NCBI GenBank assembly: GCA_002104905.1 | Contig: MCFE01000217.1 | Span: 60,918 to 124,917, forward strand | Direction: 5' to 3' | Length of the DNA: 64,000 nucleotides | Origin: Basidiobolus meristosporus CBS 931.73 | Taxonomy: Eukaryota > Fungi > Basidiobolomycota | In this document: positions 1 through 64,000 of the stretch, in pieces | Numbering within the stretch: the stretch's first letter is position 1 | Layout of the letters: each line of letters begins with the position of its first letter | The notes under the pieces: generated by a model | Seen by the model: the letters and a program-made list of their open reading frames with translations, nothing else | What the model was told of the DNA's origin: nothing | Databases searched by the model: none | Made by a program: the position numbers and the translations under genes

Positions 1-129
1 TATTATATTCACTAAAATTTAACTCATCTTTAACAAGGCTCCTGCAGCTACTCATATACATTTTGCCGGATCATTTGTAACCTAATTATTATTACCAATG
101 TAAGCTGTGGCTGATTACTCAATTCATTA

Positions 130-1620
130 GTTGATCATCACCCAATTAAAGCCAACTTAACATATCTTTGTCCATCTGGTAAGGATTTGCTGATTGGACT
201 GCTTACTAACACTACTAATTTGATAGATAATACTGATATACTGATATGTTTAACACAAAGCTAATTGAAATGACTTAATATTGCTCAAACTAAGACATTC
301 AAGTATCAGATCATAACATTTTCCCAACTAAATCAGAGAGGGCTCTGCTGAATTTCTTTTCTTGTGTTTCAGTCTCTTGATGGTTCAGCATTGTCAATAA
401 GTGTTGCAAGCATGCGTCTGTTTCTATGAACTGTATCTTCTAATATATTTGCTTAGTTGCCTACTAGTTAGTGAGTTGTAAATAATCATTCTCTGATGAA
501 CATGAGGATTCATTTCAAGAAATGTGTTGGATATAAGGAACTTATCAAAAAGTATTGATAATGTCATTGGGTTTGGTTATGCGCAATCTCCTGGAATCTT
601 TGGTTTGCATGCATATGCTTGGGAAAATGGCTATTGTTAAGTAGTGTTGTGCACCCTAGCTCTGCAGGCAAACAGTGCTTAGTCATTGTGCTGATTCCAT
701 ATGTTACTGCTTCATTTTTATACTTGGTCAGCACTTTCCCAAGTAAACAATTATATTGCTCAGTAATTTCATTAGTTCTAGGCTGATAAGCAGAGGTTTT
801 TGGATGTTTGATCTGTTGTATTTCCAGGTAGGCTTCTAACATTTCTGCCATGAAGTTGGCTCCTCAGATAGATAAGATTTTCACAGGGCATCCAAACTTT
901 TTAAGTATCTCCTTGTATATGAAGCTTGTATAATAGTTTCCCTGAGTTCAAGGTCACTTAAAATAAGTATTCTTTGTGATAGAGTAGGTAAGTTCTGAGT
1001 GCTCTTCAACCTTGTCCTCCACTTCACTATATTCTTGGGCTTCAATATGGCTGAAGTTACTTGTTGACTGATGTACATATCTTCTTTGATGGCAGTACTT
1101 TGAGATGCACCTATGCTGCTGGCAATTGCACAATGTCCTTTCCTCAGGCATTCTTGCCAGCTGGGATTCTTCTACATAGTATCTATATTCATTAGCACTG
1201 CTTCTAGTTGCTTCTTTCATAGTGACTACAGCATCTCTGATTAGTCACTGTAGGCTTTCCAACCCTGGACATAGTTGAATCATAGTTGATGGCAATCCTG
1301 ATAGCTTCTGTGATAGTATCAGGTCTTTGATAATTCACTTATTGCAAGTTCTGTCTTTTGACTCATCACTGAAGTATTCAACTTGATCAAGACATTCCAA
1401 TCTTTCAATCTGCATGGACCATTCCTTACTGTCTGAGTGTCCTCAGCATCCTTCTTAGCAGTGTCTGCTGTTATGCAGGCTCAAAAGCATCCTGAGTTTC
1501 CAACACAAACTCATCCTATGTAGAGATTGTAGAGCACTCTATCATAGTGGCAGTTCTATTCTTGCTGTGTTACCACTGTAAAGCTGCATCTGCCAAGTAT
1601 TCACTCATTCATACAGTTCC
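130..1620 (-). mobile_element. Degenerate Ty3/gypsy relic (RNase H-integrase fragments and probable 3' LTR/UTR segment)
   Basis: ORF 564..851 reads IKHPKTSAYQPRTNEITEQYNCLLGKVL, an rve integrase TSxYHPQTNG-like motif. Broken RNase H-like text lies at 1250-1600. The ~130-320 segment recurs at ~3480-3660. Many stops and frameshifts. Confidence 0.6.
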
Positions 1621-1639
1621 ATTCTCTCAAATATAAGAC

Positions 1640-3330
1640 TGTCTTATACTTACATAAGTACTGACAAAAAGATAATAAAGTAGCACTGCATTGTTAAGTG
1701 TCAAACTGTTTTCCCCATGAACAAGACTAAATTGATGCAACATGGTCAGAGAAGAGAAAAAAGACCATGTAGCTATTATTGCTAGCCTCTCAGCCATGAA
1801 GCATGCCAGCAGAATAAGAACTATTGCAAGGATCATGACCAGTGCCTTGCTACACAAGTAATAGTTGGGCAATTATTAATTACTACTTTACCAACAATTT
1901 CAGGCCAGTCACCAGCTACTTATGCAACAGCACCTTGCCATACCTGTCACCCTGCACAAATTGTGTCAGATGAGCTTGTGATGCCACATGGCTCACCTCA
2001 ACCTTATCAAAATGGTCTGTATAGCAATTGCTCCAATGAAGAAGGCCCCTGGATTGACTGTGAGCCCATATCCCCTCAAGCAAGTACCATACATGAGCCC
2101 AGAAAAACACCAATATACAATGAGAAAATACCCTTAAATAATAACCAAGAATACTTTATGAGGCAAGTGAGCCCTGTATTCAATTACTGATGAATGCTAC
2201 AATGTTCTGGCCAGAGAAGTGGCATACTTCCACCAATACCAGCAATGGGAGCTTTGAGGATTTATTGCTTCTGATTGCCAAAGTGATTCCAGGATACAAC
2301 TTAAAAATGAGCCTAGTGCAAATAAAATACTATTGTGCAGTATCCTGTATGATCCTGGAACAAACCTAAAATGCAATGAGACAGAACTGTGGAAAGTGAT
2401 GCTATGGATACATTATGGAGCCAAGTGGGCCCAGAAGCCTACTTGCAGGTAAATAATATTAAATAAATGGCTTGTGTTAAATAACAATATTAATGGGGAA
2501 ATTGAGGATTTACTGTAAATTCTAGCCAAAATCCTTCTGGAATGCAACCTGCTATGTGTTTAGTACAAAGAGACAGCCATTGTATGGCTGGCAGTATATG
2601 AACCAGAGACTCTCCTGATAACAGCATGTGGCAACAGTTGCATTGGATTAACATTGGAAAATACTGCCATTGCACTGTGACTAACTTGTCAGGAATATCA
2701 CAATCAAAAGAGGAAATCATTGCTTACACCCTGTATATATTGTAGTTGCACCCTGTCTTAAAATGCTCATGCAGTCCAGCAAATAATGCAAAGCTATAAA
2801 ACACCCACAAAGTATCAATAAAGTACAAGCAATTTCAATAAATTTGATGTCAAATCTCACAAAAAACTAAGAAGCAAGGGTTACTTTGAAGCTATGTATG
2901 GCAATCTCTGTGACTTGGTACCTGCTCCATTCTCACTGACAAGTACCCTGCCTGCAAATCTTCCTTGCCACTGATACTTATCATGCCAAAATACCCATCT
3001 GTACCCATTGCAGGATGTGCTTTTTATGTTATCTAGCAGGATACTAGTAAATGACATTCATGTTAAAGAGCAAATTATAATCTGCATTTGTGATACCCCA
3101 ACCATCTGTAGGGTAGCCAGCTTTTCTGGGCACTATATACATTATGGCAGATTAATAGGTGAGATCCAGAAAATATGCTCCATGACTTATACACATAATT
3201 ATTTACCAGACACCAACAGTGGAACATCTCTTTCCACAGGAAGAATACACAGAAGTCAGCTTGCAACTGTAGCAAAGCTGTCAAGGTATTGTTGCACATC
3301 ATGGTACAAGGGCTGTAGAGAAATAGTTAG
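1640..3330 (+). pseudogene. Degenerate CMC/CACTA (Tnp2/Transposase_21-type) transposase fragment
   Basis: Nucleotide similarity to 14570-15900. Translation HVKEQIIICICDTPTICRVASFSGH matches the GD.PA..K..G..GH region of CACTA transposases. Confidence 0.7.
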
Positions 3331-3399
3331 TTTAAATAGTGTTGTATTTGCTAAAACTTGAACTGATTTTTTTTGAGGATCCAGCAGCTTCTTAAATAT

Positions 3400-4480
3400 A
3401 TTTTGCCAAATCAATTGCTGACTAATTTTATTTCCTAATGTAGGTTGTGGCTCATGATTTATACATTTGCAATATCATCACCAAATAAGATCCTACTTTA
3501 AATATCTATTTCTATCTGATAAGGATCTACTAATTAATCTGCTGACTAATGCTATTGATATGATAAATAACACTGATACACTGATAGGCTAAGCATATAA
3601 CTCATTGATTTGACTAAAAACTGATCTAACTTAAACATTCAAGTGGTATATCATAACAGTATAAGCCATTGGTCAGAATATTGAATTAATCAGAGACCGG
3701 ATATACTCAAGCTAGAGGGAATGTGCAATTACAAAAGTTTTCCACTGTGAGTAATGCATCTGAACTCTGATAATATCCCTATACTAATGGCTAAGTTGTA
3801 TATGGTGCATTTCATTCTTAAAGAGCCCTTTATAATAGCATATAACTTTGAATGAGCTAACAGTATAGGAAAGAGGATCCACTATACAGAGTATTTCTTT
3901 TAAGCTCAAGTTAATGGTCATATGGACATGTAACATTATAAATGCAAGAACTGGATGAGCAAGAATATATATCCTCATGTGGACTCTTGAAGCAATTTCT
4001 ACTAACAATACATTGAAGGTATCATATGTTGACATTGCATAACATGTTTTGAACTACTATACTAACAGTGTAAAGCTGCAGATGTAGATTGCTGCCACTA
4101 CTTCATCTATTTACTACACCAACTTATTTTTTTGCGGAAAATATTGGGCCTTACTTAGCCTTCCATTTCTCCTGAAGAGCAGATGTGAGGAAATGGAAGA
4201 TACTGTCATAATCACACAACATTCTTGACTTTTCATGATCTGGCCAAATCAAGTTGGTGAAGAAATCCCAGTTACTTCCAAAAAGCTCTACTATGTCTAT
4301 ATGAGTTTAAGAAAATCTTGTATTTGAAGGAAGGCACCTATATGCATGATCAAATCAGTTGGGACCCACCATAGTAAGCTTATATACAAAGCCATGGAGC
4401 CACTTAAAGTAGACCCTATCCAAAGAAGCTCATACAGTCCACCAAATATTGTGGAACTATAAAGCACCGCATTCAGCATC
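3400..4480 (-). mobile_element. Second degenerate gypsy-like relic related to 130-1620
   Basis: 3480-3660 resembles 130-320, and 4060-4100 resembles 1570-1600. No intact ORF. Confidence 0.4.
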
Positions 4481-5060
4481 AATCAAGTGCATACATATCA
4501 GATATGTTAGATAGCAATCATTACAAGCAGCCAAGAAGTAAGGGCTACTTTAAAGATACATACTACCATTCCTCTATCTTGGCACTTGATGGATTCTTGT
4601 TGAGCAAATTCTCTACCGGCAACTCCTGCTGGCCACCAACCCAAATTGGCTACCTATCTGATGGTATCAGAGCAGAAATCCAATGGGAGTCTCACTGGCA
4701 TTGGGGCCCATATCTCTATCCAACCTGGATAGCTACCTGTGTTCATTTCTGATTGAATATAGCTACCTGTATTCATTTCTGATTGAATATATATGTTTCT
4801 AGCAGGATAACAGTATATGGCCATCATGCAAAAGCACATATTATTCTCTGCATTGGAGATAGCCCAGCCATCAGCAAGATAACTGGCTTTCCTGAGTATA
4901 ATGAATGGCATTGCTGTCAAATGTGTGAGATCTAAGGGACTCACTTTGTAACTTACACACCATACAATTACCCAAGCCCTGGCACCAAAAAAAGTATCTT
5001 TCTATGGAAAGAACATACAGAAGTCAGTGTACAATTGCAGCAAAGTGGGCATGTTTTAAG
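4480..5060 (+). pseudogene. CMC/CACTA transposase core fragment
   Basis: ORF 4504..4752 HYKQPRSKGYFKD...LALDGF...NSCWP parallels 15163..15780. Contains a 30-bp tandem duplication at 4729-4788. Confidence 0.7.
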
Positions 5061-5089
5061 TCATTCCTAGGATTTGGAATGTAAGCAGA

Positions 5090-5947
5090 GCATTACAGCA
5101 GAAATACTTATTGAGTGGTGAATTTTAATGGAGTTACTCAATGAGTGTAGGGTTGGGCTTAATGTTAGTGCAGGGTATGGGGACTTATATAGGCCAATAC
5201 TGTTGAAAATATTGGACTAGTTGGTAACATTCTGCAGCTAAAAGTTTACTTAACAATTCTGGACTAGGCTTGGTCACTGTAGGACTAAATTACAGCTCTA
5301 ACTTTGCCACTTTGTTCAGTTGCATGATCTTATGATTATTCCTTTATAGTCAGGATCAAGTTAGCACCACTACTAAACATTATGTACTAACCCTGAAACT
5401 GTTACAGAATGCTCCTGAATATTGAGAAACCCTCCCTACTTAGTGTTACAGCTGTATTACTTCGACAAAGGTATAAATACTGAGCTGCTTTATCAATAAA
5501 CAACAGCTTAACTATCATCACTATTTCTTGATAAGTTCCTTATATCCAAATCACTTCTTGAATTGCAATAAATACAATTGGCAATTGGGTACAACTGAAG
5601 TTTCAATGGATATTAATCAATTTGTAGGCAGAAAAATATTGAGAAATTGTTGAGTCAGAAAGTACAGAGTGTGAAGCAGACGCAATAGCCTGTCAATGTA
5701 CACAAATGTAGGAGGTGATTGAGTGTGTAGGATCAGAAAGAGAGCAAATTGGCAGGGCGCCAATGAAAAGCCACTAACATATCAGTGAGATGAAAAATTT
5801 TGACCAAGGTTTTTTATGAAATCTGGGGTGCAATTATTTTTCAATGGTCTCTGCACAGTGCCCTGACAGGATCAGTACCTCTTAGTCACAGGACTTTGAA
5901 TTTGTGATGGCCTTTTAACAGGATCCTCACAATAACTTTTCATAGGA
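5090..5947. mobile_element. Terminal/subterminal segment of the CMC element (homologous to 22980-23510)
   Basis: Colinear similarity to 22980-23510. Ends ...ataacttttcatagga versus ...ataacttttcataggg at 23510. Confidence 0.65.
5201..5570. mobile_element. Solo LTR (family B, ~370 bp) with 5-bp TSD AATAC
   Basis: Starts TGTTG and ends CAATA (decayed CAACA). Flanked by AATAC at 5196-5200 and 5571-5575. Highly similar to 8149-8517. Confidence 0.85.
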
Positions 5948-6059
5948 AAAAAAAGTTAAAGTTCTTACTGATTGATGCTCTTAGCCAAAACAGGCTGCAT
6001 CCCACAACAGCCAAGAAGAATTACAAAGTATGTAACAGCTATTTTCACAAGAGTGACAA

Positions 6060-6730
6060 GTGTTAGCCAGCTAAGCTACACTCCATTAAGGTGGATGAGC
6101 TTTCAGTGATTGGATATTTGTCTATCATAGCCATGATGTCCCCCATTGTAGACAGAGTGGAGTATCCACTAACAGATAAGGTATCAAGTTCAAGAACTTG
6201 CAAGACCATAGCAATGCCTTCAGTGGGACTTTTGAACACAAATAGGTACATCAAGAGGTTGCAGTACTTCTTCAAGTGCATTGCTCAAGATAAAATACTA
6301 GTATGTTGCAAGGACTTACTGCAAAGACTGGCTGATGACATACCAAACCAGGCAGTGCTGGCTGGTGACCAGAATATATGGGAATCAGTGAGTGAGAAAT
6401 TGCACAAAGCTGTAGAGTTTCCACCCAAATCATGAAAAAAAGGTGCTGTGGCAGAAATATGTATTAAAAAGTGGGTTTTAATGGGGTTATTTGTTGAGTA
6501 TGGAATGGGCTTGATATTGGTGATCAGTGCAGGGACTTGTTTAGGTCAGTAAAGCTGACAATTGAGTTTCAACTAAGGTTTCAATGCTGATAAGCCAATT
6601 ATATAGCATGAAAAGTAATAGCACTGGTTGAGTAATAAAGTAAGGAGTCCAAAAAGAGGCAATAGTCAATCAATGTGCCCAAATGTTGGAGGCAACTGAG
6701 CATGCAGGATCAGTAAGTGAGAGAGTTGGC
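6060..6730 (+). pseudogene. 3' part of CMC second ORF (ORF-B) plus downstream subterminal sequence, lacking the LTR insertion
   Basis: ORF 6091..6435 (VDRVEYPLTDK...RLQYFFKC...CKDLLQRLAD...LHKAV) is homologous to ORF 12600..13073 and to 22560-22970. Confidence 0.7.
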
Positions 6731-6998
6731 AGAAAGCCTGTTATATTGAACTACACTTTCTCCTTTATAACTGCTACATTAATACCTTGTTTGCTGCCTG
6801 TTTGTCCCTGGCCAGCCCTCTCCTGGCTACTTAGCACTTCTTTGCCACTTATTTTGAGTTTTCAGTCCTGTTTGTGACAGGCATTTAAGGAAGCCACAGG
6901 CATCTATAATGTCAAATACCTCAATGCTACCTCAGCAGAGTGCTTCCTGAAGAGTACCACACTCTTTGCATGATAATACCACACTGGCAATCTGTTTT

Positions 6999-8680
6999 TG
7001 TTGCAAGTGTCTTGGAGATATTGGAAGTGACTTAGAAGAACAAGTAGATTATATGGTTTTCACTTAATTATTTATTGAATGTAAAAGTAGTAATGATACT
7101 TTGACATATAATGTCATTACACTCACAGAGACAGGTTAAGGAGGGTCCCAACAACATGTGTGCAAAGTTTGGGGGCTGTGTGGACAACTTTGAGAATTTT
7201 CATCCTCTGGGTACCTGATATTTTGGTGAAAACATTTTAAGTAGATCCCAACAAGAAATTTGGTCAGTATTCCTTAGGATCCGGAGGTAATGATATAAGT
7301 GACCAAGTTAGATGAATATTTAGGTGGATTTTGAATTCTTATAATACTCCCACTCAGTTAAATATTCACACTGACTAGTCCTAATCTTGACCTAAGATAT
7401 TCAGACTTGTCTCTAGCTAATGGTTTGATAAATAGGTCTGCAATCATTTCATCTGAAGAACAGTGAACTAAGCTAGCTAAGTTATTCTCTATAGCTTTAT
7501 GTATGAAATAATGTCTAATATCTATGTGCTTGGTTCTAGCATGAAAAGTTAAACTTCAACCTATTCGTATACATCCTGGATTTTCTTGAAATAAACTAAT
7601 AGGCATTTTTGACATAGGCCTAAATCTGTACAAAGCTTTCTTAGCCACATTACTTCTTTTGTAGCTTCACAGGCTGCCGTATACCCCGCCTCTGTGGTAG
7701 AAAGTGCTATGGTTGGTTGCTTTCTTGAGTTCCATGAAGCTGCTCTTTTACAGTGAAGAAAAGTGTATTTGGTGGTAGTTCTTCAGTCTTCCAAGTTTTG
7801 TCCCCAATAAGCATCTGAGTATCCCACCAGATCCTCTACTGATTCCTTATGGGCTTATCTCAGGCAGATAGCAACAGCTCCTTTCAGTATCTAAAATTCT
7901 GCTCAACTGCTACAACATGATCAGATCCATAGTTCTGATTATGCTGGCTGACAACCCTCACTGAATATGAGATATCTGGACATGTGCCAAGCATGATATA
8001 AATCAGGCTGCCGGCCATAGATTGATAAGAAAAGTCAGGACTTTCCAATGGCACCAAGCTCTCTTGATTTGGTCGGCTTTGGACCAAGTCAAGGTTTGTC
8101 TCCATTAGGGTAGCTGCCAGTTTACAGTCTTCCATTTGGTACTTCTTTTGTTGAAATATTGGACTATTTGGTATCATTCAGCAGCTAAAAATTTACTTAA
8201 CAATTCTAGGCTAGTCTTAGTCACTGTAGGACTCATTTACTGCCTTAACTTTGCCACTTTCTCCAGATATATGATCTTATGATTATTCCCCTATAGTCAG
8301 GATCAAATTAACACTATTACCAAACATTATGTACTAACCCTGAAACTGTTACAGAATGCTCCTGAATATTGAGAAACCCTCCCTACTTAGTGTTGCAGCT
8401 GTATTACTTCTACAAAGGTATAAATACTGAGCTTCTTTATGAATAAACAACAGTTCAACAATTATCACTATTTCTTGATAAGTTCCTTGTATCCAAATCA
8501 CTTCTTAAATTGCAACATCTTTGGTATATCTTGAATATACTGGATTGACTTAGAGTGATAGTATGGGTACTTCTGTCTATGGAGAGCTTAATCCCTAAGT
8601 TGTAACTGAGTTCTCCTAGATTGCATATGTTGAGCTCATTAGATAGTGTTGTATTCAAGAGGAAAGTGCAATAAAACTCT
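6999..8680 (-). mobile_element. 3' part of a Ty1/copia element (RT-RNase H, PPT, 3' LTR 6999-7346)
   Basis: ORF 7884..8177 and 8455..8658 nearly match the RT text at 31747..32295. The PPT complement ctcccactca is at 7347-7356. The 348-bp LTR is similar to 32657-33005. Confidence 0.85.
8149..8517. mobile_element. Solo LTR (family B, 369 bp) inserted in the copia RT, TSD TCTTT
   Basis: TGTTG...CAACA termini. TCTTT lies at 8144-8148 and 8518-8522. The RT reading resumes on both sides. Confidence 0.9.
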
Positions 8681-8896
8681 TAAATGAGTTAACTGAGCCT
8701 GAAGAACAACTAAGTGTAGAATCCAGAATTGTCAAGAGTGACAGATATATTAGCAGAGGGGTTCTGGTCTAATATTGGACTTGTATAACATTGAGTGGGG
8801 CAACAAAGGTGACCGTGTTGGTTTGCTATGCAGGCTAGGCTTAGTGCTCTTGGGAGTGCTACATATGCTAAGCTTGAGCCAAAACTAGAGCAGATT

Positions 8897-11800
8897 TGTT
8901 GAATTTTTAATTTTGTTAGGGCACAATCTTAGTTTTGTCAAAAAACACACTAAGCTAAAAAGTTCAGTAAACTTTGTTTATACTTTTCTGATCAAGTGGA
9001 ATTAGTAACCGCCAAGTGACTGAACTAATTGAAATCTGTTAGGGTGTTAAGTGGTGCATAAGATAAAGAAAATTTGCATCATTAGTAAGCAGATATCTTG
9101 CCAACTGCTAAGTGGTTGGATAGATCTCAAATAACTAATCACTTACAAAGGCTTAGCAGATCAGTTGAGGACATAATGACCACATGAAAAATGATCAGGT
9201 GTGACAGCTAAAAATAGAATCTGAGTAGCAATAAAATAAACCATAACTGGTATTAGTTAAATTTGGGTTAGAGAAAATCAGGTAGGATGCTAGATTTTCT
9301 AACAGAGTAAAATTGGATAAGGTTTAAATGTTGATGCACAAGTTCACTTCCTCCCAGGAGAGGAGTTCTCAAATCTTCTTGGTTCCCTGGTGGCTCCAAT
9401 ACTGATCAATGATGGCAGCATTGTCAAATTGGTGTAAGGTTTGCAGGTGTAGTGCTTGTTGTCATGACCTTTCTGCTTGACTAAATAAAGGCAATTTGGT
9501 TCTTCTCCACCATGGTCAAAAATAGCTTCAACTTTATAGGATTCCAAAGTAACTGGGTCTTGAGATATAAGCTTCAGTAAAGAACTTGCAACATTTTGGG
9601 TATCAGTGCTCCAGTTTTGTCATGAAGTACATAAGATCCTCCAGTAGTACATCTGACAATTTTGAATGGGCCTTCATAGTTGGGATCAAGCTTAGGTTTT
9701 CTGATTGGATCTAGTATCATGGCATATGGTCCATCTGGGGAACTGTTGTTCCTGTGTCCTGATGTGTATATTGAAATCAACATTTGCTGCAAGGCCTTGC
9801 TTCTGGCACTGATAGCAGGGTAGAGAATGTTGGTAAGATACTCAAGTTGGTACTTTAGCTTATCTGTATTCAACTTTGCTGACTCTGTATTTATGCAGTC
9901 TCCAAAGTGGTTGTATCTCCTTCCAAACATTAAAGAAAATGGTGTTGATCCATGTAGTGCTTCAATTTTGGTGTTGATAGCATACTAAAAAGTGGGAATG
10001 AACTTGTACCAGTTCTTCTTGATACCTTTGATATATTTCCTGATGATGTTCTCTGAGGTGTGAACATGGCTTTCAGCAAGTCCATTAGCTTTGGGATGAT
10101 GTAGAGTGATCAAATAGTGATCAATGGTGTTACTCTGGCAAAGGGCTTTGATCACATGATTTACAAATTCTCTTCCATCATCCAATTGAACAACCTTAGT
10201 GAATCTAAAAAGGCAGAAGAGCTTGAAAAGTGCTTGTGCAATAGTGGCAGCATACTTGTCTGGGATAGCTTTGAGGAAGACAAATGTGTGCAGACATCCA
10301 CAATTACAAAGAGGTAGTGATTACTATCATCACTAGTGATGAAAGGTCCAGCTAGATCAATTGCAATATGATCCATAAGAAGGCTTGCATGATTGGGACT
10401 CAAAGGGTGTAATCCATGGTAGCTGATACTGTAAAGTAGACATTCTCTGCAAGACTTGACAAATTCTAGCCAGTCAGCTTTGATGTTTGGCCAGTAGTAT
10501 CCATTAGAGTGTAGCCTCTTCATAAATGTGTCAGCTCAAAAGTGACTAAGTAAATGACTTCTCTGTATCAATGTTTTCATTTCATTGGCATGAGGGATTT
10601 TTCAAGTTGCTGAGTCCAGTTGAGGAATTATTTTGGAAGTTGTAGTGTTCTTACTGATTAAGTCGTTAATCACATGTCTCTCCCAAGGTGAGGTTGGGGA
10701 AAGTCTTGAAAGGTGGTCAGGCAGGATGTTGAGGATTCCTGGGCTATGAACGACTTTTTATACATAATCAAGTAGGGTACCAAGCCAGTTGGAATGCATT
10801 GGAGTCAGAGTCTTTTGAGTGTGGATATAGACAAGAGCATGGTGGTCAGTGTACAGAGTCAAAGGGTTACCCTGTAAGTACTGATGAAACTTCCTCAAGG
10901 CAAAAACTATGGTAAGTAGCTCCTTCTTGGTGGCTGAGTAGTTTCTCTCAGCAAGTTGTAGAGATCTGGCTTGAAAAGGGATTCAGTGAGGTGAATTTTG
11001 GTCTTCATCCTGGTATAGGACAGCCCCTAACCCAACATTAGATACATCTGCTGCAACAGCAAAGGTTTTAGTAAAGTCTAGGTAGGATAGGCTGGGTGTT
11101 TGTGGGAGCAATTGGCAGAGTTACTCATATGCTTGGCCATGAGCCTTGTTCCAGGCTGAGTGAAGATCAGGACTATGGCATAATGCATCCAAAGGGGCAC
11201 TCAAGGAGGATATGAGAGGAATGTGTTCCCTGAAATAGTTGAATACTCCAAGATAATGATGGAGTTGCTTAGCACTGGTGGGTTTTAGCCACACTCTGGA
11301 ACTTGCTAGTAAGTGTCTTTAGGCCAAAGGGAGTTTCCTGAAACATCCATTGCATATTATTCCAAGCAAAGGCAGTTTTATGCTGATGATCAGGATGGTT
11401 CTGGAATTGTTGATATGCATCCTTCAAGTCCAATTTGGAGTATTCTTTTGCACCTGATATTGAGGAAAAGATATCCTGGATTCTTGGAATTGGTAATTTA
11501 TCATCATGGAGAAGTTTACTCAGAGGTCTAGGATCCCAAAAGGGTCTCTTCAGATTTAGATTTACATCAATGTCTTTCTTAGGTGCAAGCCTCAAAGGGC
11601 TGTTGAATGTTGGGCTGACAGGGGCTTGGGTAATAATTCCATTGTTAGCCTACTTTTGGACTTTGTCATCCACCAAGTGCTGACAAGAATGCGGAATTGG
11701 GTATTGTCTCCTTCATGTTGACTCACCAGGTGGGGTTTCTAGCATAACAATGCATTCTGGAGTAGTGCAGAAATTGTTCCTGGGTATGGCTTGGTTTCTT

Positions 11801-12690
11801 TCTATGGCTGGTTGAATATTCAGCTTACCCAATTGAGAATATGCTTGAAAAGTTGGGGCTGACTCCTCTGCTTCCAGATGGGGTGAGATAATCTCTGGAA
11901 TCTGATCCATTATGGGTGGCTGAGATTTAGGGATACTAGGATATAAAACTGGTAGTCTGCCTATGTGAAAGCCAAGTTTGGTGAAGGTGTGTAGACTAAT
12001 GACTACCTGAGGTCTGTCTGGAATATCAATAACTTCCATTTGATGAATTATAGTCATTGCGCCACAATGTATGCTGACTGGGTTGGTAATACTAATTCTT
12101 GGGTTGAGAGGTCCTTAGCTGCAAGTATGATTTTTCCTGGTTGCTTTTCTATTTCCAATTTGAGTTCTTTGACTACATCAGGTGATACAATAGAGTTGGA
12201 TGATCCAATATTCAGTAGTGCTACATATGCTTGGCCATTGAGTTTGAGTGGCACTTCTATAGCCTTTGGCCATGCAATTGGTTGCTTCTTTTCTGGAACA
12301 GTAGAAATTTTAGCCGGAATTTCAAAGAGGTTGTGATAATCTTGAACTGTAAGTTCCTCATATGCTTCCTCATACCCAGTCATTTCATTGGTTGAATGTT
12401 CATTTAGGATTGGGGTAATCTTTGCCAATATTGTAGAGTTCTTCTCTGGACAGGCAGGTGATCTATGTCCCATCTTTCCACATTCAAAGCATTTGTCATC
12501 AGCATATGGATAATCAGTTTTGGTATTTTGCTGCTTCTCTGATGAGTATCTTGACTTGCTTGACTGCTTATTGATGCCTTTGCATTCACTTGTAGAGTGC
12601 TAGCATCTGTCTTGATGCTCATAATGCTTTGTAGTAGTAACTTCTGTTTGATCACATGACTGCTCTCTTTTCTGGTTGCTACTGTATCTG
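8897..12690 (-). mobile_element. Degenerate Ty3/gypsy chromovirus (gag knuckle, PR, RT, RNase H, IN, chromodomain, 3' LTR 8897-9340)
   Basis: CFECGKMGHRSPAC knuckle; ALLNIGSS protease; LPIPRIQD/YSKLDLKDAYQQ/PFGLK RT; RNYSATKKELL RNase H; DHIAIDLAGP, DDGREF and HPKANGLAE integrase; EGPFKI module; YKVEAIFDH...YLVKQKG chromodomain. A purine tract GGGAGGAAGTGAACT precedes a TGT-starting LTR. Confidence 0.9.
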
Positions 12691-15600
12691 GAGTAGTGTA
12701 ACCCAACAGCTTTATGCCACTGTTCATTCACTGGTTCCCACACAGCCTGGTCTTCAGCTGGCACTGCAAGGTCTAGCATCTCATATGCCAGTCTTTGCAA
12801 TATATCCTTGCAATATTCCAGTGCATTTTCTTGAACACTGCTCTTGAAGAAATGCTGCAACCTCTTGGTGTGCCTATTAATGCTCAAAAGTTCCACTGAA
12901 GACATTGTGGTAGTCTTGCAAGCTCTTGGCATTGCAGCCTTGTCTGTCAGTGGAAACTCCACTCTGTCAACAGTTGAGGATGTGAAAGCTGTGGTAGATG
13001 AGTTGTCATTGTCAACAAGCTCATCTACCTTGCTGGAGTGTAGCTCAACCGGCTGCACTTCCAACTCTTGCAAAAACAGCTCTTTTCTTGTTGGTCATTC
13101 TTCTTGGCTATGATGGGGTTCAGTCTGTTCCTGCCTTGCGGCATTAATTGGCAAGAACTACAGTTTTTTGCATGCATCCCCCTCCCAGGCTTGGGTAGAC
13201 ATTTTTCCCTCTACCTTTTCCTTTATTACTGCCAGGTCTTTTACCGCTACTTTGTCTGAGTGCCAATTGTAAAGAACTACATTTGCTCCTGGTAAATTCT
13301 GCACTGAGGCATCTGTTTTGGCCTGCTTGTCCCTGGCAGGCACTCTTCTGGCAACCTAACATTTCTTTTCTGCTTGTTTTGAGCCCTCAACTACAGTTGT
13401 GACAGGCTTCTGTACAAGCAGCTGGTTTTTATCACTGCCAGGTCCTTCTCTGCTACTTTGACTGGGTGCTTCTTGAGTGGTACTACACTTTTTCTTTTGT
13501 TGTGCTAGTGTATCTGTGTCTGCCTACTTGTCCCTCATTGGCTCTCTTCCAGCTACCTGACATCTCTTTGATGCTTGTCTGGAGCATTTGGTCCTGCTTG
13601 GTACAGGCTCTTAAGGAAGCCAGCAGCTTTTAGCCATGACACCCTTGTTCTTCTGCCTTTGATAGTTTCTTCTATTCTTAAGATACTTAGCATACCAATG
13701 CTTGCCCAAAATCCATTTGCCCATTTGAATCCAGGATAATGCTCATGGAACAAGTCAAGTGCATTCTGCTTGGCCTTGAGTTTTTGATGGTCCCATGGTA
13801 TGCTGGCCTTAGGGTGATGGTCTGCTAGACTTCTGACAGCCTCTTGAATATTTCCCCACACTGCATTATTGCACTCAACAGCCTCACAGATCTTCAATGT
13901 CTTTTGATTTTTAGGCTTTGGTATACACACTGCATTGTCTCCCTCCCATGCTGCAATAGGTTTTTCTGTAGGCTTTATCATTGGGCACTGTTGTTGTGCT
14001 TCAGAGACTGTACAATGTTCCTCAGTTGTTACATTGGGATATGACTCAATTCTTGGCTGTGACATTGAGCTACTTGAGTTCCTTCTTTACAGCAAAGATA
14101 CTACTTTCTCTACCTGGAATATTGATTGCTCTACACATATTATCCACTCATCCTGTTTCTTGACTATTTCCTGACTTCTCTGGGCCATTGCATCAATCCT
14201 ATCAGCCACTGCACCTTATTGCTTCATTAATGCTTTGGTATGAGCTGACAACATACTTGCTAATATGGGTGGTGGTGATGTTATGATGGTGACGTGCTGG
14301 TCTTCAACTGAGGGTACTGCATTTGCTACATTCTCATCTGCCTGAGCATAATGGTCTGCTTGTAGCTCTACCAAAGGTTCTCAATTGCCTATTTAACTGA
14401 GAGCCTGAGGAGTCTGCATTATTACCTTCAATGGGCACACTGTCCACAGGGCCTTTTTTGGCTGGAGCCCTGCTTGTAGCACTGAATGTCAAAGCATGCT
14501 GTTGTCCAACCATTCTTCTGTTGCCATCAGTTGAGGGGTTTGTCTTACATTCATGTAGCTGCAATGTCACAAATACAAGACTGTCTTATGTTCACAGGAG
14601 TGTTGACCAAAAAGTGATATGTTAGCATTATGTTGTTGAAGGTCAAACTATTTGCTACATGGACAAGACTATTTTGACTCAACATCATAAGAGAAGTGAA
14701 AAAGACCATGTGGCTATTGTAGCAAGCCTCTCAGCCATGAAGCACACCAAGAGCATAAGAAGTATTAAAAGGATCACAGCCAGTGTTTTGCCACCCAAGT
14801 CATATTTGACCAATCCTTGGTCACTACTGTACCAACATTATCTTGCCAGCCAGTTGATCTGACAAAGAATGCTCACTGATGGGTTTTGAGCCTATCTCCC
14901 CTAACAACAGTACCATGTATGAACCCGGTCAAATCCCTATATGCAATGAGACAACACCTGCTGAAACAAATGCAAAGGATACAGTATGGGGCCAGGTGAG
15001 CCCAGTAATCCATCTACTGGTGAATGATGTAATGTTGCGGCTAGAGAAGTGGTGCGTTTCTACTAAAATCAGTAATGGGGGTTTAAGGAGTTATTACTAC
15101 TTCTTGCCAAAATCATATCAGGATGCAACTTACCATGTACATGGTACAAGTGGACAACCATCATGCAGCTGGCAATATATGATTCAGATACTGTCCTGAT
15201 TCCAGCATGTGCTAATACTTGCAAGACATTCACATCCAAAAATGCTACCATTGTAATGTGTCCAAATTGTCAGGAATCCACCACCATTGAGGGAAAACAG
15301 TATTCACACTCCAGATATATTCTGGTCATACCCTGTCTGAGGAAGCTGATGCAGCTCAACAGATATTGTAAAGTTATACAGTACTGCACTCAGTATCAAT
15401 CAAGTGCAAGCATATTCATTATATTTGATGACAAACATTACAAACAGCTAAGAAGTAAGGGCTACTCTGAAGATATGCATGACCCTGCCTTTGATTTGGC
15501 ACTTGATAAGTTCTCATTAGAAAAGTACTCTACCAGCAGATCCTGCTGGCCACTGATTCTCATAAATCTGAATCTGCTGCCCATCTTATGGTATCAGAGC

Positions 15601-17490
15601 AATAATATGATGGTAGTCTCACTGGTATCTGGGCCTAAATCACCATCCAACATGGATAGCTACCTGTATCCATTGCTGAATAAATTTTGTGTGCTATCCA
15701 GCAGGATAACAGTGAATGGCCATCATGTAAAAGTAATATTATTATCTGCATTAAAGATAACCCACCCATCAGCAAGATAACAGATTTTCTAGGCACAATT
15801 GATGGTCATGCTGTTGAATGTTTGAGATCCAGGGGATTTACTCCATAACTCACGCACATTATTATTACCCAAACACCAGCACTAAGACCATCTTCTTTCT
15901 ACAGAGAGAACATACAGAAGTCAGAATGTAGCTGCAGCAAAGTTGGCAGGCTATAAGCCATTGGCTGCAATATGGAATCAATTTGAAACTGGAGATACTT
16001 AAGATAGAGGGTATCTGTTGGTGCAAAAGCTTTCCACCGGGAGCAATGCATTTGCTCTTCAGTAATATCCCTACACTGATGACCAACTTGTAAATGGGGC
16101 ATTTCAAGCTAGATGAGCCCTTCACAATACCAGAGAAACTTGAGCAAAATGGCAAAATATTACAGAGTATCCACTACCCTAAGTACTTCTCACATGCTCC
16201 AATTAATATTCATACACATATGAGACAATAAAAATGCAAAGATTGGATGAACTGGATATGTATTTATTCAAGTGGCATTCTGAAGCCATTCCTACCAAGA
16301 GAACATTGGAAGCATTGGGAGTCATACATAGACATTGTGGGAATATTTATCCAGAAGCAGATCACCAATGCCAACTTGACACATCTACAGCTGTTATTCA
16401 AGGGGTTTGTGACAGGATTTGAGCATCTATACTACAATCAAAAAGCAGAACATAAAGATCTCTGCCACTACTGTATGCATTCACTACTCCATCTTGCATG
16501 GTGTGTGGAGAATATTGCACCTTGCTTCACCTGCTGGGAGTTTCCTATGGAGTGGATGTGTAGGGAGATAGGAAGACAAGTCAAGTTGTAGGTACTACCA
16601 TATCCCAATCTCATCAAGAATATTACCTTCAAGTCCATCATGGATGTGATGGGTTGGCACATGGAGGACAGCCAGGAGGAGTTGGAAAATACTGAGGACA
16701 AATGTGCACATGGAGACACCTATGCCTATGACATTAAGAAGCTAAGCAGCCCCAATGCATGGGTAATCAGTTAAGTAAAGCAAAGTTGGGTTGGGTGCGA
16801 CCAGCAACTAATTTTTATCAGGAAAACTCTACCAAGGTGTGGCGGATTTATCATGGCAACAAGCCAGCTTCTACACCATTTAATATGGGATTCATAAAAT
16901 AAAAGCCAGAGCACAACTATAATGGGGACTAGAATCCAATAGGGAGAAAGAATATATTGGCTAAATGCCAAGAAGTACTTTGTCAATATTCAGCAAGTAT
17001 TTGTGGCAGATGGCAGCAGCCAAGCATGTGTTTGCAAGATGTATATGTTACCAGCAGTACAAGGATTATGGCAACTTTGCAAGTGTAACACTAAAAAGCT
17101 GTAAAGTTGAGGTGATTGAAGTATATCATTTGCGGCAGGTGTGTGCATTTGTAGAGGTTAGTAAGCAGGAAGCCATATTTTTTTTTGATTCAAACTATAT
17201 ATGGAATGCCCAAGGTAGTAGAGGGTAAGCAAATAAAGAGGGGTGATTATACAATGGAATATATGAAATTGTGCAAGTGGAGGTAGAAAAAGAAAATATC
17301 ATTTTTAAATTGATATGGTAGCATTATACAGAACCAGCAGTAGACCAACATACTGCAAATATAATGCTATCAGAGTTTTACAGTGAGGCTTTCAAAATAC
17401 TGCAAGCTTCTTGCCATATAAGGCAATTGGATGTCCTGGCCAACTGGATCCACTTAAAATAGTTATAGAGCACCAGAAGACCGTAATAAT
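12690..17490. mobile_element. CMC/CACTA element copy 1 (ends lost): ORF-B on minus (~12690-14200), transposase on plus (~14650-17400)
   Basis: 15163..15780 LALDKF...SCWPLILINLNLLP...GPKSPSNMDSYLYPL is the Tnp2 core. 16247..16591 WICIYSSGILKPFLP..HW...HSLLHL..CVENIAPCFTCWEFPME is the CACTA C-terminal region. Frameshifts and stops throughout. Confidence 0.85.
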
Positions 17491-17505
17491 ACAAGGCTCA
17501 TAATC

Positions 17506-17855
17506 TGTTGCAAGAGTCTTCACGATATTGGAAGCAACCTGGGAGGATAAGTGTATTATGCAGGTTGTAGTTAGTGATTTATTGAATGTAAAAGTAGTAT
17601 TTATACTTTTACATGGTAGTGGCATTACAAGTATGTAGAGCAGGTCAAGGAAAGTCCCAAGAACATGTGTGCAAAGTTTGGTGCTGTATGGATAACTTTG
17701 AGAATGTTCATGTTCTGAAGACCTGATATTTTGGTGAAAATATTCCAAGTAAATCCCAACCAGGAATTTAGTCATTTTTCCCTAGGACTTGAAGGGAATG
17801 ATCTAAGCAACTAAGTTGGGTGAATATTTTGGTGGAATTACAAATTTTTACAATA
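17506..17855 (-). mobile_element. Copia family-A LTR with decayed PBS at 17494-17505; internal region absent
   Basis: 350 bp, similar to 6999-7346. The minus strand reads ...caaca followed by gattatgagcct. Confidence 0.8.
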
Positions 17856-17879
17856 GTTTCTGCCTGCTTGTCACTTGCC

Positions 17880-18620
17880 AGCACTCTTTCAGCCCCCTGG
17901 CATTTCTTTGTCACTTGTTTGGAGCTGTTTGCCCTGCTTGTGACAGGCTCCTAAGGCAGGAGCCACTTTTTGTAGTGGTGCCCTAGCTCTTTGTCTTCTT
18001 TTTATGATCATTTCTGCAATTCTTGAGATACTTTATTAACATTTTTATGCTGGCCCAAAACTAGTTTGTATATATGAATCTAGGGTATTGCTCATGGAGC
18101 AAGTCAAGTACATTCTACCTGGCCCTGAGCTCCTAATGGTCCCATGGTGTGCTGGCCCTGAGGCAATGGCATACTCAACTTTTTGTAACCACTTAATATT
18201 GGCCAACTTTTTATTGTTGCCCTCAATGGCTTTTGTGATGTTCAATGTTTCTCAGTCTTTGGGCTCTGCCATAAACACCACATCTCTCCCTCCCATGCTC
18301 TGATAGGCACTCTGTAGGTATTATCTTTGGGCACTGCTACTTTATCTCAAAGACTGTACAGTCTCCCTCTGCTGTTACACTAGGATATTGCTCAACTCTG
18401 GTCTGCAACACTGAGCCACCTGGGTTTCTTCTTTGCAGCCCAGATACTGTATTTACTACCTGGGATATTGATTGCCCTACATATTTTCCCTGGTCATCCT
18501 GTCCCTGGAATGCTTCATGATTTCTCTTGGCATTGTATCTATCCTATTGGTCACTGCACCTAACTTGCCCCATGATGCTTAGGTGTGAGATGATAGCATA
18601 CCTGATAATACTAGCAGTTG
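17880..18620 (-). pseudogene. Third, more diverged ORF-B fragment
   Basis: The minus strand gives WDH.ELRARQNVLDLLHEQYPRF...FWASIKMLIKYLKN, matching the ORF-B core at 13553..14065. Confidence 0.65.
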
Positions 18621-18774
18621 AGATGTTATGGCTATCATTTGCTAGTCTTCAACCACAGGTGCTGAGTTTACTAAATCCACATCTGCCTGTGCATTTGGGC
18701 AGCTTGCAGCTCTGCAGAGATTCCAGTTGCCATCTTGATTAAGAGCTTGAGGTGTTCTAATTATAACCTTCAGT

Positions 18775-21700
18775 CCCTATGAAATATATTTTGGTTTTGC
18801 AGGTGGATCCAATCCAGATCAGCCATCAGGACCCTGTTAGGAGACTGCTATAATACTAGCAATTTGGAGTTAGTGACCCTCCTATCAATCTTATAACAGG
18901 ATCACAACAGTGTTTTACTAATTTTACTACCAAATAAAGTGATAAAACTTCACAGGGTTTGATTAGTACTGTGACAATAATTGCATGGTATTGTAGCAGT
19001 CTTATTGAGCTCTACAACTATTGTAAATGGATCCATCTGGCCAGGTCATCTAATTGCCTTATATGGCAAGAAACTCAATGGTATTTTAACAAGCTCTGAG
19101 AAAAACTCTGATGGCATTATATTGGCAATATGGTGGCCTACAGCTGGTTCTGTATAATGCTACTGTACCAACTTACCCAAATGGTGTTTCCTTCATCTAC
19201 CTCCCCTTGTGCTAATCCTATATTCCACTGTAGAATACCCCTCTTTATTTGCTTACCCACTACTACCTTGGGTATTCCACATATAATTTGAATAAAAAAA
19301 ATATGGCCTCTTGCTTACTAACCTTTACAAATACATACCCCTGCCGCAAATGACATACTTCTATCACCTCAACTTTACAGCTTTTTAGTGTGATACTTGC
19401 AAAGTTGTCATAAACCTTGTACTGCTGGTAGCATATACATCTTTTAAACTTATGCTTGGCTGCTGCCACTTCTGCCATAAACACTTGCTCAATATTCACA
19501 AAGAACTTCTTGGTATTTAGCCAATATAGTCCTTCTCCCTATTGGATTCTAGTCCCCATTATAGGTGTGCTCTGGCTCTTATTTGTGTGAATTCCATATT
19601 GAATGGTGTAGAAGTTGGTTTGCAACCAAGAGAAATCTGGCATACCTTGGTAGAGTTATCCCATTGAAAATTTGTTGCTTGTTGCACCCAACTCAGCTTT
19701 GCATTACTTAGCTGATTACCCATGCAGTGGGGCTGCTTAGCTTCTTAATGCCATAGGCATAGGTGTCTCCACATGCACATTTGTCCTCAGTATTTTCCAA
19801 CTCTTCCTGGTTGTCCTCAATCAGCCAACTCATCACATCCATGACAAAGCAAAGGTAATATTCTTGATGAGATTGGGATATAGTAGTACCTGCAACTTGA
19901 CTTGTCTTCCTATCTCCCTACACTTCCACTCTATAGGAAACTCCCAAAAGGTGAAGCAAGGCGCAATATTCTCCACACACCATGCAAGATGGAGTAGTGA
20001 ATGCATACAGTAGTGGCAGAGATCTTCATGTTCAGCTTTATGACTGTAGTATAGCTGCTCAAATTCCGTCACAAACTCCTTGCATAACAGCTGTAGATAT
20101 GTCAAGTTGGCATTGGTGATCTGCTTCTGGATAAATATTCCTACAATGTCTATGTATGACTCCCAATGCTTCCAATGTTCTCTTAGTAGGAATGGCTTCA
20201 GAACACCACTTGAATAAATACATATCCAGTTCATCCAGTCTTTGCATTTGTATTGTTGCATATGTGTAAGAATATTATTGGAGCCTGTGAGAAGTACTTA
20301 GGGTAGTGGATTCTCTGTAATATTTTGCCATTTCTTTCAAATTTCTCCGGTATCTTGAAGGGCTCATTTAGCTTGAAATGCCCCATGTACAACCTGGTCA
20401 TCAGTATAGAGATATCACTGAAAAGCAAATGCATTGCTCCCAGTGGAAAGCTTTTGCTCCAACAGATACCCTCTATCTTAAGTATCTCTGGTTTCCAATT
20501 GATTCCATATTCTGGCCAATGGCTTATAGCTTGCCAACTTTGCTGCAATTGCATGCTGACTTCTCTATATTCTCTCTGTGGAAAGATGATGTTCTTAGTG
20601 CTAGTATTTGGGTAGTAGTAATGTGTGTGAGTTATGAAGTAAATCCCCAGGATCTCACACATTCAACAGCAATACCATCCATTGTGCCTGGAAAAACCAG
20701 CTACCTTGCTGATGGCTGGGGTGTCTCCAATGCAGATAATAATATGTGCTTCATGGCTAAGAGGCTTGCCACAATAGCCACATGGTCTTTTTTCTCTTCT
20801 CTTACAGCATTGAGTCAAAGTAGTCTTGTCCATGGGTAAATAGTCTGACCTTTGACAATGTCACGCTTTTATATCACTTTTTGGTCAGTACCCAGGTAAA
20901 TTTAAGACAGTCTTGTACTTCAGACATTGCACCTACATGAATGTAGATTTAATGATGACCCACCATAGTAAGCATTATACATAAAGCTGTGGCACCACAT
21001 ACACCCATATATGTAGCACTATTTGCCCTTTGGCATGAGCCAGCTTCATATATATGCCACCAAATATAAAGCACAATTGTCTGGTTCTCAACCAAACCCC
21101 TCAACTGATGGCAACAGAAGAATGATTGAACAACAGCTTGCTTTGACATTCAGTGCAACAAGCAGTGCTACATCCAAAAAGGCCATGTTGACAGTGTGCC
21201 CACTGAAGGTATTAATGCTGACTCCTCAGGCTCACAGTCAAGTAGGCAATTGAGAACCTAGGCAGACAAGTAGGCAATTGAGAACCTTTGGTAGAGCTAC
21301 AAGCAGACCATTATGCTCAGGCAGATGAGAATGTAGCAAATGCATTACCCTCAGTTGAAGACTAGCAAGTGGCCATCATAACATCATCACCACACATATT
21401 AGCAAGTACATTGCAAGCTCATACCAAAGCATTAATGAAGCAATTAGGTGCAGAGGCTGATAGGATAGATGCAATGGCCCAGAGAAATCAGGATATAGTC
21501 TAGAAACAAAATGAGCAGATAATATGTGTAGAGCAATTAATATCCAGGTAGAGAAAGTAGTATCTTTGCAGCAAAGAAGGAACTCAAGTAGATCAATATT
21601 GCAGCCAAGAATTGAGCCATTTCCCATAGTAACAGCCAAGGAATATTGTACAGTCTTTGAAGCACAACAACAGTGCCCAAAGATAAAGCCCACAGAAAAA

Positions 21701-23510
21701 CCTATCACAGCATGGGAGGGAGACAATGTGGTATTTATACCAAAGCCCAAAAATCAAAAGACATTGAAGATCTGTGAAGCTGTTGAGTGCAATAATGAAG
21801 TGTGGGGAAATATTCAAGAGGCTGTCAGAAGTCTAGCACACCATCACCCTAAGGCCAGCATACCATGGGACCATCAAAAACTCAAGGCCAAACAGAATGC
21901 ACTTGACTTGTTCCATGAGCATTATCCTGGATTCAAATGGGCAATTGGATTTTGGGCCAGCATTGGTATGCCAAGAAGCTATCAGTGGCAGATGAACAAT
22001 GGTACCATGGCTAAAAACTGGCAGCTTCCTCAAGAGCCTGTAACAAGGAGGGTCCAAAGCTCCAGTCAAGCAACAAGGAGATGTCAGGTAGCTGGAAGAG
22101 TGCCAATTAGGGACAAGCAGGCAGACACAGATTAGCCAGCACAACATTTATCAAGGAAAGAGTGTAGTACTATTCAAGAAGCACTCACTCAAAGTAGGAG
22201 TGAAGGACCTGGCAGTGATAAAAACTAGTGGCTTTTACAGGAGCCCATTACAACCACAGCTGAGAGTTCAAAACAAGCAGAAAAGAAACATCAGGTTGCC
22301 AAAAGAGTACCAGCAAGGGACTAGCAGGCTAAAACAGATGTGTCAGAGTAGAATTTATCAAGGAAAAAATGTAGTTCATTACAAGAAGTATTCAGACAAA
22401 GTAGCAGTGGAATACCTGGCAGTGATAAAGGGAAAGGTAAAGGGAAAATGTCTACCCAGTTCTGATATAGCAATGCATGCAAAAAAAACTGCAGTTCTTG
22501 CCAATTAACGCTGTAAGCCTGGAGCACACTGAATCCCTTCATATTCAAGAAGGATTACCAAAAAGAAAACAGCTGTTCTCACAAGAGTTGGAAGCACAGC
22601 CAGCTGAGCTACACTCCTGCAAGGTAGATGAGTTTGCAGGAAAAGGCAATTTATTTACCACAGCCTCCACATCCTCAATTGTTGACAGAGTGGAGATCCC
22701 ACGGACAGACAAGGCTACAATGTCAAGAACTCATAAGACTATCACAATGCCTTCAGTGGAGTTTAGAACATTAGTAGGCACACCAAGAGGTTGCAGCACT
22801 TCTTCATGAGCAGTGCTCAAGAAAATGCACTTGAGTGTTGCAAGGATTTATTGCAAAGACTCTTGGATGAGGTACCAGACCTTGCAGTGCTGGCTGAAGA
22901 CCAGGATGTGTTGGAACCAGTGAATGAACAGTGGCATAAAGCCATTGGGTTCCCACCAATGTTGTAGAACCAGAGCGTTACAGCAGATATACTTATTGAG
23001 TGGTGGATTTTAATGAAGTTACTTGTTGAATGTGGGGTTGGGCTTAATGTTAGTGTAGGGTATAGGGACTTGTATAGGCCAATACTGTTGAAAATATTGG
23101 ATTAGTTGGTAACATTCTGCAGCTAAAAATTTACTTAACAATTCTGGACTAGGCTAATTGAGGTACAGCTGAAGTTTCAACAGAAATAAATTGGTTTGTG
23201 TGCATGAAAAGTATGAGAAATGGTTGAGTCAGAGTATGAGAAAAAGGCAATAGCCAATCAATGCCCACAAACATAGGATGTGATAGAGTGTCTGGGATCA
23301 GAAAATGAGCAAATTGGCAGGGAACCAATCAAATGCCACTTATATGCCATTGTGATGAAAAATTTTGATAAGTTTTTTGTGAAAACTTGGGTGCAACTAT
23401 TTTTCAACAGTCCCTGGATGGTGTCCTGATGGGATCATTACCCCTTAGTCACTGGACTTTAACTTTGTGACAGCCTTTTGATGGGATCACTAAAATAACT
23501 TTTCATAGGG
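18775..23510. mobile_element. CMC/CACTA element copy 2 with CCCTA termini: transposase on minus (~19000-20900), ORF-B on plus (~21300-22970)
   Basis: CCCTATGAAA at 18775 and its inverted complement TTTCATAGGG ending at 23510 fit the CMCWR terminus. The internal sequence is the reverse complement of copy 1. No clean TSD is visible. Confidence 0.75.
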
Positions 23511-23699
23511 TAGAGTGCATATTGTGAACATGGCTTTTTTTTTATCTAGCCCTGCTACTTGCACTGAATGTCATAGCAAGTTGTTTTTGAACTGTACTTT
23601 GGGACTGTCTACAATGAGGTTTAATTGGGAACCCAACAGCTTTGCTTAATTTTTTGGTGGCCAATGTATGGAAGTGAGTCAAGCCATAGGAGAAATAGT

Positions 23700-24500
23700 G
23701 TAGTATGTACAAGTGCAATTGGTACACTACTCTATATATAATTTTTGTTATGGTAGATCTTCAATGATTCCAACGTACTTATAGGTGCAATGTCTCAAAT
23801 ATAAGGCTGGCTTAAACTCATATCTGTATTGACAAAAAGTGATCTAATAGTATCATGTTGTTCAATAGTATGCTGTTTGCCCTATGCACAAGACTTCATT
23901 GATTCAACACTGCAAGAGGAGAGAGAAAAGACCATGAGGCTACTGTTGCTTGACTTAGGAGCAACATAAGGACCCTTGTGATGAAAAATTCTCACCAAGT
24001 TTTTGTGAAAAATGGGTACAGCTTTTTGGCAATGGTCCTTAAATGGAGATCCTATGACATCAACACCCCTGAGTCAAAGTATTTGTATTCTGTGATGGCC
24101 TTTTGTTAGGATCATAAAATCATATCTTATTGAGGCTATGAAGTAATGCCCTCAGCATCAAACTACTTCTTGCCTAAGTCAATCAGGGATGCAACTTACA
24201 GTGTACTTAGTGCATATGGATGACCATCATGCAGCTGGCAGCATATGACCCAGAGACCATCCTGATAATAGCATGTAACAGTTGCATGGCATGCACATCA
24301 GAAAATGCCACCATAGCAAGTTGTCCAGCTTGTCAGGAATTTACTACCATAAGAAGTGAACATTGTTTACACTCTGAATATATTCCAGTCATGCCCATCC
24401 AAAGTAGCTCATGCAGTCTAACAATTATTGTGAATCATTAATGTACTGCGCTCAGTGCTAATCAGGTGTCACAATATATAATTCATCAAAAGCCAAAGCT
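23700..24500. pseudogene. Scrambled CMC fragments (transposase 5' region, terminal-like segment, core fragment)
   Basis: 23790-23950 resembles 14560-14720, 23975-24120 resembles 23350-23500, and ORF 24220..24441 resembles 15163 onward. Confidence 0.55.
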
Positions 24501-24749
24501 ACCTTAGCTGGAGGGAATTGGTTGGAGGAAAGCCAGTGCACTGGGAGCAAAACATTTGCACTTTGACAGTATCTCAACACTAGTAACCAAATCTCACACA
24601 AAGTACTTCAAGATCAACAAGCACTCAGAAATACTGTGGATATTTCAAAGAGTTGGCAACTATTGCATACAATTGATTACCCAAAATACTTCACACATGG
24701 TGCAATTGATATTCTTATTCACATTTGATGTGACAAATGTAAGGGCAGG

Positions 24750-27700
24750 AAGAAATGGATATGAATATATCCAAATGGCCACTGAAAGTGACTTGGATCA
24801 TTTCCTTCATGTTCCTGGTAATACTCACCAAATTCCTTGTTGAGATTTACCTTCAATATTTTCACCAAAGTATTTGGTACCAAGTACATGAGAATCCTCA
24901 AAGTTGTTCAAACAGCCCCAAACCTTGTGCACATGCCTTTGAAATCATCCTAAGCCTACTTGATGTGTTTATTTTACAAAACCATGTCAGTGTATCCATA
25001 ATACTGTAATAATCAATAAATCATTAAGTCAAAACCACATAATCTAATTGTTGTCCCAACCACTTCCAATATCATCAAGACTCTTGCAACAGGTTAGGAG
25101 CCCTAAGCTGTCACTCTCAGCAAACTCTACTACTGATATAATTGGAGCTTTCCACTCTGCTGAAAGGTTGAATGGATCTAACTACTAAGTGTGGAAGGTA
25201 ATAATCAAGATGCTGCTACAAGAAAGAAGCCTTTGAGATATTGTCATGGGAGAAGAATGCCATCCTGAAAACATGAGAGAGGAGGCCTTAAAGTACCAAA
25301 AGAAAGAACAATGTGCCATTAATTGTATTTGCCTTAATATTAAGGACAAATGCTAATTCAATGCTCAAGAGCAAGAACAATGTAGAATGCCTGGAAGGCA
25401 TTGGATGGCAAACACCAGTCATGTTCAGCTGCCAAGAAAATGTATCTTAGACAAAAATATCTTATTATTATATGCTGCCAGGAGAAGAAGTCATAATTCT
25501 GATTTATAAAACTGCCCTGCTGATGGATGAGATAGAATCTGTGGGTGTGCCAACTACTGTTGATGATGTGACAGTTACCCCCCTGGATAATATGACAGAC
25601 CAATTTTGGAGCCTTGTAGCAGCCCTAGAGCCCAGAACCAAAGACTTGACCTTAAGTTACACATATGAATGACTTCTGTATGAGAAATCAAGAGAATCAA
25701 GCACCAATAGGATTGAAGACAAAAACACTTCAATAAGCAATGATACCCTGCAAATAAGGTATTTAAGACCATTTAAAGGTAACAGCAACCTGTTTTGAAG
25801 CTACTGCAAAAGGAAAGGAAACGCATCAGACCAGTGCCTTAAGTAGGGAGATAATCAGCAGAAAAAGCCTGAATATGGAAATTGTTCTGAATAGGCACAA
25901 GACTGGAGAGTAGTGCCAGGCAAGGCAGTACCAGGAAAGGACTTGGGTGTGGATCAAGTAGGCAAGGATGTTTATTCAGGACCTGTGTTTATCAGACTGC
26001 AAAATACATATGGAGGAATAGGATTATAAATGCATTCCGGCAATATGGATGTTGGGAGTTATTGGCTTATGCTGATGGGTCCTGGTATGAAGCACAGTAA
26101 GTGTGTCAAGATAGATATATACAAAAGAGCAGACTAGAATATCACACCAGGATATGCCAGGGGTCAGCTGGTCATGTAACCAGGTCATGTGACATGCAAC
26201 TGCAATATATGGTATTGAACTACTTTAATTCTAATGGGAAGCTTCCATAGAGTATTCCATTGTGTAATGCTAACTTGGAGCTTTCAAGAAGTTGCTAGAA
26301 TGTAGTAGTACTTTCTGGAAGGAACTGGGATATATTTACCAACTTGATTTTGCCAGATGATTATAGGTCAAGGATGTTAGGTGATCATGCCAGAGATGCT
26401 GCAACAGCTGAAGATAGACTATGCATATCTGCAATAAATATGACCACAAACAAGGATTCTCTGAAGTGGTACATTGACTCTAGTGCATTTCAACACTTTA
26501 CACACCAAAAAGAACTTTTAAACCTATATCAAGAAACTCCAATCAAGAAAGTTTTCAAGGGTGACAATAGAACACTTGATGCAGTGGGAGAAGGAAGTAT
26601 CTAAGTAAACCATAGAAGCATGAAGAAAGCCACACACTCACCTTCTAGGAAGTACTCTATGTACCAGAAATAGCTAATATCCTACTTTTGGTAAGTAAGG
26701 CCACAGCAGAAAGACTCAGTTTTAGCTTTGACAATTCTGGATGCTGGATCACTGCTCAAAATGGGGCCCATGTTGCTTAGGTATCAGAGATCAGAACTTG
26801 TACAAGTGGACATATATTCCATCATAACTGGAAGTCAATATAAATAACTTAAATGAAGAAACACCACTGCTTAGGCACAGGGGATTTGGACACATCAATC
26901 TTGATTATTAGCACCATATGATCAGAGATCAGCAGATTTCTGGAGTAAAAATTGCTTCCCCAGCCAATTTGGTGCACTGGGAAGCCTGCATATATGTGAA
27001 AGAAGCCAGACAACTGCTCAAGAGCTCTGGGCTGATCAAATTAAAAAAATTGCATCTAATTCACCCAGATCTGTGTGGACCAGTGAAAAATTTATCATCA
27101 TGCAGGATGATGCATTTAGTCACATTTAGTGATGATAACATAAGATGTACATGGGTCTACTTCATGAAAAGGAAGGAAGAAGCCATGTCTAAGCTCAGGA
27201 AGTTGAAAGCTATGGAAGAGAGAGAAACTGGTGAAAAATCAACTATATCTGTTTTGACAATGATGAATAATATGCCTCCAAACTCTTTAGACTTGTTCCA
27301 TTGGATAGTGCCACATTGAGCCATGAGTGCCAAATGATGTCATAGTGTGCCAGGGAGGCTAAGTGAGCCTATACTTGGCCACAGAGTGTGAAACATAGAT
27401 CTGCATCTTCATGCAAAGCAGCCCCTGTGTTTCACCAATTGTGTTGGAGAAAATCCATTATTTGACCTTTTTTTTTAGGTCAATGTTGTGCAGGATGTGT
27501 AAGAGCACAAAAGGATTGAAAATATGCATTTGGTACTCAATACCCATGGCACTCTGAATCTAGCTCCTGTGGCTTGTAACATGTCACAACAATGCATGGC
27601 ACTATCTTGGTCCACTGGTACTATCTGGCACTATAAGTGCTTTGTATAGATCTTACTTTAGGGCTAATAACTAAATATACTTTGTGATTCTACTACATTT

Positions 27701-28328
27701 GAGGCATGGTATGGATACACATCAAGTGCAGAACATCCAAGAATATCAGGGTGCATAGCCTATGCCAAGAAACTGCCAGATATCAATCAGGATTTGAGCC
27801 AAAAGTGTAAAATGTGTTTTTTTTTGGGCTACCAAAATGAGAGTAAGCCATACAGACTCTATAATACCAAATAAATGAAGCTGATCAGGTCCAGGGATGT
27901 GCTGCTTAATGAAAAATCAAATTATTTGCAAAACATGACATTTGATGATGGCAAGAGTATGATCACAAGTTCAACACAGTCAGCATTGAATCAGAGCAAA
28001 ACAATGGGAACTTCTCACTCTAGAGGACTCTACAGCAATGGTTTAGTCCAAATCAGTGCCCAGGAATATCCCAGAACTGATCATTCCAGTATCACAAACC
28101 AGGAAATCCAGCAAGACCAGAAATAGTCCAAATTACAACATCAATGAGGGTACAAACTTAGCCTATGCCTTCTCAGTCCATATTGATGAGCCCTGGAATG
28201 CAAAAGAGGCCCTGAATAGCCCTCAGACAAAACTTTGGAGATCTGCTATGATTGAGGTGTATTGGACCCAGATGGAAAATCAAACTTGTCACTAAGTCAA
28301 ATTACAAATCAACCAAAAATCAATTGGA
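24750..28328 (+). mobile_element. Ty1/copia family-A copy, 3' truncated and interrupted (5' LTR ends 25091, PBS 25092-25103)
   Basis: LTR ...gcaaca is followed by ggttaggagccc. Gag start parallels 28894 onward. KWYIDSSAFQHF protease; LHLIHPDLCGP integrase; RT start near 28200. Confidence 0.85.
25883..26392. mobile_element. Solo LTR (family C, 510 bp) inserted between the copia gag knuckle and protease
   Basis: TG...CA ends with flanks GAAAT/GAGAT (one mismatch). The uninterrupted site ggaaatgctgc is seen at 29499-29509. Confidence 0.7.
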
Positions 28329-28566
28329 TGCTGCAGTAGGAGTTTTGGAGATATTGGAAGTGATTGGGAGAGCAAGTGGAATATGTGGTTCTCACTCAGC
28401 AATTTATTGAATGTGCAAGTGGTATTTATACTTTAACATGGTCTTGGCATACTAAACATGTAGAATAGGCTTAGGAAGGTCTCAAGAGCATGTTTGCAAA
28501 GTTTGGGGCATTTGGACAGCTTTGAGAACTTTCATGTTCCAGGTACCCAACATTTTGATGAAGATA
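28329..28566 (-). mobile_element. Inverted partial family-A LTR
   Basis: Similar to 6999-7240 and 17506-17750 in the same orientation. Confidence 0.75.
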
Positions 28567-28575
28567 TCAGAGGTA

Positions 28576-31500
28576 ATTGCACCCCAATATTCACTTAACT
28601 TGGTCACTTATATCATTACCTTCAAATCCTAGAGAATACTGACCAAACTCCTTGTCAGGATCTACTTGGATTATTTTCACCAAGACATCAGGTACTGAGA
28701 GCATGAAAACTAGACAAGTTGCCAAACAGCCCCAAACTTTGCACACATGCTCTTGGGACCTTCCTTAGCCTATTCTACTTGTTTGTTATGCCATAATAAA
28801 TACTACTTTTACATTTAATAAATCATTGAGTGAAAACCACATAATCTACTTGTCCTCCCAATCACTTCCAATATCTCCAAGACTCTTACAACAGGTTATG
28901 AGCCCTGCACTGTCACTCTCTGCAATATCTACTACTGCTATTACAGGAATCTTTCCCTTGGCTGAAAAGTTGGATGGATCTAACTACCAAGTGTGGAAGG
29001 TAAAGATGAAGATGCTGCTACAAGAAAGAGGCCTTTGGGATATTGTCATGGGAGAAGAATGCCCTGCTAAAAGTGTGGGAGAGGAAGCCTTAAAGTACCA
29101 GAAGAAAGAACAAAGTGCCTTTAACTGCATTTGCCTCAATGTTAAGGATAAATTGCTAATTCAATGCTCAAGAGCAAAACAGCAAAGAATGCCCGGAAGG
29201 CATTAGAAGACACAGGTTTCAAGGCTTTGTATCAGCCCTAGAGTCCAGAACCAAAGATTTGACCTTAAATTATGTATATGGAAGGCTCCTTGATGAAGAA
29301 TTAACCAAATCAATTGCCAATAAGATGGAAGAAGAAAATACTTTAATAAGCAATCATAACCAACAAAGGAGGTACCCAAGGCCCTACAAAGGCAACAGCA
29401 ACCTATTTTGCAACTACTGCAAAAGGAAAGGACACACATCAGACTGGTGCTTCAAAGAGAAAGATTGTCAGCAGAAAAAGCCTGAAAATGGAAATGCTGC
29501 AACAACTGAACATAGGCTATTCATACCTGCACTAAATATGACCATATACAAGGATTCTCAGATGTGGTATATTGACTCTGGAGCATCTCAACACTTTACA
29601 CACCAAAAGGAACTTTTTACCCAATATCAAGTAATTTGAATCACAAAGGTTTTCATGGGTGATGATAGTACACTTGATGCAGTGGGAGAAGGAACTATCC
29701 AAGTAAACCTTAGAAGCAGTGAAGAAAGCCATACACTGACCTTCAAAGAAGTACTCTATGTACTAGAGATAGCCAACAACCTGCTATCTGTAAGCAAGGC
29801 CACAGCAGAAGGACTCAGTTTCAGCTTTGACAATTCTGGATGCAAGATCACTGATCAAAATGGAGCCCATATTGCTTTGGGTATCAGAGAGCAGAACCTA
29901 TACTAGTTGACTTATATTCCATCATATTTGGAAGCCAATATAAGTAACTTAAATGAAGAAACACCTATGCTTTGGCACAGGAGATTTGGGCACTTCAATT
30001 TTGATTATTTGCGCAAAATGATCAAAGATCAGCTAAATTCTGGAGTAAAAATTGATCCCCCAGCTAGTTTGGAGCACTGGGAAGCCTGCATATATGGGAA
30101 ACCAGCCAGACAACAGTTCAAGAGCTCTGGGTTAACCAAAACTAAGAGAAAATTAGATCTAACTCACTCAGATCTGTGTGGACCTATGCAAGATTTATCC
30201 TTAGGCAGGATAAAGTATTTAATCACTTATATTGATGATTATACAAGATACATGGGGGTCTACTTCATGGAGAGAAAGGATGAAGCTCTGTCTAAGCTCA
30301 GGGAGTTCAAAGCCACGGTGGAGAGAGAAACTGGTGAGAAAATCAAGAAAATACGCTCTGACAATGGTGGAGAATTGCTGTGCATCAACATTTAAAACTT
30401 GGCCAATTTCTCTCCATTAGAAAATCTAGTACCCTAACTGATTTTCCCTAACCCAAACATAACTAATCCTTGTTATAGTTTATTTTATCACTTCTCAGAA
30501 TCTCTATTTAGCTGTCACCCCTGATCAATTTTCATGTGGTCATTACATCCTCTACTGATCTGCTAAACCTTTCCAAGTGATTAGTCATCTGAGCTTTATC
30601 CAACCACTTAGCAGTTGCCAAGACATCAGCCAATTAATGATGCAATTTTACATTTATTATATGCACCTATCAACACCCCAACAGATTTCAGTTAGTCCAG
30701 TCTCTTGGTGCTTACTAATGCTACTCAATTAGAAAAGTATAAATAAAGTTTACTGAACCTTTTGGTCTAGTGTATGTCTCAACAAAATTAAGAATTCAAC
30801 AAATACTTCAATGAGAGTAAAGCATACAGACTCTACAATTGCAAAGCAAAGAAGCTAATCAAGTCCAGAGATGTGTTGTTTGCTAAAAATTCAAAATTGT
30901 CACAAAAAATGACATCAGATGATGACAAAAATCTGATCTCAAGTCCACCAATTGTCAGGATTGAATTAGAGCAAAACAATGAAAGGTTTTTACTCCAGAG
31001 GACTCTACAACTGTGGTTCAGCTATAATCAGTGCCCAGGAATATCCCAGAAGTTATCATTCCAGTATCAAATGCCAGGAGATCCAATCAGACAAGAAATA
31101 GCCCAAATTACTATATCAATGAGGGTACAAACTTAGCCTATGCCTATTCAGTCCATATTGATGAGCCCCAGACTGTAAAAGAGGCCCTAAACAAATCAAC
31201 AAAAAATCAATTGGATGCAGATGGGTCTTCAAAACAAAATACAAGGCAGATGGTACAATTGAAAGATACAAAGCAAGACTTGTGGCCAAAGGATACTCTC
31301 AAACAAAAGGACTTGACTATACTGAGACCTTTGCACCAGTAGCCAAGTTTAATTCCATCAGATTAATATTGGCTATTGCAGCCAAATATAAGTTTTTTAT
31401 TCATCAAATGGATGTAAAAACTGCATTTTTGAATGGAGAACTTGATGAGGACGTGTATATGGACCAGCCTGATGGGTTTGTTGACCAAGATAACCCCCAT

Positions 31501-33005
31501 TTGGTCTGCAAGCTTAAAAAGTCACTATATGGTCTCAAACAATCACCGAGAGCCGGGAATTGCAAGATAGATTCTTATTTGGAATCTTTGAGTTTCAAAA
31601 GGAGTAACGCAGACAATAGTATATACTATAAGCCAGATAGAGCAAATCCAGTTCTATTAGATCTATATGTGGATGATCTTATTATAGCCACCAATAACCT
31701 AGAAACATTGAAAGAGACTTAATCCAGCCTGTCTAAGGAGTTCAAGATGTCCAATCTAGGAGAACTCAGTTACTACTTAGAGATTAAGTTCTCCATAAAC
31801 AGAAGTACCCTGACTATCACCCTAAGCCAATCCAAGTATATTCAAGATATACTAAAGAAGTACCAAATGGAAGACTGTAAACCGGCAGCTACCCCAATGG
31901 AGACAAACCTTACCTTGGTCAAAACTCAACCAAATCCAGAGAGCTTGGTGCCATCTGAGAGCCCTGACTTTCCTTATCAATCTATGGTTGGCAGTCTGAT
32001 GTATATTATGCTTGGAACACATCCAGATATCTCATATTCAGTGGGAGTTGTAAGCCAACATAATCAGAATTATGGATCTGATCATATTGCAGCAGTTAAG
32101 CGGATTTTTAGATACCTAAAAGGAACTGCTGATATCTGCTTAAGATACACTTATAAGGATTCAGAACAGGATCCTGTGGGATACTCTGATGCTGATTGGG
32201 GCCAAATTTGGAAGACAGAAGATCCACCACAGGATACACCTTTCTATACTGCAAAGGAGCAATTTCATGGAATTAAAGAAAGCAACCAACCATAGCACTT
32301 TCTACCACAGAGGCAGAGTATATGGCAGCCTGTGAAGCTACAAAAGTAGCAATGTGGTTAAGAAAGCTTTTCACAGATTTAGGCCTATGTCAAAAAACGC
32401 CTATTACTTTAATTCAGGATAATCAAGGATGTATAAAATTAGGTAGAAATCCAACTTTTCATGCTAGAACCAAGCACCCAGATATTAGACATCATTTCAT
32501 ACATGAAGCTATAGAGAATAACTTAGTTAGCTTAGTTTACTGTCCTACAGATGAAATGATTGCAGACATATTTACCAAACCATTAGCTAGAGACAAGTTT
32601 GAATATCTTAGGTCAAAATTAGGACTAGTCAGTATGAACATTTAGCTGAGTGGGAGTGTTGTAAAAATTCGTAATACCACCTAAATATTCACCTAACTTA
32701 GTCACTTAAATCATTACCCTCAAATCCTGGAGAATACTGACCAAACTCCTTGTCAGGATTTACTTGGAATATTTTCACCAAGACATCAGGTACTGAGAGC
32801 ATGAAAACTAGACAAGTTGTCCAAACAGCCCCAAACTTTGCACACATGCTTTTGGGACCTTCCTTAACCTATTCTATGTGTTTGTTACATGAAGACCATG
32901 TAACAGTACAAACGCCACTTCCACATTCAACAAATCATCAGGTGAGAACCACATAAACCACCTGTTCTCCTGATCACTTCCAATATCACCAAGCCTCTTA
33001 CAACA
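28576..33005 (+). mobile_element. Near full-length degenerate Ty1/copia element (5' LTR to 28893, PBS 28894-28905, gag-pol, PPT, 3' LTR 32657-33005)
   Basis: KLDGSNYQVWKVKMKMLL; CNYCKRKGHTSDWC; WYIDSGASQH; LWHRRFGH; HSDLCGP...SDNGGE; FAPVAK/QMDVKTAFLNG/LYVDD; GYSDADW; RTKHPDIRHHF..ADIFTKPL. PPT gagtgggag precedes the TGTTG...CAACA LTR. Confidence 0.95.
30379..30801 (+). mobile_element. Solo LTR of the chromovirus family, replacing part of the copia integrase
   Basis: Reverse-complement similarity to 8897-9340. Begins TGTGCATC and ends TCAACA. No TSD; copia sequence between DNGGE and ESKAYR is missing. Confidence 0.8.
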
Positions 33006-34125
33006 CCAACAATACATGGTATGGGGCAGCTAGGCAAGCAACACACTGAAAAGCTGCAAAGTCAAGGGGATAAAAGTGGGTCCATCACAGCAGGTGTGCA
33101 CACATGTTGAGGTTGACCAGCAGGAGGCCATGGTAAATTTTGGGTCCAGATTGTATGTGGAATTCCCACGGTCATGGCCCTATCAGCCAGCTCCACCCAA
33201 CCATCATTCAGGAGTACATTGTGGTGGCTGCCAGTTTGTTGCACCATCATGGGTGCGGCCCTTGCCAGCAGATATCCCCCCCTCCCCCACCCACCTACAA
33301 CACCCGATTGGAACCTACTGGTGGGCCAGTCGCTGGCTCCATGCCTCACAGCGATTTCTGACCAGGTCGGTGGACTTGCTGCACCTAAGAGTGCCCAGTT
33401 CCAATTGTGCGCGGTGTAGGTGGGGTCCCGGAACACCCGGAGCAGTTTTCACCCGACTGCACCTGACACCATGGTGTGGGGTGGACCTTGAATCCATGGG
33501 CACCGGTGCCGGGTTGGTTCCCCCGCTTCTCGAATGCCCACGGGGAAAGTCCCTCGGCGTCTCTACCGTTATCCCAGGGTTGTTGTGCGTGCTGATGGGC
33601 ACCGTGTCGTAGGTAAAAGCTAACCAGGCAAGATACTCTGTTCGGTGTTCCGTGCCGCGGCTCACCCCACAAGCGGCTCGTGACTAAGCGCACCACTTAC
33701 CACAGTAACACCTGGGCAACCTACCGGACTATTTACCACTTTGGGGGCTTTGTCCAGAACGAATTGTCCCGTTGGTGCCCAAATTGTGCGAGTGAGAGGG
33801 GGGATCCAACGGCCCAAGAGGTCCGTTGGTCAAGGTCGGGTTGGGTTGAGTTGGGTTTATTTAGTTTACAGGAATATATTCGTACAACCGGTGGTATGGG
33901 AAGGAAATGACGTTGAAGGCGAGGGTGCAGGTGCAGGTGCAGGTGATGGAGAAGACAAAGAAGGCATGGTTGGCTGATATGGATGGCGGGGCTTGTGAAA
34001 CGGGTGCGCGTGAGGTTACTTCTACGTGTGCGTGTGCTTGTGCTTGTGTGAGTGCGCAGGTTTGGGCGGGTGCGAAGGTATGGTAAGCGTAGGAGAGACG
34101 GGAGCGACGGGTACGCGGGATAGGC

Positions 34126-37100
34126 TCAGACGAATCCCTTCAACTGATTTTCCAGCAGCACTTTCTGGGCGAGTCTCATCAAGGTGTCGAAGTTGAAGTC
34201 CACGAACTTCCCCCAGCACGCGCTACGGCACCTAGATGGCCACGAGATCAGCACGGGTAGGATTTGGTGGGTGAGGGAGGGGAGCTTACCATTGGGTGGT
34301 GGTGTACTGCGGGCTAGGGATACCGTGAAAGATTCTGGTCACCGCGCGGGCTGATTACGATGCAGCGTTAGAAGGCGGTTGGACTGAACAGGGGGATGAA
34401 AGTGAGGGACACTAACCCGAGGCGATGAACTCTGACTGATGGGCCAGGAAGTTCTGCAGGTGGTACAAGACGGTACTGTCATTCTCGGTCAGGCCGGCGA
34501 TCAGCTCTTGGATCGTCGCGGGTGGCGTATACTGGGGCGGATGGCCGGCTTGGCTCTGGATCAGTTGGGTGGATTCGCTGAAGTACTGTCCGATGGATTT
34601 CTGCAGCTGTTCGGAATGTTGGATCCGCAGTGGACCCATGCGTTCCCCGGTCTCGTCAACTGTCGCATAGGAGGCCTTCAGGTGGTCCTGGGTGGCGATG
34701 GAGGTCATGATGTTGTATACCTAGGAAGGGGAAGGGGAAGGGGAAGAGGAAGAAGAAAGGTCAGCTCGTCGGTCGGGGGACAGATGTGGGAGGGAGATGA
34801 GCGGGGGTGTGGTCAGCACGTACCTGATCCACCTGCATAAGCTTGGTGAGTTCCTGGAATTTCGATCTGGAGAAGAGCTCCACCTTTAGGGAGTCGATGA
34901 ATTCGTCGTCCACATCCTGTTTGAACGGGAACTTCAGCAGCTCCAGGTAAAACGACGGCTCTATAAGCTCGAAATAGCCTTCCTTGCGTCGCTGCAGACG
35001 GTACAATTGTCCACGGAGGTCCTCGAAGGAGATGTCCAACATCTCACATATCTTTGGAGATAACAGGTCAGCTCACCCTGCTGGTAAGGAGAATAGTTCG
35101 GGAGGGGGGGGGGTACCTTGATAGGTTCGAACACGTAGGAGGTGCGGGTTTTCTTGGATTGCTTGATGATCGTCTCAAGACATGGGAATTCCTGGAACAG
35201 CTTCTCTGTTGGTGGCTTGTAGAAGCCAAGGTTGCACTTAGCAAACGTAGCTAGTGAAGGCGCCGTGTCAGTACGAAGGCGACTTTGGTTGGCCGATTCA
35301 ATTTACCAACTTACATGGGAGCATCCTCAGCGGGGGATCAGGAAACATGTTCATGTAGCTGAGTAACGTCTCGATCACTTCGCGTTTAATGTCCAGGTCC
35401 GCCTCCAGCCCATCCATCGAGAGACACAGCTGCAGTGGCCTGGAGAGGGTTCGCCCCGCGGCCATGTTTTCGCCTTCTTCTCTGCTTTCCTCTGTCTTGA
35501 CCGAGTTGGGGAATACCTTGAACAGAAGGCGTCGGATCGCTATTTCATCGACGCTGTCGCTGTAGGCCAAACTGCGCAACTTCGTGAAGTCCTCTTGGTC
35601 CACAAACATATGGCAGTAGGATGGCAGTCCATCTCTACCGGATCTCCCGATTTCCTTTGGAAGGCAAATGTCACCCTGCTGCTCCACACCCGCATGATGC
35701 ATGTGTGGCTTCACTTACCTGGACGTAATTCTCCATGCTCTTCGGGAGGTTGAAGTGGATAACGCTTCGCACGTCTAGCTTGTTCAACCCCAATCCGAAA
35801 GCGATCGTAGCCACCAGGATCCTCAACTTCCCGGTCATGAAGTTGGTCTGTGCAGTTTTTCTCTGGCTCGCCGACTTCCCCGCGTGGTAGCTGTCGGCCT
35901 GGAAATTTCGGACTCTCAGCTGTGAAGCCAGGAGGTCGGCTTGATTCTGGAGATGGTGTCTGGAGTAAGTATGGATGAGGTGGGATGATGTGGATATGGC
36001 TAGCAGCCGGTTACCTGGCGCATAACATAGATGATGATCGAGTTCAGTCCACGGAATGGCTCGGAGTTGAGCAGATTGATCAACGCCGTTTCCCTGTCAT
36101 GGTTTGTGTTAGCAGTCGTGGGGCGGTCCAGGAATGGAATGGACGTACCTATTGGTCTCCACGCTGACCGAGAGTTTCAGGTTCGCCCGGATCAGTGGGC
36201 CAGAGATGACCCCGGTTGTAGGATGGATTTCAAGCATCTCGCAGATCGAGGATTTAGTGGAATGCGTGGCGGTACCGGTCATAGCTAGGATGCACGGAAC
36301 CTTCAGTTTTTCTTTGAGGGTCAGGTTGACCTTCAAGTAGGACGGCCTGGCAAAGAGGGATAATGAGCAAAAGGTTCGAAACATCAGGGTTCCAACTGCA
36401 TTCACCTGAAGTTGTGAGACCATTCAGACAAGCAGTGCGCCTCATCCACGCATGCCAAGAGAATCCTCGGGAATCGATCGGCCTTGAGGAGGTTCTGGAA
36501 GTTCTCGCTCTGGAGCTTTTCCGGGGAAATGAACAGGATCCTGATTTCATTGGCAAAGATTCGCTTGATGATCTTCTTTTGCTCGGACTGTTGGAGAAAA
36601 CTCGACGTTAACACATGTGCCACACGCCCTGGCCGAAACTAAAGAGCAATACCGATTCTTGCATGCTGGTGAGGCATGCGCCAGGAAGTTCTGGGGGTAG
36701 GCAGCGGACCTGGTCCTGCATCAAGGACACCATTGGGGAGATGACCAAGGTGATAGATGGTCTGGCCACCTGAGACAGTACGTACGCAGGGATCTGATAG
36801 CATAGCGATTTTCCGGAACCTAGGATTGGATTGAACGGGGTCAGCTAAGGTCGATCCAGCGCTCGACTCGCTGCATAAAACTCAACAAACCGGTGGACGA
36901 GATAAGCAGAGTGGATTGGCAATCGAGTATACGTCGGATGGTGTCCATTTGGCCTGCGAATTGTAAGGAGTACGGGGATCAGCGACCGGCTAGCACTGGA
37001 CGATGTAGCAAGCCAACCTACCTTCTCGAAACGTCTCGAAGCCCCAGATGGTTTTGAGAATCTGCTGCACGTTCACGTTTACATCCTTCGGATCGGGCAA

Positions 37101-38813
37101 CTCCTCCGACCTTAGGAAGGCCGGGTTCACTCGACAGGAGCTAAAGCAAATGTTCGTTAATCTTGGCCGACTCCCGCTGTCCGGGCTGAGGCTGATGGCA
37201 ATTACCTCGAATCGGCGAAGTCAGTGATAAACGTGGATGGGTCGCCATCGACAATCTCAATTTCACAATCGTCATCGCTGTGCGCAAGGAGCCCGGTGGT
37301 TTTGATGGCTTCCGTGTCCAACTCAGCCTGATGGGCCTCGTTAAACGGGTTGTCAGCATCGCAAGTTTGGGACTGGCTCGTCTTGGGAGCCTTGGGCTTG
37401 GTCTTGGGCTTAGGCGTGGTCGAATACGATTTCTTGGGGAATTTTCTGTCAAAGTGTTAGTGTTTGCCCGCGAGAGCTGTCGGTGTGCACCTACTTGTTG
37501 GACTTGCTCTTGTATTTGCCCCGTAGGTTGGACCGGACGAAATTCTCGCTGACCAGGTTGTATTTCGCCTGAACGCTTTGCTTCTTCCGGGTGGCTTTAG
37601 CTTTTTCCGGCGGTGGGGCGCTTACCTCTTCTTGATTTTCCAGATCATCGACGGGGGGCTCGGGGTGGGACTGGAGGTCGTCAGAAAGCTCGTTGGCCAT
37701 CTCCTCTCGGAATTCATCGGTTTGCGAGAAGCTTAACAAGGAATCGAAGGTAATGGATGTGGTTCTTTTGAACAGCTTCGTGGCTCCGGTCGGATAGTTT
37801 GTGGGCAGAATGGACTCATCGTCGCTGCTCTCTGTGTCCTCGCCTGAGCGATGAGCAGTGCTATCATGCCTGCTGTATATATTTTGTGGCTGTTAGGACG
37901 CGGGTGAATGTCGTAGATGCTTACACGACCTCATACCTTGGCTTACTGCTGAGCATCCCCTTGATGTGGTCCAGATTTCCGAAACCGGGGTCCTCCTTGC
38001 TCTCGACCACACTGGCGCCTGCAGAGCTGTCTGAGGCAAAAGACGGGTTTCGGAAGGAAGCGAAAAGAGTTCCTCGGTGGTTCGTCTCCTCGGTGTCGCT
38101 CTCTTCGATATCGGAATGCTGATTAGTTGTCGGCACATTCTCTTGCTTGTCCAACGAGTGATCGAACACATTGTGGTTTTCTTGTTTGAAACCGCCGTGG
38201 GTGTTGGGGAGGTGGGGGTGCTGGTCTGAGCCGAGTGCGGTAGCAATTGGGGTCTGCGGAATGGTGGGCGCTTTGGGCGGTGTGGTGCACTTTGCTAGTT
38301 TGGTTTTTGTGTTGGCCGGTTGCTCGGTTTGCCCGAGGAACTTACGCTTCCGGGAGAGTTGGGTGGATTCGGGGTTCTCAAGTAGCTGTTGGGAGTGCTT
38401 GTGCACGGATTCGTCAGTAGCAAACAGCCTGGGCTGAAAGCCAGGAAGTGAGGGCTTGCTGAACAATGGCTTTTTGATGCTTGTTGGAGTTGCGCTGGCG
38501 TTACCAGCGAGATTATTCTCCTTCTCCTCGGAGCTCCCGTGCGTGGCGTGTCCTCTGTCTAGCGCTTTCTTCAGCTTCCTATATAACGAGTACTTCTTGG
38601 CTGTGTCCGCATTTTCACAGGAAGGGAAAGAATCGAAAGCACGTTAGGTGTGAACCCTTGCCACGAAGTTCACATAAAGAAATTACCAATGTCAGGCTCT
38701 TTTTTCACGTCCAGACTCTCTGGATTCCGTTTCCATTTGGAGAAAAACTCCTTCTCCCAAGCCTTGAGCTCTATCTTCACCTGCATTAGGTCATCCTGGG
38801 TGGTATGGGTCAT
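34126..38813 (-). CDS. RECQL4: RecQ4-type DNA helicase with N-terminal Sld2/Drc1 domain, multi-exon
   Basis: Exon 1-2 [32 protein letters not shown]|[11 protein letters not shown] (Sld2 domain; intron 38686-38601). [10 protein letters not shown] motif. [11 protein letters not shown]; [21 protein letters not shown]; YHAG; VATIAFGLG; EIGRSGRDG; IETLLSY. C-terminal [14 protein letters not shown]|[11 protein letters not shown]. Stop at 34126-34128. Some internal exon borders are approximate. Confidence 0.92.
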
Positions 38814-41800
38814 GGTGTACGCTGGATGTTGTAAGCTGGCGAACAGGAATGCTGTTGGGATTTGACCTGTGTACAGTTCGCTTTTTTTCGTCAACGCTCG
38901 CCTTCGACGATGATTACAATTGGTGACATTTTTTGAAGGGCGATTGTTGTGGTTGTTCAATTTCTGGGGTCCATTTCATCGCACCTCCAGGAAATCGTAA
39001 ACAAATAAATGCCATCTTGATTGGAGCCATCACCAAGAGAAGAGCTGCGCCTCCTGGCCAAATGCGGCCCCATCCTTACAATACGGTCACGACACAAAGC
39101 AGGAGTCGGGTGTGACAGCTTGGATTTGAGAAGGACCGCGGAGTTTTGTGGAAATGGCCGGACACTCCGCACCAGTAGCAGTAGCAAGGTTCACCAGGTC
39201 TCTGACTAGGATTGGCGTCTCCCCAGGCGTAGTTATGCGAAGCTAAACTTGCACTGATATAGCATGGAATCTCTGATGAAAGAATTTTTCCGCACTAGAG
39301 CACGCATCCACGGCGACCATCAAGGTGCTACCTGGTATGCTAACTGGAATTGCAGCCTTGGGTTATAACTAAGACGTCGATGCTGCCTAGTATCAGCTTG
39401 GATGTTTAACATACTTCCATCACGAAAGCATAGATGGTTCATTGGTTGAAGACCAATCAGTTTATATTGGGTGCTACTTTAGTGATATAGATGTGTCAAA
39501 TAGGCTGAGATGTCCACTGGGCCCTTGGCCTTGACACCGAATCATCCTAGACAAAGCCCCGTCATTGGCCACGCGGACCGGTCGAGAGTACGCTTGCCAT
39601 ACTTCAACCCGAATAATCTACATGTGAGCAACCTGGTTTCTGGCAGCCACTGCGCTCCACCCCCAGAATGCCTCATTCTCGAACACACCTTGTGAAATCT
39701 GATGGCATGTCTCGTGGAGCACCAGGCCAACAAACAGCAACCACGAAGACCCACCAATCTCAACACCAGCATTGATCGACGGAGTGCCCGCCCGCTCTTC
39801 TAGACATGGCTGGCTAGTCCTGAGACTGAACCACAGTAAACAGAGTAGCGACGCTGGGAGAGGAGTCACATGGGCGAATGGTTCAGAATATGCCCAGTAT
39901 CTTGGTTGTGAAACCTGTCGCCGATTGGCTGGCCGCAGGGATCTGGATCTTCGTCAAGGTTGCAAGGGTGCGATTGTAGATGGTGTATCACTTATGTTGC
40001 ATGCACTCTAACACCGATCAACAAATGCAGATGTGCGGCACCAGGTAGAGCGGGCTCTGGACGCTGTGTTTCAGCATCAACTAAGGACAAAGGTTGCAGC
40101 TGATGAAGTGGCGCCTGCCCTCAATAGTCACCGAAGACTAGGGCGTATAGCCCCGCCCAGCCTGTCCGTTAGCCCCAGACATTGGCACTGGTTCCAGGCG
40201 ACGCTAAGAAATATTGGGCCAAGTGGATGGATGTGAACTCGGCGCAGACCGGGGGCTCACTCGCTCATCCGCACCAGCCCTCACTTGATTGCTACCCCAA
40301 GCGGCCGCATTGGATGGCCATTGTAACTTCCCTTGGATCTTGGTGGTAGAAATTCTTCTTGGCAATCCTCTACCAACCCCCATCCGGTCCACCCGCTGAC
40401 CCTCCTTTGCCAGGACCACTGCTAATCGCCGACCACTGAGAAGTCCCGATCAGGGCCGTGTTGAGAGTCAGCATGGTTGACGGATACCCTGCCAAATCCC
40501 CCTTTCCCACCGTCTACATGGAGGGACTCAACGGCTCTCGTGGTCTCACATCTGCAAGGCCAATCCCTCGTGATACATGGGGGCGAAGGTGGAGGTGATT
40601 GGGCCTCGCTCAGATCTCCGCATCAATCGTGCAGGATTAACCTTTTTGGATGGTCGAGGTTGGTTTGTACTACTGATTGTTGCTGTCCATTACGGCTACA
40701 GCGGGAAAGACCCGATCGCATGTGACGGTCGGTATATTTTTAGTTGGCAAGTATACACAGTCGATGGCTTTACTGTTCTATTGGCAACGGATGGTTCAGT
40801 CATACGATGGGAAGCGTATTCCAGGTGCCTGAAGATGCCGGCCACCCATTGGATCGCGTCACATCAACGACGCATCTCCACTCGCACTCGCTGTCGAGGT
40901 TTGGCAGGCTGCTCGAATGGCAGACAGCCGCCTGCATCATGCTAGCTTTAATCTTATCATTCCATTGTCCAGATTTAGCTATATTCACTGCGCTGGTGGG
41001 CTCGGCAGTCACATGCTCCTCCTTCAATGAACAGAACCTCTGACCTCGGCTAGCCGCTGCCCAATCGTCGCCCAGAGGTGTGGATCAGAGCCTTGATAGA
41101 TGGTTTCCAGGCAGATACGAGGCTTGGTCAAACGCAGCAGGGTAATGAGGCGGCAATCGTAAGCGATTCCCCCTGGAATGCCAAGCAATCCTCTTGGGAT
41201 GCCAGCCTATCACTTAAACCATCAGCCGGCACTCTGGGACAATCAGGGCGTCCGAGCTCCCCGGTACAGAGGCTGGTTGTCTTATCGGCCATTCTCCGGG
41301 CGCAACGCTCCTTGCGTAGCCGACAGCCACCGAGCACGCATCGCAGCCCCCAGTGGCAGGCAGCAACGATGATCTACTAGCACAGGGAAGACGAACGCCA
41401 CGTACTCCGGTGCGCGGTGGATTTTGAAACCATCAGGATATCAGATGAGCAATCATCAACAGCCTATATATGGTTAATATACAAGATCATCAATAGGAAC
41501 CCTGGTCCACCCAACTCTATTCCCACTTTGCCGACCAGTGTCTCACCCGACGCCGATGGACCAGTGAGGCCGCGCCTCTGGGATCTCAGAAAAGCAGGGA
41601 GTAAGATCTCAAACGGACTCCTGCTCCAATCAAGAAACGTTTCCAGTCATGAGTCGAGCCCAGCTCTGGAAATCGGTTTCAGATGGATCCTGTGATCTGG
41701 CGATCCTGATTGAATTCCACGACTCGCTTCACTTGTGCCCAAGAATGGGGTGATCCCAGGATATCTCGGCTCCGCAAATCAAGGCCATCTTCCGGATTCA

Positions 41801-42707
41801 TGTCCAAATGCAGGACATTTCTGAAGACAAGGGATGGTCGCCATGCTACCGGCGTAGCCCCGAATGGCGTGCCACCACCGATTAGCCTCATCCACTCCAA
41901 TCCCACCCCAGGTTCAGGGTGGCACAGGTTGTAGCACACGGTGTTCATCGTGGGAATCCCCTGTGGTTGGGATTTCGTGAGCACCGAAGTCGCCATTCCC
42001 GTCGAGCGCGATTGACCCAGCTGGCGCGCTAGGCCTCTCCACCATGACGGTGAGCAAGCGAAGCGTGGATTCCGAGCCAGACATGCGCGGGGCGAGGGCG
42101 CCATCGATTGTACCCTGGGAATCCGTTTGGTTGGGTTACATTACTGATGGAATGAAACCGATACGAGGGAGCCAGACTTCGCTGGGTTGATCACAATGCG
42201 GATTTTCAGCAAACCGGGTTATTTCTCCAAAATTGGATGCATCTAAGACGCCCAGTCGTCTGCCTGATCGTTTACTGATTGTGATGTTTCAGAACGCTGG
42301 ACATTGTGGGCTGTTAGCGAACTGTGGTGGATGCGGCTCTTGTGTTGTCTCGTGTATCCACGCATCACGTCCCTTGGATTCACGTAGTAGCCAACTGCCG
42401 CTTCAGTATGGTGGTCTCACGAACAATACGGGGCAATGGATTGAAGGCAGGCGGTTTATTACGAGGAAGAGAAATTTACATTGGAAAGCTATCTATTATA
42501 CATTAAATAAACTCACAGACTGTAGGGAGAGATAGATCAAGCCAAGGTTTTTACACGTAAACGTTTCTACATAATCACAATGAACTGAACCAAATGACTC
42601 GGGCCTTACTGATGTTCCGGAAGCGGTAAAAATCGACCAAAAGCAGAGCTGGCAAATGTTGGAATGGTTGGCAGATGTTGAGAAACCCTTTACTTGTCTG
42701 TGAGTAC

Positions 42708-43880
42708 TTATTCCACTTGGCGTCGGTTGGGGTTGGCGTCCGGGGCGATGCCGACTGTAGTGGCACGCAGAACTTCAAGCTCTCGCAGCACCTCGCAGAG
42801 CTTCGCCTTGAGTGCGTTGTTTTCGTTTCGAAGCGAGTCATTCAACCCTTCAAGATCCCGCAGGAATTGCGTGCGTTTTTCACGGCTGCGCCTAGCGGCG
42901 AGTCGGTTTCTTTCCCGTCTGCGGTTGAGCCGACGTTCGATGACGGAAACCTGCCCGTCGGGCTCGGTGGTTTCGTGATCCCCGCGGCCGTGAGAGCTCA
43001 GGGGCTTTTTGTGGGTTGCCGGGTCGTTGTTCTCTCGTAGTTTCTTCGCCTTGGAATCATGCTTTAACGTGTCGTCTAATGAGAATGAGGGCGAATGGGT
43101 GAGAGCGTCATCTAGTGGGAAGGTGTTTCGAACAGACGCGGAGTGCGTCTGGCTAATGCCATCGGGATTGCCTGGATCCTTTGCTCCATACGGATCCAAA
43201 TAGACTTGGTTGCGAATGTTTTGAAGAGGTATGTTCACCGAAGATCTGCGCACAGATTGTGCAAAGTCCATGTCAGGTCCAAAGAGGTTCGAGTGGTTCA
43301 TGTCGGCCCAGGAGAACACCCTTTTACGGTTGTGGTTGAAATCGGCCATGGCGGAGAATTCGGCCGCCACGCCATTGCCCGGTAGACTGGAGCGTCGCTG
43401 GGAAGAGCCGTCGCTGCTGCTTGGCATCAGAGACATGGCCCCCATGGGTGCTCCAGCGATGGACCCGGCGGCCACACCAGTGCTGAGGTTTCCCCAGTCA
43501 AACTTACTGGGAGTCGCACGATGGTCGAATTCGTAGGAGGGGGGAATTGCACTCTGGGCAATCATGTCATGGGCGAAGCTGGGTTGAGTGGCCAGGTTCG
43601 TGCCAAAATTGTAGTTCATGAGGAACTCGTCTTCACTCACGCTGTTCTGTCTGTCGGAGAGCTTGGACGCGTCGTAGGCGGGGTTGCGAGCCTGCTCCGC
43701 GTCGTTGTCGCTGTTGCTTAGATAGTCGGTGGAAAATACCTGATCAAACTCGTTGACCTCGTTTGGTGGATTGCTCTTGCCGTCAGCAAACTGCTCCATC
43801 AACGTGCGGATAGGAGTAGGCAATGGTTTAGTAATCATGTGCGATGAAACAGTGTTAAGCAGATTGGTGTCCAGGTCCAT
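42708..43880 (-). CDS. bZIP transcription factor (390 aa, C-terminal basic region-leucine zipper)
   Basis: RRERNRLAARRSREKR followed by heptad leucines LEGLNDSLRNENNALKAKLCEVL. Single long ORF. Confidence 0.92.
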   Translation of the reverse strand: MDLDTNLLNTVSSHMITKPLPTPIRTLMEQFADGKSNPPNEVNEFDQVFSTDYLSNSDNDAEQARNPAYDASKLSDRQNSVSEDEFLMNYNFGTNLATQPSFAHDMIAQSAIPPSYEFDHRATPSKFDWGNLSTGVAAGSIAGAPMGAMSLMPSSSDGSSQRRSSLPGNGVAAEFSAMADFNHNRKRVFSWADMNHSNLFGPDMDFAQSVRRSSVNIPLQNIRNQVYLDPYGAKDPGNPDGISQTHSASVRNTFPLDDALTHSPSFSLDDTLKHDSKAKKLRENNDPATHKKPLSSHGRGDHETTEPDGQVSVIERRLNRRRERNRLAARRSREKRTQFLRDLEGLNDSLRNENNALKAKLCEVLRELEVLRATTVGIAPDANPNRRQVE

Positions 43881-46800
43881 ATTTATATCCAGCAGATAAG
43901 CGGATTCAACTGAGATACAGACGCAGGCTTGATTGGTTGGAGTAGCGGGTGGCTATTGGCGAATCTCCAGGTGGTGTATATTGGCAATTAAATAAAGTTG
44001 ATATTGTCCTGAGTGGCGCCTCGGGTGAGCTCAGAAATGCAGGGCGAGAGCTGAGAAATATAGTTAGACGGTTGTTGACAATTGGGATGCCGACCGAATG
44101 GACCTTTTAATATCAATGCCAAGGATTCCTTACTAGGGCGCAGCTTCGTTCTCACCGACGATCGTGTGGGCCTAATCAATGCGAAAATCCTTCCCCCAAT
44201 ATTATGGTTTGGTTCATTGAATTGATTTATTTTTGTGAAACCCAAACCCCAGCAGGGCTCGCAGTTGACACTTTGATTTACGTGAGCTATTCAGTTCTCA
44301 TGTGTCAAAAACAAGTTCCAAGCTGATCAGCGACGAATCGATGCCGTCTTGGATGCTGGTTCCAAAGCAGTAGCGGTTGTTGGAGAAGGCATCTTCGAAG
44401 CTCGGAATCTCTGCCTGCATTGCCCCCCTCGCGGCAAGCAGGCGAGCCTCGGGCGGGCAGGGTGTCCACCGGGGCTGCCATTCCGTTCATCGGCGATTAG
44501 GATCTGAGTGCGTTGCTGCTGTTCCATTCTCTGAGAAGCATTAGTACTTTAAATAGAAGCGGCGCTGATTGGCTGCGATGTGCTGATTCATATTCACGTA
44601 TGGTCTGCCCAAACGAGATACGCTGGACTTAATTGTCCACATTCACTAGATGAGGAAGCGAACGTTCGGGAATGTGGTTGGAAGCTCATTCGTGATGATG
44701 ACTCGAAGACATCTGCCGAGAGATTTCTCCTTATTTTCGCAGGGCTGCAAGTGTGTGTGCGAATCTCCTTGCTCCGTTGTGGGGCGCAATGCTCGGATCT
44801 TCAAACCGTCCATCTTCAGGTACGTCTCTCAAGAGCCAGTCTGCTGCCAACGTACTGTCTGGCAAGAACTGAGACATGTTGCTATTTTCTGTCGAGGGAG
44901 TGGAACATGTTTCGAAGGATTCGTTCGTTTGGTGCACGTCCGACGCTACGCACGACTTCGCGCCCTCTGGTTGATGTTGCGTCAAGGCTTGCATGTGAAG
45001 TTGGTTGCAATGGCTCACCAGGGGGCCACAAGATTCTTGTTTGGCGAGTGGACGCTCAGTGGAACCAGGGAACCAGTGCCGTTTGATCTGATCCACCAGC
45101 TGTCCGAGCTGGCTCTTGGAAGGATGTCTTCTGATGCATGGCTCGGGATGCGCAGCAGATGCGGACGGGGGCTTCCCGGACATGCGACTGAATATGCCTG
45201 CTCCGATCAGCAAATGGCACTCCGCGGACATTGGAGTTGGGATTTAGAGCTCTGGCTGGGATTGGGATTTTCACAAGACACCAACTCTATTCATGCCCGT
45301 TCCGAGCGAAGCTCTCTGATTGGGCCCCTGGTAATTGCCATTTCGCTGTCTCATATTCCTTATCCACCACAAGGCTAATCTGATGCGCCAGATCATCTAT
45401 ATATGGGTGCATAGATAGCGAATCGGGAACGCATCATCCGGATTGAGGCCCACTAGCTGCAGGCCCAGCTATTCTGCGAGGTTTCAACCCCTTCGCTCCA
45501 TTCCAGAATAGGCCTAATTCTCGCTCGTGTTCAACCCGATGATACATTGATCGGGGTGCAACCCTGCTGGCGGCCGAGTGTTCGCCCAAATGGGGCTTAT
45601 TTGCTCAGCAGCCAAGCGTGGCTGGTGTTGATTTCCCCGTGGTGGAAGCAACCATCCAACCTGTGGCCCAAACTCGACCCTAGCCCATCCAAGCTGCACT
45701 TTGGGCAGTTCTGACCCATCGTTGCACTCGCCCATGAACCCTATCCTTACATCCGTATTTGTCCGCTGCAGACCCCATGTTACAACCAGCTGTGGCACCA
45801 CCCCTTCTTCAGCCAGCCTGGAGAGCCCTACTTGACCGGCCACTCCATCCAGAATATGATCTGCTGCTTCAAGGCACCTATGAGTCCCTCCGGCTCTACA
45901 ACCTCGTACACGTTGACCCGCACCCACCTCCAATCCACTCTGGCGTGGCCTCTACTCTCCATGATCCTGCCTGTCTGTGGCCCTGATGAGTAGTTGGGCA
46001 AATAGTGCGCCCAAGAGATTCATTGACATTGAGTAGGAATCACTAGTCGTGGAGTTCGCTTCCAATGGGCCGACTGGACCTAGTAGTTTATATAGGTTGC
46101 ATTGAATGTGCATGTCTCTTGTTGAGGTGTATTTTTATCCACCAATACCTTGTACCTGGCATACAGGGTAATCGCTCCTTGATCTGGTGGAATCCGCATG
46201 CATAGTCACGCAGTGTAAAGGTTGCCGCCCCATGACCCTCAAGCTCGAGTCGAATGGGTAGTGCTGTTGATTGTGGCTTCGATGTGGTGGGCGAGTGTGA
46301 ATGGATATCTGGGTCACTCCAAGAAGATCACGTGTCTGGCCATTCATCAGCAGTCTATCCTTAGGTAATCAAGTCATCAAGTGATTTCCTCTACCACAGC
46401 GACTGCACCCACAAGCTCCATTCCCCGAGGAAGTGAGGGCCACACAAATGTCCTTGGGGGCTGAGTGCTCTGTAATCGATGCTGTGCATAGCCGCGGTCA
46501 ACCGCCCTGTGTCTGTTTGCTGAACGCGTTAAACTGGCGCCTGTGGCATTCAAGTCAAACGCTCCAGTCATCACTGAGTATTTACGGCCCTACCACTGTT
46601 GGGGATGGGGAGTTCTCAGAGGGTTGGAGGGCTGGAGGGCTGGATTGCCAACCGTCCTCTTGTCCTATACAATACTGAGCTAGTCGAGCCTCATCATTAC
46701 CTGCGCATTCAGCTACAACCTCCGGCGCTGGAAAGCCGGATACGAAATACTTAACATCGGTCGCCTATTGGGTTTCTAGGCATCGAGTCCCTATTTTCGC

Positions 46801-47565
46801 TCCTCTCCTACATTGTGCAGCATTGGGTGTAATGGAAACAAGCCCATTCCATGACGTGCCCCTCACATACGCAGCCAATCACCTCGTCCAGAGGGTTGAA
46901 GCTCATTGTTGGGATCACCCTACAAATTACCTCGACCGCTTATGGCTGTTGATGTGTTGAGAACGCAGTGTTGGGGCCTATATATGGGAAAGATAATGCG
47001 CTGACTAGGGAGTGTTGCATGCAAATATGAGCATCTTGCTGCTTGCTACAACTTCTAACGAATCGATGCAACTACCCACTCGAATCCTGCCAACTATAGG
47101 CGGTTCCATCCATAAGTTGAGCCAGGAATCAGTAAGGATGCTGGTCTTTTCAGCGTTTGTTGTTTAAGGGAGACTGGATACATGGCGTCATCCATACAGC
47201 GGCGCATAGATTGTCTCTAGAAATAGATCGCCACGCACTCCCTCATTATCACCGCCCTCATCCATGGCTTATCGTATAGACAAGACGCGGTAGAGCTCCC
47301 GCTTAGGATGAGCTTTGAACGAGTGTTTCAATCCAAAAATGACCTGCTCCATTGGATCCGTCGATCCTCATCCCGTATAAATCTGAAAGCGGAACGGCGT
47401 TGTCCGTTGCATTGGATCCTTTTCTGCTTCTGCCTCTATTCGTTCGCTACCACGTCTCACTAATCCTCCCTTCCAACTCTCCTCTGCTCTTGTTGGCAAC
47501 TTCCCGACACTTTCGAAGCTTGCTCCTACATACCCACCACTCCCTGAATCGCAGCCAGAAGAAAG

Positions 47566-49620
47566 ATGAAACTAAGTCGACTCTCCCTCGTATTGAGTCT
47601 TGGGCTACTTTTGGCAATGCCAGCATTTTCCCAGGATCCAACTGAAGCCTCTGACCCAAACACTACACCCTCGGACGGGAGCGCCTCGGAGGATCCTACA
47701 GTCCCCTCCATTGATGTCACTGTTAACGAGAGCCCATCCGAAACAGGGGCTCTGCCTCAACCGACCGGTACCGACGGCACCACCTCTACCCCAGGAATCA
47801 CTCCCAATCCCCCACCCAACGATACCCAGCAAGCAGGCTCCGGTGCCGATTGCAGTACGCTGAAAACAATCTACTCGAACATGAATGGACCCAACTGGCT
47901 AAATAAGACTGGTTGGGAATCTCAGGATGCATCCAGCTGTTGCAGCTGGTTCGGCGTGTCGTGCAACAATGGTGGCAGGGTCAAGGGCATTCTTCTCCCT
48001 GCTAACGGGGTTTCCGGGCCTATTCCCCCTGAGATTGGACAGCTCTCAGGCCTATTAAGTCTGTAAGACACATTCCCCCCTCACGTGCAACTAGACGGCT
48101 CCCTCACGAACACTCTTTCTAGGGATTTGAGCAAGAATCAGCTAGTTGGACAAATCCCCGAGTCTCTGTGGTCACTTGTTTCACTTATATCGCTGTAGGT
48201 AAATGTAGTTGAAACTTGGCGACGCTGCCTTACTGAATTTACGTGCACCAGGAATCTCGATGGGACCGGCCTTAGTGGAGCCATTGGTGAGTCGATAGGA
48301 GGAATGGCCCGTCTGCAAAATTTGTAAGCACAGATCCCGTTGCTCCGTCCCTACACTGAGGGCTGGTTAATTGACCTTCATTGGCAGGCATCTGAGGAAC
48401 AACACTCTTACCAGCATTCCGGAATCGCTGAGTAGGCTGACCACTCTGAGAGGACTGTAGGTTATTTCCGAGTGTAACCTCACTTACCGGTATTAACGCT
48501 CCTCCTCCAAGATTTCTTTCCAACAACCGGCTCACTGGCATCATCCCCCCTGCAATCTTTAAGTTGGCCAATTTGGAAATAATGTACGATTATCGCTCAT
48601 GACCATGCAATGAGGATCTTGCTGATACATCTGTAGAGCGCTAGATCACAACCAATTGCAGGGCAGCATCTCTGAGGAGATCGGGAACCTGGTTAAGCTG
48701 CAAGCAATGTAACCTTTTCATGTCTCTTCCCTCAAACACTCCATGCGATATTAACTGCGAGTCTTTAGCTACTTCAAGCACAACATGCTCAACGGGACGT
48801 TACCAGAGAGCTTGTCGAGATGCACCAACCTCCGAGCAATGTAGGGACCACGTCTAGCTCGTGAGGCAACCCTAATCCTGACATCTTCACGTGATTCCTC
48901 CAGATCCCTTAGCCATAACAGAATTCAGGGGAATATCCCGCCCTCCTACATGACGCTCACGAACTTGACTGCTCTGTAAGTAGAATTGCCTATACAACAC
49001 ACCCGACTATTTCCGCAACTTATTGAACACGACTATGTTAGCGACCTATCACACAATGGCCTGATTGGGCCCATTCCAGGAGATATTGGGAATCTGAAGA
49101 AAATGGAGAAATTGTGAGAGCGTACAGCTGCCCAGATGATCAGGGATTGAACTAAACATCGATTTATGCTAGGTCTTTGTCGCAGAATCAGCTGGTGGGG
49201 CCGATCCCAGGTTCTTTGGGCGCACTGGAGCGACTTCAGCGTTTGTATGTATCAGCACCAAGCTCGGCCGGATTCCGAGACCTAACCGGTTGATATAGGA
49301 CCATTCACCTGAATGCCCTTAATGGCGTATTCCCAGACATGCCGTCTCCCAAGAACATGACTTTCTGCAAGGTGCAGCCGAACCCCTTCAACGGATGCCC
49401 GCCTGACAGCCATGTTAGAGACCGCACCACGCTGGCTTTCCAATGCCACCTGGACTGCTCACGTAAGTAAACTACGTCGTGACATTGCCTATGCACCTCG
49501 CGACTCACACTTTACCCCACAGCAAAATCGATCCACACCGTCACCGCCGCGGGAGCAGCAATGCTCCCCACGCCTGCATTCATTGTATTACTTGCCATCC
49601 TTTTGCTGTCGCACATCTAG
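47566..49620 (+). CDS. Secreted, probably GPI-anchored plant-type LRR protein, 12 exons
   Basis: Signal peptide, Ser/Thr/Pro stalk, and LRRNT cap W..SCCSWFGVSC. Exons: 47566-48062, 48123-48194, 48252-48323, 48388-48456, 48512-48583, 48637-48708, 48769-48840, 48904-48975, 49042-49113, 49173-49244, 49299-49462, 49523-49620, all GT-AG. Repeats fit LxLxxNxLxGxIP. Ends in the hydrophobic tail PAFIVLLAILLLSHI. Confidence 0.9.
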
Positions 49621-51107
49621 CACATCAACAGTATTTCTTAATTGACCCCGGGCTCGACCTGAACATTGATCTACGCATGCATCATCACCCATATTAGGCC
49701 AATCTCCATGCGGCTGATAGCATATATAGATAAGTATTTTGAAAATAAAGTACCCTGTGGGGCTATCTTCCGTCGCCATTCTTACGCCCAGCAACGCATA
49801 GCTGCTGCACAGCCGATACTCACCGCCGTGTATGCAACGGCCTACCGTTAGTTCGTTAGGATTGAGAAACGGGGCTGGCCATCGTATTGCTGTGGGACGG
49901 GAGACACTGGCGTTTCCAGCAGGTCCCGTCCATCGCTGGGTGCAACGACGCAGGCCGTGCTAACCCCGTACATTGCACCTCCTCGCCCTGCATCCCGATA
50001 TTGCATTCTGAGCCATGACTGCATATTGGATGGATTAGCCATTTACAGCTGTCAATAAGAACCGATCAGACATGGAAAACAGGGAGCCTCCGTGGCAACC
50101 AATGGGCTTCCCCTGCCGTGCGTTGGAGGGCCCTGTTGAAGAAAGGAATCCCCACGATCGAGGAACATACAAACCTGGCGGGCTCTGTCTCAGCAGTCCC
50201 GGCACCGGCCTAGCAGCTTCTAGGAGCTTCTGGCGGCCATTGCACCAGCACCCCATGAGGAAGCGGATCAGAGGTCTAGGCACAGGCTGTGGACGAGCAA
50301 CGCTTGCTTCCAGCATGAGCGGATCGGGGGACCCTGGCTGTTGCCACCCCGTGGATCATCCTGGCTAGACAGCGGATTCCGCGGTGCTAGATAGGTCTGC
50401 CCAGCCGGTGATTCGTCATTGCCCTGACTCTTGTTTATCGGTGTGGAAATCGGGGTCGAGCACCCCATACCCAGCGCTCACTATGGACCAATGCATCCCA
50501 GGGCTAAATTGGATTCAGAAATGAATCGCTGCCCTTCCCAGCCAATCAAGGGCGCGATCCTTGGTTTGAGGGCCATATCCAGCAAGTCCAAATATTTGTG
50601 ATCACCGTCATGTTCGGCATATTAGTGGATTTCGCAACTACGCTAAATGCGGATCTCTCGAAAAAAAAAGAAAAAAAACCACGATAAATGCAGATGAATC
50701 ATAGTTGATTCGATGGCGGGGTTTGTTGTCCAGTCAAAAACCTTGGACGAGTCCCTGTTATGGATTTTCCGTATCACAAACTATGGCCATTTTTTCATCG
50801 ATATAATCATCCATTCTCAACCTCCCTGCTCCGGCCTTTTATTTCCTTCATTATTCCTGTGTTCCCAAGCTCTCCTGGCTTGTATTTCCCTCCGCTACAC
50901 TTCCCCTTGTGTTTATTCTTTTTACTTGTTAACTTTCCTTGGCTTCTGCCCCACCAACTCTGTATTTTCCTACCTCCATTTCGCTCTGCAGCTGGCTTGC
51001 CCCCACTCTCTCCAAACCTTATCCCTCTCCACCGTGTGACGTTCTGCACTCTATTGCGGCATCCCTTCCCATCCCATCCCATTTTAGTTTCTATTACACA
51101 TAAAATA

Positions 51108-54100
51108 ATGACCGAGTGCTCTATAAACCAATTAGAAGACAGTAATATTCAAAGCCTTACTCATAACTCTGGGGAGTTTTGGGACTCGCAAAAGCACTCC
51201 TCCAAGACTCCTTTACCATACAGCCTGGAGAATATACACCCAGACGATGCTAAAGATAAAGTTTTCGCTGCCATACTAAAGGCGTTGGTTGTGATGGATA
51301 ATAAGCCAAGCTCTCCAAAGGAGCTCGCAAACTGCATCATGAAGCACAAATTCACCATACTAGGGTAAGTTTGAGCAATACATTTGCTTTTAAAAATACG
51401 CTCCTTCATTTTAGCTTATTTAACACCCTCTCTAGTAAGGCAGCCTTGTGGATATTTGTTTTAAATAAATGCAAGGGTGACTTGGGCTTTGACACTTAGT
51501 ACTTTATTTTACTAACTTCTTTCTAAATGATAGTGGCGCCACACCGTACGCAACCGTATCTTCCCGGATATCACAACACTTTAAGCGGGCCGCCGAGCAT
51601 AAGCCTCCACGTCCTCCTCTACTGGCGCGTGTAGTGGACGAAGTGCACTCACGGAAGATTCATTATTACATCGCTGGTGGCAGTGTCCCACAGAGCAAAC
51701 GGAGCGATCCTGTGTGCTCACCTCAAAAAGCGCCAGCCTCTCTCAAAGAAACGAATGCTGTACAGGGCGGTTACCCAAAGTTGCGAATTCGTCTGAAAAG
51801 ACGAAAGAAAGCCAATGAACGTACTGCTCACGTGATGAAGAAGCAAAAAGCAGTTTTGTCTGGAACGAGGCCAGGCATGGGCAAAGGAAAGTGGGTTCCT
51901 CGGACTGAACCAGCCAACTGCATCAAGTCTTACAGCGCAGGTAGCTCGGAAGATGGGAGCGATGCTGACATCGATGCAATCGGTCCTGATTCTGAGCAGG
52001 AGTTTGAGGGTGACATCGCCCGCAGCCACCCGGCTAGCGGCAAGCGTGGCATGTCTTACCATTCGGAGCTCTCCTCTCATGGTACTCAGACTGGCTCCAT
52101 TTCGGTGGACGCATACGATGCAACCACGTCTATGTTAGGCTTGACAAGTGATGCCGAGTATAGTGACTATTTTGAGGAGATGATGAACGGCGACTTGTGC
52201 ATTGATGACGATTCTCCTATCGTCAAACTAGAGCCAGATTCGGCATCTTCGCCTCTCTTTCACCGCTCTCAGCTCGATTCAGTAAACAGCCCTACATACG
52301 ATCTCGGCACCTCCACTTCGTCCACTGTTACCCCTGATCCCCCTGTTCATAAAGAGGTCGGAGTAGATCTCGCGCCAGGAACCAATCTCCTGACCCCGGA
52401 TACAACGTCGCTGTTTGAGCGGGAGCTGGACACGCACCTTATCCCCAGCTTTGGCGACGAATTTAACGAGGATTCACCTTTGCTCTCCAAGAACGTTTCT
52501 TATGTCCCTCTCATGGAGCTAAACAATCCGGAGACCATGCCAGTATCAGAGTTGGACGAACTATTGAATGGGTCTCCTCGTACCCATGACTCGAGTCCTA
52601 AACGCCTATTCGGCTCACGTGACAAGGGCATGACCAAACGTACACCAAACCACGAATTCAGTAGATTTGAAGAGAATCATGACCACAAGGTCCCCTCTCG
52701 AGAAGACGAGATTGCTGATGGTGAGTTGGCTTCATTCAATGTGAAGTCCGATGTAGTGGGAATGGATCTAGACTCTAGATCGTCGGATGGTTCCCCAAAC
52801 CTCTCCCAAGACGGGTCATTTGGAACGATGTCAGTGGATTCCGAACGGACGCCTGTTCATGAAGATAGCACTACCCAGGCCACATCCATGGAAGGTACAG
52901 AACTCCTAAACGAGTCCAACCCGGTGCTGATAGATGCAGAGGCCAAGGCGCCCATGGTTGTGGTCAAGGTTTACTCGAATGTAAGTGTGTATGAGACTGT
53001 GCTCCCAGACACGCAATTGAGGCTACTTCGCTTTAAATCCAACGTTCCAGTCGAAGACTCTAACTCTCGACACAAAAAGTCTATGGTTATGCTTGAAGAA
53101 GACCGCCACAAGGATTTTTGCAACGCCAGCTTGTTGAGGAAAGCCGCCCAGCCTTATGTTGGTGACGGCAAACTTGAAAGCGATGATGGAAACACAAGAT
53201 TTGTCGTCATACGAAATGGCCCTGCTGAATGTCGTGGGGTGTGGTAAGTTCATCTAGCATAGAGGTTCGTGATAATTTGGATATACTAAGCTTAAATTCC
53301 TACGAAATAGGGTTTCCCTAGACCGGGCCCGGCATTTAGTGGAGGAGTATGGAATGCAAAATGTGCCGCATATTCAGAAGTTGTTGAGTGATGCTCCTCT
53401 GGACCAACGATACGGTATGCACCACAAGAGATTTCATGTCGAGCCCGGTTTACTTACCATCGCCACCCCTAGATTTTTCCGAGTCTTCTATGGATCCATC
53501 GGAGATTGACAAGCATCTAGTGGAGCTAAGTGGAATCCTCCAAAATGCGGTATCCGAATACAGCCTTTCGCAAAAGAATCGCACAACTCCTAAATCCGCA
53601 TGCAATTCGAATCACGACGAGAATACCTTTTCCGAACCTCATATTGAAAAGGAGTCGATGGAGTCTGCCAACCCAAGTCACATGGGCGACATTGATCCTC
53701 ATGCGTTCATCAGCTTAGATGAAGACGACGAAGATCAAAGCCACATGCAATGCCATGAAGACGCAAAAACTTGTGATTCATCACCCAGTTCGACAGCTTC
53801 AGGTGGTGAAGGTGACAGTGAGGCCCTTGAGGATATTACGGACGAAAGAAAAGCTTTCATTACCACTCAATCTCCCACTACCCCAACAATTTATCTCACG
53901 GTCATTGAGTCTGTTCCTGTCTATGTGACCTATATATCCAAAGGCGCTGGCAGCAACGAAACTTTTCAGCTAATGCGTCGCTTCGATTCTGGCTACGTTA
54001 ACGGAACCAAACTCCTCATGGCTGGCGGTGTGGAAACCGAAAGTGAACGAACGATCGTGCTGAGCCTTGAGGTTGGCCGAGTTCGTATCCGTAAACCAGA

Positions 54101-54674
54101 GAGCAAGCTGTTTGGTACCTGGTAAGCTAAGTCCCTTCAAGGTTGAAATGTCGTCCGACAAATACTAACGTAGAATAATACAATAAGGATCCCGTTACCC
54201 CGAGCTCGAGCTTTGGCCTCGACATGCTCATTACAGCATAAGCTTGGCCCATTCCTGGACAACAACTTGCCATCCTATTTCTCAACACCGCTCCCAAGTT
54301 CAATCACCACTGCGAGGCCAATGCGTCTTACATCCCGCTTACATCAGGTACTAAAAGCAAAAGACTTGTCTTTAAACACCCGAACCACAATAGGCTCAAG
54401 CGCTGGAGTTTCTCCACAATCTTTGCACCCTTCAAAAAATTTCCTCTCTGGTCCCAACTACCATATTTACCAAATCCTAGGTCTTCAGGGCTCCAAGCAA
54501 TCTAAGAGTGCAGCTTTAAGTGGGCTATTTGGAGGGCCGGGTGTGGTTGGATCCCATGACGATAAGAAAGGAAGTCGATGGTTGAAGAAAGTCAGATCCA
54601 GATTTGGCAACACCAAGCGTTCTGTGAAGGGATCCTGCGAAGAGCATGGCAACTATCAGAAATGTCCGATATGA
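51108..54674 (+). CDS. Putative transcription/chromatin factor: N-terminal winged helix (GDS1/HARE-HTH-like) plus two KilA-N/APSES-like domains
   Basis: Exons 51108-51364, 51534-53243, 53311-53414, 53473-54121, 54188-54674. DKVFAAILKAL..KPSSPKELA..ILG|GATPYATVSSRISQHF. CNASLL...RGVW|VSLDRARHL. MRRFDSGYVNGTKLL...GTW|IPLPRARALA...LGPFL. The 3' end is less certain. Confidence 0.8.
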
Positions 54675-55133
54675 GCCAATTCGATATCGAAGGACCCAGT
54701 CATGTTAAACCTCGATTCTGAAACTGACATTGAAATTTGAGCAAGTGATTAAAGCAAGCACCACCCAGATGTTGAGTGGCTCCGTACAATCAAGGTGATC
54801 ATCCGATCCCAGCACATCAACCGTTGGTAAGATTCAGTACACATTCCGGACTGGTTGTTCTGAATCCGTGTTTCCAGTACTCCGACCAATCAAAAAGATA
54901 CGACATGTGCGAAGACTGGTATTTGCCTGAATGATCTCCGCTCCTATTACTCCTTACCTGGTAGCCATTTCGTCAAAGCAGTATTTTAGTATGTATATAA
55001 GTCCAACCCACTATGCTCCCCATGTATTTTTTTGTCAATTTAATATACACTTAATATATCACTTCGCCCGGATAGTGAGTTGATGGCGACTGCGAACATT
55101 TATATAGTACGAGGTAAAGGGGGGACGAAACAG

Positions 55134-55148
55134 CTCGGCCATCTTGCC
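55134..55148 (-). pseudogene. 5' 15-nt stub of tRNA-Leu(UAG) at the array boundary
   Basis: The minus strand reads GGCAAGATGGCCGAG and then unrelated sequence. It matches 58769-58783. Confidence 0.85.
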
Positions 55149-55684
55149 ATGTCTTTTCTCCAGGTACACAGTACGCTAGGGATATAGCTGAAATTAGTGG
55201 TATTAGTAGTATTACACCTGCTATCCGACACTAAATCAAAGCCACTTCCAGACATGAATGCATACTACCATCATTGAAGGTGACCAAAATCCTGGGTGCC
55301 TATTACATATCAATGAATATGATGAGGAAACCTCGTTAGACTCGGCTATATGCTATTCCTGTATAATCAGAAGCTAAAAGGACATGCTCCTCCACTGATC
55401 AACAATGTTCTTGAGCTGCAGGCAAATGCTTCTTTTTTATGGGAGTAGGTTGCCAGTAATTGAGTGTTGATTTGGCAAAAATGAACATTCACTACAACAA
55501 CAGCTAGGATGTGAACATACGGCCTTCCTACTAGGAGGGGGTGCGATATCAACCAAGCTATCAAAATTCCGGAGACTCCATCCGCTGAAGTGTTTACTTG
55601 GCCCGCGGTTTGCTAATATGGAGGTTAAACAAACCCTGCACCAAGCCAAAAAAATATACAAAGCTTGATTTAGCATAAAATGAG

Positions 55685-55780
55685 TGCTCCAGGCGGGGAT
55701 CGAACCCGCGACCTTCGCGTGACTCAAGTATAGAGAGTTACTCTATAAGCACGACGCATTAACCACTTTGCTACTGGAGC
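55685..55780 (-). tRNA. tRNA-Ile(UAU): tRNA-Ile(UAU) with 23-nt intron
   Basis: GCTCCAG...TGGAGCA acceptor stem, CT-TAT-A loop, intron after position 37, GGTTCGATCC T-arm, T4 terminator. Confidence 0.95.
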
Positions 55781-56136
55781 GTCTTGGTCTAATGCTTCTA
55801 TGGGTTGAAATGATACCTACCCAAAACTTCCAAGCTCAAATATTAGTTGAGTATTTACACACCTCAAGGGTAAGTGTGTACCAAGATATCGATCTAAGGT
55901 GAGCCTCAACAAATAGACAACTTTCTATTCAAAGGGCACTACGTCAGGCTCATTTAGCTATTCAGTGTAGCATGCCATGCCTATGGAATGAGTAGGACTA
56001 GGTTGGTGATTAAAATTACACACCAACTGATAGACACATATAATTAAATTGGTAGCTGAAATCTGAGCCTAATGGTAAGTGTCTGTGTGAAGTAGAGTTA
56101 AACCAGCAACATCTGGATGAGAAGCTGAGTTTAAAA

Positions 56137-56207
56137 TGCATACTCGGGGAATCGAACCCCGGTCTACCGCGTGGCAGGCGGTAATTATACCACTAAACCA
56201 AGTATGC
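56137..56207 (-). tRNA. tRNA-Gly(GCC): tRNA-Gly(GCC)
   Basis: GCATACT...AGTATGCA, ACCGC-CTGCCAC-GCGGT anticodon arm, T4 terminator. Confidence 0.96.
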
Positions 56208-57156
56208 AACTGTGAACAACTTATCTCTTAAGGAACTCATTATCCCATATATTAAACAGCCGTATAGACAGCACTACAACACCCCATGAATTCAAGGCAG
56301 GAAAAACCGATTATTTGTGTAATGGATAATGACGATTCCTACCCCCTACGTACGAGTGAATCTAATATTCCACTTGTATATGCGGCAGATTGGCCCGCCG
56401 AGTTCATTTTTCATGGAGACAGGCCCAGAGAGATTAGAACAGACTCGTAGCTGAGAGGGGGTATTTTGGTAGGATTTAGGTGGTGTGAGGGGGACCGATG
56501 AGATCACCAGAGACACGCCAACAATAACGACACACACACATAGCATACATGACCAGGCCAATAGTTTAGTTGCGAGGGCGGGATGGGAGTGTGGCAAGTT
56601 CGTGGTTCAAATCCGACCCCCTCGTTAGGATTAGAAGAATCGGCAGTAAAATGAGCGGGTTATGCAGAAATTTTGCGCCAGAAAGAATGGGGGATCCGCG
56701 ACGGATAAGGGAGAGAAAATGGGAAATTTCCAGCAACCCTAAACCCTAAGAGCAGGAATTCAGGGGTTTGCACAGACACGACACTGTGGTGGCAGGATAT
56801 ACAGCAGACTCGTGGGGAATTTTTCTGGTTAGAACCCGTTCCGCACTTTATATTTTGGGAAGAAAGTCATCGGTTTGTAGTGTGAACAGCAGCAGCACCT
56901 ATGGACTGAAAAGGCCTCCACCGACCCCCTTCCTTGAAAGCGGTTGTTGTCACTGTAGCTGGGCGAGCAAGAAAGGGAAAGGAAATGACGAACCGAACCG
57001 AACCAAAATGAAACAACACATAGCTTAGCCGCCTCAGATGTGAAATCACCGTATCCCGAACCAGGCCAGGGGTTATGCACAGGCTACCCAGCAGCGGACC
57101 TTTTGGGGGGGGGGGAAACGGGCGAATGTATAAGAAAAGAAAAAGGGGAAAACAAG

Positions 57157-57238
57157 CGACGGCCACAGGATTTGAACCTGTGCGGGCAGAGCCCAACAGA
57201 TTTCGAGTCTGTCTCCTTAACCACTCGGACAGACCGTC
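57157..57238 (-). tRNA. tRNA-Ser(CGA): tRNA-Ser(CGA)
   Basis: GACGGTC...GGCCGTCG, ACAGA-CTCGAAA-TCTGT anticodon arm, long variable arm. Confidence 0.96.
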
Positions 57239-57513
57239 GTACTCACGAGCGATTGTTAATCGCGAATTTATTTCGAATTTCTTATCTGGGTTGAGACAAA
57301 GTGGTGATTCTTCCGAGTACCTTCACTCAATTTAGGGTTAGAGGGTAGATAATGCTAACATTGTAATGCAAGATCCCCAACCAGTCTTTGTAAAAGACAC
57401 GCACGCGTTGCATGGCTGCTTGGATTGCGAGAGACAAGATAAAGCAGATGACATAAGATTAGCCCAAATGGGGTATGGCAACTCAAAGTTAAATGCCCGC
57501 CTGCAAAAAGTAT

Positions 57514-57595
57514 TGACAAGAGTGGGGTTCGAACCCACGCCTCCGGAGAGACTGCGGCCTAAACGCAGCGCCTTGGACCACTCGGCCATCTTGCC
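57514..57595 (-). tRNA. tRNA-Leu(UAG): tRNA-Leu(UAG)
   Basis: GGCAAGA...TCTTGTCA, CTGCG-TTTAGGC-CGCAG anticodon arm, long variable arm. Confidence 0.96.
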
Positions 57596-58075
57596 TCACG
57601 CAGGGTGCTTGCTTGGCTCAACGGTCTCATGCTCCTTTCCTCAGGCAGCCTTCTCGGGTTACGAGCTATGAATGGGCACATCCAATTCTCAATTCCTAGC
57701 TAACTTATGCTATCGTTGGGGTTAGGGATATTTAGTGGTAGTACTAGCCACTATGGGATGCGCGCACAACAGAGAGCAAACATGACACATTCAATTCAAT
57801 TCAATTCAATACAATATTAGAACAACGCAAAGCCCGGTGGCTTGGGCTAAGTTGATTAGTGACAAATCTCCGCTCTTCTCCTCAAGACATTTCATAGTGA
57901 TGAATAAGCATCTGCATATTGCCGAGTGCCCACGCTAGAAGGGTTAAGTACATCAAGGTTTGTCTGAAAGAGGGAATAAAGAAATATATGATCCTAAAGA
58001 AAAAGGCTAACCTTCTCTTTTCGAGTGTGCTCATGGATTATTACAAGATATGAGCTAAAGAGATGCAAAACACAG

Positions 58076-58171
58076 TGCTCCAGGCGGGGATCGAACCCGC
58101 GACCTTCGCGTGACTGAAGTATAGAGAGTTACTCTATAAGCACGACGCATTAACCTCCTTGCTACTGGAGC
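58076..58171 (-). tRNA. tRNA-Ile(UAU): tRNA-Ile(UAU) variant with intron (D-loop AAGGAGG)
   Basis: Same as 55685-55780 apart from two D-loop changes and one intron change. Confidence 0.85.
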
Positions 58172-58416
58172 CCGTCGTTTACGGCTGATCGTTCTAAATT
58201 TCATTATTTTTTATAATGCATTTATCTCATAGATGTCAGCCGGTCTACTTTTTCCAAATGGAATATAGTTCTTATGATAGTACCTCACCTCATCCACGTG
58301 TTGATAAACATGAGCCGGGATTAGGGTTTCCCAGTAGTACAATGGTAGGTAGCCTACAAATTATTTATCGAAATATCACATAATCACACAGAATGTTTTG
58401 ATCTATTTACAAAAAT

Positions 58417-58498
58417 CGACGGCCACAGGATTTGAACCTGTGCGGGCAGAGCCCAACAGATTTCGAGTCTGTCTCCTTAACCACTCGGACAGACCGTC
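58417..58498 (-). tRNA. tRNA-Ser(CGA): tRNA-Ser(CGA), second copy
   Basis: Identical gene body to 57157-57238 with different flanks. Confidence 0.96.
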
Positions 58499-58701
58499 AT
58501 ACGGGAATCGGAGCAGATTTTAGAGACAACACTTCCATGGTGTAATGCATACAAGTGTAGTCAAAGCAAATAGCCTTGATGGCCACGAGAAAATAAAAGA
58601 TACTTTCCCCATTCGCTAGGCAAGCTCCAAACCATTGAAAATAGTTTACTGGTCAAGTCTAGCTACTAGGTTAAAAAGTATGGATAATACTTAAAAAGTG
58701 T

Positions 58702-58783
58702 TGACAAGAGTGGGGTTCGAACCCACGCCTCCGGAGAGACTGCGGCCTAAACGCAGCGCCTTGGACCACTCGGCCATCTTGCC
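58702..58783 (-). tRNA. tRNA-Leu(UAG): tRNA-Leu(UAG), second copy
   Basis: Identical gene body to 57514-57595 with different flanks. Confidence 0.96.
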
Positions 58784-59319
58784 ATGTCTTTTCTCCAGGT
58801 ACACAGTACGCTAGGGATATAGCTGAAATTAGTGGTATTAGTAGTATTACACCTGCTATCCGACACTAAATCAAAGCCACTTCCAGACATGAATGCATAC
58901 TACCATCATTGAAGGTGACCAAAATCCTGGGTGCCTATTACATATCAATGAATATGATGAGGAAACCTCGTTAGACTCGGCTATATGCTATTCCTGTATA
59001 ATCAGAAGCTAAAAGGACATGCTCCTCCACTGATCAACAATGTTCTTGAGCTGCAGGCAAATGCTTCTTTTTTATGGGAGTAGGTTGCCAGTAATTGAGT
59101 GTTGATTTGGCAAAAATGAACATTCACTACAACAACAGCTAGGATGTGAACATACGGCCTTCCTACTAGGAGGGGGTGCGATATCAACCAAGCTATCAAA
59201 ATTCCGGAGACTCCATCCGCTGAAGTGTTTACTTGGCCCGCGGTTTGCTAATATGGAGGTTAAACAAACCCTGCACCAAGCCAAAAAAATATACAAAGCT
59301 TGATTTAGCATAAAATGAG

Positions 59320-59415
59320 TGCTCCAGGCGGGGATCGAACCCGCGACCTTCGCGTGACTCAAGTATAGAGAGTTACTCTATAAGCACGACGCATTAACCA
59401 CTTTGCTACTGGAGC
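59320..59415 (-). tRNA. tRNA-Ile(UAU): tRNA-Ile(UAU) with intron, unit 2
   Basis: Copy of 55685-55780 at +3635. Confidence 0.95.
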
Positions 59416-59771
59416 GTCTTGGTCTAATGCTTCTATGGGTTGAAATGATACCTACCCAAAACTTCCAAGCTCAAATATTAGTTGAGTATTTACACACCTC
59501 AAGGGTAAGTGTGTACCAAGATATCGATCTAAGGTGAGCCTCAACAAATAGACAACTTTCTATTCAAAGGGCACTACGTCAGGCTCATTTAGCTATTCAG
59601 TGTAGCATGCCATGCCTATGGAATGAGTAGGACTAGGTTGGTGATTAAAATTACACACCAACTGATAGACACATATAATTAAATTGGTAGCTGAAATCTG
59701 AGCCTAATGGTAAGTGTCTGTGTGAAGTAGAGTTAAACCAGCAACATCTGGATGAGAAGCTGAGTTTAAAA

Positions 59772-59842
59772 TGCATACTCGGGGAATCGAACCCCGGTCT
59801 ACCGCGTGGCAGGCGGTAATTATACCACTAAACCAAGTATGC
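59772..59842 (-). tRNA. tRNA-Gly(GCC): tRNA-Gly(GCC), unit 2
   Basis: Copy of 56137-56207 at +3635. Confidence 0.96.
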
Positions 59843-60791
59843 AACTGTGAACAACTTATCTCTTAAGGAACTCATTATCCCATATATTAAACAGCCGTAT
59901 AGACAGCACTACAACACCCCATGAATTCAAGGCAGGAAAAACCGATTATTTGTGTAATGGATAATGACGATTCCTACCCCCTACGTACGAGTGAATCTAA
60001 TATTCCACTTGTATATGCGGCAGATTGGCCCGCCGAGTTCATTTTTCATGGAGACAGGCCCAGAGAGATTAGAACAGACTCGTAGCTGAGAGGGGGTATT
60101 TTGGTAGGATTTAGGTGGTGTGAGGGGGACCGATGAGATCACCAGAGACACGCCAACAATAACGACACACACACATAGCATACATGACCAGGCCAATAGT
60201 TTAGTTGCGAGGGCGGGATGGGAGTGTGGCAAGTTCGTGGTTCAAATCCGACCCCCTCGTTAGGATTAGAAGAATCGGCAGTAAAATGAGCGGGTTATGC
60301 AGAAATTTTGCGCCAGAAAGAATGGGGGATCCGCGACGGATAAGGGAGAGAAAATGGGAAATTTCCAGCAACCCTAAACCCTAAGAGCAGGAATTCAGGG
60401 GTTTGCACAGACACGACACTGTGGTGGCAGGATATACAGCAGACTCGTGGGGAATTTTTCTGGTTAGAACCCGTTCCGCACTTTATATTTTGGGAAGAAA
60501 GTCATCGGTTTGTAGTGTGAACAGCAGCAGCACCTATGGACTGAAAAGGCCTCCACCGACCCCCTTCCTTGAAAGCGGTTGTTGTCACTGTAGCTGGGCG
60601 AGCAAGAAAGGGAAAGGAAATGACGAACCGAACCGAACCAAAATGAAACAACACATAGCTTAGCCGCCTCAGATGTGAAATCACCGTATCCCGAACCAGG
60701 CCAGGGGTTATGCACAGGCTACCCAGCAGCGGACCTTTTGGGGGGGGGGGAAACGGGCGAATGTATAAGAAAAGAAAAAGGGGAAAACAAG

Positions 60792-60873
60792 CGACGGCCA
60801 CAGGATTTGAACCTGTGCGGGCAGAGCCCAACAGATTTCGAGTCTGTCTCCTTAACCACTCGGACAGACCGTC
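60792..60873 (-). tRNA. tRNA-Ser(CGA): tRNA-Ser(CGA), unit 2
   Basis: Copy of 57157-57238 at +3635. Confidence 0.96.
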
Positions 60874-61148
60874 GTACTCACGAGCGATTGTTAATCGCGA
60901 ATTTATTTCGAATTTCTTATCTGGGTTGAGACAAAGTGGTGATTCTTCCGAGTACCTTCACTCAATTTAGGGTTAGAGGGTAGATAATGCTAACATTGTA
61001 ATGCAAGATCCCCAACCAGTCTTTGTAAAAGACACGCACGCGTTGCATGGCTGCTTGGATTGCGAGAGACAAGATAAAGCAGATGACATAAGATTAGCCC
61101 AAATGGGGTATGGCAACTCAAAGTTAAATGCCCGCCTGCAAAAAGTAT

Positions 61149-61230
61149 TGACAAGAGTGGGGTTCGAACCCACGCCTCCGGAGAGACTGCGGCCTAAACG
61201 CAGCGCCTTGGACCACTCGGCCATCTTGCC
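61149..61230 (-). tRNA. tRNA-Leu(UAG): tRNA-Leu(UAG), unit 2
   Basis: Copy of 57514-57595 at +3635. Confidence 0.96.
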
Positions 61231-61710
61231 TCACGCAGGGTGCTTGCTTGGCTCAACGGTCTCATGCTCCTTTCCTCAGGCAGCCTTCTCGGGTTACGAG
61301 CTATGAATGGGCACATCCAATTCTCAATTCCTAGCTAACTTATGCTATCGTTGGGGTTAGGGATATTTAGTGGTAGTACTAGCCACTATGGGATGCGCGC
61401 ACAACAGAGAGCAAACATGACACATTCAATTCAATTCAATTCAATACAATATTAGAACAACGCAAAGCCCGGTGGCTTGGGCTAAGTTGATTAGTGACAA
61501 ATCTCCGCTCTTCTCCTCAAGACATTTCATAGTGATGAATAAGCATCTGCATATTGCCGAGTGCCCACGCTAGAAGGGTTAAGTACATCAAGGTTTGTCT
61601 GAAAGAGGGAATAAAGAAATATATGATCCTAAAGAAAAAGGCTAACCTTCTCTTTTCGAGTGTGCTCATGGATTATTACAAGATATGAGCTAAAGAGATG
61701 CAAAACACAG

Positions 61711-61806
61711 TGCTCCAGGCGGGGATCGAACCCGCGACCTTCGCGTGACTGAAGTATAGAGAGTTACTCTATAAGCACGACGCATTAACCTCCTTGCTAC
61801 TGGAGC
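61711..61806 (-). tRNA. tRNA-Ile(UAU): tRNA-Ile(UAU) variant, unit 2
   Basis: Copy of 58076-58171 at +3635. Confidence 0.85.
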
Positions 61807-62051
61807 CCGTCGTTTACGGCTGATCGTTCTAAATTTCATTATTTTTTATAATGCATTTATCTCATAGATGTCAGCCGGTCTACTTTTTCCAAATGGAATA
61901 TAGTTCTTATGATAGTACCTCACCTCATCCACGTGTTGATAAACATGAGCCGGGATTAGGGTTTCCCAGTAGTACAATGGTAGGTAGCCTACAAATTATT
62001 TATCGAAATATCACATAATCACACAGAATGTTTTGATCTATTTACAAAAAT

Positions 62052-62133
62052 CGACGGCCACAGGATTTGAACCTGTGCGGGCAGAGCCCAACAGATTTCG
62101 AGTCTGTCTCCTTAACCACTCGGACAGACCGTC
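62052..62133 (-). tRNA. tRNA-Ser(CGA): tRNA-Ser(CGA) second copy, unit 2
   Basis: Copy of 58417-58498 at +3635. Confidence 0.96.
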
Positions 62134-62336
62134 ATACGGGAATCGGAGCAGATTTTAGAGACAACACTTCCATGGTGTAATGCATACAAGTGTAGTCAAA
62201 GCAAATAGCCTTGATGGCCACGAGAAAATAAAAGATACTTTCCCCATTCGCTAGGCAAGCTCCAAACCATTGAAAATAGTTTACTGGTCAAGTCTAGCTA
62301 CTAGGTTAAAAAGTATGGATAATACTTAAAAAGTGT

Positions 62337-62418
62337 TGACAAGAGTGGGGTTCGAACCCACGCCTCCGGAGAGACTGCGGCCTAAACGCAGCGCCTTGGA
62401 CCACTCGGCCATCTTGCC
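62337..62418 (-). tRNA. tRNA-Leu(UAG): tRNA-Leu(UAG) second copy, unit 2
   Basis: Copy of 58702-58783 at +3635. Confidence 0.96.
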
Positions 62419-62954
62419 ATGTCTTTTCTCCAGGTACACAGTACGCTAGGGATATAGCTGAAATTAGTGGTATTAGTAGTATTACACCTGCTATCCGACA
62501 CTAAATCAAAGCCACTTCCAGACATGAATGCATACTACCATCATTGAAGGTGACCAAAATCCTGGGTGCCTATTACATATCAATGAATATGATGAGGAAA
62601 CCTCGTTAGACTCGGCTATATGCTATTCCTGTATAATCAGAAGCTAAAAGGACATGCTCCTCCACTGATCAACAATGTTCTTGAGCTGCAGGCAAATGCT
62701 TCTTTTTTATGGGAGTAGGTTGCCAGTAATTGAGTGTTGATTTGGCAAAAATGAACATTCACTACAACAACAGCTAGGATGTGAACATACGGCCTTCCTA
62801 CTAGGAGGGGGTGCGATATCAACCAAGCTATCAAAATTCCGGAGACTCCATCCGCTGAAGTGTTTACTTGGCCCGCGGTTTGCTAATATGGAGGTTAAAC
62901 AAACCCTGCACCAAGCCAAAAAAATATACAAAGCTTGATTTAGCATAAAATGAG

Positions 62955-63050
62955 TGCTCCAGGCGGGGATCGAACCCGCGACCTTCGCGTGACTCAAGTA
63001 TAGAGAGTTACTCTATAAGCACGACGCATTAACCACTTTGCTACTGGAGC
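62955..63050 (-). tRNA. tRNA-Ile(UAU): tRNA-Ile(UAU) with intron, unit 3
   Basis: Copy of 55685-55780 at +7270. Confidence 0.95.
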
Positions 63051-63406
63051 GTCTTGGTCTAATGCTTCTATGGGTTGAAATGATACCTACCCAAAACTTC
63101 CAAGCTCAAATATTAGTTGAGTATTTACACACCTCAAGGGTAAGTGTGTACCAAGATATCGATCTAAGGTGAGCCTCAACAAATAGACAACTTTCTATTC
63201 AAAGGGCACTACGTCAGGCTCATTTAGCTATTCAGTGTAGCATGCCATGCCTATGGAATGAGTAGGACTAGGTTGGTGATTAAAATTACACACCAACTGA
63301 TAGACACATATAATTAAATTGGTAGCTGAAATCTGAGCCTAATGGTAAGTGTCTGTGTGAAGTAGAGTTAAACCAGCAACATCTGGATGAGAAGCTGAGT
63401 TTAAAA

Positions 63407-63477
63407 TGCATACTCGGGGAATCGAACCCCGGTCTACCGCGTGGCAGGCGGTAATTATACCACTAAACCAAGTATGC
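63407..63477 (-). tRNA. tRNA-Gly(GCC): tRNA-Gly(GCC), unit 3
   Basis: Copy of 56137-56207 at +7270. Confidence 0.96.
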
Positions 63478-64000
63478 AACTGTGAACAACTTATCTCTTA
63501 AGGAACTCATTATCCCATATATTAAACAGCCGTATAGACAGCACTACAACACCCCATGAATTCAAGGCAGGAAAAACCGATTATTTGTGTAATGGATAAT
63601 GACGATTCCTACCCCCTACGTACGAGTGAATCTAATATTCCACTTGTATATGCGGCAGATTGGCCCGCCGAGTTCATTTTTCATGGAGACAGGCCCAGAG
63701 AGATTAGAACAGACTCGTAGCTGAGAGGGGGTATTTTGGTAGGATTTAGGTGGTGTGAGGGGGACCGATGAGATCACCAGAGACACGCCAACAATAACGA
63801 CACACACACATAGCATACATGACCAGGCCAATAGTTTAGTTGCGAGGGCGGGATGGGAGTGTGGCAAGTTCGTGGTTCAAATCCGACCCCCTCGTTAGGA
63901 TTAGAAGAATCGGCAGTAAAATGAGCGGGTTATGCAGAAATTTTGCGCCAGAAAGAATGGGGGATCCGCGACGGATAAGGGAGAGAAAATGGGAAATTTC

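Follow-up and report, generated by a model that had tools for sequence, protein, structure and literature searches.

The GenBank contig MCFE01000217.1 of Basidiobolus meristosporus CBS 931.73 ends in repeated cassettes of tRNA genes. This raises the question of whether a real chromosomal array is present and, if so, how it is maintained and what it does. The window analysed is a stretch of 64,000 nucleotides that is identical to the end of this contig, position 64000 being the contig's last. The explanation that best accounts for the whole, and quite probably the correct one, is an rDNA-like array on the chromosome, in which a homogenised 3,635-bp cassette is repeated in tandem in some 14–17 copies and raises gene dosage.

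The repeat unit and its tRNA genes

Self-comparison of the window at an offset of 3635 identified a 3,635-bp period that starts exactly at 55134 and continues through 64000. There are 0 mismatches between positions i and i+3635 in the 5,232 positions compared (55134–60365), which corresponds to 2.44 units. Because the repeat is perfect over 3.6 kb, an origin by chance is impossible. Since the public contig stops where the window does, the array extends beyond the 8.9 kb assembled. The assembled units are free of LTRs and other transposon insertions, and no short tandem repeats were found by Tandem Repeats Finder in 40000–64000, spacers included.

A total of 16 tRNA genes were found in the array, all on the minus strand, with seven in each full unit (Rfam, 52–66 bits against a threshold of 29; Table 1). 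Only four anticodons are represented per unit, with two genes each for Leu(UAG), Ser(CGA) and the intron-containing Ile(UAU), and one for Gly(GCC). Their B boxes are of the GGTTCRANYCC type, and every gene is followed by a T4–T5 run no more than about 10 nt downstream. The first-pass annotation, which described a head-to-tail unit without differences even in the spacers and seven co-oriented tRNA genes with their own T4–5 terminators, is confirmed on both counts. With default settings, ARAGORN wrongly assigns the intron-bearing Ile(UAU) to Ser(AGA) and does not call the variant copy; once introns are allowed for (-i), Ile(UAU) with a 23-nt intron is reported.

In six of the seven genes the A and B boxes and the terminator are intact, and these genes are canonical. 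The remaining Ile(UAU) gene has A14G and T16A in the D-loop/A box and one intron change (97% identity to the other Ile copy), is probably impaired judging from these changes, and is present in every assembled unit. The unit also contains a Leu-Ser-Ile sub-duplication, the two halves of which have unrelated spacers. A tRNA-derived SINE and retroposed tRNA copies were considered and rejected, as these are complete cloverleaf genes and whole spacers are copied with them. Retention of the Ile introns, together with the copying of non-genic spacers, indicates copying at the DNA level.

No RNA family was recognised by Rfam (E≤1) in the longest of the spacers. A 232-nt stretch of it (56841–57072) occurs at low depth in the RNA-derived contig set, which is of a type that would miss tRNAs. 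The single-copy flank contains K493DRAFT_33000, which is expressed, being represented in the RNA-derived contig set by a spliced contig with four GT..AG introns. It is convergent with the tRNA genes, and the array begins 166 bp past its 3' end. The array edge falls inside a tRNA-Leu gene, after nucleotide 15, and comparison at the junction found no homology between flank and unit. A 33-kb transposon nest is located 22 kb from the array. Degraded transposon copies elsewhere within the window are just 70–94% alike.

Table 1. Features of the tRNA array and its flank (window positions).
Feature	Position	Strand	Basis or remark
Flank gene K493DRAFT_33000, GDS1 winged-helix, single-copy	51108–54967	+	CDS 51108–54519; mRNA 3' end ~54967
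Assembled array part	55134–64000	-	2.44 units of 3,635 bp; 0 mismatches at offset 3635; reaches contig end
Unit 1	55134–58768	-	Phase fixed by array edge
Truncated tRNA-Leu(UAG), first 15 nt only	55134–55148	-	Array edge against unique flank; junction comparison
tRNA-Ile(UAU), 23-nt intron, canonical A box	55685–55780	-	Rfam 58.8 bits; ARAGORN -i; T4
tRNA-Gly(GCC)	56137–56207	-	Rfam 65.6 bits; ARAGORN; T4
Longest spacer, ~950 bp	56208–57156		No RNA-family match
tRNA-Ser(CGA)	57157–57238	-	Mature sequence as 58417–58498; Rfam; ARAGORN; T4 then T5
tRNA-Leu(UAG)	57514–57595	-	Mature sequence as 58702–58783; Rfam; ARAGORN; T5
tRNA-Ile(UAU) variant, intron	58076–58171	-	Rfam 52.1 bits; ARAGORN -i; T4
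tRNA-Ser(CGA)	58417–58498	-	Rfam 56.4 bits; ARAGORN; T5
tRNA-Leu(UAG)	58702–58783	-	Spans unit/unit junction; Rfam 57.3 bits; ARAGORN; T5
Unit 2	58769–62403	-	Identical to unit 1
tRNA-Ile(UAU), unit 2	59320–59415	-	Rfam
tRNA-Gly(GCC), unit 2	59772–59842	-	Rfam
tRNA-Ser(CGA), unit 2	60792–60873	-	Rfam
tRNA-Leu(UAG), unit 2	61149–61230	-	Rfam
tRNA-Ile(UAU) variant, unit 2	61711–61806	-	Rfam
tRNA-Ser(CGA), unit 2	62052–62133	-	Rfam
tRNA-Leu(UAG), unit 2/3 junction	62337–62418	-	Rfam
Unit 3, partial	62404–64000	-	Cut at contig end
tRNA-Ile(UAU), unit 3	62955–63050	-	Rfam
tRNA-Gly(GCC), unit 3	63407–63477	-	Rfam

Copy number in short-read contigs

Short-read contigs came from two separate sequencing runs, apparently of the same strain (0 differences from the window); these best-matching runs are possibly from the same project as the assembly. 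Flank depth is 100 and about 91 in the two runs and the spacer mean is 1,419 and 1,495, giving ratios of 14.1× and 16.5×, which are based on contig-mean word depths across the genome and are neither strict copy numbers nor single-molecule counts at one locus. Overall, the spacers are at 12–17× flank depth and are therefore not single-copy, which is the outcome of the read-depth check that the first-pass annotation had proposed. By this measure the genome total is about 14–17 cassettes (about 51–62 kb).

The flank/array junction is at flank depth and is crossed by a short-read contig without differences. The unit/unit junction, in which 13 letters of the unit end precede 55134, is at array depth in two runs. 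Only one variant within the array reaches at least 10% of depth in the short-read contigs, this being homopolymer length at 57104. Long-read polishing may account for some of the identity between the assembled units, though the short-read contigs agree with that identity. Taken together, the perfect repeat, the depth and the unit/unit junction support the view that the tandem array is real and that its tRNA cassettes are homogenised.

Probable dosage effect and homogenisation, and alternative explanations

Each cassette is predicted to contain seven independent RNA polymerase III genes, with internal A and B box promoters and their own T-run terminators, all of which would be transcribed toward the neighbouring protein-coding gene. 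The public assembly would have resolved 2.4 cassettes of an array of about 51–62 kb before the contig broke. From the pattern of identity, the cassettes may be kept alike by unequal recombination of whole units and by gene conversion among misaligned repeats. Homogenisation appears to work on the 3.6-kb register, because the spacers are as uniform as the genes, every assembled unit includes the probably impaired Ile(UAU), and between the two halves of the older Leu-Ser-Ile sub-duplication the spacers are unrelated. A higher, adjustable gene dosage would be the likely result, at about 30 gene copies for each of Leu(UAG), Ser(CGA) and Ile(UAU) and about 15 for Gly(GCC). No clear match between this dosage and demand is apparent, since in a sample of this window that is small (1,172 codons) the codons read by three of the four isoacceptors are in the minority (AUA 11% of Ile, UCG 16% of Ser and CUA 17% of Leu).

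It is unlikely that the array is largely a silenced reserve or neutral satellite, grown via unequal exchange promoted by the tRNA genes and adding little to the tRNA pool. The bias of the isoacceptors to minority codons would be in keeping with this, as would fixation of a probably defective Ile copy (A14G) in every assembled unit. Clustered Arabidopsis tRNA genes are largely silenced (Hummel et al. 2020, as cited in PMC13578239), the Ser-Tyr-Tyr and Pro clusters epigenetically, by DNA methylation. However, the six canonical genes have intact boxes and terminators, and gene sequences are conserved in a diverged relative, for example in a 96-nt Ile(UAU) contig with one difference.

A mainly structural chromosome element, be it centromeric, subtelomeric or a chromatin barrier, with tRNA supply secondary, is less likely again. 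It is suggested by analogy with Schizosaccharomyces japonicus, where tRNA arrays fill the centromeres, a centromere-like region and one subtelomere, and with other fission yeasts, where tRNA clusters are at CENP-A/heterochromatin transitions. The location of the Basidiobolus array, at a contig end with a transposon nest nearby, also fits. Yet this contig end is an assembly break and not a chromosome end, the array directly abuts an expressed gene, and its assembled units are free of transposon insertions. TTAGGG motifs are not significantly enriched (5 found, 2.2 expected, P=0.07).

Also improbable is that each lineage amplified the cassette just once and very recently, with neither a long-lived array nor continuing homogenisation. 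A very young duplication would likewise be expected to have zero differences between units, and the truncated tRNA-Leu at the edge resembles a single non-homologous breakpoint. Against this, the diverged relative (one run) has a flank with 231 differences in 1,647 positions (about 86% identity) at a depth of 15.3, and its homologous spacers, 88–95% identical to those of the window, are each a single contig at a depth of 323–401, about 24× its flank. Recent amplification would require the same cassette to have been amplified independently twice, and an inherited array that is still turning over is therefore the more parsimonious explanation. Units that are uniform within a genome yet diverged between genomes are the signature of concerted evolution. 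The 14–17 units estimated by depth and the finding of the same amplified, uniform spacers in a second genome fit concerted evolution, which the first-pass annotation had proposed beside recent amplification, naming a comparison with relatives among its checks.

Tandem repeats commonly shed circles, and extrachromosomal 3.6-kb circles or multimers would equally give head-to-tail junctions and high depth; that they account for most of the extra depth in place of a chromosomal array is very improbable, given that the assembly connects unique flank to at least 2.4 units and that short reads confirm the edge. False duplication of a single-copy cassette by the long-read assembler, for which a contig end is a common place, is contradicted by the short-read depth and by the unit/unit junction at that depth in two runs, and has next to no likelihood.

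Relation to other tRNA gene arrays

The homogenised array of tandem tRNA cassettes in Basidiobolus belongs to a kind already described in fission yeast, amoebae, frogs, plants and humans. It has at least two different tRNA genes per unit arranged head to tail, many copies (depth being the proxy), units that are near-identical, spacers included, while the relative differs, and Pol III genes that look functional from their sequence, one of the seven being doubtful. A 2026 review still describes fungal tRNA genes as almost exclusively dispersed singletons, with S. cerevisiae the sole fungus sampled (PMC13578239). The first-pass annotation knew of no such array in fungi, which is out of date. Of the 3,885 tRNA genes in the telomere-to-telomere assembly of S. 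japonicus, most are in tandem units of several tRNA genes, among them 5.6-kb units ×34, 6.4-kb units ×46 and a 575-kb subtelomeric array (bioRxiv 10.1101/2023.09.04.556195). S. japonicus already breaks the dispersed-singleton picture, and with Basidiobolus rDNA-like arrays would be known from two fungal lineages very distant from each other, which suggests a recurrent origin of the arrangement and its concealment by collapse in assemblies.

Reads matching the reference Ser(CGA) anticodon are at roughly 250–370× flank depth, and the 96-nt Ile(UAU) contig of the relative is at about 155× its flank depth. On these depths the genome appears to have Ser(CGA) and Ile(UAU), at least, in hundreds of copies, and the array would be one of many. 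It is conceivable, if somewhat short of an even chance, that most Basidiobolus tRNA genes (hundreds of copies per isoacceptor and thousands in total) are in many homogenised arrays that collapse at contig ends, as in Entamoeba and S. japonicus but arisen independently. Within such a set, the array of MCFE01000217.1 would stand for Leu(UAG)/Ser(CGA)/Ile(UAU)/Gly(GCC). In the public B. meristosporus assembly this locus is about six-fold under-represented, so that counts of tRNA genes or estimates of codon adaptation based on that assembly would be in error. With a marker inside the unit (the variant Ile), an edge inside a tRNA gene and a diverged relative, this is a convenient system for the concerted evolution of Pol III genes.

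The Entamoeba tRNA arrays are also tandem multi-tRNA units homogenised within species and attributed to concerted evolution, with a role at chromosome ends proposed but untested (Tawari et al. 2008, PMC2652664). Their units have up to 5 tRNA genes with complex short tandem repeats between them, whereas the Basidiobolus spacers have no tandem repeats (Tandem Repeats Finder, 40000–64000), and an array specifically of the Entamoeba type was rejected. Entamoeba also lacks telomerase-type telomeres.

In Xenopus laevis the array runs to some 150 copies, and its genes are in mixed orientations. The array of Basidiobolus differs from this animal array in having about 15 copies, all genes co-oriented, and isoacceptors duplicated within the unit. 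The Xenopus repeat is very similar in size and gene number, being a 3.18-kb head-to-tail repeat with 8 tRNA genes (Muller, Clarkson and Galas 1987, as cited in PMC1635290). The Arabidopsis Ser-Tyr-Tyr and Pro clusters and the human 1q23.3 tRNA VNTR are likewise copy-number-variable tandem units of a few tRNA families, the human unit being 7.3 kb and binding CTCF (PMC4041453).

Among fungi, S. pombe, S. octosporus, S. cryophilus and S. osmophilus have dense multi-tRNA clusters at their centromeres. These are syntenic, and have been proposed to favour recombination among the repeats and to serve as boundaries. They are, however, within inverted centromeric repeats, with spacers unconserved between species, and are not perfect head-to-tail arrays of one unit. 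Another fungus, S. japonicus, is like Basidiobolus in that its cassettes measure a few kb, carry several tRNA genes and are arranged head to tail, there in tens of copies; its arrays were collapsed in earlier assemblies and exposed by coverage. Its arrays are in centromeres, a centromere-like region and a subtelomere, are mixed with LTRs, and have units of 9–18 different tRNAs, some with 5S rRNA genes. The unit of Basidiobolus, which is of an unrelated lineage (Zoopagomycota), has instead seven genes, four anticodons and no 5S, in an array that abuts an expressed gene.

The repeat unit and its tRNA genes

Base-by-base self-comparison at an offset of 3,635 gives an unbroken identity that amounts to 2.44 head-to-tail copies with 0 differences. 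The onset of this identity is exactly the array start given in the first-pass annotation, and the 3,635 bp unit described there, without visible differences even in its spacers, is borne out by the comparison. Tandem Repeats Finder reports nothing for the array because its maximum period is 500.

A total of 16 tRNA genes were found in the array, all on the minus strand and scoring 52–66 bits against an Rfam threshold of 29, with seven in each complete unit. In default mode ARAGORN finds six genes per unit, one of them called as Ser(AGA); with intron detection it finds 7 out of 7, two being Ile(UAU) with a 23 nt intron directly 3' of the anticodon. The intron-containing gene is the usual eukaryotic form of this tRNA. 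In order of transcription the unit consists of Leu(UAG), Ser(CGA), a variant Ile(UAU), Leu(UAG), Ser(CGA), Gly(GCC), and Ile(UAU). A T4 or T5 run is present 3' of every tRNA gene, and the seven co-oriented genes with their own terminators noted previously are thus supported by Rfam, ARAGORN, and the check for T runs. There are only four anticodons among the seven, which corrects the earlier description.

The two Leu copies of the unit have the same mature sequence, as have the two Ser copies. The Ile copies have three differences, these being A14G and T16A in the D-loop (standard numbering) and one within the intron. A14 is nearly invariant among cytoplasmic tRNAs and falls within the A-box promoter, therefore the variant Ile(UAU), which is carried by all of the assembled units, is probably impaired. 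Likeness between the two Leu-Ser-Ile halves is confined to the genes, with the spacers sharing nothing. Either the duplication within the unit is therefore an old one, or its genes came together separately. Unlike these halves, the 3.6 kb register is perfectly uniform.

An Rfam scan of the unit at E≤1 identified the seven tRNAs and no other RNA family. Only short open reading frames, overlapping tRNA genes, occur in the unit, with none convincing in the spacers, and exact database look-up of two of them returned no record. Tandem repeats with a period of up to 500 were not found in the spacers by Tandem Repeats Finder. A public spliced model for a 55 aa protein, each end of which falls on one of the unit's two tRNA-Ser(CGA) genes, is probably spurious. 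TTAGGG/CCCTAA motifs occur 5 times in the spacers against 2.2 expected, which is not significant (P=0.07), and a link to telomeres was rejected. Within the longest spacer, a stretch of 232 nt is present with 0 differences as a low-depth contig in the RNA-derived run X3, where the other spacers are absent. This stretch has no Rfam match, nor a counterpart at ≥85% identity in the diverged relative described below; the contig may reflect weak spacer transcription or carried-over multi-copy DNA.

Copy number and the array edge

Depths are contig means, taken from contigs built out of public runs rather than from raw reads. X1 and X2 are two runs of one sample, apparently of the same strain, and their contigs match the window with 0 differences. 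In X1 the flank contig has a depth of 100 and the listed array-spacer contigs a mean of 1,419 (1,208–1,710), a ratio of 14.1; in X2 these are about 91 and 1,495 (1,346–1,800), a ratio of 16.5. The flank contig extends 28 nt across the array edge at flank depth, and a contig at array depth enters the array at its first base after 13 letters matching the end of the unit. The two types of junction are therefore both present, in roughly the expected proportion. False duplication during assembly, the artefact considered in the first-pass annotation, is ruled out by the spacer depths together with the unit-to-unit junction at array depth. The array is real, a homogenised seven-tRNA cassette of roughly 15 copies. 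Its size from depth is about 51–62 kb, where depth represents genome-wide copies and circles may contribute. A single variant reaches at least 10% of array depth, this being in the length of a C/G homopolymer in the long spacer. It could be a marker of 1–2 units or a sequencing error.

The window from 41108 onward is identical to the final 22,893 bases of GenBank contig MCFE01000217.1. The contig therefore ends at position 64000, the assembly having broken within the array. The locus is also of value as a warning that it is collapsed in the public assembly.

Read in the direction of tRNA transcription, the final unit stops after the upstream region and first 15 nt of tRNA-Leu and is followed by unrelated sequence. 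Older remnants of the array were sought and rejected, there being no homology to the unit in the flank or elsewhere in the window (55 kb). The array therefore meets the flank at a non-homologous breakpoint that lies within a tRNA gene. Had the first duplication come from exchange between two complete Leu genes, an intact copy of the gene would be expected to border the array, and the edge is not of this form. An expressed gene on the opposite strand (public model K493DRAFT_33000 on the same contig of B. meristosporus CBS 931.73) has its 3' end 166 bp before the array start; its nearest relatives, by protein search with its exons, are Basidiobolus proteins. This 3' end is set by a spliced contig from run X3, evidently an RNA run; the contig is identical to the window and has four GT..AG introns.

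The rest of the window consists of a 33 kb nest of degraded Copia-type and CACTA-type transposons (38–40% G+C), then a 22 kb gene island (51–55% G+C).

Coordinates of features in the window
Feature	Position (strand)	Observation
Transposon fragments	1–33000	Copia-type integrase, reverse transcriptase and protease; CACTA-type tnp2 transposase; copies 70–94% alike
Nested inverted repeats	12700–22950	Roughly 10 kb palindrome-like layout; probably two oppositely oriented transposon copies
Inverted-repeat pair within these	13681–14118 and 21543–21980	92%
Inverted-repeat pair within these	16204–16629 and 19852–20277	94%
Rise in G+C	about 32–34 kb	Sharp, to 51–55%, where genes start
Identity to contig end	41108–64000	
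GDS1 winged-helix gene (flank)	51108–54967 (+)	
tRNA-gene array	55134–64000 (tRNA genes −)	
Unbroken identity at offset 3,635	55134–60365	
tRNA genes with summed contig depth	56088–56280, 58457–58465	Hundreds to thousands x flank
Spacer stretch in X3	56841–57072	
Homopolymer variant	57104	Form longer by one base makes up ~13% of short-read depth in X1 and X2
55 aa gene model	57149–58492 (−)	

The array in a diverged relative

Run X5, labelled as the same species, is from another sample and study. Between its flank contig, of depth 15.3, and the window there are 231 differences in 1,647 positions. Four different spacers have homologous contigs in this run that are 88–95% identical to the window, each spacer being represented by one contig with a depth of 323–401, about 24 times that of the X5 flank. 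Both genomes therefore carry the cassette in amplified form, each with uniform copies, and the two versions have diverged. Such uniformity within and divergence between genomes is the classical pattern of concerted evolution, which the first-pass annotation had proposed alongside recent amplification. The X5 flank contig connects to tRNA-Gly through a weak joint of only 30 letters, a hint that the array lies at the same locus but with its edge elsewhere.

Protein searches with the flank exons for array sequence in relatives led only to two Basidiobolus ranarum contigs (L005 and L007; GCA_040143965.1). These have no tRNA and both end 170–280 nt past the orthologous flank gene, about where the array of the window begins. 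This is compatible with a break caused by repeats, and proves nothing. The two B. ranarum copies of the flank gene are diverged, with 62–71% protein identity to each other and to that of the window, and L007 has the gene order of the window (LRR gene, small gene, GDS1 gene).

The Ile(UAU) gene, used as query in two metagenome scans, gave 0 matches in the first and 4 unrelated contigs, with no arrays, in the second. One of these, from an ocean metagenome (L002, 3172–3463), contains a tight cluster of Arg(UCU), intron-containing Ile(UAU), and Lys(UUU) tRNA genes that is unrelated to the array; its Ile exons match the Basidiobolus ones exactly.

tRNA gene dosage and known arrays

Judged by sequence, the tRNA genes of the unit bear the features of active Pol III genes, and the array would raise tRNA gene dosage. 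AUA, UCG, and CUA are minority codons (in a sample of 1,172 codons from the window), which argues against a simple demand model. In Arabidopsis, clustered tRNA genes are silenced (Hummel et al. 2020, as cited in PMC13578239). Reads carrying the Ser(CGA) anticodon of the reference are at about 250–370 times flank depth, and the 96 nt Ile contig of the relative is at about 155 times its flank, both being rough values from overlapping contigs summed. Of the Ser anticodon depth, UGA makes up about 71% and CGA 29%. From the summed depths over tRNA genes, the genome seems to hold very large families of these genes, with Ser(CGA) and Ile(UAU), at least, numbering in the hundreds. The array is of value mainly because it may belong to a genome-wide organisation of tRNA genes in arrays, in a fungus of an early-diverging lineage.

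No published description of nuclear tRNA arrays was found for Basidiobolus or Zoopagomycota. The earlier view that no such array is on record in fungi is contradicted by the T2T assembly of Schizosaccharomyces japonicus, in which 3,885 tRNA genes are reported, most of them within tandem multi-tRNA units that lie in centromeres, in a centromere-like region, and in a subtelomere (bioRxiv 10.1101/2023.09.04.556195). Xenopus has a 3.18 kb unit with eight tRNA genes (as cited in PMC1635290), and arrays of the same kind are known from human 1q23.3 (PMC4041453) and from Arabidopsis (PMC13578239). Concerted evolution has been invoked for the tRNA arrays of Entamoeba (PMC2652664), the same process to which the pattern here points. 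The Basidiobolus array is a further case of an already known kind of tRNA-gene array.
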